From assembly GCA_016788825.1 (NCBI GenBank), contig JAEUSD010000003.1, positions 757 to 64,756 on the forward strand: a DNA stretch of 64,000 nucleotides, read 5' to 3'. A program made the translations under genes and the position numbers. This document shows, piece by piece, positions 1-64,000 of the stretch. Under the pieces are notes generated by a model. The model saw only the letters and a program-made list of their open reading frames with translations, had not been told where the DNA came from and ran no database searches. This DNA is from Candidatus Doudnabacteria bacterium. GTDB taxonomy: Bacteria > Patescibacteriota > Dojkabacteria > J137 > JAEUSD01. Every line of letters starts with the position of its first letter. The first letter of the stretch is position 1.

Positions 1-146
1 TCAAATATGCTTCTTTTGCTGATCAAAAAGTTTCGGAGATAGAACTCCGAGGCCGTGTCTCAAATTACGGCTGGATAGTTTGGTCAGACAACGATATATT
101 CGTAGATCTTACTCAAACTGTCACACTGGGAAAGCAAATCCCAGAT

Positions 147-1310
147 ATGCTACCTCTTCCGCGCAACGTGGATGGTCAAGTTGTCTTATTTAATCAGTTG
201 GCAGGTCTGAAGGGAGTGATTGCAGATAAGCATGAAAATTGGTGGTTGCTCACAAATCGTTCAGAGTTTGAAGATGTTGTCTACGGGTTTAGGGTACATA
301 ACTTTGAGGTGCCCCAACGCAATATTATTGCCAGCAGCCCAACGGCTCTACCTCTTCCCGATGAATTGAATACTCATGTCGAAGGTAAGTCGCTATCGCA
401 GAAACTAGATTTAATTTTGGAGTATTTACGTCAAAACTACACTTTGCTAAATAGTGAGCAGTCGCAGCTTGGTGCTGTAACTACAGAACTTACCCTTCCA
501 GATTCGGACTTACTCAATCCACTTGACGCAAATATTCTACTCGCTAGGATGCTCCAGGGGGTGGGGGTGCAGTCGCATATTGAGTACGGGTATTATCTAA
601 ATGAACATCCCCTATTGGCGAGAACTCCACTCTTGGTCCCACATACTTGGCTAGTAGTAAAAGTGGATGACAAGGTTCTTGCCTTGGATATCGAGAACTA
701 TATGAATCTCGGTTGGAACCCAAGGCATTCTTCCAGTATTTATCGTCTGGTTCAAGGAGTGTGGGGGATAGAGGATCTTCAGATGGCTAAAACTTTGACC
801 TCTGCACATCGCAGTGTCCCTCGGCCAACACCAGCTACACACGGAGAGATACCTAATGATCATGAGCTGCGTGCAGTTTTGGAGTTTCCGGAAGAAGTTT
901 TGGCAGGCACGTTCTTGAATGGAACCTTGAGAGTGGATAACACATCTGGCGAACCAGCAGAGATATCTGGTGTAGAGCTAAATGGGGTAGATATCACAGA
1001 TTCTGTCACACTTGTCGACAGTAATTATCGAGTTCTTATCGCCCCCAAGGGGCGTACTGAGATAAAAATTCCTTGGTACGCCGGTCGTGATGCTCTAGCA
1101 AAACAATCCCAAGAATTGCGTGTGACTTTGCGGACCAAAAGTAGTTTGTTTGCCCCGCTGGTAGTGAGGACCAATACTCAGATTGTTCCCAACTATGGTC
1201 TGGTCTTTTGGTCCGCGGGAATATTCGTGGTAGTGCTACTGTTTGTGTTAATACTTGTGTTCAGACAACACCTGATAGTCTCCATCATCAAGCGCAGATA
1301 CTTGAGATAG
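147..1310 (+). CDS. Hypothetical protein with C-terminal transmembrane anchor; probably 5'-partial, since the frame is open upstream to the window edge
   Basis: ORF track gives 387 aa ending in a hydrophobic stretch (VFWSAGIFVVVLLFVLILVF). The same frame has no stop from nt 3 to 147, so the true start may lie upstream of the window. No recognisable domain. Confidence 0.5.
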   Translation: MLPLPRNVDGQVVLFNQLAGLKGVIADKHENWWLLTNRSEFEDVVYGFRVHNFEVPQRNIIASSPTALPLPDELNTHVEGKSLSQKLDLILEYLRQNYTLLNSEQSQLGAVTTELTLPDSDLLNPLDANILLARMLQGVGVQSHIEYGYYLNEHPLLARTPLLVPHTWLVVKVDDKVLALDIENYMNLGWNPRHSSSIYRLVQGVWGIEDLQMAKTLTSAHRSVPRPTPATHGEIPNDHELRAVLEFPEEVLAGTFLNGTLRVDNTSGEPAEISGVELNGVDITDSVTLVDSNYRVLIAPKGRTEIKIPWYAGRDALAKQSQELRVTLRTKSSLFAPLVVRTNTQIVPNYGLVFWSAGIFVVVLLFVLILVFRQHLIVSIIKRRYLR

Positions 1311-1319
1311 AATTAGTTG

Positions 1320-2441
1320 TTATTCTTGGCTACTATTCGGATTGTCTACAATCTCTATCGAGTTAGTAAAGTTGTCTCCCGAAGCTGTGATTTTGAGAAT
1401 ATCCTTGTCTACTTTTACCAGCTCTCGAGTCGCATTATTGTAGGCGTTTACAGTCACATTGAGACTCTTCCCCAGCTTCTGATACACGTCGCTATATGAG
1501 TAGAGGTGTTTTTGAAGTTTCTCTACCTGTTTCTGGATTTCTTTGGTTGACTCTTCGATTCTGAGTGCTCGCAATCCTTGGAGAACTGTTTGTAAGTAAG
1601 CAAAGAAGGTCGTTGGTGAAACCATGATTACACGCCGCTTGAAAGCGTATTCGATCAATCCCTCTTGATTGACGTCGATAACTCCGACCTTTTGTACGAG
1701 TAAGTCATAGTACAGCCCGTCCGCAGGGACAAACATAAAGGCGAAATCCAAGGTGCCTTCCTGCGGACGGATGTACTTGGAAGTTTCATCTATTCTTTTC
1801 ATTAGGTCCTGTTTAAACTGTTTTTCCCAACGCTGACGGTCTTCCCCTGATTCTGCTGTGGATAAACGGTTGTAGTTCTCTAAGCTAAATTTGGCATCCA
1901 CAGGAATATTCCCGTCGCGGGTGATTATTAGGGCGTCGACAATCTCACCGTTTTCAAACTTGAATTGAAGTTTGTAGGCGTCTGGTGGTAGTACGTTTCT
2001 CAATACTGTCTCTAGATAATATTCTCCGAGTACACCTCGCTGTTTGGGGTTGCGTAGAATGTTTTCTAGGCTTTGCAGCTGAGTAGCAAACTGTTGAATA
2101 TTTTTTCCGGTTTCTGAGACTTTGGTAATTTCCTGAGTAATCAGTTTCACCTTCTCTGTGTACTCCATAAGACTTTTTTGAGAAAGGGCAAACTGCTGCT
2201 GGATAGATTGATTTGATTTGGCTAGTTGATTGTTAATAGTCTTATCCTGGTCGCGTAAGCGTTCATTTAGCTCATAAATTAGTTTATCTAGGCGGTCATT
2301 TTGTGCCTGAGTAAGCTGAGCTATTTGGCTCTGCAAGAGGGTCATACTTTCCCCGCCTGTTCCGGAGGAACGCATGAATCTAAATAACACTGCCGCAACG
2401 ACCACAATAAGTATTACGAGTAAGATTGCGATAAGATCCAT
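1320..2441 (-). CDS. rmuC: DNA recombination protein RmuC-like
   Basis: 373 aa with an N-terminal TM helix, a long coiled-coil (QSQIAQLTQAQNDRLDKL...) and a conserved RmuC C-terminal nuclease-like region (DALIITRDG...VDAKF, FAFMFVPADGLYYDLL). Confidence 0.75.
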   Translation of the reverse strand: MDLIAILLVILIVVVAAVLFRFMRSSGTGGESMTLLQSQIAQLTQAQNDRLDKLIYELNERLRDQDKTINNQLAKSNQSIQQQFALSQKSLMEYTEKVKLITQEITKVSETGKNIQQFATQLQSLENILRNPKQRGVLGEYYLETVLRNVLPPDAYKLQFKFENGEIVDALIITRDGNIPVDAKFSLENYNRLSTAESGEDRQRWEKQFKQDLMKRIDETSKYIRPQEGTLDFAFMFVPADGLYYDLLVQKVGVIDVNQEGLIEYAFKRRVIMVSPTTFFAYLQTVLQGLRALRIEESTKEIQKQVEKLQKHLYSYSDVYQKLGKSLNVTVNAYNNATRELVKVDKDILKITASGDNFTNSIEIVDNPNSSQE

Positions 2442-2504
2442 AAGTTGTTTCTATGATGCCATAAGTCTACCATCCACAAGCCTTTTCTGCTAACCTATAC
2501 AGTA

Positions 2505-2918
2505 ATGAGTTCTGCACAGAAACTAGTTAACAGGAGCCTTTTGCTTTTAGCCTTTGCCGCTATTCTTTTGGTGGTGTTGGTAAATTCTGGTCGCGAAGTG
2601 ATGACCACTCCCAACTCTCGGGTTTCTGCCGAAACTATAAGCACTACAACCCAACCAGCTGTTCAAGAGTGGCAGGAATTGATTTTAGTTGGAATGGGGT
2701 GGAGCGCTGATGTCACCAGAATGCGCACACTTTTGAATGAGTACGCTGTAGAGAACGATTTAGCTTTTGTATTCTCGGATGCGTTGGGGGATGAAGACCT
2801 CAAAGCCAAGTACGGAATCGAGAATTTTCCAAGCCTGATTATTCGTTCTAGCGATGATTCGTTGTTTAAGATTGACGGAGTAACTTTAGAGGAAATTCAA
2901 TTAATGGTCTCAAAATAG
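2505..2918 (+). CDS. Small secreted or membrane-anchored hypothetical protein
   Basis: 137 aa with an N-terminal hydrophobic signal/anchor (LLLLAFAAILLVVLV) and no cysteines. No recognisable domain. Confidence 0.4.
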   Translation: MSSAQKLVNRSLLLLAFAAILLVVLVNSGREVMTTPNSRVSAETISTTTQPAVQEWQELILVGMGWSADVTRMRTLLNEYAVENDLAFVFSDALGDEDLKAKYGIENFPSLIIRSSDDSLFKIDGVTLEEIQLMVSK

Positions 2919-4946
2919 TTCTTTTGCCTTTCTCCCTGGTCGCGATTCTTTCCCATTCCCCGATCCTAGCTGTGAAAGCTCAGACAGCTTTGTCATTTCT
3001 GGTTCGCTTGGCAGTTCTGTAAGAACAATGTATTCCCATCCAAGCTCGATCAATGGTTGAACTTTGTCTAGTTCTAGTTTTGGTAGCCGGAGTATCGCCT
3101 TAAAGCCTTTTTTGTGAGCGGAGTGGAAAAGTGCTTGGATAGCTGGCAGTACTGTGTTTATGTTTTCGGTAACGGAAAGGCTTCCCAATAAGTTACGAGC
3201 GTATTTCTCCAAGTGCAAAACTATCCCGTCCACTATGTCGTTGTCTAGTTCTGCCAATTGAAATCCAAACGCGGGCCAAGATACCTCAGCGTACAATTGA
3301 GTCGATTTTGTCCTGCGAAAGCCTTGTGTGGAGAGGGCTTTCTTGAGGTTCGTCAATTCGGTAGTTGTGCGTAGCCCCGGAAGTACTAAGTCGACATTCC
3401 GTACACCGTATACACTGTATGCGCGTTTGATACTTAGGTACTCAGCCAACAAGGCTTCGGGGTATTTATTGAACCTGGCAGCGCCATCGGGCTGGTTCAG
3501 ATCTTCGAAAGCATGCAAGTCGCTAAAACAATAAAATAGCGGGTTATCGCCGGCGGATTTTCCGATGATAGATAGGTCTAAGGCCACTGACTCCACAAAA
3601 TCACTTAGTTTTGACTTGTCTTTGGCCACGGCCTCGGGAATTGTTTCTTTTTTGGAGATCAGTTGGGTGGCATCGATGTAGGCAGCGGAAAATCCGCCTA
3701 CACTAGCCAAAAGCTCATTGTCCATGGCTGAGACCTCAAGTACTAGTTTGGTTGGTGATTCTGGGCTGGCGATTTCTCCCGTTTCTACCATCTCGTTCAC
3801 CTCATTAGCCAGCTTGGAAATGTTAACTTTGGGTGTCCGCAATTTTAGTTCCGGTTTGGTACTCTTTTTCTCTGCGGGAACTTCCTGCGGTTCTTCTGCA
3901 ACGACTGGTTCTGGAGTGATTACAACATTAGGGACCTTAAGGTCTGTGTGTGTAGATAAGCTGTGTAAAGGGGAGTACTGGTGGACATCAGTTATCTGTA
4001 CTTTCCCCAATTCATAAGCCCAATTCACCTCCACATCAAAACCTAATTTTTTCTTCAGCTTGGCGATTATTTGGGCCAGTTGAACTACGAACGTATCATC
4101 CAGTTTTTGACGCCGACGCCATTCGGGAGAAATGTTAACCTCGAGGTAGGGGTTTTGCTCATCAGCTTTGGCTTTACGAACGTACATCTTCTCTTGAGGG
4201 GCGACATTCTTTTCCACTAGCTTGATATCGTTGGCATCTATTTTGTAAACGTCGCTATAAGCACTCAGCGTGTTGCTAATCATTAGTCCGAGCACTGCTT
4301 CGATAGTTATGAAATCCACTTCCCCGGATATGGGGTCGAGTGAATAAGCCTTCCCAGATGATTCTGCTTGGGGGCTGCGCATTACTATCACTGCCATGGA
4401 CAACCCTCCTTGGTAATTCTGTTTTGCTCTATGGATTAGGGCATCAGGACTAAATAGGCTAGTCCAAATGCGTTTAACTGCATACATCAGATGAGCCTCG
4501 CCCTTGATATGAGATATTTCTCTGTCGATTTCTGTCCCAGGAATTAAACTTTCCTCGAGGACATGGGATGGCTGCAGGCGAACATATTTGTCGCTGATGC
4601 CCGAGAGGCTTTTGTATGCTTGGATTATTGGTGTCAGAACCGTATTGGGGAACGTGGCTTCCAAAATCGACTTCTCAATCTCGTGAGACACATTACGAAC
4701 ATCTTCCGGTTTGGTATTTACACTTACTTTCTGCAAAAGTGTACTGATCTTGTCCAATAAACCACTGGCAATGATAAAGTCATCAAATGCAGCGGAGCTG
4801 ATTGAATAATAAGGGGGAAGAGGCACTTGCTGCAGGTCATAAGCGGCCAGTTCCAACGCTAACCCTCCCACTTGTTCGAGTGAGGAATTTCCGGCTTCAG
4901 ATGAGCTGACAACGTAATGCTTCTGTTTACCTAACAAATTGGGCAA
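2910..4946 (-). CDS. PEP-utilizing enzyme family protein (PPDK_N-type ATP-grasp N-domain plus C-terminal PEP-utilizer-like barrel; no obvious phosphohistidine swivel domain)
   Basis: 678 aa. The N-terminal region resembles the pyruvate phosphate dikinase / PEP synthase nucleotide-binding domain (VGG.ALELA, MAVIVMRSPQAESSGKAYSLDP). The C-terminal part resembles a PEP-utilizer TIM-barrel (LVLPGLRTTTELTNLKKAL). Confidence 0.45.
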   Translation of the reverse strand: MPNLLGKQKHYVVSSSEAGNSSLEQVGGLALELAAYDLQQVPLPPYYSISSAAFDDFIIASGLLDKISTLLQKVSVNTKPEDVRNVSHEIEKSILEATFPNTVLTPIIQAYKSLSGISDKYVRLQPSHVLEESLIPGTEIDREISHIKGEAHLMYAVKRIWTSLFSPDALIHRAKQNYQGGLSMAVIVMRSPQAESSGKAYSLDPISGEVDFITIEAVLGLMISNTLSAYSDVYKIDANDIKLVEKNVAPQEKMYVRKAKADEQNPYLEVNISPEWRRRQKLDDTFVVQLAQIIAKLKKKLGFDVEVNWAYELGKVQITDVHQYSPLHSLSTHTDLKVPNVVITPEPVVAEEPQEVPAEKKSTKPELKLRTPKVNISKLANEVNEMVETGEIASPESPTKLVLEVSAMDNELLASVGGFSAAYIDATQLISKKETIPEAVAKDKSKLSDFVESVALDLSIIGKSAGDNPLFYCFSDLHAFEDLNQPDGAARFNKYPEALLAEYLSIKRAYSVYGVRNVDLVLPGLRTTTELTNLKKALSTQGFRRTKSTQLYAEVSWPAFGFQLAELDNDIVDGIVLHLEKYARNLLGSLSVTENINTVLPAIQALFHSAHKKGFKAILRLPKLELDKVQPLIELGWEYIVLTELPSEPEMTKLSELSQLGSGNGKESRPGRKAKELF

Positions 4947-5182
4947 TGATAATCGAACATATTATGCGGTGCGGCAAGTGAAGTGTCAATGAAGCCTGTG
5001 ATCAATTTCTTCTCTACAACTTATGTAACCTAATACACTCACATGTTTGAACTCTTTGAAACCTAAGATGCTCATTACGCTAGATTTCGAAGATGCGAAA
5101 TCTTTAACGTTTCATTCTCATGGGTTTCATTAAGAGTTCTGCACAATGTTCGCTTAATTAGGTCACAAATAATTATTCCATC

Positions 5183-7018
5183 CTAGATCTCTCGTTTTTT
5201 CAAAAGATCCAGGCTATCCGTAGGGATTTTCCACTTGGCGGCAATGGCTGCTTGATCTGGTCCATTTGCATTGCCGCCAGTGGGTCGATCAGGGCCAGTC
5301 AACTGTTTGCGTGGTCTGTCGATCTGTTTCTGCTTGGGACGGCTTCCTTGTGGGTTTGTGAAACTGATCACGGATAAGATCATCGGGTTACGCCCAATCT
5401 CTTTTGCCACAAAATAGCCGATCTTGTCTTCCAACTCCTTGCGCAGTTCTGCTACCTCATTTGTTTCCTTGAGTTTCTTATTTAGTGTGTTCTCGGCAAG
5501 CTTGCGAATCTCCCCCAACAAATCCTTACTGGTTGGGATGTAAACGAAACCGCGGGTGACAACAAATGGCTCATTCATCAAGGCTTTTTTCTCTGCGTTT
5601 ACATTGATGTCGATCACGATTACACCATGGTTTCCGAGCTGTTGCCTTTCTTGTAACACGCTTTCACCTACGTCACCGACACCAGTTCCAGAAACCAAGA
5701 CAGGGTTCGACTTGATACGTGCACCCCTGGTGAAGCCTCCTGCAGTCGAACCCTCGATAATCTCTCCGCGCTTGGCGATGATGATATTCTCGGCTTTTAC
5801 ACCTACAGATACGGCGGTTTTACCGTGTTCACGCAAGAAATATTGATAACCATGCACAGGCATGAAGTACTTTGGTTTCGTCAGGTTCAACATGATCTTC
5901 TGATCTTCTTGATAACCGTGTCCTGAAGTGAAGAAATCTACGCCTTCAGACTGGCTTACGCTGGCTCCGGTGGCTGAGATAACCTCAATCAGTTGCTGCA
6001 CAGCCATATTGTTACCAGGGATCGTTCCAGCAGAGATGATCACGCTGTCGCCCTGTTTGATCTTTACGTTTTTGTATTCACCAAGTGCCATACGGTAAAG
6101 TGCAGCGTTGGATTCTCCTTGTGCACCAGTGGTCAAAATGATCAAACGATCATCGTGGTAACGGTTGATGCTTTGGATAGGGATCAAAAGTCCTTGTTTG
6201 GGCTTGATATAACCAATCTCCTGAGCAATCCGCAGTGTTTGCTGCATACTGTATCCGGCGATGGCTACCTTCTTCTGCATCCGCTCTGCGATCTGCATGA
6301 TCTGGTACAACCGCCCTACAAGTCCGGAGAAGCTAGCTACGAAGACACGACCCTTGGCGCGCTCAATAATCATTTCAAGGCCGCGCGCCACATCGTTTTC
6401 CGATAGTGGGTAACCCTTTTTGGTCGCATTGGTTGAGTCAGACAATAGTACGTCGACACCTTTTTCACCAATGCGGGCGATCTTGGCGTAATCCGCTACT
6501 GGTTCGTTTACTGGAGAGTTATCAAATTTAAAGTCTCCGGTGTGAACGATCTTGGACGCTGGAGTGGTAAGGTAAATCCCCAGACATTGAGGAATACTGT
6601 GATTTACACGGAAGAACTCAGCATTGAAGCTGCCTAACTGTAAATTTGTATTCTCATCAATATACTCCAGCTTAACTTTGTCAGTTAGGCCGGCTTCCTC
6701 CATATCCGCGCGGATCATTTCGATTGTAAATTTACTACCGTAAACGGTCGGAAACCCGATCCGCGGCAGCACATATTTCAATGCGCCGATGTGGTCTAAG
6801 TGACCGTGAGTGATCAAAATTCCTTTGATCATGGACTGGTTTCTCACCAGATAGTCGAAATTGGGGATGAGTAAATCTACTCCGTACATGTTGGCATCAG
6901 GGAATCCTGCGCCCACATCTACAACGACAATTTCGTTTTTGTATTGGTAAACTGTACAGTTGATACCAATCTCTTCAACTCCGCCTAGCGGAATTATTTT
7001 TAAGTTTTGTGTTTCCAT
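5183..7018 (-). CDS. rnj: Ribonuclease J (metallo-beta-lactamase / beta-CASP RNase)
   Basis: 611 aa. N-terminus is KIIPLGGVEEIGINCTVY. Carries the metallo-beta-lactamase motif ILITHGHLDHIGAL and beta-CASP motifs. Has a basic C-terminal extension. Confidence 0.9.
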   Translation of the reverse strand: METQNLKIIPLGGVEEIGINCTVYQYKNEIVVVDVGAGFPDANMYGVDLLIPNFDYLVRNQSMIKGILITHGHLDHIGALKYVLPRIGFPTVYGSKFTIEMIRADMEEAGLTDKVKLEYIDENTNLQLGSFNAEFFRVNHSIPQCLGIYLTTPASKIVHTGDFKFDNSPVNEPVADYAKIARIGEKGVDVLLSDSTNATKKGYPLSENDVARGLEMIIERAKGRVFVASFSGLVGRLYQIMQIAERMQKKVAIAGYSMQQTLRIAQEIGYIKPKQGLLIPIQSINRYHDDRLIILTTGAQGESNAALYRMALGEYKNVKIKQGDSVIISAGTIPGNNMAVQQLIEVISATGASVSQSEGVDFFTSGHGYQEDQKIMLNLTKPKYFMPVHGYQYFLREHGKTAVSVGVKAENIIIAKRGEIIEGSTAGGFTRGARIKSNPVLVSGTGVGDVGESVLQERQQLGNHGVIVIDINVNAEKKALMNEPFVVTRGFVYIPTSKDLLGEIRKLAENTLNKKLKETNEVAELRKELEDKIGYFVAKEIGRNPMILSVISFTNPQGSRPKQKQIDRPRKQLTGPDRPTGGNANGPDQAAIAAKWKIPTDSLDLLKKREI

Positions 7019-7033
7019 AAGTTATAATTAATT

Positions 7034-7504
7034 ATGCTTCAAAATATAAAATTTTCCAAATCTATTACTTGGTTGGTCCTAATGTTTGCATTTGCATTCA
7101 TTGGCCTAGGTATTTCTGGTTATCTGTGGTACGAGTACGAACAGCCATCGTCTATTGGTTGCTCGTTCAACGGTGGTTGTGAACAGGTGCGCAATAGTGA
7201 ATTTTCTCAACTGTGGGGAGTGGATCTTCCTGTGTGGGGGATTGGCTACTATCTTGGAATTACCATCTTGATAATGCTTGCTCAGACCTCATTGCCCTCA
7301 AATTACCAGCGTTTCTTGCCTTTTGTGATACCATTATACACCTTTTCTGGGTTTTTGTTTTCTCTTTACCTCACTTACCTCGAAGTTTTCGTTATCCAAG
7401 CGCTATGTCAGTGGTGTCTAGCTTCCGCAATTGTCGCCACCGCCTGCTTCGTGTGTGGGGTAGTTTATGCCGTTCTTAAGCGAGACGAGATAAAGGCCAT
7501 TTAG
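7034..7504 (+). CDS. Vitamin K epoxide reductase (VKOR) family membrane protein
   Basis: 156 aa with 4 TM helices and two Cys pairs (CSFNGGC loop and CQWC active-site CXXC in a TM helix), as is typical for VKOR/DsbB-analog proteins. Confidence 0.75.
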   Translation: MLQNIKFSKSITWLVLMFAFAFIGLGISGYLWYEYEQPSSIGCSFNGGCEQVRNSEFSQLWGVDLPVWGIGYYLGITILIMLAQTSLPSNYQRFLPFVIPLYTFSGFLFSLYLTYLEVFVIQALCQWCLASAIVATACFVCGVVYAVLKRDEIKAI

Positions 7505-8025
7505 GGCTGTAGAGATTCGATGTAGTCGTCTAGGTGCTTAGCTAAATCTTCAACTTTACCTGTATTGTCTATCTCGAAGGCTGCCGTTGGCCTTTCAAAA
7601 ACACTCTTTATCTTTAGGTAGTCTTCAAATGTATCCGGTGCTCCCTCTTTTTCGTGTCTGTTGGTGATACGTTCTTCCGCAATCTTTTCGTCAAGTTCGA
7701 GCAAAAGTATCTGATACTTGATTCCATTCTCAATTAATAGTTGTGTAATAAAATCTCTTTGTGACTTAAAGCGGAAACTGCCTTCAAAAATAATATGGCT
7801 TTCTGGAGCTACCTTTGAAAGATAATATGCCAGCGGCCTCATGCTGCGGTAAATCTCTGCTAGCTGTTCAGGGGTGAAATCTCCGGTTTCTGTTCTCTCT
7901 CCTTGCGGAAACAGTAAGCCGTGCAATATGTCTGTATTTATTACTTCGGCGTGTAACCTCTCTGCAAGTAATTTGGTCGCTGTTGATTTTCCACTTCCTG
8001 GCAAGCCCATTATTATGTGTAACAT
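7501..8025 (-). CDS. P-loop NTPase / predicted kinase (AAA_33-like)
   Basis: 174 aa beginning MLHIIMGLPGSGKST (Walker A). Small zeta-toxin/gluconokinase-like fold. Confidence 0.6.
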   Translation of the reverse strand: MLHIIMGLPGSGKSTATKLLAERLHAEVINTDILHGLLFPQGERTETGDFTPEQLAEIYRSMRPLAYYLSKVAPESHIIFEGSFRFKSQRDFITQLLIENGIKYQILLLELDEKIAEERITNRHEKEGAPDTFEDYLKIKSVFERPTAAFEIDNTGKVEDLAKHLDDYIESLQP

Positions 8026-8072
8026 TTGTTTATAGTAAGATCCCAGATTATACAGGTTTGCATGGCGTTAAA

Positions 8073-8098
8073 AAGGGTCCCGATAAATCGGGACCCTT
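8073..8098 (-). terminator. Rho-independent terminator for the minus-strand gene 8120..8911
   Basis: Perfect 12-bp inverted repeat aagggtcccgat-aa-atcgggaccctt. On the minus strand it is followed by TTTTAACGCC (plus-strand aaaa at 8071-8074). Confidence 0.6.
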
Positions 8099-8119
8099 GA
8101 GTAGTTCAAACTATTTATC

Positions 8120-8911
8120 TTAAATATACCCAACACTTGCTGCAGCATTTGCCCAGGCACTAAGTGCTTCTGAACTTAAATTCTGAGCTTGGCTGAATAC
8201 TTGTTGAATAGTTGTCGTGTTGAAAGTCAAAGTTTGACCTGGTTCGATGCTAGCCAATCCAATGGAGTTGGTCATAGTTACTTCGAAGAACAATCTTTGA
8301 GCTGGTGTGTGCAATGCTGTTCCGCTATCTGCGAAATATGCATACATTGCACGACGAACTAAGTAGCTGACAGAATCTCCTGCTCCTGCTGTTTGAGAAT
8401 AAGAACTTTTTACGGATGTGTTGCTGCCGTCTACGCTACCGTCATTTGATCCGTCAGTAGATCCGTCGTTGTTACCATCTTCGGAACCCGCAGAGCTAGT
8501 AGTTGACTCGGATGACGTTGCGGTCTCGCTACTTGTAGAAGTGGACTCGGTTGAGGTCTCTTCGCTAGTAGTCTCTGAACCTGCTGATTCTGAAGTTGTA
8601 GATTCCTCAGAAGTGGTGGCGTCCGCAGATGATGTACTTTCAGAGCTGGTGTCGGTACCGTTTCCAGTGGTCCCGTTGTTTCCAGATAATAATACTGCTG
8701 CTAGAAGCAGAGCTAGGATAAGAATCAATGCTACACCAAGGGCGATAGCGATTGTGCGAGTGCGACTAGCGTCACTTGCCTTTTGTCCGCCATTTTGGGT
8801 GGCTGGTTTGGTTTCCGTTTGTGCGGAAACTGGCTTTGTCTGCTCAGCATTAGATGCTGGTTGTGCAGGCTGGTTTGGGTTATTCCCATTGTTTTTATTC
8901 TTCTTTGCCAT
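8120..8911 (-). CDS. Signal-anchored surface protein with a long Ser/Thr/Asp-rich low-complexity linker
   Basis: 263 aa with an Asn/Gln/Pro-rich N-terminus, one TM helix (IAIALGVALILILALLLAAVLL), then about 90 residues of S/T/E/D repeats and a C-terminal globular domain. Confidence 0.55.
   Translation of the reverse strand: MAKKNKNNGNNPNQPAQPASNAEQTKPVSAQTETKPATQNGGQKASDASRTRTIAIALGVALILILALLLAAVLLSGNNGTTGNGTDTSSESTSSADATTSEESTTSESAGSETTSEETSTESTSTSSETATSSESTTSSAGSEDGNNDGSTDGSNDGSVDGSNTSVKSSYSQTAGAGDSVSYLVRRAMYAYFADSGTALHTPAQRLFFEVTMTNSIGLASIEPGQTLTFNTTTIQQVFSQAQNLSSEALSAWANAAASVGYI
8430..8680. repeat. Low-complexity Ser/Thr/Glu-coding repeat tract inside the 8120..8911 gene
   Basis: Iterated tcN/acN/gaN codons (TSSESTSS..., SDGSNDGS...). 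It mirrors as a spurious ORF on the opposite strand (8418..8924). Confidence 0.6.
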
Positions 8912-9173
8912 GCAAATTAAATAAAATATAAAAAAATAATAATTGGGCAGATTTTTGCTCCTAGGCGAAGTTAAGTTTACCTAGGCAGTGGATTTCACAG
9001 TATTACAGTTTATTCTCCAATTGGCAACAGTTTTCTTGGCAGAACTAAAAGTTGGTGGATAAAGCTAGTGATAAACGGATTTTTACAGTTATATACCGGA
9101 GTATATAATATAGATTTAGGGTTATATATATCTAAGATTGCGTAAATGCTAATAAGATGTATATACTGATTGC

Positions 9174-10358
9174 ATGCTAATTCACGCTGACCCACTACAC
9201 CTGTTACAGAAAGACTTGCAAATTTTGCTTGGTCACCTGCAAAATAAGCGCGAAGAACTTAAGTTCGAACAGGCACATCGAGATACAATTTTGGAATCAA
9301 TTGACGACGGAATAGCTGTTTTGGATGAACGTGACTTGATCCAATACCTGAACAAAAAATTCGCATCCATGTTTGGCACATTGTCCGACGGCTGGAATGG
9401 AATGCACATCTCCAAACTTTACAATTTTTTACTCGATCAAGGCCAGGTTGCAGATGTCGGTAAACTCTCAAGTGTTTACTATTCTGTATTGGGTAAGCGC
9501 AATCTAATCGCTGACCGCTGCGAAATCATTCTCAAGAAAGAGCAAACCAAGTACATCAATGTTTATACGGGGCCAGTGAGCCATCCCGAAAAGGTTTACC
9601 TAGGGAGAGTTTGGAAATTTCAAGATGTGAGCCAAGAGAAGGAGCTGGCGCAAATGCGAATGGAATTCTTGTCGCTCGCTTCTCACCAGCTCCGCACGCC
9701 TTTGACGGCGATCTGGGGGTACTTGAAGATGATCGATGGAGGAGATTTCGGTGATATCCCAGATAAGCTCCAGAAGCCAATTGGTGTGCTGATGCACTCT
9801 ACAAATAAGATGCGCGACCTCATCAATGATTTGTTGGATGTGTCGCGCCTCGAGTCTGGCAAGCTTGTGCCGAAGATTGAGAGGATTGACCTGGGGCAAA
9901 TAATTTCAGATGAAGTTGAGACACAAGGTTCCACAGCGGGGCTAAAGTCTCTTCAGGTGGAACTGATTCCTCATGGAGATACTGTGTTGATGTCTGATGC
10001 AAGTCTGGTCAAAGAGATGGTGAAGAATTATTTGAGCAACGCGATAAAGTATTCCAAGCCAAACGGAGTAATTGTAATTCACACCTCAAAGGTGGGCAAA
10101 GACGTTTACCGTGTTGCTGTAAAAGACCAGGGAATAGGTATCCCGGCTGATCAGCAAGTACATTTGTTTGAAAAGTTCTATCGTGCTGACAATGTATCGA
10201 CCTCCGAGTACGAAGGTACCGGTTTGGGACTGTATTTTGTAAAGCAATGTGCAGCTGCCTTGGGTGGAAGAGTTGGATTTCATTCGCAAGAACACCAAGG
10301 CAGCGAGTTCTGGTTTGATATCCCATCTGCCTCACAAAGTGATCTAAATATTAATTAA
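9174..10358 (+). CDS. Soluble sensor histidine kinase (PAS - HisKA - HATPase_c; no TM segment)
   Basis: 394 aa with an N-terminal PAS-like region (ILESIDDGIAVLDERDLIQYLNKKF), an H-box (LASHQLRTPLTAIWGYLKM) and N/G1/G2 ATPase boxes (NAIKYS, DQGIGIP, GTGLGL). No hydrophobic helices. Confidence 0.85.
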   Translation: MLIHADPLHLLQKDLQILLGHLQNKREELKFEQAHRDTILESIDDGIAVLDERDLIQYLNKKFASMFGTLSDGWNGMHISKLYNFLLDQGQVADVGKLSSVYYSVLGKRNLIADRCEIILKKEQTKYINVYTGPVSHPEKVYLGRVWKFQDVSQEKELAQMRMEFLSLASHQLRTPLTAIWGYLKMIDGGDFGDIPDKLQKPIGVLMHSTNKMRDLINDLLDVSRLESGKLVPKIERIDLGQIISDEVETQGSTAGLKSLQVELIPHGDTVLMSDASLVKEMVKNYLSNAIKYSKPNGVIVIHTSKVGKDVYRVAVKDQGIGIPADQQVHLFEKFYRADNVSTSEYEGTGLGLYFVKQCAAALGGRVGFHSQEHQGSEFWFDIPSASQSDLNIN

Positions 10359-10365
10359 TTGTCTT

Positions 10366-13300
10366 ATGTTGAAGAAAGTCATAGTGTCAGTATTTTTTGT
10401 CGGCCTGGTTGCTCTAATAACCACGGCCAATGCCAATGCCCAGGCCGAGATTGTGCCTGCGCGCACGTTGAGTATTGCAAAGACGGTTAACCGGACCTCA
10501 GTAGAGGTCGATAGCGACAACAACCGCTGGACTTACAGCATCCGTGCGCACAACGAAGCTAGTTGCACAGTGCCCATCAACGCAGCGGTGGTATTTGATC
10601 GTTCAGGGAGTATGGATGATGATGGCTTGAACCCACCTCAACCACTTACAAATGCCAAGATTGCTGTCGGTGCGTTTTTGGATGCAATGAACCCCACAAA
10701 GGATAAAATTGGGATAGTTAGTTATAGCGATGATGCACGGGTTGATAGCTACCTAACAAATGATTTTGCAAGTCTAAAGGGCGTAGTTGCCGGTTTAAAT
10801 CCAAACGGGTTTACAAATATCGCAGATGGGATCAATAAGGGGATCGAAGTGGTACAAGGTAGTGCGAATCCTATTATAGTTGTATTTACAGATGGTGTAG
10901 CTAATCGTCCAGGGAGTGTGGCAAATGCGCGTGCTCAAGCACTCAACGCTGCAAGCACTGCTAAGTCACAAGGAATTCAAGTTTTGGCGATTGGACTCGG
11001 CAAAGCTGCTGATTTGGATCTCCTGACCCAGATCGCGTCACCAGGCATGTTTTATTATGCCCCAGATAGCTTAGCTCTGATTGAGATCTTTGCTGCCTTG
11101 GCCAAGTCTTTGCAAGGGATTTCTCCAAGTACGGTAATTCAAGATGATATTACACCCTTACTGTCTGCAGGTAAGCTAGTTGATGCCGGTGGTGGTACCT
11201 TAGCCAACAATGTGGTGAACTGGTATTTGGGGGATTTGGTGTGTGGGGAAACTCGTGAGGTTGGATTTACGATGGAGGCAATGTGTCCCGTATCTTCAAC
11301 TGGCAATTATCTCAACCAAGCAAGCGTTTTTTCGAAAGTACAATCAACAGTAGTGTCAAATCAGGTAGGGGTTGATATTTTGGCACCCAACGTATCAGCT
11401 AGCTTGAGTCATGCTGGTACTTTGTTCCAACCAGGAGCTGAGCTCACTTTCAGTGTGGTATTAACTAATAATGGTTCTGGTCAAGCTCGCAATGTGAGGG
11501 CTGTTGCTACCTTGCCTGAATTCTTAACTCCAACTACAAACCTTGATTGGACTGTGTTCTTGGCGGCTGGCGAAACGAAGGAACTCCAGTTTAGGGCAGT
11601 TGTAAATGCAAACATTCCAGATGGTTATACCACCACTTACGTCACCTTAAATACGAGCTACTTGTGTGGCAGCTTGGAGGCATCTGATGCTGTGCAGTTG
11701 TATAAGTTTACGCCTCCAGCTCCTGACTATGATGTATACGCATACTGTGTAGAGCAGAAGGGCGATAAGAAGTTTGTTTATCTGGGGTATGACAATCGTC
11801 TGAATGTAACCCAAGAACTTACAACAAGTGAATTTGTGCCGAGCGTAGGCAGCAGTCTACCCCTAAAATCTCTTTTGCCAGGCAAAAAAGACAAGGCACA
11901 AGTTGTAACCTTACCCGTAGATATGGCTGAGTTTACTTGGCACACAGTGGCAAATGACTATGCAAAACAAGCCAAAATGGATGGCAACACTCCAAACTGT
12001 GCGGATTTGGTGATATCTGTGCCGCCGATTACAACACTTCCGCCAATTGACACTATTGTAGGTACTCCCATTGTCGATCTACCTGCATCACCAGATGTGA
12101 CCAATTTCCCTCCGACTGTGAGCATCGCAAATCTGGACACTGCAGGTGTATGCACAGAAAAACGTGCATACCTAAATTCTTGTGATATATTTGATCGAGA
12201 CGGACAAATAGTTGCTGCGCAGTATTCATTAGATGCGGGGAATACATGGTACCCAATAACAGAAATTACAAACCTAGGCCAGAGTGCAGCGAGCTGCAAA
12301 GTGATAACTGTGCCCCTACACGACGGGAATTATGACCTGCGTGTGAGGGCGTTTGATAACAACGGCAATGTCGCTTCATCGAACAATATTAAGTTCAATG
12401 TTGACTGCCAAGGGATCGTGATCGGCTCTTCTCAATTCAACCAACGGGGTATCTTGTCCCCGATGAACAACAGTGGAACTGTGCAATCATATTTGCATGA
12501 ACAGCAGTACATGGCGATCGACATTGCCGGTGGTCCGGATAAAGTAATTGTGCGTACAGAGAAGCCTGAGTACAAGCGTGAGTTTGAACTGAAGTACAAT
12601 ACTCATTTGGAGCTGTGGGAGGGTAATCTGGAGTTCAACGAGCCTGGCGTGTACGATCTACTTGTGATCGCGAGCGAAGCGAGCGGGCTATCCACTCAAC
12701 GTTATACGAACAGTGTTGAGGTAATCCGTCCAGGACGAGTCATCGATGAATTGGGAAGGGCCGTGGATGGTAGCAAATTATCGATTTTCTATCGCCCAAA
12801 CAAATATTCTGACTGGCAGATATGGAATGGAGGCGTGTTCCGCCGCGAGAACCCTGTAGTCATAGCAGACAATGCAATTGATTTGGTGTTTGAACCTGGA
12901 AATTACTACTTAGTGGCTGAGAATGCGGGTTACTTTGCTACAGTGACAAAAGAATTTGAGGTGACGGAGTACAGCTTTCTGACTTCGGATATCACAATGT
13001 TCTCTCAGGCAAACATTTTCTCTTGGTTCGATAGCCAAGCTTACCCTGTGAGTGTAACCAGTATTCAAGATTGGTACAGTCCTGGTTTAAAGAAGCTTTT
13101 GCAGGAACAGCTACCAAATATTTCTCTCTCAAATGGGGAAAAGACCTTAACTGGGCAAGATATTATTGATTCTCATAAGCTGACCGTGTTGGCTACCTGG
13201 ACAGACTGGGATACTCCTTCGAGTGCCCAGTGGCAAAATATTATGAAGCTTTTTGCAACGAAGCCTGAGGATGTTGAACTCTTGGCGGTTGGGCTGTTGG

Positions 13301-13530
13301 AGGGGCGAGAAGAGAATGAGTCGGTTGTAAACCGCGGAGAGTACAAATTCCCGATATTTAAGCCTGTCGATCTTGGTTTCTTTGACAATCTTCAGATTGT
13401 TAGTGCGCCACAATATTATTTGATAGATCAAACAGGAACAATTCGCGATATTAAAGTCGGTCCAATTTTGCCGGAGCAGTTGTGGGCTTTTGTGGACCAA
13501 ATGAGATTAGATCACAATTCACAGGAATAG
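10366..13530 (+). CDS. Large secreted von Willebrand factor A (VWA) domain protein
   Basis: 1054 aa with a signal peptide (VFFVGLVALITTANANAQA) and a VWA MIDAS motif (VVFDRSGSMDD...FTDG). The rest is long and beta-rich with scattered Cys. The start lies 7 nt after the HK stop. Confidence 0.75.
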   Translation: MLKKVIVSVFFVGLVALITTANANAQAEIVPARTLSIAKTVNRTSVEVDSDNNRWTYSIRAHNEASCTVPINAAVVFDRSGSMDDDGLNPPQPLTNAKIAVGAFLDAMNPTKDKIGIVSYSDDARVDSYLTNDFASLKGVVAGLNPNGFTNIADGINKGIEVVQGSANPIIVVFTDGVANRPGSVANARAQALNAASTAKSQGIQVLAIGLGKAADLDLLTQIASPGMFYYAPDSLALIEIFAALAKSLQGISPSTVIQDDITPLLSAGKLVDAGGGTLANNVVNWYLGDLVCGETREVGFTMEAMCPVSSTGNYLNQASVFSKVQSTVVSNQVGVDILAPNVSASLSHAGTLFQPGAELTFSVVLTNNGSGQARNVRAVATLPEFLTPTTNLDWTVFLAAGETKELQFRAVVNANIPDGYTTTYVTLNTSYLCGSLEASDAVQLYKFTPPAPDYDVYAYCVEQKGDKKFVYLGYDNRLNVTQELTTSEFVPSVGSSLPLKSLLPGKKDKAQVVTLPVDMAEFTWHTVANDYAKQAKMDGNTPNCADLVISVPPITTLPPIDTIVGTPIVDLPASPDVTNFPPTVSIANLDTAGVCTEKRAYLNSCDIFDRDGQIVAAQYSLDAGNTWYPITEITNLGQSAASCKVITVPLHDGNYDLRVRAFDNNGNVASSNNIKFNVDCQGIVIGSSQFNQRGILSPMNNSGTVQSYLHEQQYMAIDIAGGPDKVIVRTEKPEYKREFELKYNTHLELWEGNLEFNEPGVYDLLVIASEASGLSTQRYTNSVEVIRPGRVIDELGRAVDGSKLSIFYRPNKYSDWQIWNGGVFRRENPVVIADNAIDLVFEPGNYYLVAENAGYFATVTKEFEVTEYSFLTSDITMFSQANIFSWFDSQAYPVSVTSIQDWYSPGLKKLLQEQLPNISLSNGEKTLTGQDIIDSHKLTVLATWTDWDTPSSAQWQNIMKLFATKPEDVELLAVGLLEGREENESVVNRGEYKFPIFKPVDLGFFDNLQIVSAPQYYLIDQTGTIRDIKVGPILPEQLWAFVDQMRLDHNSQE

Positions 13531-13561
13531 GGTAGCAGTCATAAGTAACGGGGCTGCTACC
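13531..13561 (+). terminator. Hairpin after the VWA gene (weak or partial terminator)
   Basis: Inverted repeat ggtagcag...(15-nt loop)...ctgctacc directly after the TAG stop, followed by tacttt and a T-run 20 nt later. The weak U-tract probably allows read-through into the next gene. Confidence 0.3.
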
Positions 13562-13583
13562 TACTTTAATTAATTATTATTTT

Positions 13584-15182
13584 TTGACTATGCTAAATTT
13601 TTGGCTGCAAAACCTGGCATACGCACTGTATGTGATAACTGGTTTTGGATTTATTGCGATGGCTTGGCTCAATCTTGATGCCTATCGTTTGCACAGAAGT
13701 AAAGTGGACTTTGCAAAGGCTATCGGTTTTGGGTTGGTGGGATTGGGGATTATTCTCCGCATATTTGCAAACACAGGTGACTTTATGTTTGCCTTTAGTG
13801 TGGCTGTAATTGCCATGGGACTGTTGGCTCTGGTGATTGCCACCCACAAAGAGAAGATCTTGCCTTCCAAGCTATCAGATCTGCTGCCAAATCAAATCGG
13901 TGGCAATTCACAATCTCAAACCTTACCTGCTGTAGCTTTCTCTGCGGTGCTGCTTTTGCCTGTAGTGAATGTGATCTTGTCCTCTGGGCTAGCGATTCAA
14001 CTTTACCGCAGAGTTAGTCTGGGAAAAATGAAGGAGTACAAAGCTTTGGTATGGGTGTTTGGGCTATTTGCTCTCGCAGAAGCTTTGTTCGCTAGTTACT
14101 TTTTAGCAGGTAGTGATGTGATCTTGTTGCAACAAATCTTCGGTAAGTATTCTATTGCTTGGTTGGTAATGCATTTGTGTTATGTCGGTATGGTTGTAAT
14201 GACTATTCGCTGGATCTGGAGGTACATCACTTTCCGCGTGAAGCCGGAATTATTCTTGATGTTCGCTTGTGTATCTGTGGTTGTATCCACACTGGGAGCT
14301 TTGTTGTACTCTGGGTTCTTATTTGGTTCCACACAAGCTGATTTGCTGAATCAAATGCAAAAGAATGCAGGGGTTACTAGCTTTGCAGTTGGTTCATTGA
14401 AAGATAATGCTATTACAGCTGCACGTTTGTTGGCTCAGAACCCGCAGATTCAATCTGCATTACAAGGGAAGGATTACCGCACATTGTTTGAATCTGCGAA
14501 CCTGTATGCACGTGAGCTGGAAAATATTGACTCCGTGATATTTACAGATGACACTGCACAAATATTGGTTCAGACAGACAATCAATCGAAAGTCGGGCAG
14601 AGTTTGAGCAATGATGAGTTGGTAGTTTTTAGCTTAAAGCAAAACGAAGAGCGTACAAGCATCAAAAAAGACACTGGTGTACTCGGTGATGAGATCCAGG
14701 TAATTGCTGTTCACCCCGTAGTGACTGCACAAGGTGCGGTAAGTGGCAGCATCAAGATTTCTTATGTGATTGATGATGCTTTTGTGGATAAATTGAAGGT
14801 GCAAACAGGAATGGAAGTCGCTTTGTATGCTGACGACAGACGCGCCGCGACCACATTACTTGCTCCGGATGGATTGACGCGGCGCGAAAATACTTTAGAT
14901 GTGAACGCCGAAGTGGTAGAAAAAGTTTTGAAGCAAGGGCAAGATTATGCTGGTCTGGTAACTGTGATCAACGATCCATACTATGCGGCCTATACCCCTT
15001 TGCGAAACACAAATAACGAAGTGATTGGGATGATCTTTGTGGGTCGTCCACAACAGATTGTGTTGGATGCGATTGCTGCTTCAATGATGAACACATTCCT
15101 GGTAGCTGTCCTACTTTCTCTATTGGCTATGTACCCTGCATACTTGGTAGCAAGGTCACTGGAGAAGAATTACAAAGTTTAG
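13584..15182 (+). CDS. Polytopic membrane protein with an extracytoplasmic sensor-like domain (kinase-less sensor module)
   Basis: 532 aa with about 7 N-terminal TM helices, a soluble domain of about 250 aa and a final TM helix (FLVAVLLSLLAMYPAYLVA). It ends 9 residues later. No HisKA/HATPase is present. The architecture is that of the input half of a membrane HK. Confidence 0.5.
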   Translation: MTMLNFWLQNLAYALYVITGFGFIAMAWLNLDAYRLHRSKVDFAKAIGFGLVGLGIILRIFANTGDFMFAFSVAVIAMGLLALVIATHKEKILPSKLSDLLPNQIGGNSQSQTLPAVAFSAVLLLPVVNVILSSGLAIQLYRRVSLGKMKEYKALVWVFGLFALAEALFASYFLAGSDVILLQQIFGKYSIAWLVMHLCYVGMVVMTIRWIWRYITFRVKPELFLMFACVSVVVSTLGALLYSGFLFGSTQADLLNQMQKNAGVTSFAVGSLKDNAITAARLLAQNPQIQSALQGKDYRTLFESANLYARELENIDSVIFTDDTAQILVQTDNQSKVGQSLSNDELVVFSLKQNEERTSIKKDTGVLGDEIQVIAVHPVVTAQGAVSGSIKISYVIDDAFVDKLKVQTGMEVALYADDRRAATTLLAPDGLTRRENTLDVNAEVVEKVLKQGQDYAGLVTVINDPYYAAYTPLRNTNNEVIGMIFVGRPQQIVLDAIAASMMNTFLVAVLLSLLAMYPAYLVARSLEKNYKV

Positions 15183-15212
15183 AGTTAATAAATTATTTTT
15201 TACTAATGTGCT

Positions 15213-15638
15213 ATGCAAAACTCTAGCCTAAAAGACATAGTCATTGTCCTTGTGGAGGATGACGATACACTGTGCCGCATGTACCAAACAAAATTGGAAT
15301 CCGATGGATTCACAGTTTTCACTGCCAATAACGGAGCTGATGGTTTCAAGCTGATTGAGGAACACAAGCCTGCGATTGTGCTATGCGATATCATGATGCC
15401 AGGTACAAATGGCTTACAATTGTTGCAGATGAAGAGTGCGAGTCATGATGAGGCTGTAAGGTCTATCCCTGTGATCATGCTGACAAATCTGACTGAAGAG
15501 GAGTACAAGCTCAAAGCTGAAGAGTTGGGAGCAATTCATTTCTTCTACAAGGGTCAAGACGAACCACGTAATGTGGTGATCAAGATCAAAGAGGTGTTGG
15601 GGCTTACATCTGTGGAGGCAACTGCTGAAGCGGCGTAA
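15213..15638 (+). CDS. Single-domain response regulator (CheY-like receiver)
   Basis: 141 aa with an acidic pocket (LVEDDD) and the phosphoacceptor context VLCDIMMPGTNG. No output domain. Confidence 0.85.
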   Translation: MQNSSLKDIVIVLVEDDDTLCRMYQTKLESDGFTVFTANNGADGFKLIEEHKPAIVLCDIMMPGTNGLQLLQMKSASHDEAVRSIPVIMLTNLTEEEYKLKAEELGAIHFFYKGQDEPRNVVIKIKEVLGLTSVEATAEAA

Positions 15639-15654
15639 AATCTGCTATGATTCT

Positions 15655-15696
15655 GATGCCGACCTGATTGAGGAAGTCAGGTCGGCATCTTTTTTT
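15655..15696 (+). terminator. Rho-independent terminator closing the HK-VWA-sensor-RR gene set
   Basis: gatgccgacctga-ttgaggaag-tcaggtcggcatc, followed by ttttttt. Confidence 0.8.
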
Positions 15697-15711
15697 GCGC
15701 TAAAATAACTT

Positions 15712-16886
15712 ATGGCGAAGAAAAATATTTTTGAAGGGATTCAACCAGATGCTGTGCCGCGCTGTCCGTATTTCGGAATTTGCGGAGGTTGCTCGGCACA
15801 AGACATCAGCTACGAGCGCCAGCTCGTAGCTAAGCTCAGCTTTGTGAAGAAGCAGCTAGGTGAGCTGGTTGAGAACCTCGACCTTCAGATCACTGGCGCT
15901 CCTGATCCTTACGAATATAGAACTCGGATGGATTACGTGACTGTGGAGGACCCGATCAAGGAGCCCAACATTCGCATGGGTTTACGTAAGAAAGGGCATT
16001 TTAACCACGTGGTAGATTTGCACGAATGCCATTTGATCAAGTTAGAAACTTTCCAAAAGATACGCCAAATCTTCGAATCTATTTCAGAGCAAAAGTATGA
16101 TCTTTATCGTCGCACACGGGCTGGTTGCGTTACTTGGTTGTGCGGACGCACGGTGATAGCCACATGTTGTCTGTGGTGACTGCGAGCCACGAGCACTCGG
16201 AATCAATGGCGGAGATCGCCAAACAGGCTTTAGAACTGGGTTTTACCTCGGTTTATTGGTTACTTAACGATACAGTGACTGACGACTCTAAAGGTGAGGT
16301 TGTCCAGTACTGGGGAGAGCAATATTTGAAAGTTAAAGTGGGAGACAAATTGAGTTTGAATATTGGCCCAAATAATTTTTGTCAGAATAACATTGAGGTG
16401 TTTGAGGAAATTTTGAGCTATGTTGACGAACACTTAGCAAGAAATGATTTATTTACCGGCAAACTTTATGATCTCTACGCTGGTGTAGGGGCTATTGGTT
16501 TGTATTTTGCTCAGAAATTTGAACAAGTTTATGCATGTGAGCTGGATGCGCAGAGTGTGGAGTTGGCGAGGTTGAATGCAGTTGAAAATGGAATCAGCAA
16601 TTACGAAATTGTGGCCGCTGACGCGACCACCCTCGGCGCGCTAGCAACCCCTGACGTAGTGATTGTCGACCCCCCGCGCGCCGGACTTCTCCCCCGCGGA
16701 GTAGAAGAAGTCCTCTCCCTGGGTGCCAAAAGTCTAGTATATATCTCTTGCAATCCAACCACCCAGGCACAAGACTTGGCGGCCCTGTCCTCACAATACA
16801 AGATCGTTTCGGCCAGGGCCTTCGACATGTTCCCCCAAACCCCGCACGTGGAAAATGTAGTGATACTGGAGCCAATTAACGACTAA
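15712..16886 (+). pseudogene. rlmD: 23S rRNA (uracil-5)-methyltransferase RlmD/RumA-like, interrupted by a frameshift near 16117-16124
   Basis: The N-terminal part (15712..16179, frame 1) carries the Fe-S Cys cluster CPYFGICGGC. The methyltransferase part (16125..16886, frame 3) carries LYDLYAGVGAIGL, VIVDPPRAG and ISCNPTT. The homologous sequence continues across frames at ..YDLYRRT / GWLRYLVVRT near a ggg run. Confidence 0.6.
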
Positions 16887-16889
16887 CGA

Positions 16890-17414
16890 ATGCTAAAAGA
16901 TACTTTTAAATTCCAAACTGATAGATTGGTTATTCGTTTTTACCAAAAAAATGATTACCCTAAATGGAAGCGACTATTATCTGAAATGAAATCTAAGCAA
17001 AATCAGTGGGATTGGGAAGCTGAGGATATTGCGGACTTGACCCCGGAAAGGTACCAAATGAAACTCCGCAAACATAAAGCTGAAAGGCAAGAAGGCCAGG
17101 TGTTTTATTTCTGTGTAGAGGATAGATCTAGTCAAGAGCTTGCGGGGATTGCCTTGATTACTAAGCTTGAAATGGACAATAACTCGGTGGGAATAGGGTT
17201 TCAACTAAACAACCTTTATTGGGGGCAAGGTTTAGGTACAGAGCTTTGCAAAGCCCTGATTGCTATTGCCAGTAGTGCTTTAAAAGCTAGCAAATCTCTC
17301 GCTGAAGTTAATCCCCAGAATAAGGTATCTATGCAGATTTTAAAGAAGGTTGGTTTTAAGCGAATGCATCATTCAGAATCTGGGCGAGAGAGATTCTTGC
17401 TGGAAACAAATTGA
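16890..17414 (+). CDS. GNAT family N-acetyltransferase
   Basis: 174 aa with an acetyl-CoA binding-like segment (WGQGLGTELCKALIAIA) and RimJ/RimL-like size. Confidence 0.65.
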   Translation: MLKDTFKFQTDRLVIRFYQKNDYPKWKRLLSEMKSKQNQWDWEAEDIADLTPERYQMKLRKHKAERQEGQVFYFCVEDRSSQELAGIALITKLEMDNNSVGIGFQLNNLYWGQGLGTELCKALIAIASSALKASKSLAEVNPQNKVSMQILKKVGFKRMHHSESGRERFLLETN

Positions 17415-17468
17415 CACCCCAACTCCCCAAGCACTATTATTAGCTATACGTTTTAATACTTTAATAAC

Positions 17469-18221
17469 ATGACATCTGGTAACACAACCAAAATTACAGT
17501 AGGAGCTTTGTTGGTCGTATTTGGGGCTATCTGGCTAGCCAGTAACTTCGTGCCCGGTTTTGAAATAAACTGGGAATTCATTTGGCCCCTGTTTCTGATC
17601 GTGCCCGGTGTCCTAATGTGGGTAAAATACCTCAGCCAACCAAAGGAAACTCGCAACTTTGCGATCCTGGTTCCAGCTAATACACTTATATTCTTAGGGA
17701 TAACTTTCTATATCAATATTATCGGAAGTGACGTCTTCAAAGTTGAAGGTATCTGGGCTGCGACAGCTTTCTTGTACCCTGGTTCAGTTGCCTTGGCTTT
17801 CTGGGTGACTTACCTCGCCAGCAAAAAAGAAGTCGGCCTACTTATCCCTGCCGGCATTTTATCGATGGTAAGCCTATTCATCTTATGCTCTACTTCAGCA
17901 GTGGCCTTGATCGGCGGGACGGCTACAGAAGAAGTTAACCGTGCATTGTGGCCAATCCTCATAATTTGTCTAGGCTTTTTTGTTTTGCTAAGTCCATTCT
18001 GGGCAGCCGCCTTAAAGCAAGAGCAACGTTGGATGGGGAAGACAGCTCGAGAGTGGGAAAGTTGGAGTAAAGAATTTGGCAAAAAGATGGACCAGTGGGG
18101 GCAAAAGGTGGATACGGCCTTTGAAGAAGGAAGCAAAGCCCCTGAGAAGAATGTCGATGAAGCTGAAATTGTGGAAAAATCTGAACCTATGGCGGACTAT
18201 GGAAAGAAAGAGGATGCATAG
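17469..18221 (+). CDS. Integral membrane protein (about 6 TM) with a charged C-terminal tail
   Basis: 250 aa. The hydrophobic helices run through residue 175. The tail is EQRWMGKTAREWESW...KKEDA. Confidence 0.45.
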   Translation: MTSGNTTKITVGALLVVFGAIWLASNFVPGFEINWEFIWPLFLIVPGVLMWVKYLSQPKETRNFAILVPANTLIFLGITFYINIIGSDVFKVEGIWAATAFLYPGSVALAFWVTYLASKKEVGLLIPAGILSMVSLFILCSTSAVALIGGTATEEVNRALWPILIICLGFFVLLSPFWAAALKQEQRWMGKTAREWESWSKEFGKKMDQWGQKVDTAFEEGSKAPEKNVDEAEIVEKSEPMADYGKKEDA

Positions 18222-18277
18222 TTTTGGCTTGCTTCAGAATGCTTTTGACGATAAAATCCTTGCACAACTTTGTAAAC

Positions 18278-18361
18278 GCCCGGGTGGTGGAATGGTATAC
18301 ACGGCGGACTTAAAATCCGCTGCTCTTAACAAGCTTGTGGGTTCGAGTCCCACCCCGGGTA
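18278..18361 (+). tRNA. tRNA-Leu (anticodon TAA), type II with long variable arm; CCA not encoded
   Basis: Acceptor gcccggg/cccgggt. Anticodon stem gcgga/tccgc with loop cttaaaa. A 17-nt variable arm. T-arm gtggg-ttcgagt-cccac. Confidence 0.85.
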
Positions 18362-18377
18362 AATAACTTTAGCCCCA

Positions 18378-19094
18378 ATGATAAACAAACCTCGTATAGA
18401 TTACTACAACACTCAGGAAACCTTTCCTGGAAGGGCGGAGGAAGCGCTGGAGTTTCTGCAGGCACTAAGTATAGATATTCCTAATCGCGCTCAGATACTC
18501 GATCTTGGGTGCTACTTGGGGTTAACTACGGTAGATTTCGCTCATTTACTTAGGAACCAAGATGTTTTTGTAACCGGTATTGATCTTGATATCCACCTAC
18601 AACCAGATGGAAGTACAAATCCTGAAGTAACGGAATCAGTACAAAAGTATATGCCAATCAACCCCAAGATAAGCTCAGCCTTCTGTGTAATTAATGGTAA
18701 TATGGAACAGTTTGGTTATCTACAGGGGCAAGGCTTTGATCTAGTACTTAATCTTAACTGCTTATCCTACGACTACTATCATAACAATGATAAAGACTTC
18801 GCAAGAAATCCTCAAGCAATTATTCAGCGGATGGGACCAACTATAGAGAATCTGAATGAAGGGGGTTACTTCGTTTTGTGGACTGAATTTTCTTTTGCTA
18901 CCAGATACGTTCTTAAAAAGCAGGGGGGCAAACTTATAGTCGCAATGGATTTTGCGAAATATGCCGAATACTTGCATAAGAAATACCCGAATCATCCAAT
19001 TGACTATGAGGAGGCGGTAAATAGAGATCAAGCAGATGCACAGTTTGCATGTGATGTTTTGAATAACTATTTTGCAGCACACAGCGACGCCTAG
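18378..19094 (+). CDS. Class I SAM-dependent methyltransferase-like protein
   Basis: 238 aa with motif I-like ILDLGCYLGLTTVDFA and a D-loop VTGIDLD. The identification is weak. Confidence 0.4.
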   Translation: MINKPRIDYYNTQETFPGRAEEALEFLQALSIDIPNRAQILDLGCYLGLTTVDFAHLLRNQDVFVTGIDLDIHLQPDGSTNPEVTESVQKYMPINPKISSAFCVINGNMEQFGYLQGQGFDLVLNLNCLSYDYYHNNDKDFARNPQAIIQRMGPTIENLNEGGYFVLWTEFSFATRYVLKKQGGKLIVAMDFAKYAEYLHKKYPNHPIDYEEAVNRDQADAQFACDVLNNYFAAHSDA

Positions 19095-19516
19095 CCTTCT
19101 AGCATCTCCTTCATCCCTTTCAACACTCCCGTCCAGTTGTCTTCTGAATGCTTGCGTGACTCTTCGTCTTTGCAACCTTCCTGAATCACGGTAAGTGTTG
19201 TTTTCCCTGGTTCTGTGGATTGCAGCTCGTACGAGATATTGTTGTAGTTTTCTGGCTTATTTTCAGTCCCACCTACGCTGCTCCAGTAGCTGTAGCTAAT
19301 CTTAGTTTGTGGAGTGACCTCGAGAACCTTCCCCTTATCCTCGTATCTTTGGCCTTGCCATTCACCTGCAAAAACAATATCTGAACCTACCTGCCAGTCG
19401 GTGATCAGGTCAGTTCCAAAGAAGTACTGTTTTACGATCTCTGGCTTGGTGAGTGCGTCCCATACTTTTTCGATTGGCGCGTTGATTTCTAGTGTAACTC
19501 TTGCTGTTGATGACAT
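19091..19516 (-). CDS. SRPBCC / Aha1-like (activator of Hsp90 ATPase homolog) domain protein
   Basis: 141 aa. VTLEINAPIEKVWDALTKPEIVKQYFFG is the typical AHSA1/polyketide-cyclase SRPBCC N-terminal signature. Confidence 0.65.
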   Translation of the reverse strand: MSSTARVTLEINAPIEKVWDALTKPEIVKQYFFGTDLITDWQVGSDIVFAGEWQGQRYEDKGKVLEVTPQTKISYSYWSSVGGTENKPENYNNISYELQSTEPGKTTLTVIQEGCKDEESRKHSEDNWTGVLKGMKEMLEG

Positions 19517-19577
19517 CGTAGCTTATTAAAAATTTATCATACATATATTATCATTTTAGTCTTTGGTAGAATAATGT

Positions 19578-19979
19578 ATGCAGACTTACATTACAGTTTT
19601 AGCGTTTGTAGTGAACGCCGAAGGTCGTTACTTGCTGTTGCAGCGGAGCCCGGAGAGGCACGAACACCCTAACGTGTGGAATGTTGTGACGGGTTATATC
19701 AATGAAAGAGAGTCTGTCGAGGCGGCAGCTGTGCGTGAAGTTAAGGAGGAGACCAATCTTGATACAGAGATTTTGATTGTGGGAAAGCCAGAGTTTAGTG
19801 ACGAAGAGGATAAAAGGTGGGTAGGGTTTCCGGTTTTACTAAGGGATCTGGGCAGTTCGGGCTTTGAGATGGATGAGGATGAGTCTCAGACGTCGAAATG
19901 GGTAACTAAGGAAGAGTTTTCACAAATGGGCCTCAAATGGCTTGCTGAAATTTTGCAGAGACTCAAGGCGCAGCCTTAA
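19578..19979 (+). CDS. NUDIX hydrolase
   Basis: 133 aa with Nudix box GYINERESVEAAAVREVKEETNL (GX5EX7REVXEEXGU pattern). Confidence 0.8.
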   Translation: MQTYITVLAFVVNAEGRYLLLQRSPERHEHPNVWNVVTGYINERESVEAAAVREVKEETNLDTEILIVGKPEFSDEEDKRWVGFPVLLRDLGSSGFEMDEDESQTSKWVTKEEFSQMGLKWLAEILQRLKAQP

Positions 19980-21045
19980 ACTCGTCGTTGGGGTAGAGGG
20001 GCACTGTGAGTTCTTTTGTAGCGAGTTTAGGCAAGCCGAGGAAACTGATTTTGATTTCTGTGGCTTCTATGGCGGAGATTTGGGCGTTTTCCACTTTGAG
20101 CTGTAGCATGGTTCCAGTCGATCCTTCGGGGACAAAATAGAAGCCACAAACCGCAAAATTGCCTAGCGAATAGAATATTTGCTTTCCGTTGTAAACCTCC
20201 GACTCTTGGCGTACATGGGGCCCGCTGCCAACAACCAGATCTGCCCCATTATCAATAAACAAGCGGGCCCATGACCTTTGGCGACTGTTCACAACCGTTG
20301 TGTTCTCTTCACCCCAATGAGGGTAGACGATTACGTAGTCTGCAGATTCACGTGCGGCTCGAAGGCTAGCGATGATCCTTGCTTGATCAAATGTTGCGGT
20401 CCCAGCGCTAGAACTTGTGGCGGCGGTAAACCAATTCTCAATGTCGTTCATTGAAATAAGGGCGATCTTGATACCTTCAAATTCAATGTACCTTGGCTGT
20501 AGCGCCTCGTCCATATTTTTACCGCCGCCAAAGTGGACTATTCCTGCGTCATCTAGCAGTTGCATCTGCTCAACCAACGCCGTGCTACCAAAGTCCATAG
20601 AATGATTATTTGCGAGCGACACGGCGTCCACCCCCACCTCTGACATCCACTGAAGTGCTTCTAGCGGAGCCTTGAATGTGTAGGATTTCCCAGGCTGAGG
20701 TGCACCTGTATTGGGAGCAGAAAGGTTTGTCTCCAAGTTACCAATTAGAAGATCACATGCTTCCAGATCCTCCATCACATAGGTGTAGGGTTTCAGACCT
20801 TTGTGTAAGTCTTGGGTATAAGTTCCTAAGTTATTGTCCCCAGTGATACAAATTTTCTTAGGCTCGGGTGGTAATGGAGGCTCAGTCGAAGTGGTGCTTT
20901 CGGTTTGAGAAGCTTGATCAGTTGGCGGTGTCGTAGTGGTTTCCGGTGTTCCGGTGGCTGAAGTTTGACTCAGTCCCCACAGGGCAATAATTAAGCAAAA
21001 CACAGTAAAGACAGCGTAGAAAAGAACCTTTTTCGAAATTTGCAT
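19963..21045 (-). CDS. capA: CapA/PgsA-family metallophosphatase (poly-gamma-glutamate synthesis-like), secreted with a Thr/Pro-rich linker
   Basis: 360 aa with a signal peptide and a TPETTTTPPTDQASQTESTTSTEPPLPPEP linker. CapA motifs are present (DLLIGNLE, SLANNHSMDFG, VYPHWGEE, SLGNF). Confidence 0.75.
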   Translation of the reverse strand: MQISKKVLFYAVFTVFCLIIALWGLSQTSATGTPETTTTPPTDQASQTESTTSTEPPLPPEPKKICITGDNNLGTYTQDLHKGLKPYTYVMEDLEACDLLIGNLETNLSAPNTGAPQPGKSYTFKAPLEALQWMSEVGVDAVSLANNHSMDFGSTALVEQMQLLDDAGIVHFGGGKNMDEALQPRYIEFEGIKIALISMNDIENWFTAATSSSAGTATFDQARIIASLRAARESADYVIVYPHWGEENTTVVNSRQRSWARLFIDNGADLVVGSGPHVRQESEVYNGKQIFYSLGNFAVCGFYFVPEGSTGTMLQLKVENAQISAIEATEIKISFLGLPKLATKELTVPLYPNDEFKAAP

Positions 21046-21120
21046 ATATCAATTTAACAAAACTGCGAATTAAATGCATGCTACAATTTCTGCGCGACTA
21101 AAGCGCCCCGCGCCGCTACA

Positions 21121-21192
21121 GGTCACGTAGCCAAGCAGTAAGGCAGCGGTCTGCAAAACCGCTATACGCGAGTGCAATTCTCGCCGTGACCT
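21121..21192 (+). tRNA. Atypical tRNA-Cys(GCA)-like cloverleaf embedded in an 18-19 bp leader/trailer hairpin
   Basis: Acceptor ggtcacg/cgtgacc. D-arm gcc-aagcagtaa-ggc (no GG). Anticodon stem gcggt/accgc with loop ctGCAaa. T-arm gcgag-tgcaatt-ctcgc (G at position 55). Flanks cgcgccgctaca / tgtagcctggcgcg pair with each other. A TACAAT box lies at 21082-21087 and a ttttg tract follows the hairpin. Confidence 0.4.
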
Positions 21193-21295
21193 GTAGCCTG
21201 GCGCGGAGCTTTTGCTTCAAATCCTTTTTTTGTAGTTGAAACTTAACCCAAACTAGAATAATATAACGTAACATTTAAATTCTTATTTATCTAAG

Positions 21296-21880
21296 ATGAC
21301 AGATAAAACGATTAAGTTTATTAAGGAAACACGTGCTCGTTATTTGATCGGGGCTTTGGCCGCACTCGCAGCTTTGACATCTCTTTTGGAGTTAACAAGA
21401 GGCGCTAGCTTGATCTCAATTGTTGTAGGTTGGGTTGTCGGAATGGCAATTGCAATAGGAGCGTACTATCTTTCAGCTAAAATCTTTGTGATGGTTGTGA
21501 GTAGTGAGAAGGTTACTGGCTCAGAGTTCAACAGCTTCAAGGCATTCTTGACTTATGGGGTTGTAGGGCAAGCCTTGAGCGTTGTTACTGGGATTCTTAC
21601 AGCTGGTGTCGGTGCTGCATATGTTGTCGGAACAACTTATACAAGGGCTTCAGGCGCTGCTGCTTTGGGAGCTATCGGGGTATTCGGTGGGGTATTACTT
21701 TTGGCCTACCTAGGAATTTTGCTTTTCTTTGTAAGTGTGATTGCCAAGATCAATCAGGTTTCTTGGTTAAAGGGATGCTTAGGCTTGATTATTTCCACCA
21801 TTATAATCGCCGTGCTAGTTGCAATCCTAGGGTTTATCGGCATTAGCGGCTTGGTAGGAGTAGGATTCAGCGCATTCTAA
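21296..21880 (+). CDS. Gly/Ala/Val-rich integral membrane protein (possibly Yip1-like)
   Basis: 194 aa with about 5 TM helices and small-residue-rich helices. No catalytic motif. Confidence 0.4.
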   Translation: MTDKTIKFIKETRARYLIGALAALAALTSLLELTRGASLISIVVGWVVGMAIAIGAYYLSAKIFVMVVSSEKVTGSEFNSFKAFLTYGVVGQALSVVTGILTAGVGAAYVVGTTYTRASGAAALGAIGVFGGVLLLAYLGILLFFVSVIAKINQVSWLKGCLGLIISTIIIAVLVAILGFIGISGLVGVGFSAF

Positions 21881-21926
21881 AACAACCGAAACACTGCTGT
21901 TTAAATAAATTCTTAGATAATGAAGT

Positions 21927-22391
21927 ATGTTTAATGATATAAACGAGGTTCGACTTTTGGGTAATATAACAAATGAACCTGAGTTGAGATTTACCCCAAA
22001 CGGTTCTGCAGTGCTTTCCTTTGGGATGGCCACAAACCGTCGCTACAAAAAAGGTGAAGAATGGGTAGACGATGTGACCTACCACAATATTGTGATCTGG
22101 GGCCAACGTGCTCAATCTCTGGCTCCGAGAGTCAAGAAAGGGACTAGATTGTTTGTATCTGGAAGACTGCAAACCCGTAGTTGGGAAGGTCAGGATGGTA
22201 AGAAGCAATATAAGACTGAAATCGTATCCGATGAGGTTAGCTTGGTATCTCGATACAACGAAGGTCCTATGGCTCCTGCCGATGTAGCCTCGGCGACCGG
22301 TATGAAGTCAGCTGCTTCTCTGGAACAGCCAGCTCCAGTAGATGAAGGAGTTGCTGATGTGGAGATTAATCCTGATGACCTGCCCTTCTAA
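21927..22391 (+). CDS. ssb: Single-stranded DNA-binding protein
   Basis: 154 aa with an OB-fold N-terminus (VRLLGNITNEPELRFTPNGSAVLSFGMATNRRY, W/F aromatic pattern) and an acidic C-terminal tip ending DDLPF. Confidence 0.9.
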   Translation: MFNDINEVRLLGNITNEPELRFTPNGSAVLSFGMATNRRYKKGEEWVDDVTYHNIVIWGQRAQSLAPRVKKGTRLFVSGRLQTRSWEGQDGKKQYKTEIVSDEVSLVSRYNEGPMAPADVASATGMKSAASLEQPAPVDEGVADVEINPDDLPF

Positions 22392-22403
22392 CGATACAGG
22401 TTT

Positions 22404-23363
22404 ATGATTGTGCTAGCCTTCTCCTGGATAACCTTCTGGGTTCTCAATTTGCTATTGAATGGGAGGCTGTGGTTGTGGGAATTGTTTAGTATTGTTCCAG
22501 GGTGGTTTTGGGGTGCATGCGCTTTCGCATTAACTATTCTCAGTATCCTCTTTGGGGACTTCGCAGCCGTGATAATTCTGGTGCTTTCCACCCCTCTATG
22601 GTGGCGCAGTCTAGACTTCCATTGGCAGGTTAAAGAGAGTAGCCGCATGAACACAGAAACCAAACAGTTGAGGTTCTTCAATTGGAACACTGAACATTGG
22701 TTTTATCCACGGACCAAGCAAGAACACATCGATTACCTACTCAAGGCACAGGCTCAGGTATATCACCTTCAAGAGGCGTGGTCTAAGGACCATGAATCCT
22801 ATAATGCTGAATTTGATCTGCGCGACCACTTCCCAGGTTTCCAGATAGTTCAGTCTCAAGAATTGGTCACGATGACGAGCCTGCCCATAACCGGCCATCG
22901 CTCAGAAGTTCCTTATCTTCGTGTAGATGTAAAGTTAAATGGCCACGTTGTGTCTTTTTATAACGTGCACATTTCAGTCCATTTAAGGCCCAAGCTGCTC
23001 AAGATCTCACTGCGCACGTTTCTCGGGGATATCCGAGCCAGATTCTATAAACGTAAAGAAGAGTATGCAAAACTGGCTGCGGAGCTTGCAAGTAATCCAA
23101 ATCCAAAGGTGATAAGCGGAGACTTCAATACTACAGCTTTCATGCCAATTTTGCAGCAAATATATGCAGGCAAAAGCGACGCTTTTGCCGCCAATCACAA
23201 AGGCTTCGCCGCCACATTCTATGCCTCATACACTTTTCGGTGGTGGAGGATAGATTATGTATTGGGAGAAGGGGTGGATTTTCACAGCTATAAAAGCGTT
23301 GACCCGCTTAAACTATCAGACCATTGGGGACAATTTGTGGAGCTCAGTCCCACCCAAAGCTAA
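22404..23363 (+). CDS. Membrane-anchored endonuclease/exonuclease/phosphatase (EEP) family protein
   Basis: 319 aa with 3 N-terminal TM helices. The EEP catalytic motifs are present (N-terminal FNWNTEHW, ISGDFNT, IDYVL, SDHW at the C-terminus). Confidence 0.6.
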   Translation: MIVLAFSWITFWVLNLLLNGRLWLWELFSIVPGWFWGACAFALTILSILFGDFAAVIILVLSTPLWWRSLDFHWQVKESSRMNTETKQLRFFNWNTEHWFYPRTKQEHIDYLLKAQAQVYHLQEAWSKDHESYNAEFDLRDHFPGFQIVQSQELVTMTSLPITGHRSEVPYLRVDVKLNGHVVSFYNVHISVHLRPKLLKISLRTFLGDIRARFYKRKEEYAKLAAELASNPNPKVISGDFNTTAFMPILQQIYAGKSDAFAANHKGFAATFYASYTFRWWRIDYVLGEGVDFHSYKSVDPLKLSDHWGQFVELSPTQS

Positions 23364-24351
23364 TCTTACGGCTGGGTCGATACCTCAATTGATAAGCGAA
23401 TACCAGTGCTAAGTACACTGCTAGAAACCCACCCTGAGCCAATCTACACTCAGCACAAGCTTGCCCGAGATTCTGGGTGCAAAAAGAAACAAGTGCTTCA
23501 CCAGACATAATCGTGGTGTTTGGCGCGTGACTATAAAGAATAATTGAGATCACCACAAGAAGTGTGATCGAGATCGCAATATTCTGAAGATTGAAGATGG
23601 TGATAAGTTTCTGCGTATAGAACATCCGAAAACCTACGTAGAAAATGATGCCGAAAGTAAATAGCGTCGTCACTAAGATATCCAACTTACTGAGGTCGAT
23701 CATCTGGCTTCCCATGTAAAAGCCAGAAAGAATGAGCAGCAAAGGAGATGCTTTTTCCAGCAACCGGATGACTGGTTTGGATTTGGAAATAATCACTTGA
23801 CCCACTGCCCCTGTTAAGATCAGAGTTAGGGGTATGCTGGCTAATCCCAGTGCAAATAGCAGGGCTTTTGTCAGTCCGGCAGTTCCTACGGTAAGCGTCG
23901 AGAAGTAGGGTAGTACGCAAGGTGAGACAGCCACCACGATCGGAAACAGCAATCCAATGGCAAATGGGTGAGAGAAACGATTGATAACTTGGGGGGTGAT
24001 AAATCCGATGAGTTGCATGGCTCCGGCAGTGATGAGCATCACCCCCAACAGTAAGCGGACTCCATTGATAATTAGGCTGTTGGATAAGATGTGTAGACTA
24101 ATGCCAATACCAACGAAACTCAAGGTGAAACCAGCCAGGAACAGCGCAATATCTTTCCACTGCTTGTTGCCTTTGCTTCCCCAAATACCAAACCTGTACA
24201 ATAAAATCGGGATCAAAGGCAAAACGCATGGTGTGAGCGCAGATATTACACCCGCGACCAGCGCTGACTCCTGTTGGGAGATAAGATTGTGCAGAAAAAT
24301 GTTAACGTCCATGTTGTGAGATGAGGTGATAGGCAAGGATTGCTCCTGCAA
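23344..24351 (-). CDS. ccdA: Cytochrome c biogenesis CcdA / DsbD-TM-domain thiol-disulfide transporter with an extra C-terminal membrane region
   Basis: 335 aa with Cys-containing TM motifs ALTPCVLPLIPIL and VAVSPCVLPYFS (the CcdA signature). About 100 additional residues with 3-4 TM helices lie at the C-terminus. Confidence 0.65.
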   Translation of the reverse strand: MQEQSLPITSSHNMDVNIFLHNLISQQESALVAGVISALTPCVLPLIPILLYRFGIWGSKGNKQWKDIALFLAGFTLSFVGIGISLHILSNSLIINGVRLLLGVMLITAGAMQLIGFITPQVINRFSHPFAIGLLFPIVVAVSPCVLPYFSTLTVGTAGLTKALLFALGLASIPLTLILTGAVGQVIISKSKPVIRLLEKASPLLLILSGFYMGSQMIDLSKLDILVTTLFTFGIIFYVGFRMFYTQKLITIFNLQNIAISITLLVVISIILYSHAPNTTIMSGEALVSFCTQNLGQACAECRLAQGGFLAVYLALVFAYQLRYRPSRKISFGWD

Positions 24352-24829
24352 TGTTTACATTCAAAGATTGTCCCTTGCCAAACATTGGAATATGGACTAG
24401 ATCATCACATAGGGCTAGGTTCTTCTTGTAGATTCCAAGTGCCTCATTCCCAAGTACCAGAGCTACTTTCGCGGGGTAAGCGATATCCGAATATAGCTGT
24501 GAGTTCGTGTCTATCTCTACACCAACGATTTGGTATCCATTTTGCTTCAATTGTGCAACCGCATCGCTAAACTCCGCAAAGTATGTCCAGGGAACACTGC
24601 GTTCTAATCCCCTGGCTGTGGTATTGAGCTGCGGGTGTGGCGGCTGAGGCGTCTGCCCTGTCAAAATCACCTCCGCCACACCCGCAGCGTCAGCCGTGCG
24701 AAACAACGATCCTACATTGATGGCATCTGTGACATCTTGAAGGACGAAACATATCTCTGGTCGTGACACTTTGGCTGCGTAGGCCTGGTTTAAGTGTTTG
24801 ACTTGTGTTTTGGATAAAAGCTTTGACAT
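24302..24829 (-). CDS. SpoU/TrmH-family RNA 2'-O-methyltransferase
   Basis: 175 aa with SPOUT motifs (VALVLGNEALGI; IPMFGKGQSLNVNIAGAILAYHL). Confidence 0.75.
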   Translation of the reverse strand: MSKLLSKTQVKHLNQAYAAKVSRPEICFVLQDVTDAINVGSLFRTADAAGVAEVILTGQTPQPPHPQLNTTARGLERSVPWTYFAEFSDAVAQLKQNGYQIVGVEIDTNSQLYSDIAYPAKVALVLGNEALGIYKKNLALCDDLVHIPMFGKGQSLNVNIAGAILAYHLISQHGR

Positions 24830-24883
24830 TGGCTTGTTTTACCGCAATATTTTATCAGATTATGTTAGAATATTCGCACGATT

Positions 24884-24958
24884 CGGGGTGTAGTTCAGTT
24901 GGCTTAGAACGCTCGCTTTGGGAGCGAGAGGTCGTGAGTTCGAGTCTCGCCACCCCGA
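24884..24958 (+). tRNA. tRNA-Pro (anticodon TGG); CCA not encoded
   Basis: Acceptor cggggtg/caccccg. D-arm gttc-agttggctta-gaac. Anticodon stem ctcgc/gcgag with loop ttTGGga. T-arm gtgag-ttcgagt-ctcgc. Confidence 0.85.
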
Positions 24959-25039
24959 AATCCTACTTTCTTGTCGGTCGTTAAACATTATTCACCCTTT
25001 TAATCTTGATCTTCCTCCACGTAGTCGGTACCATATAGG

Positions 25040-27163
25040 ATGCCCAGTTTGACTAAGCTCTTTTCTCCCAGTTCAATCGCGGTTGTTGGTGTATCAGCCG
25101 AAACGCACAAACTCGGATCTGTAATAATGCAGAATATATTGTCTGCGGGTTTTGCAGGGCCGGTGTATCCTGTTAATCCCAAATATGAAGTAGCCATGGG
25201 TGTGAAGTGTTACCCCAAGGTGTCCAAAATCCGTGGAGACATAGATTTGGTGGTGATTGCTGTGCCGGCGGAGTTTGTGCCGGATGTGATGCGGGATTGT
25301 GCAAAGAAGAGGGTGGAGTATGTGGTGATAGTATCCGCCGGCTTTAGAGAACTAGGTCTCAAAGGATTGAAGCTTGAACTTGAAGTGAGACATATTGCCG
25401 AAAAGTTTGGGATCCGTGTATTGGGGCCAAACTGTCTGGGGCTAAGCGTATCTGCTACGAAGTTGGATGCTACTTTTGCGGCCATGCAGCCACTAGGGGG
25501 GAATATTGCCTTTCTATCTCAATCTGGAGCTTTCAACTCTGCAATTTTGGACATGGCTGCGGCTCGAAACGTTGGTTTCTCACACTTTGTTTCTATGGGA
25601 AACAAAGTTGATCTGAACGAACTGGATTTTGTGGCTGAGTGGCTCAAAGATGATAATGTGAAAGTAATTGGAATGTACTTGGAGCAGTTTTCGGACGGGA
25701 AAGACTTACTTGACTTGATAAAGGCTCACCCTTACAAGCCTGTGGTGATATTGCACCCAGGGGAAACTGTTGAAGCTCAAAAAGCAATGAATCTTCATAC
25801 TGGGGCGTTGGCCGGGTCGTCTGCAATTGTGCGTGCGGCTTTGGCCCAGGCGGGGGTGATCCAGGTAGACAGTTTGGAAAAACTGTTCCATTCAATGTGG
25901 CTGCTTAGCCTGGGCCGTGATGTGCATCAGGGACGTGTGGCGATCATTACAAATGCTGGCGGTCCTGGGGTAATGTTAACCGATATGATCGCCCGTCACG
26001 GGTTGTCTCTGGCAGAACTCACAGTGGAGACCTTGGACAATTTAAAGCGAGTTCTGCCCCCAAGCATCACCCCTCACAATCCTGTAGACTTGGTGGGCGA
26101 CGCGTTGGCCGAACGCTACGACAATGCGCTCAAAGTCGTCGCCCAGGACCAAAACGTGGATGCGATATTGGTCGTTTTGACTCCACAACTTGTAACTCAG
26201 ATTGAGGAAACAGCGAGGGTTGTGGCACAGCATTTTCGTAATTCTAAGAAGTTAATAATTCCACTGTTCATCGGGGGCGTGTTTGTAGAGGCGGCAATAA
26301 CCAAATTTAATGCGGAGGAGATCCCAAGTTTTATTTTCCCCGAGCAAGCTGTAAACGCACTTGCGGCTGTTGCTCGCTTTCATTTACCCAAGCAGACAAA
26401 GAAAACGATTAACCTTCATAGTAGGACGTTCACATCTATTGCTAAGCATACTCACGCTGTCGCACGGTTTACCCGTACTACTCCAGTTGCACTGCCCCAA
26501 GCTCTCACCTTTGAGTTAGCTAAAGAAGTGGAGCTAGATCTTCCTAAACAAACCATCGTTGATAGTTTCGATTCTGCTTTGAGTTTTGTGTCCGAAACGC
26601 ATTTTCCTGTTGTGCTAAAAGCCTTGGCAGAGGATATTACCCACAAAACAGATGTAAAGGCTTTATACACAGATGTTCGTAGTGTAGCTGAGCTGCACGA
26701 GGCTTTTTTTGCTCTGGAAGGTCAGTTGCAGAGAGTAAGCAAGAAGTCCAAACCAGCAGTGCTTATCCAAGAACAGATCAGGGCGCAGGAAGAGGTGTTA
26801 ATCGGGGTTAACCGTAGTGGGGATAGCCGTGTTTATGAGCAGGATGGTTTGGGGTTTGGACACGCGTTGGTGTTTGGCAAGGGAGGGATTTACACAGAAG
26901 TTTGGGGAGACGTAGCCATGGGTTTGGTGCCAATGACGAAAGAACAGTTACTTGAAATGATCCACCGTACGAAGTTATCCAAAGTCTTGCATGGAGCTCG
27001 AGGGAAAAAACCGCTTGCAGTAGACAAGATAGTTGACACACTACTCAAAATTCAAAAACTAGTCCAAATGTATCCCCAAATCTCCAGTTTGGATATAAAC
27101 CCAGCGATGGTAACCTCTTCTCGTTGTGTGGCGGTAGACCTCAAGATTTTCGTGCAAGAGTAA
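25040..27163 (+). CDS. acd: Acetyl-CoA synthetase (ADP-forming), fused alpha-beta (NDP-forming acyl-CoA synthetase)
   Basis: 707 aa with an N-terminal CoA-binding Rossmann (PSSIAVVGVSAETHKLGSVIMQNIL), a succinyl-CoA-synthetase-like ligase domain and a C-terminal ATP-grasp. Confidence 0.85.
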   Translation: MPSLTKLFSPSSIAVVGVSAETHKLGSVIMQNILSAGFAGPVYPVNPKYEVAMGVKCYPKVSKIRGDIDLVVIAVPAEFVPDVMRDCAKKRVEYVVIVSAGFRELGLKGLKLELEVRHIAEKFGIRVLGPNCLGLSVSATKLDATFAAMQPLGGNIAFLSQSGAFNSAILDMAAARNVGFSHFVSMGNKVDLNELDFVAEWLKDDNVKVIGMYLEQFSDGKDLLDLIKAHPYKPVVILHPGETVEAQKAMNLHTGALAGSSAIVRAALAQAGVIQVDSLEKLFHSMWLLSLGRDVHQGRVAIITNAGGPGVMLTDMIARHGLSLAELTVETLDNLKRVLPPSITPHNPVDLVGDALAERYDNALKVVAQDQNVDAILVVLTPQLVTQIEETARVVAQHFRNSKKLIIPLFIGGVFVEAAITKFNAEEIPSFIFPEQAVNALAAVARFHLPKQTKKTINLHSRTFTSIAKHTHAVARFTRTTPVALPQALTFELAKEVELDLPKQTIVDSFDSALSFVSETHFPVVLKALAEDITHKTDVKALYTDVRSVAELHEAFFALEGQLQRVSKKSKPAVLIQEQIRAQEEVLIGVNRSGDSRVYEQDGLGFGHALVFGKGGIYTEVWGDVAMGLVPMTKEQLLEMIHRTKLSKVLHGARGKKPLAVDKIVDTLLKIQKLVQMYPQISSLDINPAMVTSSRCVAVDLKIFVQE

Positions 27164-27187
27164 GAGTGGATGTGTTAGTATCAGGTT

Positions 27188-27709
27188 ATGGATAGGGCCA
27201 GCACAGATATATACTCGGAGAAGTTTATTCGGGCTATCACTGTGGGCTTCTCGCCTCAAGATGATCCACGGGAAATAATTGAAGACTTACGTCAGCTCTT
27301 CTTTGCAATTAACCACTATCGTGTTAGTTATAGTTTTTGGGAACTGAATCTTGACGAACAAGATTCAGCGAACTTGTTGAAGGCGCTAATTGAAGAAATC
27401 TTTCCAGACACTCGATCTCCAAGGTTATCTTCTCACTATCTAGAATACCTAGCAGTTAGTTTTGCTAAAGTATTTGGTCTTACACCCAGGGAAGCAGAAA
27501 TTATTGTTGAGATCTCCCGCCGAGTCAAGTGTAGGAAATCCATTAAGAACGCAGCAATGCAAACCCATTTCAGAATCACTGAATCTACGCTAAAGGACCA
27601 TTTAGGGAACATTTATAGGAAGCTTGAGGCGAGAGATCCAGCAGGACCTTCTTTTACGAAAACAGATCTAGCAACAATTGCACGACAATGGTTTATCGGA
27701 GAATCATAA
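27188..27709 (+). CDS. LuxR-type HTH transcriptional regulator
   Basis: 173 aa. The C-terminal GLTPREAEIIVEISRR...KSIKNAAMQTHFRITESTLKDHLGNIYRKL matches a LuxR/FixJ HTH. The N-terminal domain is uncharacterised. Confidence 0.55.
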   Translation: MDRASTDIYSEKFIRAITVGFSPQDDPREIIEDLRQLFFAINHYRVSYSFWELNLDEQDSANLLKALIEEIFPDTRSPRLSSHYLEYLAVSFAKVFGLTPREAEIIVEISRRVKCRKSIKNAAMQTHFRITESTLKDHLGNIYRKLEARDPAGPSFTKTDLATIARQWFIGES

Positions 27710-27727
27710 TATATCCTTTTATTACCT

Positions 27728-28612
27728 TCATCGGAAGCTGGCGACTAAATCCTTCACATCTGTCTTTCGCACTTCATCTACCAACGTAGTTTGGATGTCT
27801 TGTCTCTGAGGTAGCTGTGAGTAGTAGTCTAGTTTAGATTTATCGTGGTAAAGGATTCCTGTGGCGATCTTATTCTCCATATCTGTAGCTATCTCTCGTG
27901 CCCAGTCCCTGTTTGAATTATCGTAGTTAGGGATGGTGATTGTGTCGTAGATCCTTTCCATGTACCACTCGTGAGGAGTGGCTTTGTTGTAGGTCGGGCA
28001 GCTTTGGAGCACCTCGACGAATGCAAAGCCTTTGTGGTTTATGGCGGCTTCGAAGATGTGCGACATTTGGTGCACGTCGCCTGAGAATGTGCGGGCGACA
28101 AAGCTGCCCCCCAGCTCCATCACGAAGCGAGCTACATTCATTGAGTCAGTGATCACCCCCTCTGGGGAAGTGTTCATATGCTCGCCTTTTTTCGTCGTTT
28201 GTGAGGCCTGACCTGTGGTCAGGCCGTAGTTCCCGTTATTATGGAGGATAAACGTGATGTTGTAATTATTTCGTACACTGTGCACCAAATGATTAATTCC
28301 TTCGCTTAATGTGGCGCCGTCCCCTGCGGAAGCAACTACCTTGAGGTTGTGATTGGCCAGGGCGGCGCCGGCAGCAAACGGTAGCACACGGCCATGTAGG
28401 CCGTGGAAACGGTACCCCCCGATCTTGTCCGCACCATTCCCGTTACAGCCAATGTCAAACGCTAGCAACACCTTGTGTGGAGGAATCGATGTGGCAACTA
28501 AAGCACGTTTCAACGCTGCTGAGATTCCATAGTTGCCACAGTTTGTACACCAAGTATAAATATTCTCGGAGTAGTAATCATGATATTGTACTTCACAGTT
28601 ATCGCAAGACAT
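27728..28612 (-). CDS. 2-oxoacid:ferredoxin (flavodoxin) oxidoreductase beta subunit (TPP-binding)
   Basis: 294 aa with an N-terminal Cys cluster (CDNCE...WCTNCGNYG), a TPP-binding GDG motif (SAGDGATLSEGINHL) and a late Cys (LQSCPTY). Confidence 0.85.
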   Translation of the reverse strand: MSCDNCEVQYHDYYSENIYTWCTNCGNYGISAALKRALVATSIPPHKVLLAFDIGCNGNGADKIGGYRFHGLHGRVLPFAAGAALANHNLKVVASAGDGATLSEGINHLVHSVRNNYNITFILHNNGNYGLTTGQASQTTKKGEHMNTSPEGVITDSMNVARFVMELGGSFVARTFSGDVHQMSHIFEAAINHKGFAFVEVLQSCPTYNKATPHEWYMERIYDTITIPNYDNSNRDWAREIATDMENKIATGILYHDKSKLDYYSQLPQRQDIQTTLVDEVRKTDVKDLVASFR

Positions 28613-28613
28613 T

Positions 28614-30383
28614 CTACGAATTTGACATTAAAGATTTAATATTCTCTACCAGTTCTTCAAAAAAGAATGGACGTCCATTGTACTTCAAAATGCGGTTATG
28701 GAACTTTACACCTAGTTCATGTTCCAACAGATTTGCAAACTGCCCAGTTTGATTATTCTCAATTACGAATACATCGTCAGGCTTATTCATAAACCCCCTT
28801 AACAGTTCCAGGTTCACAGGGTAAACAAAGTCATAGTGAATGTAAGCAATCTCCGAACCCAATTCTGTAGCAAGCACGTCATTCATTGCCATTAAAGTAC
28901 TGCCCCAGCCGACACAAACCCGCTTGGCAGTCTCCAAATTGCCGAACACACGAGGCAGAGGCAGTTGACCTTTGAGAGTGGATAGCTTGCGCATGCGTTT
29001 GTTCATCATCTTCTCCGCCGCGGCGGCATCTTCTGTAAGATCTCCATCCTCGAGGTGCTCATCGCTGTTTCCTAGGTATGTTTTCTCCAGCACGCCTGGC
29101 AGCCAGCGGGGTGAAATTCCTGATGACGTGTCGGCGTATCTTTCAGTTGCTACCGATTCTTCTGTTGTTAAGTTCCTTTTTATATCAAGCGTCATTTCGG
29201 AGAAATCTCCCACATTAAAAAGTCCTTCAGCAATGTGCTTCTCGGAAAGCACAATTACAGGAATCTGGAATTCCTCAGAAATGTTTAAAGCATTCTGTAT
29301 CTGCGAGAAAGCCGAGTAGGCATCGCTTATTGCGATCACACACCTCGGAAATTCTCCGTGCCCGCCATACATTGCCAAGTTTAAATCACTGGCAGCTGTC
29401 CATGTGGGCATTCCGGTAGCGGGGCCGGGACGTTGCCCGAGTATGCAGACAAGTGGAGTTTCTGTGATTCCAGCTAGCGAAATAGTTTCTGTCATTAGGT
29501 CGAAGCCACCTCCTGAGGTGGCAACTACAGCCCTGGTTCCCATGAACATGCTACCGATTGCCATCTGTACAGCTGTGATTTCATCCTCGGCCTGTTTCAC
29601 TACGATTCCAGTCTTTTGACTAAGCGCAGCGGCATAAGTCAAAATCGAAGACGAGGGGGTCATAGGGTAACCGTAGAATATACGTGTGCCCGCAGCAATA
29701 GCGCCCAGGGTGAGGGCTTCGTTTCCTGTGACGAGGTACTGGGCGCTAGTGTTATTTTTGTCTAGCTGAGAAATGTCTACAGCGGGCAAAACGCTAGCTT
29801 CGAGGTCAAATCCTTTGCGGGCGCAGATGAGGTCTTTCTCAAGTAGATCGGGCTTACTGGCGAATTGAATTGAAATGATCTCTTCTAATTTCGCCAAATC
29901 TGCGCCCATCAGCTTCGTCACCACTCCCAACAGGATCATATTTCCCATCAGCTTGCTTCCACCAGATTCGATAGCAAGCTTTGTGCTGTCGACGTATTGA
30001 GTCTCAATGGCGTTTTCTGCAATATATTCTTGCTCTTCGGCAGAAAACGCCAACTTCGTAAGTGTGTGGATAAGCTTCCCATTCTTTTCAAGTGTCTGCA
30101 AATACTCATGCACTGCACTGCGACTTTGGCAAACTAGCAGTTGGCATTTCGCGGTTGTGCTGGAAATTGGGTGGTCGCTGATGTTCAACTGGTAGCTGGC
30201 AAAACCCCCTTTGATCAGAGAGGGGTACTCACGGTAGGCAAAAACGTATAAATTACTGTTCTTAATCAGCTTGCTCATGATTTCGCCCAAGGAATTCACC
30301 CCTTGTCCTGATTCTCCGGCAAATTTGATTGTGATTCGTTTACGATCAATCATTTTAGGTTCTGTATTATGCTTTCTAGCCAA
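28614..30383 (-). CDS. 2-oxoacid:ferredoxin oxidoreductase alpha subunit with fused N-terminal gamma domain
   Basis: 589 aa. It has a gamma-like N-terminus (ITIKFAGESGQGVNSLGEIMSKL) then an alpha domain (LVTGNEALTLGAIAAGTRIFYGYPMTPSS). There is 1 nt between this gene and the beta subunit, so they form an operon. Confidence 0.85.
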   Translation of the reverse strand: MARKHNTEPKMIDRKRITIKFAGESGQGVNSLGEIMSKLIKNSNLYVFAYREYPSLIKGGFASYQLNISDHPISSTTAKCQLLVCQSRSAVHEYLQTLEKNGKLIHTLTKLAFSAEEQEYIAENAIETQYVDSTKLAIESGGSKLMGNMILLGVVTKLMGADLAKLEEIISIQFASKPDLLEKDLICARKGFDLEASVLPAVDISQLDKNNTSAQYLVTGNEALTLGAIAAGTRIFYGYPMTPSSSILTYAAALSQKTGIVVKQAEDEITAVQMAIGSMFMGTRAVVATSGGGFDLMTETISLAGITETPLVCILGQRPGPATGMPTWTAASDLNLAMYGGHGEFPRCVIAISDAYSAFSQIQNALNISEEFQIPVIVLSEKHIAEGLFNVGDFSEMTLDIKRNLTTEESVATERYADTSSGISPRWLPGVLEKTYLGNSDEHLEDGDLTEDAAAAEKMMNKRMRKLSTLKGQLPLPRVFGNLETAKRVCVGWGSTLMAMNDVLATELGSEIAYIHYDFVYPVNLELLRGFMNKPDDVFVIENNQTGQFANLLEHELGVKFHNRILKYNGRPFFFEELVENIKSLMSNS

Positions 30384-30796
30384 GGCTTCACGGTTGAGTC
30401 TAATTGGGTGTGTGGCTCACCTTCGATCTTCAGTATTTCCCCTATCTGTGATCCCCCCTGGGCTGTAAACGCCTCTTGTAGTATCTCTATCCCGCGGCAA
30501 AAAAGCACGGGTTCATATCTTCTATCTCCGAGTCCGACAAATGCGGCTTTTTTGCCGCCCAGATCCTCCTGCTTCATTTCACTCAATAGCTTTGCAAAGA
30601 AAGGGTTCAACTCTCCGTGTTCCCAGGTGGATGTCGCCAAAATCATATTGTCCGCATTCTTGATGAGATCGATTGAAGTGACCTCTGCACGGTGAAGGGA
30701 GGTGTCTATCCCAGCGTCGCCAAGGCTCCGCTGAATATATTCGCAGACCAGTTCGACGTTTCCTGATGTTGAGGCGTAAATTATGGGCAGTGACAT
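30350..30796 (-). CDS. Flavodoxin
   Basis: 148 aa. IIYASTSGNVELVCEYI is the FMN phosphate-binding loop. Short-chain flavodoxin size. Overlaps the OFOR alpha gene by 34 nt, so it is in the same operon. Confidence 0.8.
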   Translation of the reverse strand: MSLPIIYASTSGNVELVCEYIQRSLGDAGIDTSLHRAEVTSIDLIKNADNMILATSTWEHGELNPFFAKLLSEMKQEDLGGKKAAFVGLGDRRYEPVLFCRGIEILQEAFTAQGGSQIGEILKIEGEPHTQLDSTVKPWLESIIQNLK

Positions 30797-30852
30797 AGTT
30801 CAAAATCTCCTGTTTAAATTTACAGTAAAATTGGCCTGTGCACCACATTTAT

Positions 30853-30880
30853 TTGGGTTTGGTGTGTCATCTGGTAGAAT
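30853..30880 (+). promoter_or_regulatory. Putative sigma70-type promoter with extended -10 for the cytochrome b5-like gene
   Basis: TTGGGT (-35), 16-nt spacer ending in TGg, TAGAAT (-10, 30875-30880). The ATG is at 30902. Confidence 0.35.
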
Positions 30881-30901
30881 GTGAAGTTTAAATTTCAACC
30901 T

Positions 30902-31264
30902 ATGAAAAAACTTATCTTTATTGCACTAGTTTCGCTTGTCTTAGTTGGTTGTACGCCCGCCAGCTCAGGATCAACCGCGAGTAGTACATCCTCTACTACA
31001 ACCTCAAGCACTGGCACAAAGACGTTTACGTTAAAGGATATAGCAAAGAGTAACTCGCGCAGCGACTGCAAACTGGCTGTAAATGGCAAGGTTTATGATG
31101 TAACTTCGTTTATTAACTCTCACCCTGGCGGTACCGAAATTCTTCAGGGCTGCGGTAAGGACGCTACCGCGTTGTTCACTGGAAGTGACCCCGATGGGCG
31201 CGACCACTCCGCCACTGCCGAAGCCCAATTGGCAAGGTTTTATGTGGGGGATTTGGTTGAATAG
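30902..31264 (+). CDS. Cytochrome b5-like heme-binding domain lipoprotein
   Basis: The ORF track start at 30881 is a GTG. The in-frame ATG at 30902 gives MKKLIFIALVSLVLVGC, a lipobox (LVGC). This is followed by an S/T-rich linker and a cytochrome b5 fold with HPGG (KVYDVTSFINSHPGGTEIL). Confidence 0.7.
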   Translation: MKKLIFIALVSLVLVGCTPASSGSTASSTSSTTTSSTGTKTFTLKDIAKSNSRSDCKLAVNGKVYDVTSFINSHPGGTEILQGCGKDATALFTGSDPDGRDHSATAEAQLARFYVGDLVE

Positions 31265-31438
31265 ACCTCCGCAGGTAAAGCCCTTACTGGGTAAGGCTTC
31301 TAACTATTTACACTACACTGTTGTATCTGGTATACTCCTTGAAAGGATTTAACCTATAATATATTTATTGATATATAGTGAAAATGGAAACGGATTCTGT
31401 GGCTGGTTTAGAATGTAAACTTGTTAGGATAGAAAAAT

Positions 31439-32947
31439 ATGAACTTGATATTGAATGCAATACTTATTGTAGGTGGGATAGCTCTGCTTTTGCTAAACCC
31501 TTCAATCTTAATCCTGGTACTACTAGGTAACTTGGCCGTAAGCTTGTTTGTGTTGGTTGTGCAATTTATATCTTCTCTTCTCCCAAATAAATACAAAGAA
31601 CGCAAGCGAGTTAGTTTGAAGAACGCCAAATTTGTTTCTATTCACGTCCCTACTTATAACGAACCCCCATATATAGTTAAGAATACCTTGAAGGCATTAT
31701 CTAAGCTTGATTATGAGAATTACGAAGTACTAGTTATTGATAACAATACAAAAGATAAAGCTATTTGGCAGCCTGTGAAGGAGTATTGCGAAACATTAGG
31801 GCCAAAGTTTCGCTTTATTCATGTAGACCCACTCAAGGGTTTCAAGGCAGGCGCGTTGAATTACTTAATGAAAAGGGTTAACCCGCAGACAGAATTCGTA
31901 GCTGTAATTGATGCTGACTATATAGTAAAGCCAGACTTTATCAAAAAAGCATTACAATACTTCGTTGACGATAAGATTGGTTTTGTACAATTCCCACAAG
32001 CTTTCTATAATATTGGTCGCGGAAACCTGGGGGTGACTCTAGAGTACAAGCACTTCTTCATCACATATATGAACATGTCCAATTATATGGGGTCTTTACT
32101 GACGACAGGTACCCTCACGGTGTTCAGATATGACGCAATACAAGATGCTGGGAAATTTAACACTCATGCTTTAACCGAGGATGCTGAAATAGGCTTGAAA
32201 CTAAATCTAGCCGGATATCAAGGGGTATACGTAAACGATGTTGTTGGAGAGGGGTTGATGCCTTACGATCTAGATTCATATGAGAAACAAAAACGGCGCT
32301 GGTCAATGGGTAATGCCCAGATCATAAAGGATAACCTGTTCAAGATTCTCCGCACCCCAATCTTTAATTGGAAAGAGAAGATTGCAATTTTTGCGCAACT
32401 TACAGCCTGGCTAAACTTCTGTTTATTGCCAATCTTCGCGATATTCACAGTTGGAATTATGGGTTTATTCACGAATATTTCAAGAATGAGCTACGACATT
32501 ATTCTAATAGTTTCCTTAACTACGCTGTTCACTTACGTTCTGTTTAAACTTATATCGTTTGTGCTTATATTTAGGAAAGAGAATATTGGGCTTATCTCCA
32601 CTCTAAGGGCATGGCTTGTACATATTGGAATGCAAGAAGTTTATTCTTATGCCTTGTTCTTAGTCTTATTGTCACCGAATAGTGAATTCATCAGGACGAA
32701 TAAGTTCTTGAATATGAACTCTAGGAGCTTCCCTAGTGGAGTTGTGAATGAGATTATTCTAGTGACCTTGTCTGTTGTCCTAGCTGTACACTTCTATCTG
32801 GTGTCAGATGTGATTGGGTTTATGGCTGTGACTCTTGCCGGAATTTTGTTCAGCTTAATATTTTATGTAGCTTTCGAATTCAAGTATACTAAGAAGTACT
32901 CGAAGTATGCTTTCGAGAGATTAAATATTAAAGCTGATAAATTATGA
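31439..32947 (+). CDS. Processive family-2 glycosyltransferase / membrane polysaccharide synthase (cellulose-synthase-like)
   Basis: 502 aa with N-terminal TM helices and GT2 motifs DxD (VIDADYIV), TED (LTEDAEIG) and QxxRW (QKRRWSMG). There are 4 or more C-terminal TM helices. Confidence 0.8.
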   Translation: MNLILNAILIVGGIALLLLNPSILILVLLGNLAVSLFVLVVQFISSLLPNKYKERKRVSLKNAKFVSIHVPTYNEPPYIVKNTLKALSKLDYENYEVLVIDNNTKDKAIWQPVKEYCETLGPKFRFIHVDPLKGFKAGALNYLMKRVNPQTEFVAVIDADYIVKPDFIKKALQYFVDDKIGFVQFPQAFYNIGRGNLGVTLEYKHFFITYMNMSNYMGSLLTTGTLTVFRYDAIQDAGKFNTHALTEDAEIGLKLNLAGYQGVYVNDVVGEGLMPYDLDSYEKQKRRWSMGNAQIIKDNLFKILRTPIFNWKEKIAIFAQLTAWLNFCLLPIFAIFTVGIMGLFTNISRMSYDIILIVSLTTLFTYVLFKLISFVLIFRKENIGLISTLRAWLVHIGMQEVYSYALFLVLLSPNSEFIRTNKFLNMNSRSFPSGVVNEIILVTLSVVLAVHFYLVSDVIGFMAVTLAGILFSLIFYVAFEFKYTKKYSKYAFERLNIKADKL

Positions 32948-33981
32948 GAATTGCGCATCTTGCCCCACTATGGCTTACTGTTCCTCCGAGAGATTACGGC
33001 GGTTTGGAAACAATCTTAGCTTATTTAATAGATGCCCAAGTAAAGCAAGGGCACGAAGTGACACTATTTGCATGTGCGGGTTCTAAGACGACTGGACGCG
33101 TGATTGAGGTTATAGAAAAACCTATGTATGAATTGCTAGGGAAATTTGACTGGAGTGCGGTATATGCGTATGAGTTTCTTGCATACTATGAATTATTCAA
33201 AAGGATAGAAGAGTTCGACATCGTGCACAATCATTTAGGATTCCATTTTTTAGCAACTGAACCCATTATCCCAATTCCTGTTGTAACAACTAATCACAGT
33301 AGTGTTGAACCAGATTTTCCATACTTGTCTCAAAAGTTCAAGGACCTAAATTATGTATCTATAAGTAATGCACAAAGAAGCAACGCACCTTACTTAAATT
33401 ATGTGGGTAATGTCTACAATGCTGTAGAACCCGAAAAGTTTAATCCGAACTTTGAAACAAACCAAGAATATTTCTTTCACATAGGTACTATGTCGAAAAA
33501 TAAAGGTGTAGATATCGCTGTGAAAGCGGCCCATGAATTAGGTGAAAGACTTATACTTGCTGGTGAGGTAAGGCCGGAGGATCAAGAGTTCTGGGACACA
33601 GAGGTTTTGCCATTAGTAGATGGACAGAAGATAAGGTTCATAGGCAAGGTAAACCACGAACAAAAAGTTGATTTGTTTAGGAACTCAAAGGCATTGCTAT
33701 TCCCGTCCCAGTGGAATGAGGCTTTTGGGATGGTCGCAATAGAATCTTTAGCTTCTGGAGCTCCTGTCATTGGGTGGAATAGTGGTGCTATTCCCGAAAT
33801 CGTGAAAGATGGTGAAAATGGTTTCGTAGTAGATAATATTGAGGACTTTAAGAAAGCCATGCAGAATATTTCACAGATTGATAGGAGAAAATGTGTAGAG
33901 GGTGTTCACGAACGCTTTACTGCGGATGCAATGGCTAAGAAGTATGTAGAAATTTATCAAAGTTTAATCTCGCAGAAATAA
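32944..33981 (+). CDS. GT4-family glycosyltransferase
   Basis: 345 aa. MRIAHLAPLW...PPRDYGGLE is a GT-B N-terminus. EAFGMVAIESLASGAPVI is the E-X7-E motif. Confidence 0.8.
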   Translation: MRIAHLAPLWLTVPPRDYGGLETILAYLIDAQVKQGHEVTLFACAGSKTTGRVIEVIEKPMYELLGKFDWSAVYAYEFLAYYELFKRIEEFDIVHNHLGFHFLATEPIIPIPVVTTNHSSVEPDFPYLSQKFKDLNYVSISNAQRSNAPYLNYVGNVYNAVEPEKFNPNFETNQEYFFHIGTMSKNKGVDIAVKAAHELGERLILAGEVRPEDQEFWDTEVLPLVDGQKIRFIGKVNHEQKVDLFRNSKALLFPSQWNEAFGMVAIESLASGAPVIGWNSGAIPEIVKDGENGFVVDNIEDFKKAMQNISQIDRRKCVEGVHERFTADAMAKKYVEIYQSLISQK

Positions 33982-33982
33982 T

Positions 33983-35194
33983 ATGAATATTCTTGTTGTA
34001 GCACCACCGATTTATCCAGTACCTCCTTACAAGGGTTATGGAGGTAGCGAGAGAGGCATTTATGAACTATGTATGGGGATGTGTGATCTGGGGCATAAAA
34101 TTTACCTTGCAGCCGCAGGTTCTTCCACGATTTCTCATCCTAGTCTAACCTTAATTGGGTTCAAATCTGAAACCCCTTGGGAGAAAACAGTTGAAAATAA
34201 AGAGTTTGTAGATAAGCGAGATATGGACAAAACTGAGCTTGATAGAAATTCGGAATTACATGCCAAAGTCATGCAAGAGTACGATGCTTTTTTAATGACT
34301 AGGATAAAAGAACTTATCTCGGAAGGCGCCGTAAATGTGATCAACTTTCGCCACCAGTCTCAAGCAATTCTTGATTTTATTACTGAATCTCCGGTACCCT
34401 TGGTATTCAGCATGCATGCTGCAGCCTTTGAGTTAGATAAAAGATTATATAACTCAAAATGTACAGTCACAGTTCATACTCAAAGCATGAAGGATCTGTT
34501 GCCACCTGAAGCCAATGTGGTAGTGGTGCCATATGGTGTAACTTCCGACGGCGTTCCATTCTCTGAATACACATTGTCGCAGCTAGAATCAGGTGAACGA
34601 TTATCACTGGAAGTGCAAAAACAAATATATGCAAAAGGGCAGGATTACGCATTATCTTTAGGAACGATAGGGAAGCATAAGGGGGTAAGGACAGCGATAG
34701 AGATTGCCAAGGGGAATAATACACCTATTGTAGTCGCAGGAACACCAACACCAAGGTTTGCTGGAGATTATGAGAATTCTGTAGGTTACTTTAAGAGAGA
34801 GATAGAACCCCAAATTGACAATGATAGCGTTTACTACTTTGGAAATGCGGACGAAAAGACAAAGTATGAGCTTATGAAATATGCAAAGTATTTTATCTTT
34901 CCGGCCGGGTATGAAGATAAACGCTGGAAGGACACTTTTGGTAGGGTTATAGCTGAAAGTTTACTCACAGGTACCCCAGTGCTTGTATATGCAGATAGTG
35001 GTGGTTCTGTAGAGCAAGTAGAGCATGGTAGAAATGGTTTTATATTTAATACGGTCGATGAGGCCATTGCATACGCAAACGATATCTCAAGGATAGATAG
35101 AGAATACTGTAGAGAATATGCAATGGAGAATCTGAGCAGTAAAAGGTTTGTAGAAGCATCGGAAAAATTATTCAGTAGCCTAATAGCTAACTGA
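33983..35194 (+). CDS. GT4-family glycosyltransferase
   Basis: 403 aa with the GT-B N-terminus PPYKGYGGSE and C-terminal FGRVIAESLLTGTPVLV. Confidence 0.7.
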   Translation: MNILVVAPPIYPVPPYKGYGGSERGIYELCMGMCDLGHKIYLAAAGSSTISHPSLTLIGFKSETPWEKTVENKEFVDKRDMDKTELDRNSELHAKVMQEYDAFLMTRIKELISEGAVNVINFRHQSQAILDFITESPVPLVFSMHAAAFELDKRLYNSKCTVTVHTQSMKDLLPPEANVVVVPYGVTSDGVPFSEYTLSQLESGERLSLEVQKQIYAKGQDYALSLGTIGKHKGVRTAIEIAKGNNTPIVVAGTPTPRFAGDYENSVGYFKREIEPQIDNDSVYYFGNADEKTKYELMKYAKYFIFPAGYEDKRWKDTFGRVIAESLLTGTPVLVYADSGGSVEQVEHGRNGFIFNTVDEAIAYANDISRIDREYCREYAMENLSSKRFVEASEKLFSSLIAN

Positions 35195-35218
35195 AGTTTA
35201 TATTACTATACACAGTCA

Positions 35219-36217
35219 ATGAAAATTGCTCATGTTGTTCCAGTTTTAGCACCTATCCCCCCACTAAAGTATGGGGGAATTGAAAGAATTGCTGCCCAAT
35301 TAGCCGAGTACCAAGCTAGTAATGGTGATGAAGTAACAGTGTTCTGCGCCGGGCAATCTACACTAAAAGGAAATGGGATAAAAATGGTAGAAATCTCGCC
35401 ATTTCCTACACTGCAAAACCCAAGTGAACACACTAAATATGAGATTGACGAATTCCTATCTGTTATTTCTCGTCAAGGGGAGTTTGACCTAATACACTTC
35501 CATTTCGAGCCAATAATTGCAAACTTCAAAATCCAAGGTTTGGAGTTTAATCTACTTAAGTATCTGCGTACACCATTCATCTGTACATTTCATAACATGA
35601 CGAGTGTTGAGGCCCATCAACAGTATTATAAAGCCAATAAAGATATTCATTCTGTTTTCTGCAATTTTGTAAGTGAAAGTCAAAGGAAGCCCCTTAAGGA
35701 TTATTTCTTCAACAGTGAAGTCATCTATAATTCAGTTCCGGTTGAAAAGTTTAGGTTTAATGATGAGCCGGAAGATTATTTCGCATTTCTAGGTAGAATA
35801 ATTCCTGAAAAAGGAATATTTGAAGCAATTGAGATTGCAAAGAGATCAAATACGCGACTGTTAATTGCAGCCAAGACAGACAAAGAAGATCTAGAATTCC
35901 TAAAGAATGAACTTGGTGACCTAGTTGATGGGAAACAAGTAAAGTTTATCGGAGAAGTTGGGCATGATGAGAAGGTTGAACTACTGAGTAATGCGAAAGC
36001 ACTACTCTTTCCAATTAAATTGGCAGAATCTTTCGGGCTTGTCATGGCTGAATCCTTGGCTTGCGGTACGCCGGTAGTTGCTTTTAATAGGGCATCTGTG
36101 CCTGAAGTAATAGAGAATGGGGTAACAGGTATAATTGGTGAGTCTGTCGAAGATATTGTAGGCAAGCTTCCTTTACTAGAGAAAATCGAAAGGAGTAAAT
36201 GCCGTGAAAGTGTATAG
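35219..36217 (+). CDS. GT4-family glycosyltransferase
   Basis: 332 aa. MKIAHVVPVLAPIPPLKYGGIE and ESFGLVMAESLACGTPVVAF. Paralogous to the two preceding genes. Confidence 0.75.
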   Translation: MKIAHVVPVLAPIPPLKYGGIERIAAQLAEYQASNGDEVTVFCAGQSTLKGNGIKMVEISPFPTLQNPSEHTKYEIDEFLSVISRQGEFDLIHFHFEPIIANFKIQGLEFNLLKYLRTPFICTFHNMTSVEAHQQYYKANKDIHSVFCNFVSESQRKPLKDYFFNSEVIYNSVPVEKFRFNDEPEDYFAFLGRIIPEKGIFEAIEIAKRSNTRLLIAAKTDKEDLEFLKNELGDLVDGKQVKFIGEVGHDEKVELLSNAKALLFPIKLAESFGLVMAESLACGTPVVAFNRASVPEVIENGVTGIIGESVEDIVGKLPLLEKIERSKCRESV

Positions 36218-36312
36218 AAAAAGTTCTCAAATGATGTGATGTGTAGAAATTATTCTGATTTCTATCGGAAAGTTTTAAGGGAGTTTAAGCCATTACAAAA
36301 AAAATTGTAGTT

Positions 36313-37083
36313 ATGTCGAGACGTGACTACATTACAAAACATATCTACACGGATTTTGGTAGCATTGCATATCATTTCAAAGGACCTAAAATGGCGGATA
36401 CAGCAATAATATTCTTACACGGCCATTTTGATAGCGCTTTGGAGAATAGAAGCTATCATCTTTTTGATCAGAATGACGAGGTATTGAAGATTTTCCTTGA
36501 TCATAGATGGCATGGTTCTTCGACTAGGACTAAGTTCTATCCGTCACTATCAGAAAGAGCTGAAGACATAGACATACTGATCGAAAGTATTCTAATAAGT
36601 TTCCCTAGCATTGCTAACCTCCATATAGCGGGATACTCACAAGGCGGGGCGGTTCTACTATATTACATAACTGGAGACCAAAGCCAGAAGTCAAAGTTAA
36701 ACTCTGTATTTATTATTGCCCCCAGAATCAGGCTTCGGGACTATCTTAAGTGGTTCTCAAAAGATATAGATGAAATGGAACGGTTGGGAAAAAAGGATTT
36801 TACAAAAAAGTATAGGTCAAAAGGTCTGGTTAAATATAACGGGAAATATCTAAAAGAATTTTCGGAAATCAATCTTTATGATCTGGTGAGTAAACTCAAA
36901 GTACCAAGTGTGTTGATTAGAGGCACGGAAGATGATTTAATTACAAAAGAAGAAGCTACCCGATTAATAAATTTGAGTAATAACAGTATGGCCTATCATG
37001 AAATTTCTGATTTAGGACATAATCCAGATCCTAAACATTGGAACAAAATTTACAAATATATTAAGAGATCTATCGATGCCTAA
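36313..37083 (+). CDS. Alpha/beta hydrolase fold protein (esterase/lipase-like)
   Basis: 256 aa with nucleophile elbow GYSQGG and a late His (LGHNPDP). Confidence 0.65.
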   Translation: MSRRDYITKHIYTDFGSIAYHFKGPKMADTAIIFLHGHFDSALENRSYHLFDQNDEVLKIFLDHRWHGSSTRTKFYPSLSERAEDIDILIESILISFPSIANLHIAGYSQGGAVLLYYITGDQSQKSKLNSVFIIAPRIRLRDYLKWFSKDIDEMERLGKKDFTKKYRSKGLVKYNGKYLKEFSEINLYDLVSKLKVPSVLIRGTEDDLITKEEATRLINLSNNSMAYHEISDLGHNPDPKHWNKIYKYIKRSIDA

Positions 37084-38044
37084 GTTGACAGTAGTTATTC
37101 CTACTTATAATCGCGCAAGAACACTGGGAAGGGCTATTGACTCAGTGTTGACACAAGATTACAAGGATATCCAGGTACTTGTTGTTGACGATGGTTCAAC
37201 AGATAATACACAGAAGGTACTTTCAGAGTATGAGGATGTTAGTAACCTAGCGTATATTCAATTGTCTTCTCCTGCATCAGGTACAGCTTCTGTAGGGCGA
37301 AATATCGGGTTAGCGTGTACAAATACTGAGTTAATATCGTTTCTAGATTCTGATGATGAATTAGTTCAATCAAAGTTTAGCAAGCAGGTGGATAGAATGT
37401 TGGCAGATCAGGAAAAGCTATCCAATCTGCCTGTTATTCTCCAGAACCAGACTACATACAAGATGCATACCGAGATTGATATTTGTTATACGCAGCTTGA
37501 AATTGTGAACACGGATGGGACAATCAGTCCATCAGGAGATGTAATCAGCTCCTTTTTCGGGTTCTATCCAAATGTTGTAATTCCAAACATGAAAAATAAT
37601 ATTGGCACTAACTTCACTACCGCCTTGGCGAGAAAAGAGGTCTTCAGGCTTCTGGGAGGATTCAAAGTTGTCCCAATTGGTGAGGATGCAGAGTTTAAGG
37701 AGCGGGCATTTATTTTTGGCTGCAACGAATCTTTTATCAATGAAGGACTTTACAGATACTACCTAGGCTCTGATAACTCCCTAATGCAGAATGCTAAAGA
37801 AGTTTCTGAATCCGAGAAAGCAGCCAAGGAGGCTGCAGATGCAGAGTACGCGAATACTAAGAGAGAAATGCGTCTTTGTAGGACAGAGCAAGAGTTTATC
37901 GAAAAGTTCAGTGTCCCAGTGAGTATTTCAACAATTAAAGTAATGAAAGTACACAACCCTAATATCTTAGAACTCGACAGCAAAATACCCATGACAGAAG
38001 AAACATGTAGGTTACTTGAGAAGGAAATTATTAAAGGGAAGTAA
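37076..38044 (+). CDS. Family-2 glycosyltransferase (non-processive, soluble)
   Basis: 322 aa. VVIPTYNRARTLGRAIDSVLTQDYKDIQVLVVDDGSTDNT is the classic GT2 N-terminus. A DSDDE motif is present. Confidence 0.8.
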   Translation: MPKLTVVIPTYNRARTLGRAIDSVLTQDYKDIQVLVVDDGSTDNTQKVLSEYEDVSNLAYIQLSSPASGTASVGRNIGLACTNTELISFLDSDDELVQSKFSKQVDRMLADQEKLSNLPVILQNQTTYKMHTEIDICYTQLEIVNTDGTISPSGDVISSFFGFYPNVVIPNMKNNIGTNFTTALARKEVFRLLGGFKVVPIGEDAEFKERAFIFGCNESFINEGLYRYYLGSDNSLMQNAKEVSESEKAAKEAADAEYANTKREMRLCRTEQEFIEKFSVPVSISTIKVMKVHNPNILELDSKIPMTEETCRLLEKEIIKGK

Positions 38045-38418
38045 TGGTGAGTAAGCTAAACTACAAGAACATAACCGGTCTGACGACCGTTGTTGCGGAG
38101 AGTATCAGCTCTGACTTCTACAAACTTAAATCATCATATAAAGCATTGAGAATATATGAGTTATTCGCTCAGATAATTACAATTAGAGGTGCTCAGTTCC
38201 TGACCAATTTCAACAGTGAGGAGCAAGAAGAGCTAAAAGCCAGTACTGTTTCTCAGCTAGCAAGTTCTGCGGAATTGGAGATTGCAGAGGAACAGGCATT
38301 GATAGAAAGCTTCTACTTGGGATTAATCTGTCAAACTTTAGTACATGCGAATATCCCAATCCCTGAATCATTCCAGATATTTGGTAAGTTTGAACTTTTG
38401 GAAAAAGAAGTAGGATAA
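38044..38418 (+). CDS. Small hypothetical protein, last gene of the glycosyltransferase cluster
   Basis: 124 aa with no TM and no motif. The start is translationally coupled to the preceding GT2. Confidence 0.35.
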   Translation: MVSKLNYKNITGLTTVVAESISSDFYKLKSSYKALRIYELFAQIITIRGAQFLTNFNSEEQEELKASTVSQLASSAELEIAEEQALIESFYLGLICQTLVHANIPIPESFQIFGKFELLEKEVG

Positions 38419-38491
38419 TTACTGTGTTGTTCTAGTCGCACTTCGAAATCGTGCACATGTAGTGGAATTGGCGGTAGAGAACTACGCTTTA

Positions 38492-38520
38492 TTGACATCT
38501 CTCCCCGCATTATGTAACTT
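38492..38520 (+). promoter_or_regulatory. Candidate promoter upstream of the major pilin gene
   Basis: Perfect TTGACA at 38492-38497. After a 17-nt spacer comes TAACTT, a weak -10. The region downstream to the ATG is AT-rich. Confidence 0.25.
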
Positions 38521-38591
38521 ATTGCATAAGTAAATATATGCAGTTATATATCTGTGTTATTTACATTTAATTAATTTTTATTCTTTTTGCC

Positions 38592-39032
38592 ATGCTTAAT
38601 AAAGCAAAAGCACGTAGACAAGGAAAGTCAGCCTTCACCTTGGTCGAAATTTTGGTGGTAATTGCCATTATCGCCATCTTAGCAGTTGTTGCGTTTGTAG
38701 CACTTAACCCTGCTCAACGTATCAACGATGCAAACGACGCTAAGCGCCGTGAAGACGTTCAGGCAGTATTAAATGCAATTGCACTATATGCAGTAGACAA
38801 CAGTGGTAACTTGCCAACAGCAGGGAGCCAACCACTTCCTTTGGTTACAAACGCCAACATCATGACAGCTGGTGTAGCCGTAAACACATTGGATGGTATA
38901 AGCCCAACTTACCTCACCACTTTCCCAGCTGATCCAGCAGGAACTCAGTACCGAGTGGGAGTATTAGCAAATGGAGCAGCAGCAGTCGGAGCTTCTCTGA
39001 GTGACGCGAGCTTGTTTGTAAGAAGCCAGTAG
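38592..39032 (+). CDS. Type IV pilin (major pilin candidate) with class III prepilin signal
   Basis: 146 aa. RRQGKSAFTLVEILVVIAIIAILA is the G/FTLVE prepilin peptidase cleavage/methylation motif. A stand-alone gene with a strong terminator. Confidence 0.85.
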   Translation: MLNKAKARRQGKSAFTLVEILVVIAIIAILAVVAFVALNPAQRINDANDAKRREDVQAVLNAIALYAVDNSGNLPTAGSQPLPLVTNANIMTAGVAVNTLDGISPTYLTTFPADPAGTQYRVGVLANGAAAVGASLSDASLFVRSQ

Positions 39033-39051
39033 TTTAATACGTAATTAGCTA

Positions 39052-39088
39052 CCAGGCGGTTCCGATGAAATCGGAACCGCCTGGTTTT
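39052..39088 (+). terminator. Strong rho-independent terminator after the pilin gene
   Basis: 14-bp perfect stem ccaggcggttccga-tgaaa-tcggaaccgcctgg, followed by ttttg. Confidence 0.85.
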
Positions 39089-39128
39089 GCGTTGCGAGCA
39101 AATTACATTACGTTACAACCGGTCTAGG

Positions 39129-39404
39129 TTACTTAGTGTGGAAAGGATCGTTCTGCAGGGGAGTAGGCAAAGACTTAGAAGACCTGGCTTCAAGATCCTG
39201 CTTCACCACCTCGTAGCTCTCGATATTTACCTCGGGAAGCGCGATTCCTGGCACAAAGTCGATACTGCGCTGAGACAAAAGTAGATTGAGAGTGTATATG
39301 CCCAAGTATGTGTTGGCTAACAACAAGGTAAGTGCCATAAACATCCCAATGATGTAAGTTCTATTCTCATTTAGTAGCTGCGCGGCGCGCGAATTTTGTT
39401 TCAT
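39129..39404 (-). CDS. Small membrane protein at the distal end of the pilus operon
   Basis: 91 aa with a single TM helix (YIIGMFMALTLLLANTYLGIYTL). Confidence 0.4.
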   Translation of the reverse strand: MKQNSRAAQLLNENRTYIIGMFMALTLLLANTYLGIYTLNLLLSQRSIDFVPGIALPEVNIESYEVVKQDLEARSSKSLPTPLQNDPFHTK

Positions 39405-39410
39405 AGTTAG

Positions 39411-40013
39411 TTAGCGAACAATAACATTTTGAACATATACTCTGATACTAAAGTATGTATCAACTCGGGCATCGCCATCACTCACTACACGGTTCAACCG
39501 CATCGCATTTATGTTCATAAAATAACGTGACCGCTGCAACATAGTAGTAAACTGAACGGCATTTGCAAAGTTTCCCCTGGTTGTGACCTCTATCTCGATG
39601 TAACTCAACCCATTTGATGCGTCTGTAGTGCTCTTGGGAATGTTGCTAGTCCCGGCTGGAAGCTCGAAACCCTCCTTACTGAGTCTAGTGTCCCCCAGCC
39701 GGATCACAATTTGATTTTGCGTAAGGGCTGCGATCTCCTCAATCTCTTCTACTACTTTCACAAAGTTCGCTGTTGTAGGGAGGAGCGAGTTGAGTTTCAA
39801 CTCGTTCACTTCACTGAGAATCGTCTCGTAGTTACTGCGCAAATTTTGATATTTAACCCGGCGAAGATTCTCTTCCACAATTTGCGCATTCGTCTCCTCG
39901 ATATTGCGCACCAGGCTATTTATTTGAGTCACAATCAGGACAAGGCTTGAGACCCCAGCCAGGATAATCAGCAACAAAGCCACTAGTTGTTTCTCATGTG
40001 TAGTAAGCCTCAT
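39411..40013 (-). CDS. PilO-like type IV pilus assembly protein
   Basis: 200 aa with an N-terminal TM helix, a coiled-coil and a C-terminal alpha/beta domain. It is placed after pilM/N. Confidence 0.5.
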   Translation of the reverse strand: MRLTTHEKQLVALLLIILAGVSSLVLIVTQINSLVRNIEETNAQIVEENLRRVKYQNLRSNYETILSEVNELKLNSLLPTTANFVKVVEEIEEIAALTQNQIVIRLGDTRLSKEGFELPAGTSNIPKSTTDASNGLSYIEIEVTTRGNFANAVQFTTMLQRSRYFMNINAMRLNRVVSDGDARVDTYFSIRVYVQNVIVR

Positions 40014-41551
40014 AGTAAACTTTTAAACGGTAATTGTGCCTCAAGTGTAAACTCTACATTTGTGCCTGACTCCAAACTCCCCAAAGGTAGCACTACACTT
40101 TGGAAAATAGGCTTCTGTCTCATTTGGTCAGCCATATTCAATACATCCTGCCTGTTGATAGCAGTTCCTGAGACAGTGACCAGCCAATAAAGTACATTTG
40201 CTGGGGCCAATGGATCCTTCTCAATCGCCAAGCTATCGATTGTAATACCAGCGGGGGTGATTTCCGCGATTGTAGCCAGCACACGATCCCATTGGTAAAT
40301 GCTTGAGGTCACCTTTTGAATCTGTCCAGAATTCGTATTCAAATTGTTGATTACCCCCTCAATCTCGCTAATTCGTTCACTCTCACTTACCCTTTGGAAC
40401 GAGGCCTTCCTTTCTGCTGTCTGTACAAACTGTCCAGTTAGCCAGAAACTTACTGCCAAGCCTAGGAAAATCAGCAAAATCAGGTTGAGCAGAATGAAGA
40501 GCAGATACTTTTTGAGCACCTGTGATAGCTGGCTGCGTCGATACTCCACCTTTGCCACATCAGGCACCAAGTTGATACTAGTTGTGTTGGGATCGCCTTT
40601 GGCGATCCCTTTGACAGCTCCACCCATGATTGCAATATATTCATCCTTGTGTTGGCTATCTAAGTAGCTCTTGGTATCTTGATCTTCTATTTGGTAATTA
40701 ATCCTTTCGGCTTTTATTCCCAGCTTCTCGAAAGCAGGCAGCAGCACGTCGACCTTCTCAGTTATACCGTGCAAAAGGATTGGGACACTATTTATATCCT
40801 GTGTTTGACCAAAACAGTATTGAATGGCGGAGCTGATGGCCTGGACGATCATACGCACGTTGACGCTGGCATTGATAGGCCCAGTATTGATGTTCGTGGA
40901 AAAAGTTACTTCATTGTTGGAAACCACACTAAGCACGAGTGAGCTTTGGTCTACGTCAAGCAGAACACAGTTTTTGCTCAACGTTGAGTCTATAGTCTGC
41001 AAAAGGTTTGCGGAAGCTACCTCACGGGGGATAAACAACAAAGCCGTGAGCTTTGCGGCCTTTAGCATCGCCATGTAATTATCAATTATCTTCTTTGAAA
41101 CAGCTGCCAACTGCACCCGAGTCTTGTTGTTTTGATTGCCAATCCGATGCCAGTCCCAATACACTTCTTTTACCTCCATGGGAAGGAGTTCGGCAATGCG
41201 GTTTGTGATGATAGAGCGCAGTTCGTCTTTGGCCACCCCAGGCAGCTCCATAGTAATGAAGAAACTCTGAGACTGGGGTATAAGCAATATCACGTTCTCG
41301 GTCGAGGGAAGACGTGGGTGAGCGCTAGAAAGTAGTTCGGATAGCTCTTTGCCCACTGCTGCAGGATCTAAGATACTACTATCTTTGACCAGAGTCTCTG
41401 CAAACACTTTTTCTTGGAAATAGCGTAGGTTGTAGACATTCTTCTTTGCTGAATCAAACTGCAATATACGGATACGACTTCCATCTATTTCTAGACAGAT
41501 GCATGCGCTAAGATTTACTACTTTGTCGAACTCAATATCAACTAAAGCCAT
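40010..41551 (-). CDS. PilM-PilN fusion (actin-like ATPase domain plus TM plus PilN-like periplasmic domain)
   Basis: 513 aa. The N-terminus (ICLEIDGSRIRILQF) and central region are PilM/FtsA-like. A TM helix (LLFILLNLILLIFLGLAVSFWL) lies at about residue 340, followed by a PilN-like tail. Confidence 0.6.
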   Translation of the reverse strand: MALVDIEFDKVVNLSACICLEIDGSRIRILQFDSAKKNVYNLRYFQEKVFAETLVKDSSILDPAAVGKELSELLSSAHPRLPSTENVILLIPQSQSFFITMELPGVAKDELRSIITNRIAELLPMEVKEVYWDWHRIGNQNNKTRVQLAAVSKKIIDNYMAMLKAAKLTALLFIPREVASANLLQTIDSTLSKNCVLLDVDQSSLVLSVVSNNEVTFSTNINTGPINASVNVRMIVQAISSAIQYCFGQTQDINSVPILLHGITEKVDVLLPAFEKLGIKAERINYQIEDQDTKSYLDSQHKDEYIAIMGGAVKGIAKGDPNTTSINLVPDVAKVEYRRSQLSQVLKKYLLFILLNLILLIFLGLAVSFWLTGQFVQTAERKASFQRVSESERISEIEGVINNLNTNSGQIQKVTSSIYQWDRVLATIAEITPAGITIDSLAIEKDPLAPANVLYWLVTVSGTAINRQDVLNMADQMRQKPIFQSVVLPLGSLESGTNVEFTLEAQLPFKSLL

Positions 41552-41604
41552 GTATATAGAATATGATATATCAAAACCGCTGTCGAGCTAAACAGCAGCA
41601 TAAA

Positions 41605-42912
41605 CTAATTTATAGTCCAAGACTCAACGCTCAACACATTATCCGACCCAGGTGGAACTGGATCGGCAGTAAAATTGAACCCTTCGGCATTGGCAGTTAT
41701 ATTTGAGTCTACAGTCAAACTGGAGCGGTCCTCAATAAAAGCGGCATCGCCGGCCCACGCGGCACCTGTAATATTTACTGCATAGGTAAGTGGGCCGGAA
41801 TATTGGTCATGCTTAAATCGAATCTCTTGCTGAGAGAATATGATGCCAGTCACAGTCGCCCGGCAATCGCAGGAGTTTTGGTCCAAAAAGAAAACATCAT
41901 CTTTGGCTGCGATTGCCGGCAAGTCACTTCCAGCATTGTGGGTATAGTTGAGGCTTTCTACAATTATTTGGCCATTGGAAATGATTGTTCCTGTCAGGTT
42001 GTACGTTGTTCCGCTTGCAAACGTCAGGGTAGAAGTGGAATCAATGTAATGTACCCCACCACTCATTGTATTGCCATTAAGAGTGAGGAAATTGAGAAAT
42101 TGTTGCGGGGTTGTGTAGTACGTTCCTGCATTTATAGCCACTTGCTTGTAGTCATCGAACTTAAAGCTAGGAATCTGAATTGTGGGTACAGATAATCCAC
42201 TGTTGACAATTGCTTGGCCTGCGTAGCCACCAGATGTGATGTTTACGGCAACTTTGGAAAGGGCTACATTTTGCACATACCCATTGTTTGTAATCCTAAT
42301 GCGGTCAATTGCTCCCACATTACCTTCAATCTCGGTTGTCAAAGGATTGTCTTGTACTCTCGCACCATTGCGGATACTCGTGTTTGAGCCATTACCTTGA
42401 CCTGCGGCTGCCACATTGCCCTCGACCAGTGTTCCTTCGTCCAGATCAACATTATCGTTGCTCCACAAATTTCCTCTTAATCGGGCACTAGATTTGACCA
42501 GTTGGACATTCTCGCCAGCGAAGACTGCATAATCTTCTAGCAAATTTGCTTGTCCTGAGATGCTCACAGTGGCGATCAGCTGACGTCTCACAGGTTGATT
42601 GATGGTGGTAACTGTAACCTGTCGCTCATTTACTCCTGTGTTGGCAATCGCTATTTGAATAACCACGCCATCTTCGCTTGTATAGGTTTCTCCAACATAG
42701 TTGCTATTCCGTTTCAGCCTAATGAGTGCTTCTTCGAATGCTGCGTCCATAAATATCTGTGAACGAGTAGCTAGTACAGATGTGCCCTGAGAACGGTACT
42801 GGTTGACACTTATTGTAGCAGTAAGCAGAGACACGACCACCAGGATGATTGCCAACGCAGAAACGATAGCGATAGATGCCTGTGATTTTAGGTGACTTTT
42901 TTCGGTACTCAT
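41605..42912 (-). CDS. Large membrane-anchored beta-helix-like protein in the pilus operon (possible minor pilin or tip adhesin, non-canonical N-terminus)
   Basis: 435 aa with an N-terminal hydrophobic helix (IAIVSALAIILVVVSLL) but no G-F-T-L-x-E motif. The central region has Gly/Asn-rich repeats typical of a right-handed beta-helix (GNVAAAGQGNGSNTSIRNGARV...). Confidence 0.4.
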   Translation of the reverse strand: MSTEKSHLKSQASIAIVSALAIILVVVSLLTATISVNQYRSQGTSVLATRSQIFMDAAFEEALIRLKRNSNYVGETYTSEDGVVIQIAIANTGVNERQVTVTTINQPVRRQLIATVSISGQANLLEDYAVFAGENVQLVKSSARLRGNLWSNDNVDLDEGTLVEGNVAAAGQGNGSNTSIRNGARVQDNPLTTEIEGNVGAIDRIRITNNGYVQNVALSKVAVNITSGGYAGQAIVNSGLSVPTIQIPSFKFDDYKQVAINAGTYYTTPQQFLNFLTLNGNTMSGGVHYIDSTSTLTFASGTTYNLTGTIISNGQIIVESLNYTHNAGSDLPAIAAKDDVFFLDQNSCDCRATVTGIIFSQQEIRFKHDQYSGPLTYAVNITGAAWAGDAAFIEDRSSLTVDSNITANAEGFNFTADPVPPGSDNVLSVESWTIN

Positions 42913-43415
42913 ATGTATTTCAGGCTCATAGTTGACGTTATAGATTCACTTACCAGTGGTTTGATTAACCCGGCCGGGTAATTCTCCAGAGTGAGTTGCA
43001 GCTGGATCGCCCCGGCCGCATCGGGTGTAGACAGGTCTGTGACTACAAACAAAGATACATTCACGTCACCCCCAGTTATACTAACCGCAGAGCTTCCATT
43101 TTCTTGTCGATATACGCGGTTATCTTGTCTAAAATAGGTGATCTCTGCGGTATTAGGCAGTGTAATCACCAAAATATCGGTAGGCTCTACACGTACAAAA
43201 CGTCCAAAATACATGTCGTCACGGATACTCTTTACCAATATGCGCAAGTCTTCGTTTACATTTACGCGATCTTCGATCACAGTCTTAAATCTATAAACAG
43301 ACAAAATAATGTTTGCCAATACACCGGATACGATAGATAAGATCAAGATATACACAAGCACCTCAATGAGGGTAAACGCCGGTTTTGACTTTTGTTTAGT
43401 TAGAAGTTTTTCCAA
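42909..43415 (-). CDS. Type IV pilin-like / pseudopilin
   Basis: 168 aa. KPAFTLIEVLVYILILSIV is the prepilin N-terminal motif. Confidence 0.75.
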   Translation of the reverse strand: MEKLLTKQKSKPAFTLIEVLVYILILSIVSGVLANIILSVYRFKTVIEDRVNVNEDLRILVKSIRDDMYFGRFVRVEPTDILVITLPNTAEITYFRQDNRVYRQENGSSAVSITGGDVNVSLFVVTDLSTPDAAGAIQLQLTLENYPAGLIKPLVSESITSTMSLKYI

Positions 43416-43885
43416 TTTGTGAGTACTTGTTGAAAACTAACTTCACGTGGCTGACCACCGTACTCCCAAGTTACGGTGGCGTCGATAATGTACGTCTCAG
43501 GATCAGGCGTCCCCCCCGACGCCACCAGCTGCCCTTGGCCTCCGCGCTGGCCTTGTTCCAGCACGATAGAGCGCGTAAACTGATCAACCGTCTCTGTCCC
43601 CGGAACAAAGATGAACCCTTCTACTGGGTCTTCGGCAAAATGAAATGTCCCAGCTGCCAAGGAATTCCAGTCCTCATTCCGCTTGCTTGTGGTTAACTCG
43701 ATCAAGTCGTGCGCCATCAGTTCGGCCAGGGTGAATTGTCGGGCCAGCTCGGCTGTCTGCAGGGATTGTCTCAGTACATCGTAACCGCTTACTGCTAGGA
43801 TAGCCAACATAGCTACACTCAAGACTATCTCGATCAAACTAAAGGCTCGTATTGTTTTGCTAAAGGATGTCTTCGACAATGCCAA
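43400..43885 (-). CDS. Type IV pilin-like / pseudopilin
   Basis: 161 aa. IRAFSLIEIVLSVAMLAILAV is the prepilin motif. Confidence 0.7.
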   Translation of the reverse strand: MALSKTSFSKTIRAFSLIEIVLSVAMLAILAVSGYDVLRQSLQTAELARQFTLAELMAHDLIELTTSKRNEDWNSLAAGTFHFAEDPVEGFIFVPGTETVDQFTRSIVLEQGQRGGQGQLVASGGTPDPETYIIDATVTWEYGGQPREVSFQQVLTNWKNF

Positions 43886-44306
43886 GTGAATTAATAGTTA
43901 CTTCTCTGTTTATCCCGCCAGCCGAGACAGAGATAGAGCCCGGCTCGCTTACCCTCCCTGTGAAATTGGAGAAGGTGATAATGTCATTTGTAAAAGTTGT
44001 AGACACAACCACGATAGAGTCGAGTGTATAAGTGCGGTTCTCAACATTATTACTAGAGTAAGCTGCTCCGGGGAACAGGATGTAACTTTCAGGCAGAAAC
44101 TTGATAGAGTAGTCATTGCTATTATCGTTCCCCAAGGCATTTTGTCTAGCAAGCTGTATATTTGAAACTAATTCTTTGAGTTCAGAATCCAGCACGGTGT
44201 TTACGTGATAGCTGACGATGCTGGCCACAGCAATCACGCCAACGATGGAAGTAAGCGTAATGACGAGAATAATCTCAATCAGTGTAAAGGCATTCAGTTT
44301 CTTCAT
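43860..44306 (-). CDS. Type IV pilin-like / pseudopilin
   Basis: 148 aa. MKKLNAFTLIEIILVITLTSIVGV is the prepilin motif. Confidence 0.75.
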   Translation of the reverse strand: MKKLNAFTLIEIILVITLTSIVGVIAVASIVSYHVNTVLDSELKELVSNIQLARQNALGNDNSNDYSIKFLPESYILFPGAAYSSNNVENRTYTLDSIVVVSTTFTNDIITFSNFTGRVSEPGSISVSAGGINREVTINSLGIVEDIL

Positions 44307-45526
44307 TTTATACTGTTTACTCCTGAAAGTAATTGGAAGATCGGGGTAATAACAGACAAAGCAACTGCAACTACTACCCCTCCCATAAATAAAAGCATCA
44401 CTGGTTCTATGGCGGCCGATAGGCCGCCAAGTAATGTAGATACCCTTGCCTCGTAGAATTCAGCAATGTTTGTCAGTCCCTTGGCGACTTCCCCTGTACG
44501 TTCACTGATAGACAGAACCCGAACTTCGAAGGGCGAGAACAAGTGAGGGTACTTTTTCAGACTATCTGCCAAAGTATTCCCTACAGTTAGATCCTCCTTA
44601 ATTGTTACTAAGACCTGTTTGTAAGATTCATTTTTCAAACTGTCACGGACCACATCAACAGACTCTAGGATATTTACACCGCTAGATAGAAGTGAGCCGA
44701 AAGTGCGAGCAAACAAGGCGACATTCAAGGACTTATTTATTCCGCCGATGATGGGAAATTTGAGCATAAACCTACTGCGTCTGAGCCTGAAGTTCTCTGA
44801 GCGCTTACTCGCTGTCCTGTACGCATAAATACCTACTGCAGCAAGCAAAGCCACGAAAATAAAGTTGTTACGCACCAAGTCGCTGAGTGAAATGAGTACT
44901 CGGGTAAAGACAGGTAGCTCTAGTCCACTACTTCCAAAGAACTCCTGCACTTTAGGAAAGACAAATACCAACAGCACAAATATCACTGTAAACAAAGTTG
45001 TGAACAATATGATTGGGTAAATCATTGCGTTGCGCACCTTTGACTTCAACTCATTCGATTTTTTTAGTTGATTTGCCAAGTGCCGCAAACTTTCGGCCAA
45101 AGTTCCTGTTGCCTCACCCACTTTTACCATTCCTACGTACAAGGGCGGGAACAATTTAGGGTAGGCTTCGAAACATTCCGAAAGTTTGCGACCGTTACGC
45201 AAACTGAGTTCCGTATCTTTTACAAACTTACGCAACAGCGGCTTGTCCAGGTCTTCATAGAAGGCTTCTAGTGCCTCATTGATGGACAAGCCGGATTCCA
45301 ACATCGAAGCAAAGTACTCCAAAAACTGAGCTTTGTCTGTTTCACTGACTCGCTTTAGAAACTTATCCGTAAAACTTTCTTTGGCTTCGGGGAGTAAGCG
45401 CAGGTTGACAAGAAATAACCCTTCTTTGTCTATAAGTGCGCGCACCTCGTCCTCTGTATCAGCAAGGACAACATTACTGACAATTACACCTTCTGAAGTT
45501 GTGGCTGTATATTTGTATTCTCCCAT
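44303..45526 (-). CDS. pilC: Type IV pilus platform protein PilC (GspF family)
   Basis: 407 aa with two GspF repeats and 3 TM segments. Sits directly downstream of pilB. Confidence 0.85.
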   Translation of the reverse strand: MGEYKYTATTSEGVIVSNVVLADTEDEVRALIDKEGLFLVNLRLLPEAKESFTDKFLKRVSETDKAQFLEYFASMLESGLSINEALEAFYEDLDKPLLRKFVKDTELSLRNGRKLSECFEAYPKLFPPLYVGMVKVGEATGTLAESLRHLANQLKKSNELKSKVRNAMIYPIILFTTLFTVIFVLLVFVFPKVQEFFGSSGLELPVFTRVLISLSDLVRNNFIFVALLAAVGIYAYRTASKRSENFRLRRSRFMLKFPIIGGINKSLNVALFARTFGSLLSSGVNILESVDVVRDSLKNESYKQVLVTIKEDLTVGNTLADSLKKYPHLFSPFEVRVLSISERTGEVAKGLTNIAEFYEARVSTLLGGLSAAIEPVMLLFMGGVVVAVALSVITPIFQLLSGVNSIK

Positions 45527-45534
45527 CGATATTA

Positions 45535-47238
45535 TTACTCTTGTGCTACGCGCATTACTTCTTCTAAGGTGGTCACCCCGTCATCCACCAGTCGAATACC
45601 GTTGATAAACATTGGCATATGTTCTTGTCTGATCATCTCTGCGGCAAGCTCATGTACTGGAACTCTGTCGATTATCAATCCTCGTACCTTATCTGTTATC
45701 TCAAACACCTCATAAATTCCTATTCGACCTTTGTAACCTGAATTCCCGCAACGAGCACAGCCCACTGGCTGGTGCAAAGATACAGAAGCTAGTTTCTCCT
45801 TCTCCTCTGCGGGTAAGGCAATTTCTTCCAGCTGCCTCTCGATAAGTTTTTTGGAGATACTATCAATTTTTATTTTTTGTTTGCAGTCATTACATAACTT
45901 TCTAACCAGTCGCTGGGCAATGACAAGCTGCAAAGTAGAGGCAAGTAGAAAAGGCTCTATGCCCATGTCAATAAACCGGGGAATAGCTCCTGGGGCATCG
46001 TTCGTGTGTAAAGTTGACAATACCAAGTGTCCGGTCATTGACGAGTGGATCGCCATGTTGGCAGTTTCCTCGTCACGGATCTCTCCGACCATGATAATAT
46101 CAGGGTCCTGTCGCAACAATGACCTTAGCCCATTTGCAAAGGTTACCCCAATGGCCGGGTTCACCTGCGTTTGATTGATCCTAGGCATACTGTACTCAAT
46201 CGGATCCTCAATAGTATTGATATTCACATCTGGCCGGTTAAGTATCTTCATTACGGTATACAAAGTAGTGGTCTTTCCGCTTCCTGTCGGCCCAGTTACT
46301 AAAATCATGCCATCTGGCCGTTGGATCTTCTCTTCAATAACCTTCAATTCGCTTCCCGAGAACCCCAGGTCTTTGAGTGTAAGGTTCTTCACCGATTCGT
46401 CCAAAATTCTAATCACAATCTTTTCCCCATGGTATGTAGGCAATACAGACACACGCAACGATATGGGAAGATCGTTTACTCGCAAACTGATACGACCATC
46501 CTGAGGACGACGATGTTCGTCGATCTTCAGATCCGCCATAATCTTAATGCGCGCTACCAGTAGTGAATGTGTGCTCTTCAAGAGAACCAACATGTCGTTT
46601 AAGATTCCATCCATCCGGAAACGGATGATCACATTGGCTTCAGTTGGTTCGATGTGAATATCGCTGGCGCCTTCGGCAATTGCATACTCCAGGATCGAAT
46701 TCACGGCTTTGGTGATGGGAACGCCTTCGGCGATGTCCTTGACATCAAGCGTCTTACCAAAGCCGCGTTTGTCGTCTTCGAGAACTTTTGAGAATAAATT
46801 TTGAATGTCGGACTTGTAACCTTTGATGACTGATTGAAATGACGCCAAATCAGTAATGTAGGTCTCTAGCTCTTTACCAGTTCGTCTTCGGATGTACTCC
46901 AGCGCGTACAAGTCACCGGGGTTTACCATCGCCACCTGCAACTTATGACCATTTTCGCCAAAGACAATCACTTCGTGTTCAATGGAGAATTCCTTGGGAA
47001 TCATCTGCAAGAAGTTTGGGGTTATCAAAATCTTCCCTAAACTAACATACTTAAAGCCATACAGCCTAAGAAAATAGTCATTAATCAGTTGGGGGGTAAC
47101 GAGCTTATCCTTGATTAACTGGATTGCTACCAGGGTAATGTCTCCTCCGCTTTCTGCGATAATCTCAGACAACACCTTCTCATCTACAACTTTGTCATCT
47201 AGGAATGCTTTTTTTAGATTTTCTAGACTGTATTGCAT
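45535..47238 (-). CDS. pilB: Type IV pilus assembly ATPase PilB (GspE family)
   Basis: 567 aa with Walker A (VTGPTGSGKTTTL), Asp and His boxes and a tetra-Cys (CNDC...CARCGNSGYKGR). Confidence 0.9.
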   Translation of the reverse strand: MQYSLENLKKAFLDDKVVDEKVLSEIIAESGGDITLVAIQLIKDKLVTPQLINDYFLRLYGFKYVSLGKILITPNFLQMIPKEFSIEHEVIVFGENGHKLQVAMVNPGDLYALEYIRRRTGKELETYITDLASFQSVIKGYKSDIQNLFSKVLEDDKRGFGKTLDVKDIAEGVPITKAVNSILEYAIAEGASDIHIEPTEANVIIRFRMDGILNDMLVLLKSTHSLLVARIKIMADLKIDEHRRPQDGRISLRVNDLPISLRVSVLPTYHGEKIVIRILDESVKNLTLKDLGFSGSELKVIEEKIQRPDGMILVTGPTGSGKTTTLYTVMKILNRPDVNINTIEDPIEYSMPRINQTQVNPAIGVTFANGLRSLLRQDPDIIMVGEIRDEETANMAIHSSMTGHLVLSTLHTNDAPGAIPRFIDMGIEPFLLASTLQLVIAQRLVRKLCNDCKQKIKIDSISKKLIERQLEEIALPAEEKEKLASVSLHQPVGCARCGNSGYKGRIGIYEVFEITDKVRGLIIDRVPVHELAAEMIRQEHMPMFINGIRLVDDGVTTLEEVMRVAQE

Positions 47239-47287
47239 GGGCAGAAACTACACAATATAGAATAGAATATATACTCGGACTAAGCAA

Positions 47288-48493
47288 TTATTTTGTCGAA
47301 GCTTTCAGCCTAATCTCAAAATCGCGCAACACATTCATATAAGCCACAAATGCCTCATAAGGAGAGTTGTAAGGATTGAAGTACTTATGAACGTCGCCAT
47401 CATTGAACCACTTTGTACACATGTAGTAGAAGTGGTCGGAGGTCTGTAGGCGGCGCCAATCTTCGATTAGCGCCGCATCATCTGTCTTCAAAACCTTTTT
47501 CTCCAATTTATAGATTTTATTCAAGGCATCGTGCTGCATTTCGTTGGATCGCCACGCAGACAAATCACGTTCAATATCGGCCCATGAGATGTAATCAGGT
47601 ACATCCAATTCTGCGGTCGGAGAAAACCTTTCAGCCGCTTCTGCTGGCGTCACAAAATTATTGTCAGGGTGTTTGAGAATCTCTGCAGGCATCTGGCGCA
47701 TGAAATCAAAAATCCCAGTATCTTCCCATTGATGTTCACCCAGTGTTTCATAATCCATGAACAAATTTACCAAATCCCCACTGCCATTAATCGCCGAAAC
47801 CCAAGTACCAAACTTGTCAGCAGTGAGAGGGAAGTCTGCCCAGTCACGACTTGAAAATCGGAAAGCGATATCGTCAGACAAACGATAATTCTTTAGCAAT
47901 AGTTTGGTATTGGGCTGGCCAGGAGGTGCATATACAAAATTGGGGCTTCGCCAGCCCAAAACATGGTCCGCGCCTTCCGTGAGGATTACATCATATCCAA
48001 GTTTATGAACCTGTTTAGCCAAATCATTATTATAGATGAATTCGGTATTGCGGAACGTCCGTGGTTCGTAGTTGAACAGATCCTTAAGCTTGCGACGATG
48101 CATGTCCACTTGCTCCTTAAATTCTTTGGCGGAGTAGAGGGCCGCTAAGGAGTGGTAGTAAGTTTCACTGAGGAGTTCCACGCGGCCCGTGTCTACCAAC
48201 TGTCTAAACAACTCGATCACGTCTGGCCGGTGCTCCAACAATTGATCCAAAATCACCCCCGTGATCGAGTAGCTGACCCTAAACTCTGGATAGGTATTGA
48301 GTAATTCGAGCATCAACCTGTTGGCAGGGACATAGCATTTATCTGCTACCTTATTGAGGATATCTGGATTGGAAAGCCGGCTCCCTGCTTCGGATTGAAA
48401 ATAGTCCGGTCGTCCAACATCAAAGATGCGGTAGTCGCGGATGCGGTAAGGTTGGTGGACATGAAAGTATAAACAAACAGATGCCATACTCAA
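47288..48493 (-). CDS. Glycoside hydrolase family 57 protein (alpha-glucan-active)
   Basis: 401 aa. The N-terminal CLYFHVHQPYRIRDY is the GH57 hallmark. Confidence 0.75.
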   Translation of the reverse strand: MSMASVCLYFHVHQPYRIRDYRIFDVGRPDYFQSEAGSRLSNPDILNKVADKCYVPANRLMLELLNTYPEFRVSYSITGVILDQLLEHRPDVIELFRQLVDTGRVELLSETYYHSLAALYSAKEFKEQVDMHRRKLKDLFNYEPRTFRNTEFIYNNDLAKQVHKLGYDVILTEGADHVLGWRSPNFVYAPPGQPNTKLLLKNYRLSDDIAFRFSSRDWADFPLTADKFGTWVSAINGSGDLVNLFMDYETLGEHQWEDTGIFDFMRQMPAEILKHPDNNFVTPAEAAERFSPTAELDVPDYISWADIERDLSAWRSNEMQHDALNKIYKLEKKVLKTDDAALIEDWRRLQTSDHFYYMCTKWFNDGDVHKYFNPYNSPYEAFVAYMNVLRDFEIRLKASTK

Positions 48494-49758
48494 TTGTACG
48501 CTAAGTTTTGCTCTGCGACCAACTGTTTATAGATTTGCTTGCATCGGTAAGCAGCTCTGTCCCATGTCGAGCGTAGAGCTTCTTGCTTTCCATTCTGGGA
48601 CAAAGTATTACGCAAGCTGCTGTGCTCAAGCACCGAGACCATCATATTTACCATTTGGTCGACATCCCAGAAATCAACTTTGATCGCGCCCTCTAGAACT
48701 TCCCCAACCCCAGACTGCTTAGAAATAATTATTGGAGTCTCGTGCAGCAGGGATTCCAGGGCGACAAGTCCAAAGGGCTCAGAGACAGAGGGCATTACAA
48801 ATAAATCAGCAGCAGAGTAGATACGTTCACGATTTTTGCCACGCAAGAAACCCGTGAATACAACCTTATCCCCAATTCCCAGTTTAACTGCCTGGTTAAT
48901 AAGTTGTGGTTCTAGTTCTCCTGAACCGACCATAAGAAAGAGCGTATTGGGTCTGTATTGGAGGACTCTTTGGGCCGCTTGGATAAATATGTCTGCACCT
49001 TTTTGCACAGTGAAGCGGCCCAAGAACAATACAAGCTTCGTACCATTATCTTTCAAGACATTTAAGCCATCGGATATCTCAGAAAAAGTTTGCAGTGCAT
49101 TCTCTGCCTGGGAGATATCCGACTCATCTATACCATTGTGCACAACCTCGATCTTGTCGTCGGCAATTCCGTACTCTTGCATAACTATACTCTTAGTGTA
49201 CCCTGACACCGTACAAACTTTATCAGCAAACTCCAATCCTTCCTTCTCGATTTTAATTACGCCGGGGTGTCCGTTGTTCCCGCCTGTGCGGTCGTACTCA
49301 GTCGCATGGATATGTACCACCAGAGGCTTTCCAGATACTTGCTTGGCGTTGATCCCAGCCAGAAAAGATAACCAGTCGTGGGCATGAATGATATCGAAGG
49401 TTTCTTCTTCTGCAATTTTTCTGGCGGCCTCGCCATAGCGGACAACTTCTGCAATGAGGTCGGCACCATAAATACCATTGCCAGCATACTTGAGACTGTC
49501 CGCATAGATAGAAGAGGTGATATAAGGGGTGAGAAGTGAGTCCACCTCCCTGAACTTAACTTGAGCACCTGGTAACTCAGCAAAAGCAATTTTCATGTAA
49601 TTGTCTAGCAGGGGAATACGACGAGGGAGTACGAAGGTTATCTCCATATCTTCGAGGTTGCTCAATGCACGGGTTAGACCACGACAAGCTACCCCCAATC
49701 CTCCACTGTTATGAGGTGGGAACTCCCACCCAAACATCAAAACGCGCATGGGCTTCAC
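48490..49758 (-). CDS. Glycogen/starch synthase-like glycosyltransferase (GT4/GT5)
   Basis: 422 aa. The N-terminus is MRVLMFGWEFPPHNSGGLGVACRGLTRAL and the C-terminus has EPFGLVALESL. Confidence 0.75.
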   Translation of the reverse strand: MKPMRVLMFGWEFPPHNSGGLGVACRGLTRALSNLEDMEITFVLPRRIPLLDNYMKIAFAELPGAQVKFREVDSLLTPYITSSIYADSLKYAGNGIYGADLIAEVVRYGEAARKIAEEETFDIIHAHDWLSFLAGINAKQVSGKPLVVHIHATEYDRTGGNNGHPGVIKIEKEGLEFADKVCTVSGYTKSIVMQEYGIADDKIEVVHNGIDESDISQAENALQTFSEISDGLNVLKDNGTKLVLFLGRFTVQKGADIFIQAAQRVLQYRPNTLFLMVGSGELEPQLINQAVKLGIGDKVVFTGFLRGKNRERIYSAADLFVMPSVSEPFGLVALESLLHETPIIISKQSGVGEVLEGAIKVDFWDVDQMVNMMVSVLEHSSLRNTLSQNGKQEALRSTWDRAAYRCKQIYKQLVAEQNLAYN

Positions 49759-49831
49759 GAAATATAGATAAAACGTTTAGGCGTAAAGACTAGTCGGTGC
49801 ACCCTCAGTCTAGGCATCTAGCGCTTTGGTG

Positions 49832-51799
49832 TCAAGCATAATCTGGCGACAGCGATTTCTCTTTCTGGATGAAATCATTCACCGTTTTTATGTATTCAGC
49901 GTGGCTCCACGTAAGCGGCGTGGCAGACAGATGAGCTCCAGTTTGCGGGTGGAGTTGCTCAGGGAGTAAGCTTCCTGGCCCTGCCCAATTATTCACCCAT
50001 TCCAAAATTTCGATCGCTGGTTGCAAATCGTCAATACTTTTCGCTGTAGATATCAGGTACTGAGCCTTCCACAAAGTTGTGACGATCCAAGGATTTCCGG
50101 GAACTTCATGGGAAACTCGGTAGTAGTTATCGTTCTCGTACCTTGGCATACCACCAACACCACACTTGCAGCCTAAGCGATCGAAGGTATTGGTGATAAC
50201 TTTAGCAAGCAACGGATCATGAACATCTAGTACCCCGAAACGATAAACACCATACACAGCAGAAATATCTTGGATCTGATCATACTCAATATTGCCATCG
50301 GAGTAGGAGAGTGAACGATAAAAGAGCCCTTCCTCTTCATTCAGTAGATGCTCCAGAATTGCTTGCTTGATCTCGGCGGCGGCGGTGGTATATTCTGCGA
50401 AGCGGGTTTCCTTGCCGAGTACCTCGGCCAAACTCGCCGCCGCCATCAAAGCCCCGTATACAGCGGATGCAGTGAATGTGTGTACTGCGTAACGTTCCTC
50501 CCACAAGTCATAGCTCGGTTGTGGCAGTTTGAGGTCAGGATAACGGTAGTCTATCAAGAAATGGGCCGCTTTCTTCATCAGTGAGTTATAAATTTCCTCA
50601 ACATACTCCAAATCCTTTGAATTTTGGTAGTAGTTATGCAAAGCAATTAGTACCAACGCAGTCTCGTCTTCTTGAATCGGAAGCTGAAACTTATCCCCAC
50701 GTACCCAGGGGTGCCAGGAACTACCCAGAGAACGGTCCGCTCGGTACTTGTGCATAAAATATCCACTATCGCTGATTGTTTCATTGGAGAAATCCAAGAA
50801 CCTGGCCGCGATATTGTGGTACCCGCTATCGGCCAAGGCCATAGCGGTAAATGCAGCATCCCGCGGCCAGTGGTAGCTATAAGTATCCCGGCCGTATTTA
50901 AGTAAGTCGCTATCCGCGGAGGCAATAATTGCCCCTCTGTTATCTACATGAGTGCGGATAACGATCAAAGATTTCTGATACAAGTCCAACAACTGGGGTG
51001 ATAGCAACTTTGAGCTTGGTGTATGAGTGTGTGACCAAGCTTCCCAGTACTCAGACGCAGTCTCCAATAGATAATCCGGAGTACGATTGATCACGTACTT
51101 ATTTAGTTCAAGTGCTTCGTTGACATACTTGCCGATACACATCCAGTAGTTCACAGTTTGGGCCTTATGCGGCAATAGCTGGAGTGTAACGCCAAGCACA
51201 GAGTCTACCAACCCGTGTTCGATCGGGTTCTTTTCTAATTTCCCGTCCTCAGCGTCCTTGAAAGTTCCTTCTTTCCCCTCGATCCCAAAAATCCCGACGC
51301 TATAATCTTCAAAGGGTCTGTTATTTACAGTGGCATTGAACAAAAATACGCGCCTACCCTTGTAGTGGACTAGCACATGGTGCGATGGGTCATAGTAAGC
51401 AGTATCGCCTCGGTGAGATTCATAAATCTCAAACTGGTGATTGAAGTACACTTTTACTTCTCGGGTATGTTCGGCCAGGTTTGTAAGCTTTACTTGGCGG
51501 ATGTAGATTGTCTTCTCGTTATAAACAACATCATTGAATACCACTTCGATATGAAGATGTTCACTCGTTACCTTGACCTCGCCCATCATATTGCTGCCCT
51601 TGTATGTCACTGCTACCTGCCAAATAGGGTTATCCAACCAATACATTGCGCCATCAACGAATAGTCCAACTTTATGGATAAATTTGCCGGCTAGGTGATT
51701 TTCTAGCCCGACGTAGGGGTAATACAACTCACGGATCTGTCCATACTCGTCGTAACAGATGAGTAAGTTTCCATTTCCGAGGGCGAGTGATTTGGACAT
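49832..51799 (-). CDS. GH15-family glucoamylase/glucodextranase-like protein
   Basis: 655 aa. LALGNGNLLICYDEYGQIRELYYPYVG is the typical archaeal-type glucoamylase N-terminus, followed by an (alpha/alpha)6-barrel-sized C-terminus. Confidence 0.7.
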   Translation of the reverse strand: MSKSLALGNGNLLICYDEYGQIRELYYPYVGLENHLAGKFIHKVGLFVDGAMYWLDNPIWQVAVTYKGSNMMGEVKVTSEHLHIEVVFNDVVYNEKTIYIRQVKLTNLAEHTREVKVYFNHQFEIYESHRGDTAYYDPSHHVLVHYKGRRVFLFNATVNNRPFEDYSVGIFGIEGKEGTFKDAEDGKLEKNPIEHGLVDSVLGVTLQLLPHKAQTVNYWMCIGKYVNEALELNKYVINRTPDYLLETASEYWEAWSHTHTPSSKLLSPQLLDLYQKSLIVIRTHVDNRGAIIASADSDLLKYGRDTYSYHWPRDAAFTAMALADSGYHNIAARFLDFSNETISDSGYFMHKYRADRSLGSSWHPWVRGDKFQLPIQEDETALVLIALHNYYQNSKDLEYVEEIYNSLMKKAAHFLIDYRYPDLKLPQPSYDLWEERYAVHTFTASAVYGALMAAASLAEVLGKETRFAEYTTAAAEIKQAILEHLLNEEEGLFYRSLSYSDGNIEYDQIQDISAVYGVYRFGVLDVHDPLLAKVITNTFDRLGCKCGVGGMPRYENDNYYRVSHEVPGNPWIVTTLWKAQYLISTAKSIDDLQPAIEILEWVNNWAGPGSLLPEQLHPQTGAHLSATPLTWSHAEYIKTVNDFIQKEKSLSPDYA

Positions 51800-51805
51800 G
51801 GCAGT

Positions 51806-52645
51806 TTATTCTTTTAAATGCTTATACTTCAACAATGCGAGCGCCCCATACAGACCCCCGACAGTTCCAAGTTCTGCTACCTTCAATTGGGGTAGTTCAG
51901 GAAATACAGTTGGGATTCGGCGCCAATACTGTTGAACCTTAAGTAAATTTATCAGCTTCGCATTCACAAGTCCACCACCCAAGATGACTACCTGAGGTGA
52001 CCAGAAGCAATTTAAGTTGTGCAATGCAACCGCAATCTCTTCATGAGCCTGCTCCCAGAACTCTGATTGCTGTAAATTGTGAGGCTCGACATTATATTTC
52101 TTTTTTATGGCCGAGCCGGAAATATGCTCTTCCCAAGAGGAAAGCTCCTCGAGCTTACGACTTGGCTGCCAATTTAAGATGTGGTGCCCAGGTTCAAACC
52201 CAAAGTATGCTTCATCAAGTCGCCCATTCACGATCCGCACGCCGCCAATCCCCGTACTGATAGTTATGTACGCTGCAATTGCGGTATCTTGACCTGCCCC
52301 GTAGAGAGCCTCTCCCAACCCTACAACCGCTGTGTCGTTCTCCAGATAGACAGGAGACATAGTGATACTGGTAAGATCTTGCAATATGGGTTTATCTTCC
52401 CAGTTGGGTAAATGCGGTAGTCGTAAGAAGCGATCTCGCAAAGGCGAAAGCGGGCCAGGGAGGCCGCCTGCGGCGGCCTCAAATTTTGTCCTCGGTGCCA
52501 AGGCATCAATAACCTGCGCGATAACTTTCAACGCCGTTGAATAGTTTTCGGGCGTATCAACCACCTTATAATCATCTATTTGATTACCATCTTTGGTGAT
52601 GCCAAAACGCATTCGCGTGCCACCAATATCGAAGACCAAGTACAT
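51806..52645 (-). CDS. ROK / BadF-type sugar kinase (glucokinase-like)
   Basis: 279 aa with MYLVFDIGGTRMRFG (ATPase phosphate-1 motif). No zinc-finger Cys motif. Confidence 0.7.
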   Translation of the reverse strand: MYLVFDIGGTRMRFGITKDGNQIDDYKVVDTPENYSTALKVIAQVIDALAPRTKFEAAAGGLPGPLSPLRDRFLRLPHLPNWEDKPILQDLTSITMSPVYLENDTAVVGLGEALYGAGQDTAIAAYITISTGIGGVRIVNGRLDEAYFGFEPGHHILNWQPSRKLEELSSWEEHISGSAIKKKYNVEPHNLQQSEFWEQAHEEIAVALHNLNCFWSPQVVILGGGLVNAKLINLLKVQQYWRRIPTVFPELPQLKVAELGTVGGLYGALALLKYKHLKE

Positions 52646-52662
52646 ACTATATAATACACTAT

Positions 52663-54030
52663 ATGTTCCAAGCTAACAGGCTACGTAAGTTAAATAATTC
52701 TCCAAGAACAAAAGGGCCGATCATCTATTGGATGTCTAGGGATCAGCGTGTCCAAGACAACTGGGCGCTAATCGCTGCCCAGGAAATCGCAATCAATGAT
52801 AACCAGCCGTTGGCCGTGATATTCTGTTTACAACCCAGCTTCTTAGGCGCCACCTTGAGACATTATGATTTTATGCTGAAGGGGCTCGCTGAGTTAGAGA
52901 ATGAGTTATCCAAGTACAAGATCCACTTCGAGCTCATGCTTGGTGACCCTCAAGATGTGATCCCAAAGTATGTAGACAACAACCAAGCAAGCTGCGTAGT
53001 GACAGACTTCTCTCCCTTACGGATCGGTAGACAATGGCGAGAAGAGTTAGCAGAAAAGCTTCCAATACCTTTGTACGAAGTTGATGCACATAACATTATT
53101 CCTTGTTGGTTAGCCTCAGACAAGCAGGAGTTTGCAGCAAGGACGTTTCGACCCAAAGTAGCAAAACTTCTGGAAGAGTATCTTGTCGATTTCCCCAAAC
53201 TGCAGACTCACCATCTCCCCTGGGGGAAAGAAAAAGTAGGTATCAACTGGGAAAAGTTGAGGGCTGATTTAATATTAGATGAAACCGTTCACCCTGTGTC
53301 TTGGGTAGTCCCTGGAGAAGCAGCTGCTCATGAGGTCTTAATCGATTTTCTTGAGAAGAAGCTGCTACATTACGCTGACCAGCGTAATGACCCAAGCCGA
53401 GATGCATTATCTAACCTGTCACCGTATCTACACTTCGGCCAAATATCTGCCCAACGGGTTGCACTTAGTTTACGTAATAAGAGAGATGTGAATGCCGAGG
53501 CATTTTTAGAAGAGCTGATAGTGCGAAGAGAGCTTTCGGATAATTATTGTTACTACAATCCCAAATACGATCAAGTGTCAGGCTTTCCTGCTTGGTCTCA
53601 ACGAACGCTAGCTAAACACAAACAAGACAAAAGAGAATACACCTACACGCTCGAGCAGTTTGAGGCAGGTCACACCCACGATCCAGCATGGAACGCAGCC
53701 CAGCTAGAAATGGTGAGTACTGGGAAAATGCATGGATACATGCGCATGTACTGGGGGAAGAAAATTTTAGAATGGAGTGATTCACCCGAAGCTGCTTTAC
53801 AGACGGCGCTCTACCTAAATGACAAGTATGAGCTTGATGGGCGTGACCCAAATGGATATGTTGGCTGTGCATGGGCTATAGGCGGCGTTCATGACCGGCC
53901 CTGGCCAGAAAGACCCATTTACGGCACCATACGGTACATGAACGCCGCCGGGCTCAAGCGCAAATTTAACCTCGCCAAGTACATCGAAGCTGCCAAAAGT
54001 TCAAAGTTCTCTGGGGCTGAGGTTGACTAA
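52663..54030 (+). CDS. phr: Deoxyribodipyrimidine photolyase, class II (CPD photolyase)
   Basis: 455 aa. PIIYWMSRDQRVQDNWALIAAQE is the class II N-terminal signature. The FAD-binding C-terminal domain has the Trp triad region. Confidence 0.8.
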   Translation: MFQANRLRKLNNSPRTKGPIIYWMSRDQRVQDNWALIAAQEIAINDNQPLAVIFCLQPSFLGATLRHYDFMLKGLAELENELSKYKIHFELMLGDPQDVIPKYVDNNQASCVVTDFSPLRIGRQWREELAEKLPIPLYEVDAHNIIPCWLASDKQEFAARTFRPKVAKLLEEYLVDFPKLQTHHLPWGKEKVGINWEKLRADLILDETVHPVSWVVPGEAAAHEVLIDFLEKKLLHYADQRNDPSRDALSNLSPYLHFGQISAQRVALSLRNKRDVNAEAFLEELIVRRELSDNYCYYNPKYDQVSGFPAWSQRTLAKHKQDKREYTYTLEQFEAGHTHDPAWNAAQLEMVSTGKMHGYMRMYWGKKILEWSDSPEAALQTALYLNDKYELDGRDPNGYVGCAWAIGGVHDRPWPERPIYGTIRYMNAAGLKRKFNLAKYIEAAKSSKFSGAEVD

Positions 54031-54059
54031 GGCAGACTTAGCATATAAGCTGGTATATA

Positions 54060-54620
54060 ATGCTAAAAGGCTTCGAAATTGCCAAAACCACATTTCTGGT
54101 ACTCATGTTGTTTGGAATTATGACCGCTGCATTTGTCAGCACACTGGCATTGTCCCCCATTGCGACAAATTTGAACGATACTCAGGTTGCTGGCATATCC
54201 AGCGAAGGGGAGATACTCTCCAACTTTATCCCGCTTTCGATCCAAGATACCAATACAACCTCAGATATGTATCAGACACAACTTGTAGAAGTTTCACCAA
54301 GGGCATTCAATTATTTCGCCAAAGTTGCGTTTGGAGATAAGCAAGAAATCAGCCCTAAGTTCATTGCAATCAAAAACGATAACAGTTCTACAGTTACTAT
54401 AACTGTTTCGGCGATTGTACCCCAAAGTGTACAGTCGGCATTAGATATATTTGTAGTTGAACCTGGCCGTACCCACTCGGTCGCTGACGATCAACCGCCA
54501 TATACAAAATCCATTACCCTGGACGTTCCGGCTGGACAAACTTTAGAGTTGGGGCTGACTTATTTTGCAGTACGCGCAATTAACTTCCCAGTTGATATAG
54601 CTTTCCAGCTTACCTACTAG
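54060..54620 (+). CDS. Secreted or membrane-anchored hypothetical protein
   Basis: 186 aa with an N-terminal hydrophobic anchor (TTFLVLMLFGIMTAAFVSTLAL). No motif. The stop overlaps the lepA stop by 4 nt (convergent). Confidence 0.4.
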   Translation: MLKGFEIAKTTFLVLMLFGIMTAAFVSTLALSPIATNLNDTQVAGISSEGEILSNFIPLSIQDTNTTSDMYQTQLVEVSPRAFNYFAKVAFGDKQEISPKFIAIKNDNSSTVTITVSAIVPQSVQSALDIFVVEPGRTHSVADDQPPYTKSITLDVPAGQTLELGLTYFAVRAINFPVDIAFQLTY

Positions 54621-56527
54621 CCGCTACGCAAGGCGGTCATAAATACTTCTTTGGGTACTTCGACTTTTCCAATTGCTTTCATCTTTTTCTTACCCTTCTT
54701 TTGCTTATTCAAAAGCTTCATCTTACGCGTTTCGTCCCCTCCGTACAGTTTGGCGGTTACATCTTTGCGATAGGCTTTCACATCGGCGCGGGCCAAAATA
54801 TTTCCACCAATGGCAGCCTGGATTGGGACACTAAACTGTTGCCTAGGAATGATTTCTGCCAACTTCTCAACCAAGGTGCGTGATTTGCGCAGCGCGCTTT
54901 CGCGATGCGCAAGGAAAGAAAGTGCCTCAGCTTCTACTTGGTTGATCAATATATCTACTTTCACAATATCCCCTGGACGGTACTCCAAGAAAGAATAATC
55001 CATGGAAGCGTAACCATGACTAAGGGATTTAAGCTGGTCGAAGAAATTCACCATAATTTCCAAACTCGGAATTTCGTAAACCAATACTGCATGTTTTGCA
55101 CCTGTACTAGATTTGCTTAGAAATTCCATTGACTTGTAAACTCCGCGTTTTTGCTGACACAATTCCATTACACCACCGACATACTCTTCGGGAGTAAAAA
55201 TTTCCAGCTTGACCCATGGCTCGAGAACCACGTCGACAAGTGTGGTCTCCGGAAAATCTGCTGCTGTTCGCACGCGATAAGTACCATCTTCTTGCAGGTT
55301 CGCAGGATTGAAGCGTGGGATTTTGGTGTAGTCGGTTGTAATCAGTTTTAGCCGAAACTCGACTGTGGGAGATGTGCTGATCAAGTCGATATCAAACTCT
55401 CTCTCCAACCTTTCTTGCACGATTTCAAGGTGAAGCAAGCCAAGAAACCCGCAGACAAATCCAGTCCCCAGCGCTTGAGAGTTCTCTCGTTGGTAAGAGA
55501 TAGCTGCGTCGTTAAGCGCCAATTTCTCCAGTGCATCTTGAAACTCGGAAAAATCTGCCGCATCTACGGGATAAAGGCTCGCAAAAACCATCGGCTTTGC
55601 CGGCTGATAGCCCGGCAAAGCCTCAATCTCTAAGTGTCCTTTATTCTCACGAAAATGGGTGATTGTATCTCCTACATGCACCTGACGAATATCTTTAAGT
55701 CCTGTCGCCACGTATCCAACTTCCCCTGCCTCCAGTGCTGTAGAAGTTACCATCACGGGTTTTAGATAGCCAACCTCGATGGGGGTGTTCACGGTTTCGC
55801 TTCCGATAAAGTATAGTTTATCGCGATTTGTGATCTTCCCCTGCTCAACTTTAACCAATGCCACCACACCTTTGTACTCATGAAAGAATGAGTCATAGAT
55901 CAGCGCTTTTAGTGCGCTCCCTTCGGGGGCAACCCTAGGTGCTGGGACTCGCTCCACAATTGCATCCAGAATTTCTTTGACTCCGATCCCGCTTTTCCCC
56001 GAAGCCAAGATAATTTCTTCCTCTTTGAAACCAAAAGTATCCATCATCTCCAACTTTGTGCGATCCACATCTGCAATATCCATGTCTACTTTGTTGATCA
56101 CTGGAATGATTGCCAAGTTCTGCTCCAAAGCCTTGAAGTAAGTAGAAAGCGTCTGAGCTTGTACTCCCTGAGTTGCATCGACGAGGAGCAATGCACCTTC
56201 GGAAGCAGCCACAGAGCGTGAAACTTCATACGAAAAGTCTACATGGCCGGGTGTGTCGATCAGGTTCAAAACGTATTCACCCTGGGACGGCTTCTGCTGC
56301 TCGCTAGAACCCTCCTGTCCCTGATAATCGTACAGCATCCTCGCCGTCTGTAGTTTGATTGTGATACCACGCTCCTGTTCCAATTCTAGCGTGTCCATCA
56401 CACGGTCTTTGATGTCTCGTTTGGCCAAGGTTCCAGTGACTTCCAAAAGTCTATCTGCTAAAGTAGACTTACCGTGATCAATGTGAGCGATGATGCAAAA
56501 ATTGCGTATTCGTGAGATATCTGACAT
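54617..56527 (-). CDS. lepA: Translation elongation factor 4 (LepA)
   Basis: 636 aa. IRNFCIIAHIDHGKSTLADRLLE (G1), DTPGHVDF (G3), NKVD (G4). LepA-specific C-terminal domain plus a Lys-rich tail. Confidence 0.95.
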   Translation of the reverse strand: MSDISRIRNFCIIAHIDHGKSTLADRLLEVTGTLAKRDIKDRVMDTLELEQERGITIKLQTARMLYDYQGQEGSSEQQKPSQGEYVLNLIDTPGHVDFSYEVSRSVAASEGALLLVDATQGVQAQTLSTYFKALEQNLAIIPVINKVDMDIADVDRTKLEMMDTFGFKEEEIILASGKSGIGVKEILDAIVERVPAPRVAPEGSALKALIYDSFFHEYKGVVALVKVEQGKITNRDKLYFIGSETVNTPIEVGYLKPVMVTSTALEAGEVGYVATGLKDIRQVHVGDTITHFRENKGHLEIEALPGYQPAKPMVFASLYPVDAADFSEFQDALEKLALNDAAISYQRENSQALGTGFVCGFLGLLHLEIVQERLEREFDIDLISTSPTVEFRLKLITTDYTKIPRFNPANLQEDGTYRVRTAADFPETTLVDVVLEPWVKLEIFTPEEYVGGVMELCQQKRGVYKSMEFLSKSSTGAKHAVLVYEIPSLEIMVNFFDQLKSLSHGYASMDYSFLEYRPGDIVKVDILINQVEAEALSFLAHRESALRKSRTLVEKLAEIIPRQQFSVPIQAAIGGNILARADVKAYRKDVTAKLYGGDETRKMKLLNKQKKGKKKMKAIGKVEVPKEVFMTALRSG

Positions 56528-56562
56528 AGGTAGGATTATACCTGGAAATATCTCTTAAACCA

Positions 56563-59500
56563 ATGAAACCACAATATACTAAGAAGACTTTTTCTAACTG
56601 GGGAAGAGAGCCACTAGCTACACGGTTAGAGACAGAATTGGTTGATTTCCAAAGCAAGATTGATAGTGAAGGGGTGGATATAAGTGAACTTAATGCCGTG
56701 GCTGATCTGGTTATTGCTGTAGGCCGAAAAGCAGATGCTCTAGCTCACAAAATTCTTGCTCAAAGTCACCTGTTTGATTTCTGGTTAAACTTCTTTCAAT
56801 ATCTTTCTGAAGAAAACCCACCGAAGCTAAAGACAATACTTGATACCCCGATTGCTAATTATCCTGATAGCTTTGTCACTGCTTTATGTTTTTGGGCCTG
56901 CAGGTCGGGTAAGGATTATAGCAACGGGATTGTCATTACTGAAACTTCTGGCAAGCTTTCTCGCATAAACAGAGCTATAAAAAGTAACGAGTATCTGGTT
57001 CCCAGTAAGACTACCTTTAGGGACTGTGTAGCCGCTGCAATGTATACACCCCCATCTGAATTCTCACAAGTGCGCCAGACAGACTATATGAAGTTGGTCT
57101 TCCCCTACCTGGCATGTCTTCCCAACAGTTACTGGGATCGGATTCAACAACAAAGCATATTCCCAGAAAATGACATCAGCCTGATTTCATCTCTTAGGAG
57201 GAAGTGGGGTCTATACAGTGAAGAAAAACTAAAAGGCAGCATTAAGAATTGGGTGGAAGAGCTGACTAACGGTGGAATTGGTGATCGCTGGGTTGCTTCT
57301 ATAACTCAGGATCTAGCGGTAAATGGCTATATAAGCTCAGGGTACCTACTTTATAGTTATCACGAGGAAGACTTGCCACAATCAGGTGCTATTTTAGAGG
57401 AAGCCCGGCACAAGAACAACGCTGCTGGAGACTATTTAGTCTTCTATGAGGAGCGGAGGAGTCACCCGGTACTTCACCTTCCGGATCTTCCGCCCCTGCA
57501 TAGGTTAGCTACACAACCTCTCTCAATAAATACAGAGATATATCAGACGGAGTACGAACAATTAGTAAGGGGGGAGATAGAGAAAGTGTCAATTACCAGA
57601 TTGATCACTTCTGCACAATGGCTGATTGCCGAGTTGGCCGAAGCAGAGACAGTGGATCAAGGAGATTGGTGGAAGATGCTACTCTCTCCTGACCGTATAT
57701 GGTTCCTGAGTCATTGTTGGGACAGTCTTTCAAACGAGACTAAGACACGAATTGAGTTGATTGCAGAACTTTTGTTTCGGGATAAATCTTTCGATTGTCT
57801 AAAAACAGTCAAAATGATGGATACACCACTCGATGTGCTTGATCGCCAAGCACAGGCTGGGAATCCGATCGATGTCAAGATTTTGGGCGACCTCCCCGCA
57901 AAAGTGATGTCTGCAATACAAGCAAAAGATACTTACCCCTATCTCTATCCCTATGCACTTAAGGCACTTCTTTCGAACCCGCAGAACCGGGTTAACGGTT
58001 TCGATACAGAAAAGCTGATCGCGGAGCTTATAGAACAACATAAGCAAGAGAGGGGGATCAACCTAGCGGGTGATAAGGGAAGTGTTCCTGGTGTTGTACG
58101 TAATTTCGTTAATAAATACTTATCAAAGCCACTAGGCGTAGGTAACTTCCGAGAATTTGCTGATAACCCTCAAGAAGTGGAGACTTTTATTAAATTTACC
58201 ACTCGTCTGAAGTTGCCTAATAGGCTAACCGCCGAAGCTGTTGCTTTGGCTGACCAATTTCCTGATTCCTTGCGAGAAGCTGATTATGAAGTTCGATATT
58301 TACCTGTACATGGTCTGGGGCACAGCACGAGGGTGACAGCCAATGATAATTATCATTGGGAATTAGTTCAAAGTAATTTAGGATCGAGTGCTGAAGTAAA
58401 GAACCGATCAAATAACGAGGAATTCTTGAAGGGGGTGGTTCTCTATTGGCAAAACGCTGAACTGTCACTTACAGATAGGGTAAAAACTAAGGAGGCATAC
58501 TATCTGGCTAGGCGTTACCTCTTTATTCATAAACTGCGCAAGATACTTTCCCTTAAGAATTATTTCCAACATGGGATGACCTACTTAGTAGAACGGCTAA
58601 TTCGGGATTTTGGGTTTGATACAAAAGAAGCTCTTCCTGAATTTGTAGAAACAGCACTACTTCTTGAGGATCCATCTAGTGGGCTAGATTATTTTACAAG
58701 TTTGAGAGGCGTGCTTGATGAACTTACACGGCAGGGGACAGTCTTTGAGGTTGACTTGGGATCGGCCATGAAATACCTTTTTAAGCACGATGCAAGTACG
58801 CATACTCCCTCGGCTATCTTGTGTAGCTATTTAAGTAGCAAGTCATTGGAAGAAGAGGTTGCGGCTTCAAGAGAGAGAGAACTTAGAGAGGAAGAGAGGC
58901 AAGCTTTGGAAGCAATACTACTTCAACAGCCAGATAGTTCAAGTATGCTAAAGGGCTTAATACTAAAAGAATTGACGCCTATCGCTGAGGTAGCGAAAAG
59001 AGTCCTTGCTGATCTCCCTCCAGCTGTAATGGATGTGATTATAAACATAATCCATTTCAGGTCGAAACCCTCGCGACTTAACTTGAGTGGCATACTTGAG
59101 ACTGCGGGGCAAGTTTATGAATTCATTTCCTATGTGGCCCGTCTTCCGTACAGTAGTTTGTTAGTTGAAGTAGCAGCAGACGCTGTAGATCTACTTCCTG
59201 ATGATAGGCAGTACGTATTTCAACATACGCTCTTGGCAGCAACACTTTCGGGCCAGGGTTCCGTTTATGAAGGCAAAAAAGCCTTGCTTGAGGGAAACTT
59301 GCCGGATTTATTGGTACATTTTGTCAACAGAAAAGATGCAACTCTAGGAGTTTTACGGGCGTTCTCGGAGTCTGGGGAGCTGAGTCAGTTTCAGCTTGTT
59401 AAGTACAAGGCTGCTTACTTTCTGGCTCTACGTGCCTACTTCTATCATCAATGCAGGGAATTGAAAGATGCAGAACAGCTCAATCCAGAGTCTTTGGTCC

Positions 59501-62500
59501 AGACAATTGGCAACTGTGGCTACGAAGCTACGGATGCGCAGATCGAACTTCTGGAAGCTCTAAAGCTTCTTCCCAATCTCAAACCTGACCTATACACAGC
59601 TATTGTAGACTGCATAAACACATCCCCACCCAGTTCTCCGCTGAGAAAACTTACAGATCTTCCTAACATTATAGCCAATACAAAAACGCCAGAGCTGTTT
59701 AGCTCTTGGGAGGCGCCACGTAACGAGAAGGTTCGAGCGCTTACTTTGAACAGGTCTCTTTGCGAAAGGATGGTTATAGAAGGTAATACCCCACCAGAAT
59801 TTCATGAAGATGTATTGCATCTAGTAGCTGGCCTAGACCCTACAGGGCAATCAGCCGAGACACAGAACCCAGAAGTCTTCCTTGAATCACTTAGTACTAG
59901 CGTTTACGAGCGTGTTCCAGCAATCGCAAGAATGATAGATGTTGTCTATCCAAACAGAAGTAGAATAAATGAAATCAATGAAGAAGATACCCTACAGCTT
60001 ATTCGATCTCTAGACTTAGCTGACCTCGGTACTACAATCTATATTGTGCGAGCACTTTATTATACCTTTGTAGAAATTACGGGAAATGTCAATGATGCCT
60101 TCTCCCAAGTAGACACTTTTTTGCAAAAACTAATCAATCTTGGAACAGAAACAGGATTAGATATAGGCTACCTTGCATACCTGGACAGAGACTTAACAAG
60201 AAGGCCTACCAGCCAAGGTGAGAACATCAAGCTATTCCTGTGCGGTTTGTCAGGACATACAATACTTCCCAACCACTCTTGGGGTGATGACGATGAAGAG
60301 TTGCTCGAAACAAAAATTTCTAAAGACCTTCCCATTCTTGTGTATACACTAATTGCACTGAAGTACGGGGATCTTAACGAAGAGTTACTGGAATATATTT
60401 ATGATGGTAAGGCACAGAGTCAACTGGCATATTTACTATCTTCTCAAATTCAGAATAAGTTACAAAAACCGAATGAGGTAGCAGGATTCAGAAAACAGCT
60501 GCTTGTGCAACTTTATCATACTGGGGATATCGTGCGGGCAGATCTACCTGAGGAACTGCTTTCCAATGTAGAAGTTATGAAACCGATGAACCTATTTACT
60601 TATCGTTTCAACACTCCTAACCTCGCTTATGAATCCCTGGGTGAAGCTGTTGCGGATATAGAATTGGAGGAGTTGCTACCCCAATTAAATAACTATAAGG
60701 TTCCCCAAAAAGCAATTCTAAACGAGAGTGAACTACAGGTGCTTATGCAGTTTATTTTCTTCTACGAAAAGGGATTACTTCCCAAGTTGAAACTTTATAA
60801 TGTCTACGTTCAAGCCAGAAGAAAGTTTGCAGAGATAAATTCGAGAGATTCTAGGTTTATTCAGAGCTTGGTTAATGATGTGGACCTTTCCACTTTAATC
60901 TACCTCATTAGGCATTCACTAATCAACTCTTCCCGAGTAAGCAAGTATATTGATAGTCAGGGGCTCGATTTCCCCCTACACACAAAAGGTATTTTAAGTA
61001 TCGCTGAAAGCGCCGATCATATTTCTTATCTGGAATCTATATCTGAAGAGAAACTCCAATTAGTCTTAGCCTACCTCGCTTATGACTGCGAACTCCTTGA
61101 ACAATTACTAATTAATTCAAACGGATTTACAAACGATTCTCCGTGGGCTGGGTTACTTCTAGAGGCCGTCCTTCGCTCAGACAGAATGGTTGTAGGGAAA
61201 TACCACACCCCGGTGCTAGACAGACTGCCTTATTCGAAAGTCGTGAAAAATATTGATTCAGTAAGGCTTTGGTCTGAGTTAAGGTCAGCTCAGACTTACC
61301 CCCACTTACGTACTGACCTTCACAGGATTAGTCTAGTTACAGCTCCTATCGACGGAACGACTATCACATCAGACATCTTGGGATCCTTGTTACTTGGAGA
61401 AGATCCAGACAAAAACACCATAGAGTTTCTTAAAAACATGATCGATTCGACCTTATCTGATATGAACGAGTTGATAGGAATGCAAGCGGGTACAATAATT
61501 GGCCCATCTGCACAAGAGGCTACTTCATTTGAGGGGGTAAGTTTCAAGATCTTGCTTCCAGACGAAGAAAAGCTTCCCAAAGCTAAACTAGGGATCCTAA
61601 GGGGTCTAGTTAGTCAGTTTTTAGCTTATTATGAGAAGCTAAATCTTTTAGACCCAGAGTACATACTGAATGGGATTCCCTCCCGATATCCAGAGCTAGT
61701 TAAAGTTCTAACCCTCCTTTTTGAGCTACAAATATTTAATGTTGGTGATTTGCAAGGAGCGAGAAATGTTGTACGACAACATATACTCATTCAGCTGGCC
61801 ACAGCAAAATGGATAGAACCTGCGCAGCTTACTGTGGCTATGGTGGTGAAAGAGTTCAAAGAACTATGCTTAGGGGTTTCGGTGCCAGGGGTTTTTTGGC
61901 AAGCTGGGATAGACAAGTTTAAAGAAAAAACAGGAGGTATAGCACTTGGTGAAGTACCCAACCAAACAGGTGAGGGTATAACTTGGGGAGCAATCAACAG
62001 ACTGACCTTCCCAATTTACCAGCAACTGCTTCCAGATGTTATTGGTTTGCAGTCGGCCAGGAAACGTAGAAACGCTGATTTATCTGAGGGAATGCTTATG
62101 CCAGGACAAGAAGGCCGCGGCGCTGAAATTTTACTTGTAAACCGTTTGGAAAAGAGTCGGGCCGGTAGGGAGGTGCGTGCGCGCGAAACTAAGCTACTGA
62201 GAGATCTTGGGGACATCGAGCAGAGCCTTCATCACCAAATTTCTGGTAGTCAGTCTATCCGTGAGCCTGATATCAAGCAACAGGAGTACATAGCTACTAA
62301 ATTGGTAGAATTCGCCCGGTTTGTGGTTGAAAACGAGGTGATGTTTAATAAGGGGCAAAGCTATATTCAAATTGAAGCCCTATTTCGACAGCTTTTGGCA
62401 GTTCAAGATAAGTCCAAGTTGAGGGATGCAATCGCAGGGCTATATAAAGGTACAGATGACGTTCAGAAAATGCTGGGTAATCCAATATTCAGCTGGGTAC

Positions 62501-64000
62501 TAATGCTGGCAAACGAAGCTAACAGAAGGTTGTTTATAAACTACGTGAGCTCATCTCCGGAAAACTTTCTAATGCTGCTAAGATACATGCTGGTTGGTGT
62601 CGGGCGCCACATTGTGTTAAAGAAATCAGATAGTGCTTTAGCAGATTTATTGATCGAACCCCCGGCACGGTCAGATGTAAATAATGACCTAAAGGCCAAA
62701 CTAGTTGATTTTGCTGAGACCCTCTGTGAGGACCAAACTACACCAACGCCTCAGCAGCGTATGCTCCCAATTATCCGGGATATAGAGAAGATAGTCATGT
62801 TGGCAGCCAATTTACAGGTAAATCCTAGGTTAGATTCTGAAGTCGAGGATTGGCTGCACCGAACCACTCAAGTGTTTGATTCAGTTATCGGTGATTGGGC
62901 AGAACCGGATCAAGTAGTTGTGAGGAGACGAGAGCTTGCAGAGGGGCAGTGGGGTAACACTCTGGTAACCGGACTAGAAATAAATAAGAGAGAGTACGTA
63001 GAGTTAAACAAGTTGCTCTCGAAACAGTTAAGAAGATACGGGATGATGGCAGTGATACCAATAATAATTATGATAAGCTCATTTCTATTCACCAACAGAG
63101 ACCAAGTTGCAAAAGTGTTCGTAAGTCTTGAGCAAGACTCAAGTGAGGAGGTAGACCCTTCATTAACAGGTCTAGACATTGTTGACTTGGCAGAACATTA
63201 TCAACAATATACGCCAGAATCTATAATCCTGGAGAATGTTGAGAGCCGAGTAATCGGAAAAGTACTACATAATTCACTAGGAGCTTCGGGAGGAAGCGGA
63301 GTTAACCTGGCGGTCCCCTACAGTGGTCAGATATTACCAGCACTGCAAAGCATGACAGGGAATAAACCTCCAACTGAAAGGCTTACAAATATCGATCAGC
63401 TCAGAGTATTACCTGACCAAAGTTTTGTCTATACAGTGTATGCTCCCAAGGTGATTTGGCCATCTGACTGGAGTAGAAAGATAGAGAAACTAGTCCTTCT
63501 AGGTGAATGGGAGGGAGAGCCTGAGTATGACATCTACGGGAATCTTATAGTTGATGATAGGGATGTTGGTAAACGCATTGTTATAGTGGAAGTTGCAAAC
63601 CCTGATTACAAGCTTCTTGGTAAGGGGATACAATTAGTCGAAGATCCGTATGAGAATCCGGTCCATGTCACCGCAGGGCGAGGAGAAGACATCCGAGGAC
63701 TACTGCTGGACCCTGCTATTGAAGCGATTTATGTCGGTATATATGACGGTCAGCCGACTGGGATTGACGCGCTTAATCGGCTGCTCTCTCTACAAAGCAT
63801 GCTATGGGAGCAGATCTTTTCTCGTCACAGGTATTCGCCTCAACTCCCTATGGAGTCGGAGACTAATCAGCAGCTAATGGAGAGTGTTATACAGGGGGTG
63901 TTATCGGCGTATTATTGCACAGTGGCAGGCAATGTTTCCGCAGAACTCTATGCTGACCTGGGTTATCCAGTTACTTTCATAAATTCTACTCCGGTATATA
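56563..64000 (+). CDS. Giant protein of unknown function, 3'-partial (at least 2479 codons, runs off the window end)
   Basis: I read every codon in frame 1 from the ATG at 56563 to 64000 and found no TAA/TAG/TGA. An in-frame TAG sits at 56527-56529 just upstream. The gene is missing from the ORF track, presumably because it has no stop. The product is Leu-rich, with no signal peptide, one hydrophobic segment (YGMMAVIPIIIMISSFLF, about nt 63043-63093) and a recurring xDLPxx(V/L)(M/L) motif. Confidence 0.8.
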   Translation, partial: MKPQYTKKTFSNWGREPLATRLETELVDFQSKIDSEGVDISELNAVADLVIAVGRKADALAHKILAQSHLFDFWLNFFQYLSEENPPKLKTILDTPIANYPDSFVTALCFWACRSGKDYSNGIVITETSGKLSRINRAIKSNEYLVPSKTTFRDCVAAAMYTPPSEFSQVRQTDYMKLVFPYLACLPNSYWDRIQQQSIFPENDISLISSLRRKWGLYSEEKLKGSIKNWVEELTNGGIGDRWVASITQDLAVNGYISSGYLLYSYHEEDLPQSGAILEEARHKNNAAGDYLVFYEERRSHPVLHLPDLPPLHRLATQPLSINTEIYQTEYEQLVRGEIEKVSITRLITSAQWLIAELAEAETVDQGDWWKMLLSPDRIWFLSHCWDSLSNETKTRIELIAELLFRDKSFDCLKTVKMMDTPLDVLDRQAQAGNPIDVKILGDLPAKVMSAIQAKDTYPYLYPYALKALLSNPQNRVNGFDTEKLIAELIEQHKQERGINLAGDKGSVPGVVRNFVNKYLSKPLGVGNFREFADNPQEVETFIKFTTRLKLPNRLTAEAVALADQFPDSLREADYEVRYLPVHGLGHSTRVTANDNYHWELVQSNLGSSAEVKNRSNNEEFLKGVVLYWQNAELSLTDRVKTKEAYYLARRYLFIHKLRKILSLKNYFQHGMTYLVERLIRDFGFDTKEALPEFVETALLLEDPSSGLDYFTSLRGVLDELTRQGTVFEVDLGSAMKYLFKHDASTHTPSAILCSYLSSKSLEEEVAASRERELREEERQALEAILLQQPDSSSMLKGLILKELTPIAEVAKRVLADLPPAVMDVIINIIHFRSKPSRLNLSGILETAGQVYEFISYVARLPYSSLLVEVAADAVDLLPDDRQYVFQHTLLAATLSGQGSVYEGKKALLEGNLPDLLVHFVNRKDATLGVLRAFSESGELSQFQLVKYKAAYFLALRAYFYHQCRELKDAEQLNPESLVQTIGNCGYEATDAQIELLEALKLLPNLKPDLYTAIVDCINTSPPSSPLRKLTDLPNIIANTKTPELFSSWEAPRNEKVRALTLNRSLCERMVIEGNTPPEFHEDVLHLVAGLDPTGQSAETQNPEVFLESLSTSVYERVPAIARMIDVVYPNRSRINEINEEDTLQLIRSLDLADLGTTIYIVRALYYTFVEITGNVNDAFSQVDTFLQKLINLGTETGLDIGYLAYLDRDLTRRPTSQGENIKLFLCGLSGHTILPNHSWGDDDEELLETKISKDLPILVYTLIALKYGDLNEELLEYIYDGKAQSQLAYLLSSQIQNKLQKPNEVAGFRKQLLVQLYHTGDIVRADLPEELLSNVEVMKPMNLFTYRFNTPNLAYESLGEAVADIELEELLPQLNNYKVPQKAILNESELQVLMQFIFFYEKGLLPKLKLYNVYVQARRKFAEINSRDSRFIQSLVNDVDLSTLIYLIRHSLINSSRVSKYIDSQGLDFPLHTKGILSIAESADHISYLESISEEKLQLVLAYLAYDCELLEQLLINSNGFTNDSPWAGLLLEAVLRSDRMVVGKYHTPVLDRLPYSKVVKNIDSVRLWSELRSAQTYPHLRTDLHRISLVTAPIDGTTITSDILGSLLLGEDPDKNTIEFLKNMIDSTLSDMNELIGMQAGTIIGPSAQEATSFEGVSFKILLPDEEKLPKAKLGILRGLVSQFLAYYEKLNLLDPEYILNGIPSRYPELVKVLTLLFELQIFNVGDLQGARNVVRQHILIQLATAKWIEPAQLTVAMVVKEFKELCLGVSVPGVFWQAGIDKFKEKTGGIALGEVPNQTGEGITWGAINRLTFPIYQQLLPDVIGLQSARKRRNADLSEGMLMPGQEGRGAEILLVNRLEKSRAGREVRARETKLLRDLGDIEQSLHHQISGSQSIREPDIKQQEYIATKLVEFARFVVENEVMFNKGQSYIQIEALFRQLLAVQDKSKLRDAIAGLYKGTDDVQKMLGNPIFSWVLMLANEANRRLFINYVSSSPENFLMLLRYMLVGVGRHIVLKKSDSALADLLIEPPARSDVNNDLKAKLVDFAETLCEDQTTPTPQQRMLPIIRDIEKIVMLAANLQVNPRLDSEVEDWLHRTTQVFDSVIGDWAEPDQVVVRRRELAEGQWGNTLVTGLEINKREYVELNKLLSKQLRRYGMMAVIPIIIMISSFLFTNRDQVAKVFVSLEQDSSEEVDPSLTGLDIVDLAEHYQQYTPESIILENVESRVIGKVLHNSLGASGGSGVNLAVPYSGQILPALQSMTGNKPPTERLTNIDQLRVLPDQSFVYTVYAPKVIWPSDWSRKIEKLVLLGEWEGEPEYDIYGNLIVDDRDVGKRIVIVEVANPDYKLLGKGIQLVEDPYENPVHVTAGRGEDIRGLLLDPAIEAIYVGIYDGQPTGIDALNRLLSLQSMLWEQIFSRHRYSPQLPMESETNQQLMESVIQGVLSAYYCTVAGNVSAELYADLGYPVTFINSTPVY

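Follow-up and report, generated by a model that had tools for sequence, protein, structure and literature searches.

A Patescibacteria tRNA-Cys gene with a paired A18:G55 elbow and a putative leader/trailer terminator or processing hairpin

This locus raises the question of whether a cloverleaf that departs from the tRNA consensus in its elbow and is enclosed by complementary flanks is a functional tRNA gene, and of what the elbow and the flanks might do. The first-pass annotation described a tRNA-Cys-like cloverleaf and left open whether it belongs to a tRNA-Cys precursor with a very unusual body or to a tRNA-like regulatory or noncoding RNA. In the window, i.e. the whole 64-kb stretch of DNA that was analysed, ARAGORN finds one tRNA-Cys, called as tRNA-Cys(gca) at 21120-21193, and an Infernal/Rfam scan of 21000-21300 at E<=1 matches the tRNA family RF00005 and no other family; this match runs end to end over 21121-21192 (model positions 1-71/71) at 63.1 bits compared with a gathering score of 29. 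Both searches had been proposed as checks, and both place a tRNA where the cloverleaf had been seen. The anticodon loop is, as had been read, CUGCAAA (21151-21157), a 7-nt loop with U33, the anticodon GCA at 21153-21155 and a purine at 37, and it is invariant in the alignment of related tRNAs. Discriminator U73, the T at 21192 and an identity element for CysRS, is likewise shared by all 37 aligned relatives. Across these 37 tRNA-Cys, stem cells are paired in 99.8% of cases and 16 of the 22 pairs show compensatory double changes, a covariation reached by none of 500 shuffles; all stem pairs of the window tRNA are intact. Relatives thus preserve the cloverleaf by compensatory changes, and this extends to the syntenic ortholog L001 (CapA 53% identical; SSB, an exo/endo-phosphatase and a hypothetical gene as shared neighbours), whose tRNA-Cys keeps A18/G55 and differs in the acceptor and T stems by compensatory changes.

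Because a complete cloverleaf with GCA and U73 occurs together with strong compensatory covariation throughout the stems, we read the element as an ordinary decoding tRNA, and these same features speak against the regulatory or noncoding alternative. Eight of the ten residues in the tertiary set U8, A14, G18, G19, G53, U54, U55, C56, A58 and C61 are present, the exceptions being A18 (21137) and G55 (21174); given the covariance model score, the absence of G18 and U55 casts no doubt on membership of the tRNA family. Judged by sequence comparison, the element at 21121-21192 is a true gene for tRNA-Cys(GCA) and belongs to a Patescibacteria (CPR) bacterium, with Dojkabacteria as the closest named relatives. 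Combining this with the data below (Table 1), we consider it probable that the locus is a CPR tRNA-Cys gene forming its own small unit, in which a paired A18:G55 swap has occurred in the elbow and a leader/trailer hairpin serves in termination or processing.

Table 1. Features of the tRNA-Cys locus, in window coordinates
Feature	Position	Strand	Basis
Extended -10 box TGcTACAAT	21079-21087	+	Sequence; predicted promoter
Leader strand: AAAGC 21100-04, unpaired GCC 21105-07, CCGCGCC 21108-14, GCUACA 21115-20	21100-21120	+	MFE and centroid fold, inverted repeat
tRNA-Cys(GCA) with discriminator U73	21121-21192	+	72 nt; ARAGORN, Rfam RF00005, covariation in 37 relatives
Trailer strand: UGUAGC 21192-97, bulge CU 21198-99, GGCGCGG 21200-06, unpaired A 21207, GCUUU 21208-12	21192-21212	+	Fold, inverted repeat
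U-rich tail: UUUU 21210-13 at the foot of the GC-rich stem, UUUUUUU 21225-31	21210-21231	+	Sequence; putative terminator role of the long stem
Promoter-like TTGAAA-17-TAATAT for the downstream gene at 21296	21236-21264	+	Promoter scan; tRNA unit ends here

tRNAs are generally taught to have a universal Psi55 and G18, which anchor the elbow that is read by RNase P, the ribosome and many enzymes; G19:C56 provides the flat elbow face against which the ribosome and RNase P stack. The T-loop takes up residue 18 by intercalation, and Psi55 has been described as universally conserved (PMC4810234); yeast SUP4 is inactivated by single mutations of G18-U55 (PMC4117946). In the window tRNA the D-loop reads AGCAGUA and aligns as A14 G15 C16 A18 G19 U20 A21 with position 17 missing and an A13.A22 mismatch, and the T-loop reads UGCAAUU (21173-21179) with G55 at 21174. 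The first-pass annotation was right that the D-loop has no GG and that the T-loop has G at 55, but its conclusion that both tertiary contacts are altered does not hold: G19 (21138) and C56 (21175) are both present and the pair is invariant in 37/37 related tRNAs, so that the 18/55 contact alone is altered, from G18:U55 to A18:G55. A literature search on A18:G55 and CPR tRNA-Cys found nothing on point in a limited collection. As a general trait of the tRNAs of this genome the swap was considered and rejected, since the tRNA-Leu (18278) and tRNA-Pro (24884) of the window have normal GG/UUC elbows.

To place this elbow, an A18-anchored pattern was scanned against genomes, yielding at least 120 loci, almost all from Patescibacteria; among the matches listed, all but four (three Firmicutes and one Anaerolineaceae) have a UGC T-loop with G55, and the Firmicutes A18 matches L035, L042 and L047 keep U55. 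In metagenomes, a pattern anchored on G55 picked up 80 tRNA-Cys, of which 79 have AG at positions 18-19; the GG flagged in the remaining one lies at 15-16, and by eye this tRNA reads G16 A18 G19. Pooling the CPR tRNA-Cys of both scans, G55 occurs together with AG in 197/200 among the matches listed, a ratio that gives no share of CPR genomes using this type because both samples were picked on A18 or G55. The body that had been called very unusual is therefore a common one among the sampled CPR tRNA-Cys. The 408 non-Cys tRNAs from the same contigs form a sample not picked on 18/55, and here the same association is found: the 14 with G55 all lack GG, whereas GG is present in 390 of the 394 with U/C55 (Fisher p = 9e-23). 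Similarly, a scan of viral sequences anchored on tRNA-Cys with G55 turned up 71 co-located phage tRNAs of other specificities that carry G55, and GG is absent from all of them; in one phage array nearly every tRNA listed for the array has a UGC T-loop, and such tRNAs are presumably used in translation. The A18/G55 tRNA-Cys occurs in >110 species-level genomes of small-genome bacteria, with tRNA-Leu(UAA) coming after it in about one third of its loci, an order that resembles a housekeeping tRNA cluster.

Since the changes at 18 and 55 covary, the contact has been replaced and not lost, and as far as the sequences tell, the A18/G55 swap is a lineage trait and not a defect. We suggest that the tRNA would fold as a normal cloverleaf and L-shape in which one elbow contact is swapped as a pair and the outer G19:C56 pair is unchanged. 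In the T-loops of RNase P RNA and rRNA, an adenosine that slots in between positions 4 and 5 makes contact with a G at position 2. The same arrangement is found in the T-loops of the FMN and cobalamin riboswitches, and T-loops outside tRNA have G at position 2 and an adenosine donated by a partner strand (bioRxiv 10.1101/2022.12.26.521914). The match of A18:G55 to this arrangement suggests that the swap, which is documented by covariation, would be structurally conservative; unlike in the riboswitches, where the adenosine comes from a distant receptor, the adenosine of the window tRNA is residue 18 of its own D-loop, in what may be an equivalent geometry.

In other respects the window tRNA resembles the tRNA-Cys(GCA) of Bacillus and E. 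coli, with which it shares (i) GCA and U73, (ii) the A13.A22 closing a 3-bp D stem, (iii) a short D-loop without position 17, and (iv) a 5-nt variable loop with G15:C48; its D arm GCCAAGCAGUAAGGC is one base apart from what we take to be the Bacillus form, GCCAAGCGGUAAGGC. Unlike these tRNAs it has A18 and G55, and as the replacement of U55 by G removes the substrate, Psi55 cannot form. Psi55 would thus not be universal, because a major bacterial radiation very widely has tRNA-Cys with A18:G55 instead, and at least one phage tRNA array appears to use the replacement almost throughout. The A18/G55 pair can be regarded as a natural double-mutant cycle and a testable case for elbow architecture, and it predicts a class of tRNAs modified neither by TruB at 55 nor by a Gm18 methyltransferase at 18.

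With regard to the flanks, pairing between leader and trailer had been proposed, and folding agrees: a repeat search finds inverted-repeat arms at 21100-21127 and 21185-21212 (28 nt, 82% complementary), and in the MFE fold of 21095-21215 the cloverleaf tips a helix in which the acceptor is continued by 6 bp, beginning with U73 paired with A-1, a 2-nt bulge (21198-99), 7 bp, an internal loop and 5 bp, i.e. 13 + 5 bp. The fold energy is -61.7 kcal/mol compared with -41.5 +/- 3.8 for shuffles (z = -5.4; 0/200 shuffles as good). By this modelling the predicted leader/trailer helix is real and lies between the extended -10 box and the U-tract. In strain L127 (CapA 96% identical) the substitution A21207G closes the C.A mismatch and lengthens the helix (-73.3 kcal/mol, z = -6.3), and this single change in a near-identical strain is the only sign of selection on the helix; L127 differs at just 2 positions in 260 nt, of which this is one, and is therefore too similar to tell much about helix conservation. 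The syntenic ortholog L001 lacks the helix and carries an ordinary hairpin downstream in its place. The helix is likewise missing from L099, the closest tRNA outside the species (68/72 identical), and from the tRNA-Leu and tRNA-Pro of the window. The L004 and L005 contigs end before the tRNA position, and the complete Dojkabacteria genome L006 has no tRNA-Cys near its capA homolog. Among the sequences compared, the long hairpin thus appears confined to this strain group. Leader/trailer duplexes of <= -25 kcal/mol flank 5/114 CPR tRNA-Cys and 2/217 other tRNAs, compared with 0.23% of mismatched leader/trailer pairings. The idea that the leader is a repeated element was dropped, its one other near match (39373-39390, 3 mismatches, at an ORF start) being a coincidence. 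Interrupted by a 3x1 internal loop and, on its 3' side, by a single 2-nt bulge, the helix differs from the bulge-helix-bulge geometry of two 3-nt bulges on opposite strands with a 4-bp helix between them.

The arrangement of signals around the helix suggests that the tRNA-Cys is most likely transcribed alone from an extended -10 promoter. The TACAAT hexamer noted previously is found at 21082-21087, with a TG upstream that makes it an extended -10 box; transcription is predicted to start at ~21094, giving a leader of ~27 nt. The pattern TGNTANAAT (the TGnTAnAAT box) has 8 sites in the 64-kb window, and 4 of these lie within 35 nt upstream of a start, namely those of a NUDIX ORF at 19578, the tRNA-Cys, a SpoU ORF at 24829 on the minus strand and the tRNA-Pro at 24884; the promoter scan found no -35 match for the tRNA-Cys promoter. 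Downstream, the U-tract of the earlier description is recovered as T-runs after the trailer strand (21210-13 and 21225-31), and the stretch at 21236-21264 is conserved with L001. Of the earlier claim of a self-contained unit we keep a softer version, i.e. that the gene is probably its own small unit, given a box that is one of 8 in 64 kb and a U-tract after the trailer. In this model, the extended -10 promoter would direct synthesis of a ~120-nt precursor of which RNase P would cut the 5' end; because CCA is not encoded at the 3' end, maturation of this end would call for a CCA-adding enzyme and an endonuclease, e.g. RNase Z.

We suggest that the leader/trailer helix most likely acts as a terminator and/or a processing stem: (i) the 13 + 5 bp duplex, with its GC-rich foot between AAAG and UUUU, would be the terminator stem of the small unit, and (ii) the precursor with its paired ends would have to be opened or cut, e.g. 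by RNase III, before end maturation. The GC-rich foot CCGCGCC/GGCGCGG with an A-run upstream and a U-run downstream resembles intrinsic terminators, and UUUU at 21210-13 comes after its 3' side, GGCGCGG(A)GC. Unlike intrinsic terminators, which have loops of 3-8 nt, this hairpin encloses the 72-nt tRNA and 6 further pairs; a terminator with a tRNA as its 'loop' (98 nt) is unconventional, which counts against this role. The terminator scan lists just a weak 5-bp hairpin at 21205-21218 and missed the long stem because its rule allows loops of 3-8 nt. As in rRNA-operon RNase III stems and some pre-tRNAs, the flanks of the mature RNA pair to give a long duplex coaxial with the terminal stem. Unlike the rRNA-operon stems, the stem surrounds a single tRNA and is not conserved beyond the strain group, and cutting by RNase III is conjectural. 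RNase P would be expected to act poorly where pairing takes in the whole leader from -1, which counts against our main reading. Together with the nested loci described below, the hairpin raises testable questions on the termination and maturation of CPR tRNA transcripts.

In L038, L092 and L232, ARAGORN -io detects a hairpin-flanked A18/G55 tRNA-Cys lodged within a complete outer tRNA-Cys, between its G34 and C35; the 93 'intron' calls of this mode are mostly chimeras of neighbouring tRNAs, which were filtered out. The nested loci are predicted to fold as a cloverleaf within a cloverleaf (z = -5.3 and -9.1) with a symmetric 2x3 internal loop at the junction. Comparable nesting exists among tRNA-Ile genes and apparently also among those for Ala and Leu. 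Group I introns and bulge-helix-bulge introns were considered and rejected for these inserts, which are too short (117-157 nt, of which 72 nt are tRNA) and have the wrong junction geometry. In Archaea, disrupted tRNA genes with introns at non-canonical positions as well as split and permuted genes are known (PMC4390854, PMC4090602), and the nested CPR loci are like these in that the anticodon loop is interrupted by a helix-bounded insert. They differ in that the hosts are bacterial, the insert at 34/35 is a complete tRNA of the same specificity and the junction is a symmetric internal loop and not a bulge-helix-bulge; the window locus is uninterrupted. A search of a limited literature collection on CPR tRNA introns and nested tRNAs found nothing on point.

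As in the nested cassettes, the flanks of the window tRNA form a long stem that carries the complete tRNA at its tip. Instead of a selected RNA element, the hairpin could represent the inverted repeats that flank a tRNA-Cys cassette which is or once was mobile, the window copy being free-standing or an old insertion with a decayed host gene. We regard this explanation as unlikely but not negligible, as several observations beyond the nesting at 34/35 in L038, L092 and L232 speak for it. Inserts of the L038 family are found in outer tRNA-Cys of two different types (L038/L091 vs L154), which suggests independent insertions, and the disrupted outer gene is a conventional G18G19 tRNA-Cys in L038, L091/L240, L031 and L060, with U55 visible where the 3' half survives (L038, L031). 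The leader/trailer helices of L092 and L031 are kept with different sequences but the same geometry. L001 has a 12-nt copy of the window tRNA 3' end and trailer upstream of a different tRNA-Cys (shuffle p ~0.004), which points to tRNA-Cys turnover at the locus. Finally, CTG (21090-92) and CAAA (21218-21) just outside the window helix make up the halves of a CUGCAAA loop; however, this was noticed post hoc and the adjoining bases do not pair as an anticodon stem. Other data also disagree with a cassette: ARAGORN -io finds no outer tRNA in the window, the flanks score 15 and 12 against the tRNA's own halves compared with medians of 12 and 14 (i.e. background), the helix sequence is related to neither nested family and has no second copy in the window, where its sole near match is inside an ORF, and no recombinase or transposase is linked to the inserts. 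An outer tRNA around the window hairpin was also sought by eye and rejected, the flanks matching a tRNA-Cys 5' half at ~11/33 positions.

In its most far-reaching form, to which we assign a slim chance, this explanation would involve an undescribed selfish or mobile CPR tRNA gene, i.e. a 120-160 nt A18/G55 tRNA-Cys cassette with inverted repeats that inserts between G34 and C35 and compensates the damage with its own copy, the window copy being free-standing or long-settled with an acquired promoter and the repeat as terminator. Across the radiation, conventional G18G19/U55 tRNA-Cys genes would then be giving way to such cassettes, and the nested loci in any case raise the question of whether tRNA genes move between genomes.

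Our preferred reading, a decoding tRNA-Cys in its own small unit, also has to be weighed against a non-proteinogenic or regulatory tRNA that is kept off the ribosome while a conventional tRNA-Cys elsewhere decodes. The model for this is the staphylococcal non-proteogenic tRNA-Gly, which has UGC or UGU in the T-loop, has lost G19 (dihydrouridine at 19), coexists with proteinogenic isoacceptors and serves peptidoglycan synthesis; like the window tRNA with its UGC (21173-75) for UUC, these tRNAs of S. aureus and S. epidermidis have G55 and no T-loop pseudouridine (PMC7826273). A second tRNA-Cys could lie outside the 64-kb window covered. Unlike the staphylococcal species with dihydrouridine at 19 (PMC7826273), tRNAs of the window type keep an invariant G19:C56, have G55 paired with A18 and behave as the standard tRNA-Cys of the lineage. 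Their presence in >110 species-level genomes, their housekeeping-like linkage to tRNA-Leu(UAA), the phage array with the same elbow and the four lineages in which the conventional tRNA-Cys is broken and the A18/G55 copy is the sole intact gene at the locus make a role off the ribosome very improbable.

We see hardly any chance that the locus is a decaying tRNA pseudogene with inverted-repeat flanks arisen by chance: in favour stand the changes at the near-universal G18 and U55 and the lack of the helix in L001, the ortholog with 53% identity; against it, every stem pair is intact at 63.1 bits, positions 18 and 55 have changed in concert in hundreds of sequences, all stems show compensatory changes, and none of 200 shuffles equals the fold (z = -5.4). 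As a marker, the A18/G55 pair helps to tell real variant tRNAs from pseudogenes in metagenomes.

The cloverleaf with a GCA anticodon that the first-pass annotation described is called as tRNA-Cys(GCA) by ARAGORN and aligns over the full length of the Rfam tRNA model with 63.1 bits (curated threshold 29), a score comparable to those of the two ordinary tRNAs in the window, Leu(UAA) (59.3 bits) and Pro(UGG) (65.8 bits); a permissive Rfam scan of 21000-21300 returned no RNA family besides tRNA. In standard numbering the tRNA reads GGUCACG UA GCC A AGCAGUA A GGC A GCGGU CUGCAAA ACCGC UAUAC GCGAG UGCAAUU CUCGC CGUGACC U, with an acceptor stem of 7 bp, a D stem of 3 bp closed by an A13.A22 mismatch, anticodon and T stems of 5 bp each, anticodon GCA and discriminator U73. 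CCA is not encoded, the bases right after being GUA, and the same holds for all three tRNA genes in the window (18278-18361, 21121-21192 and 24884-24958), implying that the organism must use a CCA-adding enzyme and endonucleolytic 3' maturation. A gene for RNase J is found in the window at 5183-7018 (minus strand). Judged from its sequence, and with 64 kb of the genome examined, the locus is most likely a functional tRNA-Cys gene of a kind ordinary in its lineage, and the initial observation is real except for one misreading, which concerns the contacts of the elbow.

In the tRNA elbow, residue 18 is intercalated between T-loop positions 4 and 5 and forms a one-hydrogen-bond pair with the "universally conserved" Psi55, and G19:C56 provides the exposed flat face that RNase P, the L1 stalk and T-boxes make use of (PMC4810234). 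In yeast SUP4, function is abolished by single mutations of G18-U55 (PMC4117946). Our numbered alignment agrees with the first reading in that the window D-loop (A14 G15 C16 A18 G19 U20 A21) lacks GG and that the T-loop, UGCAAUU, has a G at position 55 (21174). Given that G19 (21138) is present and still able to pair with C56 (21175), the statement that both contacts, G18-U55 and G19-C56, are altered is wrong: G19:C56 is kept and G18:U55 alone is changed, to A18:G55.

The proposal of a "very unusual body" is not supported either, as the A18:G55 body is lineage-wide. A genome scan in which A18 was fixed and position 55 free (GCCAAGNAGTAAGGCN6CTGCAAA) gave at least 120 loci; among the matches listed nearly all are from Patescibacteria (taxa as given in the records, from many classes: Saccharibacteria, Peribacteria, Peregrinibacteria, Paceibacterota, Minisyncoccia and others), and the T-loop is UGC with G55 in all of those listed except four, namely three Firmicutes (U55) and one Anaerolineaceae (C55). 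A metagenome scan with G55 fixed and the D-loop free (CTGCAAAN{12,13}GNGTGCRANNCNC) gave at least 80 tRNA-Cys genes, and AG is present at 18-19 in 79 of the 80 listed; in the remaining one the flagged GG sits at 15-16, and by eye the loop reads G16 A18 G19. Both samples are pattern-selected, on A18 or G55, and a cleaner test is provided by the 408 non-Cys tRNAs that share contigs with the sampled tRNA-Cys genes. AG is present and GG absent in all 14 of these that have G55, and GG is found in 390 of the 394 with U55 or C55 (Fisher p = 9e-23 for G55 versus loss of GG). Viral contigs follow the same rule, with GG in none of 71 non-Cys phage tRNAs that have G55.

At the syntenic ortholog locus L001 (CapA 53% identical, same flanking genes; L-numbers denote sampled loci), A18 and G55 are kept and the acceptor and T stems differ from those of the window tRNA through compensatory pairs. 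Across 37 diverse tRNA-Cys members the cloverleaf is preserved by covariation: it is paired in 99.8% of cells, 16 of the 22 pairs have changed on both sides, and no shuffle or slid register came near the observed value. Among the tertiary pairs, G19:C56 is present in 37/37 and G15:C48 in 36/37 members. These substitution patterns indicate that the window tRNA-Cys is under ordinary purifying selection, with the 18/55 contact swapped as a pair.

The variant elbow was also seen in tRNA arrays. In L330, an IMG/VR contig with a big array, nearly all listed tRNAs combine a UGC T-loop with a GG-less D-loop, and many tRNAs have this elbow in the phage arrays L253, L306, L312, L335 and L338. A cyanobacterial cluster (L066, 6964-7196; Alkalinema sp. 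MAG, MUGG01000063.1) contains at least Glu, Cys and Met tRNAs with UGCAA T-loops, GG-less D-loops and odd acceptor ends (Cys begins AUCCAGG), and may be an acquired array. On the metagenome contig L157, Val and Phe tRNAs have the G55 elbow, and ARAGORN calls Glu, Arg and Leu tRNAs with short introns, 47-81 nt in length (6075-6389 and 7675-7810).

In non-tRNA T-loops, position 2 is the precise difference from tRNA and is almost always a G; the receptor supplies an adenosine that contacts it (bioRxiv 10.1101/2022.12.26.521914), and we infer that A18:G55 is this general T-loop solution transplanted into tRNA. The covariation is directly observed; by analogy, the geometry would retain the stack and leave the outer face the same. 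Psi55 is impossible in such an elbow, which would have consequences for modification enzymes. The sole documented precedent for G55 that we found in the literature searched is the staphylococcal non-proteogenic tRNA-Gly genes, in which TGC or TGT replaces TTC (PMC7826273). A non-proteogenic role of this type fits the window tRNA-Cys poorly: the staphylococcal tRNAs, which act outside translation, have lost G19 as well (PMC7826273), whereas the window tRNA-Cys keeps it. A lineage-wide A18:G55 elbow is not ordinary, and in the literature searched we found no paper describing either this elbow or an unusual tRNA-Cys in the candidate phyla radiation (CPR, i.e. Patescibacteria).

The flanks of the gene had been proposed to base-pair and extend the acceptor, with a 2-nt bulge, and both the MFE and the centroid fold of 21095-21215 bear this out. 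The complementary arms (21100-21127 and 21185-21212; 28 nt, 82% complementary) prolong the acceptor stem in a fold of -61.7 kcal/mol (z = -5.4), proceeding outward from A-1:U73 and five pairs (GCUACA/UGUAGC) through the bulge CU (21198-99), seven G/C pairs (CCGCGCC/GGCGCGG) and a small internal loop to AAAGC/GCUUU. The near-identical strain L127 (CapA 96% identical) has two differences in the 260-nt spacer, of which A21207G, the one piece of evolutionary evidence for the helix, converts a C.A mismatch to a pair (fold of -73.3 kcal/mol, z = -6.3). The helix is absent in L001, where a conventional hairpin lies downstream of the tRNA. It is also absent in L099, whose tRNA is the nearest one from outside the species (68/72 identical); a TATAAT box and a U-rich trailer are present there, with tRNA-Leu(UAA) downstream. 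Strong leader/trailer duplexes (at least as stable as -25 kcal/mol) are infrequent among CPR tRNA genes yet enriched, being found in 5/114 Cys and 2/217 other tRNAs versus 0.23% of mismatched leader/trailer combinations. Such a strain-specific stem is not ordinary either, and its putative function is plausible.

The TACAAT hexamer reported at 21082-87 is present and, with TG ahead, forms an extended -10 box; a consensus scan gave no -35 element for tRNA-Cys. The window contains eight TGNTANAAT sites in 64 kb, below the 12 expected by chance, and four of the eight have a start within the next 35 nt downstream, tRNA-Pro (TGtTAGAAT) among them; we estimate that about 2% of randomly placed sites would fall there. 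AAAG lies ahead of the GC-rich foot of the helix and UUUU (21210-13), the U-tract reported past its 3' side, directly behind it, with a second U7 run at 21225-31. This layout resembles an intrinsic terminator stem, with the difference that the loop is a tRNA. Combining the extended -10 box, the GC-rich foot with its U-runs and the separate promoter-like site of the downstream gene, we infer that the locus is a monocistronic unit, about 120 nt long, that encodes the tRNA and has pairing ends. In this model, the stem most likely terminates transcription and would yield a closed precursor that RNase P and a 3' endonuclease could process only once it had been opened or cut. Elsewhere in the window, the box at 19564 ends 6 nt ahead of the ATG of a NUDIX ORF (19578), suggesting a leaderless mRNA, and two back-to-back TGNTANAAT boxes serve a SpoU-family ORF and tRNA-Pro.

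Coordinates of the tRNA-Cys gene, promoter-like elements and nested tRNA-Cys loci
Feature	Sequence	Position	Strand	Remark
tRNA-Cys(GCA)	window	21121-21192	+	ARAGORN call
TGNTANAAT extended -10 box	window	19564-19572		directly upstream of a start
TGNTANAAT extended -10 box	window	24849-24857	-	directly upstream of a start
TGNTANAAT extended -10 box	window	24863-24871		directly upstream of a start
TGNTANAAT extended -10 box	window	30872-30880		directly upstream of a start
Promoter-like site of downstream gene	window	21236-64		conserved with L001
Nested tRNA-Cys	L038 (Terrybacteria)	outer 2263-2451, inner 2317-2389		insert 117 nt
Nested tRNA-Cys	L092	outer 128-359, inner 192-264	outer complement	insert 157 nt
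Nested tRNA-Cys	L232	outer 1861-2086, inner 1926-2001	outer complement	insert 154 nt

Among other CPR loci, leader/trailer helices are strongest where one tRNA-Cys gene lies inside another. When overlapping introns were permitted, ARAGORN gave three such cases (L038, L092 and L232); in each, an insert that holds an inner A18/G55 tRNA-Cys splits the outer anticodon after G34 and before C35. The inserts start and finish with an inverted repeat, which makes G34:C35 the closing pair of a long stem capped by the inner tRNA; folding predicts a cloverleaf-in-cloverleaf (z = -5.3 and -9.1). The outer gene is intact in these three loci and damaged in others: the L038 insert family, which occurs in two different outer tRNA types, is found also in L154 and L091/L240, where the outer genes carry G53A in one and have lost the 3' half in the other. 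In L031 (Buchananbacteria, 1779-2170), the L092 insert family occurs together with a second insert, which has inverted repeats of 14 bp and interrupts the outer anticodon stem; this locus also has two additional 3' halves with TCGGGAC ahead of each. The gene broken in L038, L091/L240, L031 and L060 is an outer tRNA-Cys of the conventional G18G19 kind, with U55 visible in the surviving 3' half in L038 and L031 (UUC T-loop in L031); in L031 and L060 (~5502-5575, complement) the break lies after CTG and is made by a hairpin-flanked A18/G55 tRNA-Cys.

Nesting with paired flanks extends beyond Cys, and within the same specificity it is also clear for Ile(UAU) in Ile(UAU) (L016, 4108-4183; L079, 61-135, complement), with AT at both junctions. 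Ala(GGC) in L022 (4636-4706, complement) caps a 14-bp stem and has an Ala-like outer tRNA around it, and Leu(UAA) within a Leu-like outer gene in L171 (1266-1350, complement) looks similar. Nesting is partial for Ser(UGA) in L227 (4589-4674, complement), where the outer 5' half alone is left, and for Gly in L060. From their sequences, these loci look like insertions of inverted-repeat-flanked tRNA genes into tRNA genes of the same specificity. We found no description of nested tRNA-in-tRNA loci in the literature searched, and they deserve their own study. In L215, tandem truncated tRNA-Cys copies follow from ~4652, downstream of a tRNA-Cys starting at 4580; these copies have no 5' acceptor strand and carry the hairpin GGTGCCGATTCGGCACC in place of the 5' strand of their anticodon stem.

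That the window hairpin tRNA is itself a member of this nested, inverted-repeat-flanked phenomenon has a low probability. It has the same architecture, in which the two flanks pair into a stem tipped by an A18/G55 tRNA-Cys, and CTG (21090-92) and CAAA (21218-21) closely flank this stem; however, no outer tRNA is detectable around it, the sequence of the stem shows no relation to the nested families and the predicted promoter occupies the place of a would-be outer 5' half. A further point in favor of membership is a 12-nt copy of the 3' end of the window tRNA and its trailer (CGTGACCTGTAG; shuffle p about 0.004), which lies at 2918-2929 in L001, and also in L002 and L003 46-57, in the leader of an orthologous but different tRNA-Cys. 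This copy suggests turnover of tRNA-Cys genes and hints at replacement or tandem duplication at the L001/window locus.

In one protein search, the best named relatives of the neighboring CapA-family protein were from Candidatus Dojkabacteria (42-44% identity), and the window contains fermentative genes typical of CPR (pyruvate:ferredoxin oxidoreductase, ADP-forming acetyl-CoA synthetase and PPDK). On these grounds the genome is taken here as one of Patescibacteria (CPR) near Dojkabacteria. A TrmA/RlmD-like uracil-5-methyltransferase appears to be split into two overlapping plus-strand ORFs (15712-16179 and 16125-16886; 155 and 253 aa), and its L001 homolog is a single ORF of 414 aa; the split could reflect a frameshift, a sequencing error or a pseudogene.

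Follow-up and report, generated by a model that had tools for sequence, protein, structure and literature searches.

What is encoded by a reading frame that starts beside lepA and runs off the end of the DNA in which it was found, and is it a gene at all? In the window analysed here, a stretch of 64,000 nt from a Candidatus Doudnabacteria genome, frame 1 stays open from the ATG at 56563 to the window edge (56563..64000, plus strand), giving upon translation 2479 codons and zero stops, just as the initial annotation had described. Upstream the frame is closed by a TAG at 56527-56529, after which the first ATG is the one at 56563. Given the base composition of the region, a run of 2479 codons without a stop has a probability of ~10^-67.7, and the longest ORFs on the opposite strand within the region measure only 82-89 aa. 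The gene had been presented as uncalled. That label merely reflects how the ORF track was made: the tool omits ORFs that run off an end, and the gene is missing from it for this reason. GenBank already carries the gene, as called by PGAP in a Candidatus Doudnabacteria MAG, under the hypothetical protein MBL8014792.1 (JNK26_01225) of 2818 aa. The window translation corresponds to aa 1-2479 of this protein (100% identity, 100% query coverage). In total the gene measures ~8.4 kb and ends ~1 kb beyond the window, its stop codon being expected at ~65017-65019 from the protein length.

Since the sequence derives from a MAG and the gene boundaries are uncorroborated by any homologue, one could suppose an assembly chimera of at least two genes, or an open frame without function. 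The coding statistics argue against this, being uniform and pointing to one frame throughout: eight out of eight tiles of 900 nt favour frame 1, with a codon log-likelihood within the range of 21 reference genes. An 8.4-kb frame would stay open by chance at ~1e-68, and both halves of an internal duplication described below sit in one frame. Furthermore, no direct or tandem DNA repeats able to seed a mis-join were found in the region, by which a mis-join at repeated DNA is ruled out. Altogether, an artefact is extremely unlikely. The tetranucleotide profile (r = 0.82) is similar to that of other segments, and GC3 (0.40 vs 0.47, z = -1.26) is slightly low, yet within the native spread. What we have here is an authentic protein-coding gene, native and in single copy, and a lineage-restricted orphan; our confidence that it is real is very high.

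The protein is without recognizable relatives. As the initial annotation had supposed for a single giant gene without assignable domain in a CPR genome, profile libraries return nothing at E<=1: no Pfam family for aa 1-2479, no NCBIfam family and no PADLOC match for the full-length protein, and no match among the PHROGs. PDB sequence and profile searches were likewise empty, as were scans of metagenomes, whether by the protein or by an alignment of its internal paralogues. An exhaustive phmmer (HMMER) search of the last 1200 aa (aa 1619-2818) against 1.84 billion proteins retrieved only the protein itself, and so did a word-indexed search with aa 1-2479; coverage of the N-terminal 1618 aa comes from that search and the profile libraries. 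It should be noted that the word-indexed search gave zero matches, not even the protein itself, when the 663 C-terminal residues served as query, which makes the word-index prefilter unreliable for this sequence. The protein is a singleton among ~15 billion proteins, though relatives of its lineage are present in the databases. Moreover, a control ORF without Pfam family from the same window does find relatives, at 71, 53, 52 and 46% identity, and the isolation is therefore specific to the giant gene. By these searches, the protein is a strict orphan.

Does the neighbourhood tell us more? Divergently oriented, lepA (54617..56527, minus strand; EF4 GTPase, Pfam GTP_EFTU 1.2e-52 and LepA_C 1.6e-42) is separated from the giant gene, start to start, by a 35-nt intergenic spacer (56528..56562), and no sigma-70 consensus was found within 56000-57200. 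Synteny with lepA, suggested earlier as a means of examining the locus, is conserved in none of 80 related genome loci: at 0 of the 80 is lepA flanked by a giant ORF or by anything that matches the giant protein, and the best lepA match among them reaches only 65% identity. With 12 window genes queried, almost no flanking genes are shared, the sole and weak match being a group-1 glycosyltransferase (24-26% identity, locus L045). On three further contigs from relatives (L081-L083), covering only a type IV pilus cluster, no match to the giant protein was present either. lepA is thus context only, without a functional link to the giant gene.

The unconserved lepA neighbourhood and the singleton status despite lineage relatives in the databases would both suit a gene acquired horizontally, as cargo of a mobile element or as a delivered, polymorphic-toxin-like effector or toxin, which would account for its absence in relatives; the slightly low GC3 points in the same direction. 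Nevertheless, GC3 as well as tetranucleotide and codon usage are native, and recent horizontal transfer is rejected on that composition. Phage and plasmid tblastn and a viral-contig scan gave no matches, there are no PHROG, PADLOC, RHS, toxin or integrase signals in or next to the window part, and no repeat or toxin families typical of polymorphic toxins or RHS proteins were detected (Pfam for aa 1-2479; NCBIfam and PADLOC at full length). Furthermore, the low identity of the internal paralogues (28%) implies that they have long been evolving within a single gene. We therefore deem such an origin highly improbable.

These paralogues form the one significant internal duplication of the protein, in which aa 507-714 align with aa 821-1014 (Smith-Waterman 118, z = 13.6 over 300 shuffles); in a tile scan the pair reaches 83-85 where the null does not exceed 50, and the 28% identity is that of a MAFFT alignment. 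Copy 1 of this helical module lies at 58081..58704 and copy 2 at 59023..59604, both on the plus strand. Copy 1 reaches upstream to its DLP head (aa 443, nt 57889) and, set against copy 2, contains an insertion of ~60 aa; copy 2 has its own DLP head at aa 817 (nt 59011). A profile built from both copies finds no third copy in the protein, and self-BLAST finds nothing. Another candidate pair, aa 1115-1163 and 1401-1450, was rejected as a second duplication (z 2.2).

The DLP heads belong to a wider pattern. The tripeptide DLP occurs seven times where ~1 is expected, and the extended motif DLPxxΦΦxxΦ four times against 0.07 expected, a count that 0 of 5000 shuffles reach. On the plus strand, these four are DLPAKVMSAI (aa 443-452, 57889..57918), DLPPAVMDVI (aa 817-826, 59011..59040), DLPILVYTLI (aa 1255-1264, 60325..60354) and DLPEELLSNV (aa 1327-1336, 60541..60570). 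A looser copy, TDLPNIIANT, sits at aa 1031-1040 (59653-59682, plus strand), and two non-canonical DLP tripeptides at aa 270 and aa 308 in the N-terminal region. The four sites quoted in the initial annotation are indeed found at aa 442, 816, 1031 and 1326 (nt 57886, 59008, 59653 and 60538). Its notion of an array of divergent repeated modules holds in so far as there is one ~200-aa pair (z 13.6) and an over-representation of DLP, but the second pair (z 2.2) does not extend it to an array.

Composition and fold prediction both lean towards a helical, non-enzymatic protein. Compared with the other proteins of the window, Leu (1.29x), Arg (1.30x) and Glu (1.18x) are enriched; the earlier description as Leu/Glu/Lys-rich is thus borne out for Leu and Glu but not for Lys, which is depleted (0.85x). 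A regex scan of the giant protein found no Walker A, HExxH, CxxC, DEAD, GxGxxG or LPXTG motifs, in agreement with the absence of the first three noted before. AlphaFold2 without an alignment gave models too uncertain to be used, with a pLDDT of 38.9 for aa 1-1200, to which DSSP assigns helices only, and of 34 for aa 2128-2818. The helical character proposed earlier is consistent with the first of these, and we consider an all-helical, perhaps solenoid-like N-terminal body probable. Foldseek searches of both models against the PDB returned 0 matches at E<=0.001, with all TM-scores at most 0.12. The best E was 2.5e-3, and rmsd values were 30-60 A; the top matches are solenoids but not significant, and we treat them as noise. 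The low-confidence model drifts towards solenoids of the importin-beta, CRM1, Ski3 and neurofibromin type. With such eukaryote-type alpha-solenoid scaffolds the giant protein would share a long, non-catalytic, all-helical body that could serve as a platform for interactions, a resemblance that is functional only. Unlike HEAT, ARM, TPR or PPR proteins, its unit is ~200 aa rather than 35-50 aa, it belongs to no Pfam repeat family, and it appears to be membrane-anchored; tandem 30-50-aa helical hairpin repeats were not detected by Pfam or self-BLAST.

How, then, would this protein be placed with respect to the membrane? The N-terminal region (aa 1-436; 56563..57870, plus strand) is hydrophilic, without a signal peptide or TM segment in Kyte-Doolittle (KD) and Hessa-type scans, as had been noted before. 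The first hydrophobic segment in the KD scan appears not before aa 814, and the first of TM grade not before aa 2159. This is the predicted TM1 (aa 2161-2177, 63043..63093, plus strand), MMAVIPIIIMISSFLFT, preceded by KQLRRYG, and is the segment flanked by RRYG to which the initial annotation had drawn attention. Its KD 19-residue mean is 2.0 and its Hessa-type insertion-energy sum 1.16. Instead of the lone TM helix then suggested, there are two TM-grade segments: TM2, the stronger hydrophobic helix, lies past the window edge at aa 2557-2575, ahead of SRIHRRNVARR, with a KD of 2.61 and an energy sum of -0.2. In the whole protein only these two segments have a Hessa-type energy below 6, the next being 6.1. 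They form a hairpin around a ~380-aa loop (aa 2178-2556), of which, by the MBL8014792.1 sequence, the first 302 residues fall within the window (63094..64000, plus strand), and are followed by a C-terminal tail of 243 aa beyond it. The low-confidence AlphaFold2 model shows a mixture of strand and helix in the loop. With these, the second TM helix, the ~380-aa loop, the one significant duplication and the fourfold DLPxxΦΦxxΦ are what is new relative to the initial annotation.

The calls of TM segments and topology are based on simple hydropathy and charge counts. The flanking net charge is +3 before and +1 after TM1, and +1 before and +4 after TM2, which fits the positive-inside rule for an N-in/C-in protein. 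From this we infer a topology of N-in, loop-out and C-in, in which the loop is predicted to be extracytoplasmic. Insertion through Sec/YidC does not carry a long N-terminal domain across the membrane unless a signal peptide is present. A cytoplasmic location of the huge N-terminal region, as proposed before, is the best reading of the data, and the inferred architecture of body, TM hairpin, ectodomain and tail is likely to be correct.

A transmembrane helix, an ectodomain and a second transmembrane helix with cytoplasmic flanks make up the canonical topology of a sensor, and histidine kinases and chemoreceptors have precisely this arrangement with cytoplasmic regions on either side. The protein could thus be an envelope-spanning sensor or signal transducer, in which the ectodomain senses a ligand or contact and the giant cytoplasmic regions transmit or integrate the signal via novel domains. 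Its predicted TM-extracytoplasmic domain-TM order is indeed shared with histidine kinases and methyl-accepting chemotaxis proteins. In contrast to these two-TM sensors, it has no transmitter, HAMP or MCP domains, and 2160 aa precede TM1 where canonical sensors have a short N-terminus. HAMP, HisKA, HATPase, MCP-signal, GGDEF, PAS and other transmitter domains are absent according to Pfam for aa 1-2479, and NCBIfam and PADLOC find no transmitter modules in the full-length protein, C-terminal tail included. There is also no adjacent partner regulator, the sole neighbour within the window being lepA. A sensor role is, as such, very unlikely.

Alternatively, the protein could be a surface adhesin or host-interaction protein such as has been proposed for other CPR giants, its bulk displayed outside to bind a host and its hydrophobic segments serving as C-terminal anchors. 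The large membrane proteins of Vampirococcus (1392-4163 aa) and the Absconditicoccaceae are inferred to be surface-located and to function in attachment (PMC8080830; PMC13059738). A type IV pilus cluster encoded ~9 kb from the giant gene, and a VWA/DUF11/Ig-like surface protein encoded by the same organism, fit an attached lifestyle, and the prediction puts the ~380-aa loop, at the least, outside. However, the 2160-aa body has neither a signal peptide nor an N-terminal TM helix for export, the charge distribution points to N-in, the LPXTG motif is missing, and the predicted secondary structure is, at low confidence, all-helix and not beta-rich. PKD, FN3, DUF11, integrin, WD40 and Ig-like domains are absent (Pfam, aa 1-2479), and no adhesion or interaction domain, ConA included, was found by Pfam for aa 1-2479 or by NCBIfam at full length. 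We therefore regard the adhesin as rather unlikely. The giant membrane proteins of Vampirococcus lugosii and the Absconditicoccaceae, of 1392-4163 aa or >1500 aa and proposed to act in host attachment, mostly carry WD40, PKD, DUF11, integrin, fibronectin III, saposin and other domains, with signal peptides or TMs as would suit proteins shown on the surface (PMC8080830; PMC13059738). Our protein resembles them in being a CPR protein of very large size (2818 aa) with two TM-grade segments, and differs in lacking adhesion domains and a signal peptide and in its predicted cytoplasmic body. Published large CPR proteins are, it may be added, mostly inferred to be surface-exposed, a prior that favours an external role (PMC8080830, PMC13059738).

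What role would then suit a protein that resembles neither a catalyst nor an extended surface adhesin of the classical type? We tentatively favour, at a level somewhat short of probable, a helical scaffold that lies in the cytoplasm, is tethered to the membrane and bears a small domain facing outward. The N-terminal body of ~2160 aa would stay cytoplasmic, non-enzymatic and probably all-alpha, for which the profile negatives, the lack of catalytic motifs, the helix-only model and the Leu/Glu enrichment argue. It may have grown, at least in part, through tandem duplication of a helical module of ~200-280 aa with DLPxxΦΦxxΦ at its head, as suggested by the duplication (z = 13.6) and by the motif being present four times against 0.07 expected. 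The TM hairpin (aa 2161-2177 and 2557-2575) would expose the ~380-aa mixed alpha/beta domain outside the single CPR membrane, and the 243-aa helical tail would re-enter the cytoplasm. In this arrangement the small ectodomain may contact something external, be it the own wall, a surface layer or a host surface, and the very large cytoplasmic platform may organize or anchor partners at a membrane site. This function as scaffold or tether is itself doubtful, a possibility rather than an expectation.

Similarly oversized proteins are known from other small genomes. The reduced symbiont genome of Candidatus Sukunaarchaeum mirabile encodes orphan helix-rich proteins of >1000 aa (up to 4756 aa), without sequence similarity to anything, predicted to be alpha-rich with TM helices and uninformative in AlphaFold, for which a role in host interaction is no more than hypothesized (bioRxiv 10.1101/2025.05.02.651781). 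The giant protein likewise exceeds 1000 aa, lacks homologues, has TM segments and is alpha-rich in its low-confidence model, a descriptive grouping and not a homologous family. The Sukunaarchaeum proteins are archaeal, each has at least 4 predicted TM helices as opposed to two, and several lie next to each other in the same orientation; a relationship at the sequence level is not detectable, the search with aa 1619-2818 having returned only self. In the Omnitrophota, which are ultra-small and probably predatory or symbiotic, giants of over 30,000 aa have many TM regions as well as SecA DEAD domains of divergent sequence. When their structures were predicted tile by tile, domains for attachment and for carbohydrate degradation came to light, and some lie near type II/IV secretion-like genes (bioRxiv 10.1101/2023.11.21.568195). 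They have in common with the present gene an oversized bacterial ORF with large unannotated stretches; unlike these giants, which are 10-30x larger, it encodes 2818 aa with two TM-grade segments, and neither a SecA DEAD domain or Walker A or DEAD motif nor an attachment or carbohydrate-degrading domain was found in it.

A typical CPR genome measures ~1 Mb by estimate, of which this gene would then take up ~1%. That a frame of 8.4 kb is kept intact under strong genome reduction makes it all but certain that the protein matters to the cell. Ultra-small symbionts repeatedly turn out to encode large orphan membrane proteins, for reasons as yet unexplained, and among these the present one is unusual in two respects: its bulk is predicted to lie inside the cell, not on the surface, and it has no detectable relatives in databases that do contain sister lineages. 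A bolder idea, which we consider quite unlikely, is that it founds a novel type of tether that spans the envelope of ultra-small episymbiotic bacteria. A giant cytoplasmic alpha-solenoid platform of ~200-aa DLP-headed modules, coupled by the TM hairpin to a small surface domain, would then organize a host-contact site from inside, e.g. pilus or attachment machinery. If true, this would be a bacterial analogue of cytoskeletal attachment-organelle proteins, and one evolving too fast to be recognized even between sister species. The gene provides, in any case, a clean example for studying the origin of giant orphan genes and the rate at which they diverge.

The giant gene is real. Translation from the ATG at 56563 (+) confirmed the frame reported in the initial annotation, with 2479 stop-free codons through to 64000, and it is missing from the ORF list only because it continues past the edge of the window. 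A TAG lies in frame at 56527-56529, the next ATG being that at 56563. The base composition of the region predicts one stop per ~16 codons, which puts the chance of a 2479-codon open frame at ~10^-67.7, and the opposite strand within the frame holds ORFs of just 82-89 aa. Scored with the window's own codon usage, the giant frame was best in 8/8 900-nt tiles, at per-codon log-likelihoods of -4.01 to -4.06, where 21 reference genes span -3.94 to -4.08. Its GC3 of 0.40 is low, yet inside the native spread (z = -1.26), and its tetranucleotide similarity to the window is r = 0.82, with other segments at 0.75-0.89. Neither direct nor tandem DNA repeats able to seed mis-assembly were found. Open frame, codon usage, composition and the lack of such repeats confirm a native gene that is coding over its whole length; that it is an artefact, through assembly or as a non-functional frame, is very unlikely.

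The gene had been described as uncalled. However, the window fragment is 100% identical to a single database protein, GenBank MBL8014792.1 (2818 aa; 'MAG: hypothetical protein JNK26_01225 [Candidatus Doudnabacteria bacterium]', carried on a 73,238-bp contig), and the gene is therefore already annotated in the public record. From this length, it is expected to end at about position 65019 in window-equivalent coordinates. Upstream lies lepA, in divergent orientation, with only 35 nt between both start codons (56528-56562). Given this short spacer and the absence of a sigma-70 consensus within 56000-57200, each of the two promoters would need to be located within the opposite gene, unless it is of a non-canonical type.

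The full-length protein, P0001, forms a singleton cluster among ~15 billion sequences. No family was hit at E<=1 in Pfam (aa 1-2479) or in NCBIfam, PADLOC and PHROGs (full length), and PDB sequences gave noise only (E = 0.53). A tblastn search of 50,697 phage and 72,556 plasmid records gave no match, and neither did pattern-plus-tblastn scans of contigs from viruses and from JGI metagenomes, the latter including a second scan with the internal-paralogue profile. Exhaustive HMMER of aa 1619-2818 against 1.84 billion cluster representatives returned the self match only, while aa 1-1618 were covered by word-indexed search and profile libraries only. Word-indexed negatives deserve caution, since a query with the 663-aa C-terminal part gave no match at E<=10, missing even the identical P0001. 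Singleton status would fit mobile or toxin cargo, but the native composition of the gene and the absence of mobile signatures speak against such an origin.

Poor sampling of the lineage accounts for part of this isolation. The closest lepA among 185,579 species representatives is just 65% identical, and neighbouring genes are barely common to relatives (1/12 queried window genes, through a weak glycosyltransferase match in the related lepA locus L045). A control ORF of 435 aa, without a Pfam domain and located in the window's pilus cluster, has four relatives in Logan assemblies (71, 53, 52 and 46% identity), whose pilus clusters are syntenic with that of the window. In databases that contain relatives, no fragment of a giant-protein homologue was detectable. 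Since the control ORF has database relatives and none could be detected for the giant protein, the isolation is a property of the giant gene itself, which would have diverged very fast, been lost in relatives or been gained in this lineage alone. As for the source MAG, labelled Candidatus Doudnabacteria, its nearest lepA genes (at 65%) come from MAGs labelled Dojkabacteria and 'Patescibacteria group', and that of L045, from a MAG labelled Doudnabacteria, is just 50% identical; its taxonomic label may be imprecise, or its lineage deep and poorly sampled.

The type IV pilus cluster itself (39411-47238, -) encodes PilB (T2SSE), PilC (T2SSF), two N-methyl pilins, a PilM-PilN fusion and a 200-aa ORF besides the 435-aa ORF. 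Its gene order is kept in three Logan-assembled relatives (L081-L083; 33-79% identity), with different flanking genes. In L083, a 601-aa fragment divergent from pilB (1-1803, -) runs off the contig end; it has an N-terminal TM and Cys-rich repeats (CNDGxDNDGDxxIDC...GCFP...GGGGACNP units), and is unrelated to the giant protein. Elsewhere in the window, six co-oriented genes at 31439-38044 (+), encoding a GT2, three GT4/GT1 glycosyltransferases, an alpha/beta hydrolase and a second GT2, form a low-GC island (GC 0.38-0.39 vs ~0.45 elsewhere; GC3 0.32-0.42 vs 0.47), which may be a horizontally gained surface-glycan cluster. At 10366-13530 (+), a protein of 1054 aa combines VWA, DUF11 and Ig-like (Big_13) domains with a C-terminus that gives a weak AhpC/TSA-like match; a PAS-HisKA-HATPase kinase lies on one side of it and a Cache-domain protein on the other. 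By its appearance, this region (9174-15182, +) is a more conventional candidate for a module of the surface or of host interaction. Fermentative energy genes encode an ADP-forming acetyl-CoA synthetase-like protein (25040-27163), 2-oxoacid:ferredoxin oxidoreductase alpha/gamma and beta subunits (27728-30383) and a PPDK_N-domain protein (2910-4946).

A motif search of the giant protein found no Walker A, HExxH or CxxC, as first noted, and no DEAD, GxGxxG, HKD, NKxD or LPXTG. Low complexity makes up ~4-5% of the sequence. Leu, Arg and Glu are up 1.2-1.3-fold and Lys is depleted, so that its description as Leu/Glu/Lys-rich holds for the first two residues but not for the third. While BLAST self-comparison returned nothing, a Smith-Waterman all-against-all tile scan revealed one clear internal duplication (scores 83-85 vs a null maximum of 50), between aa 507-714 and 821-1014 (score 118, z = 13.6, 28% identity). 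A DLPxxΦΦxxΦ-type motif heads both copies, followed in copy 1 by a ~60-aa insertion. 'DLP' occurs seven times against ~1 expected (p ~5e-4), and DLPxxΦΦxxΦ four times against 0.07, a count reached in 0/5000 shuffles. A profile from both copies found no third within the protein, and a second candidate pair was not significant (z 2.2). The proposed array of modules is therefore only partly supported, by one duplicated pair and an over-represented motif.

Where a single hydrophobic segment had been reported, hydropathy identified exactly two of membrane grade: that same segment, TM1 (aa 2161-2177, MMAVIPIIIMISSFLFT), and TM2 (aa 2557-2575, LKILLVGGVINSILIVILI), beyond the window. Simple insertion-energy sums, with scale values reportedly from Hessa et al. 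2005, are 1.16 for TM1, -0.2 for TM2 and 6.1 for the next-best segment. Net flanking charge is +3 before and +1 after TM1, and +1 before and +4 after TM2. A hydropathy scan bore out the lack of a hydrophobic stretch at the N-terminus, and long N-terminal domains are not known to be translocated without a signal peptide. From these features we infer an N-in (~2160 aa), loop-out (~380 aa), C-in (243 aa) topology. This would suit a novel sensor, but the protein lacks a transmitter domain. AlphaFold2, run without an alignment because homologues are lacking, gave no usable model: mean pLDDT was 34.0 over aa 2128-2818 and 38.9 over aa 1-1200, and at these values its rendering of aa 1-1200 as helices only, and of the loop as mixed strand and helix, is tentative. 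When both models were compared with the PDB by Foldseek, nothing matched at E<=0.001 and no TM-score exceeded 0.12; the weak hits of the N-terminal model (Ski3, CRM1, neurofibromin, nucleoporins) are generic alpha-solenoids and are not counted as evidence, since any long helical model would draw such matches.

What, then, would such a protein do? The best-supported reading, and a reasonable one, is a non-enzymatic, membrane-tethered protein, whose very large helical body would lie in the cytoplasm, whose TM hairpin would expose a ~380-aa domain outside, and whose helical tail would go back inside the cell. More speculatively, its role at the envelope might be that of a scaffold or tether. The literature prior instead favours a classical surface adhesin, but the giant protein has neither an export signal nor adhesion domains, and its helical character also argues against that reading.

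Among characterised Patescibacteria, Vampirococcus and the Absconditicoccaceae have large proteins that belong to the membrane or the surface and abound in recognisable adhesion domains. The giant proteins of Omnitrophota exceed the present one ten-fold in size and contain many TMs as well as SecA-DEAD domains; the present protein has the defining features of neither group. Its nearest analogues in kind are the large orphans of Candidatus Sukunaarchaeum, a descriptive class rather than a family, which are alpha-rich and TM-bearing and likewise resisted homology search and AlphaFold. The protein is not new to databases, having been deposited already as hypothetical, and the gene is real and odd; yet CPR genomes can be expected to encode large hypothetical proteins. 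By analogy, the protein would belong to a kind already known, though unexplained, that of the large membrane proteins of ultra-small symbionts that are lineage-specific orphans, and its predicted inward-facing bulk would be unusual there.
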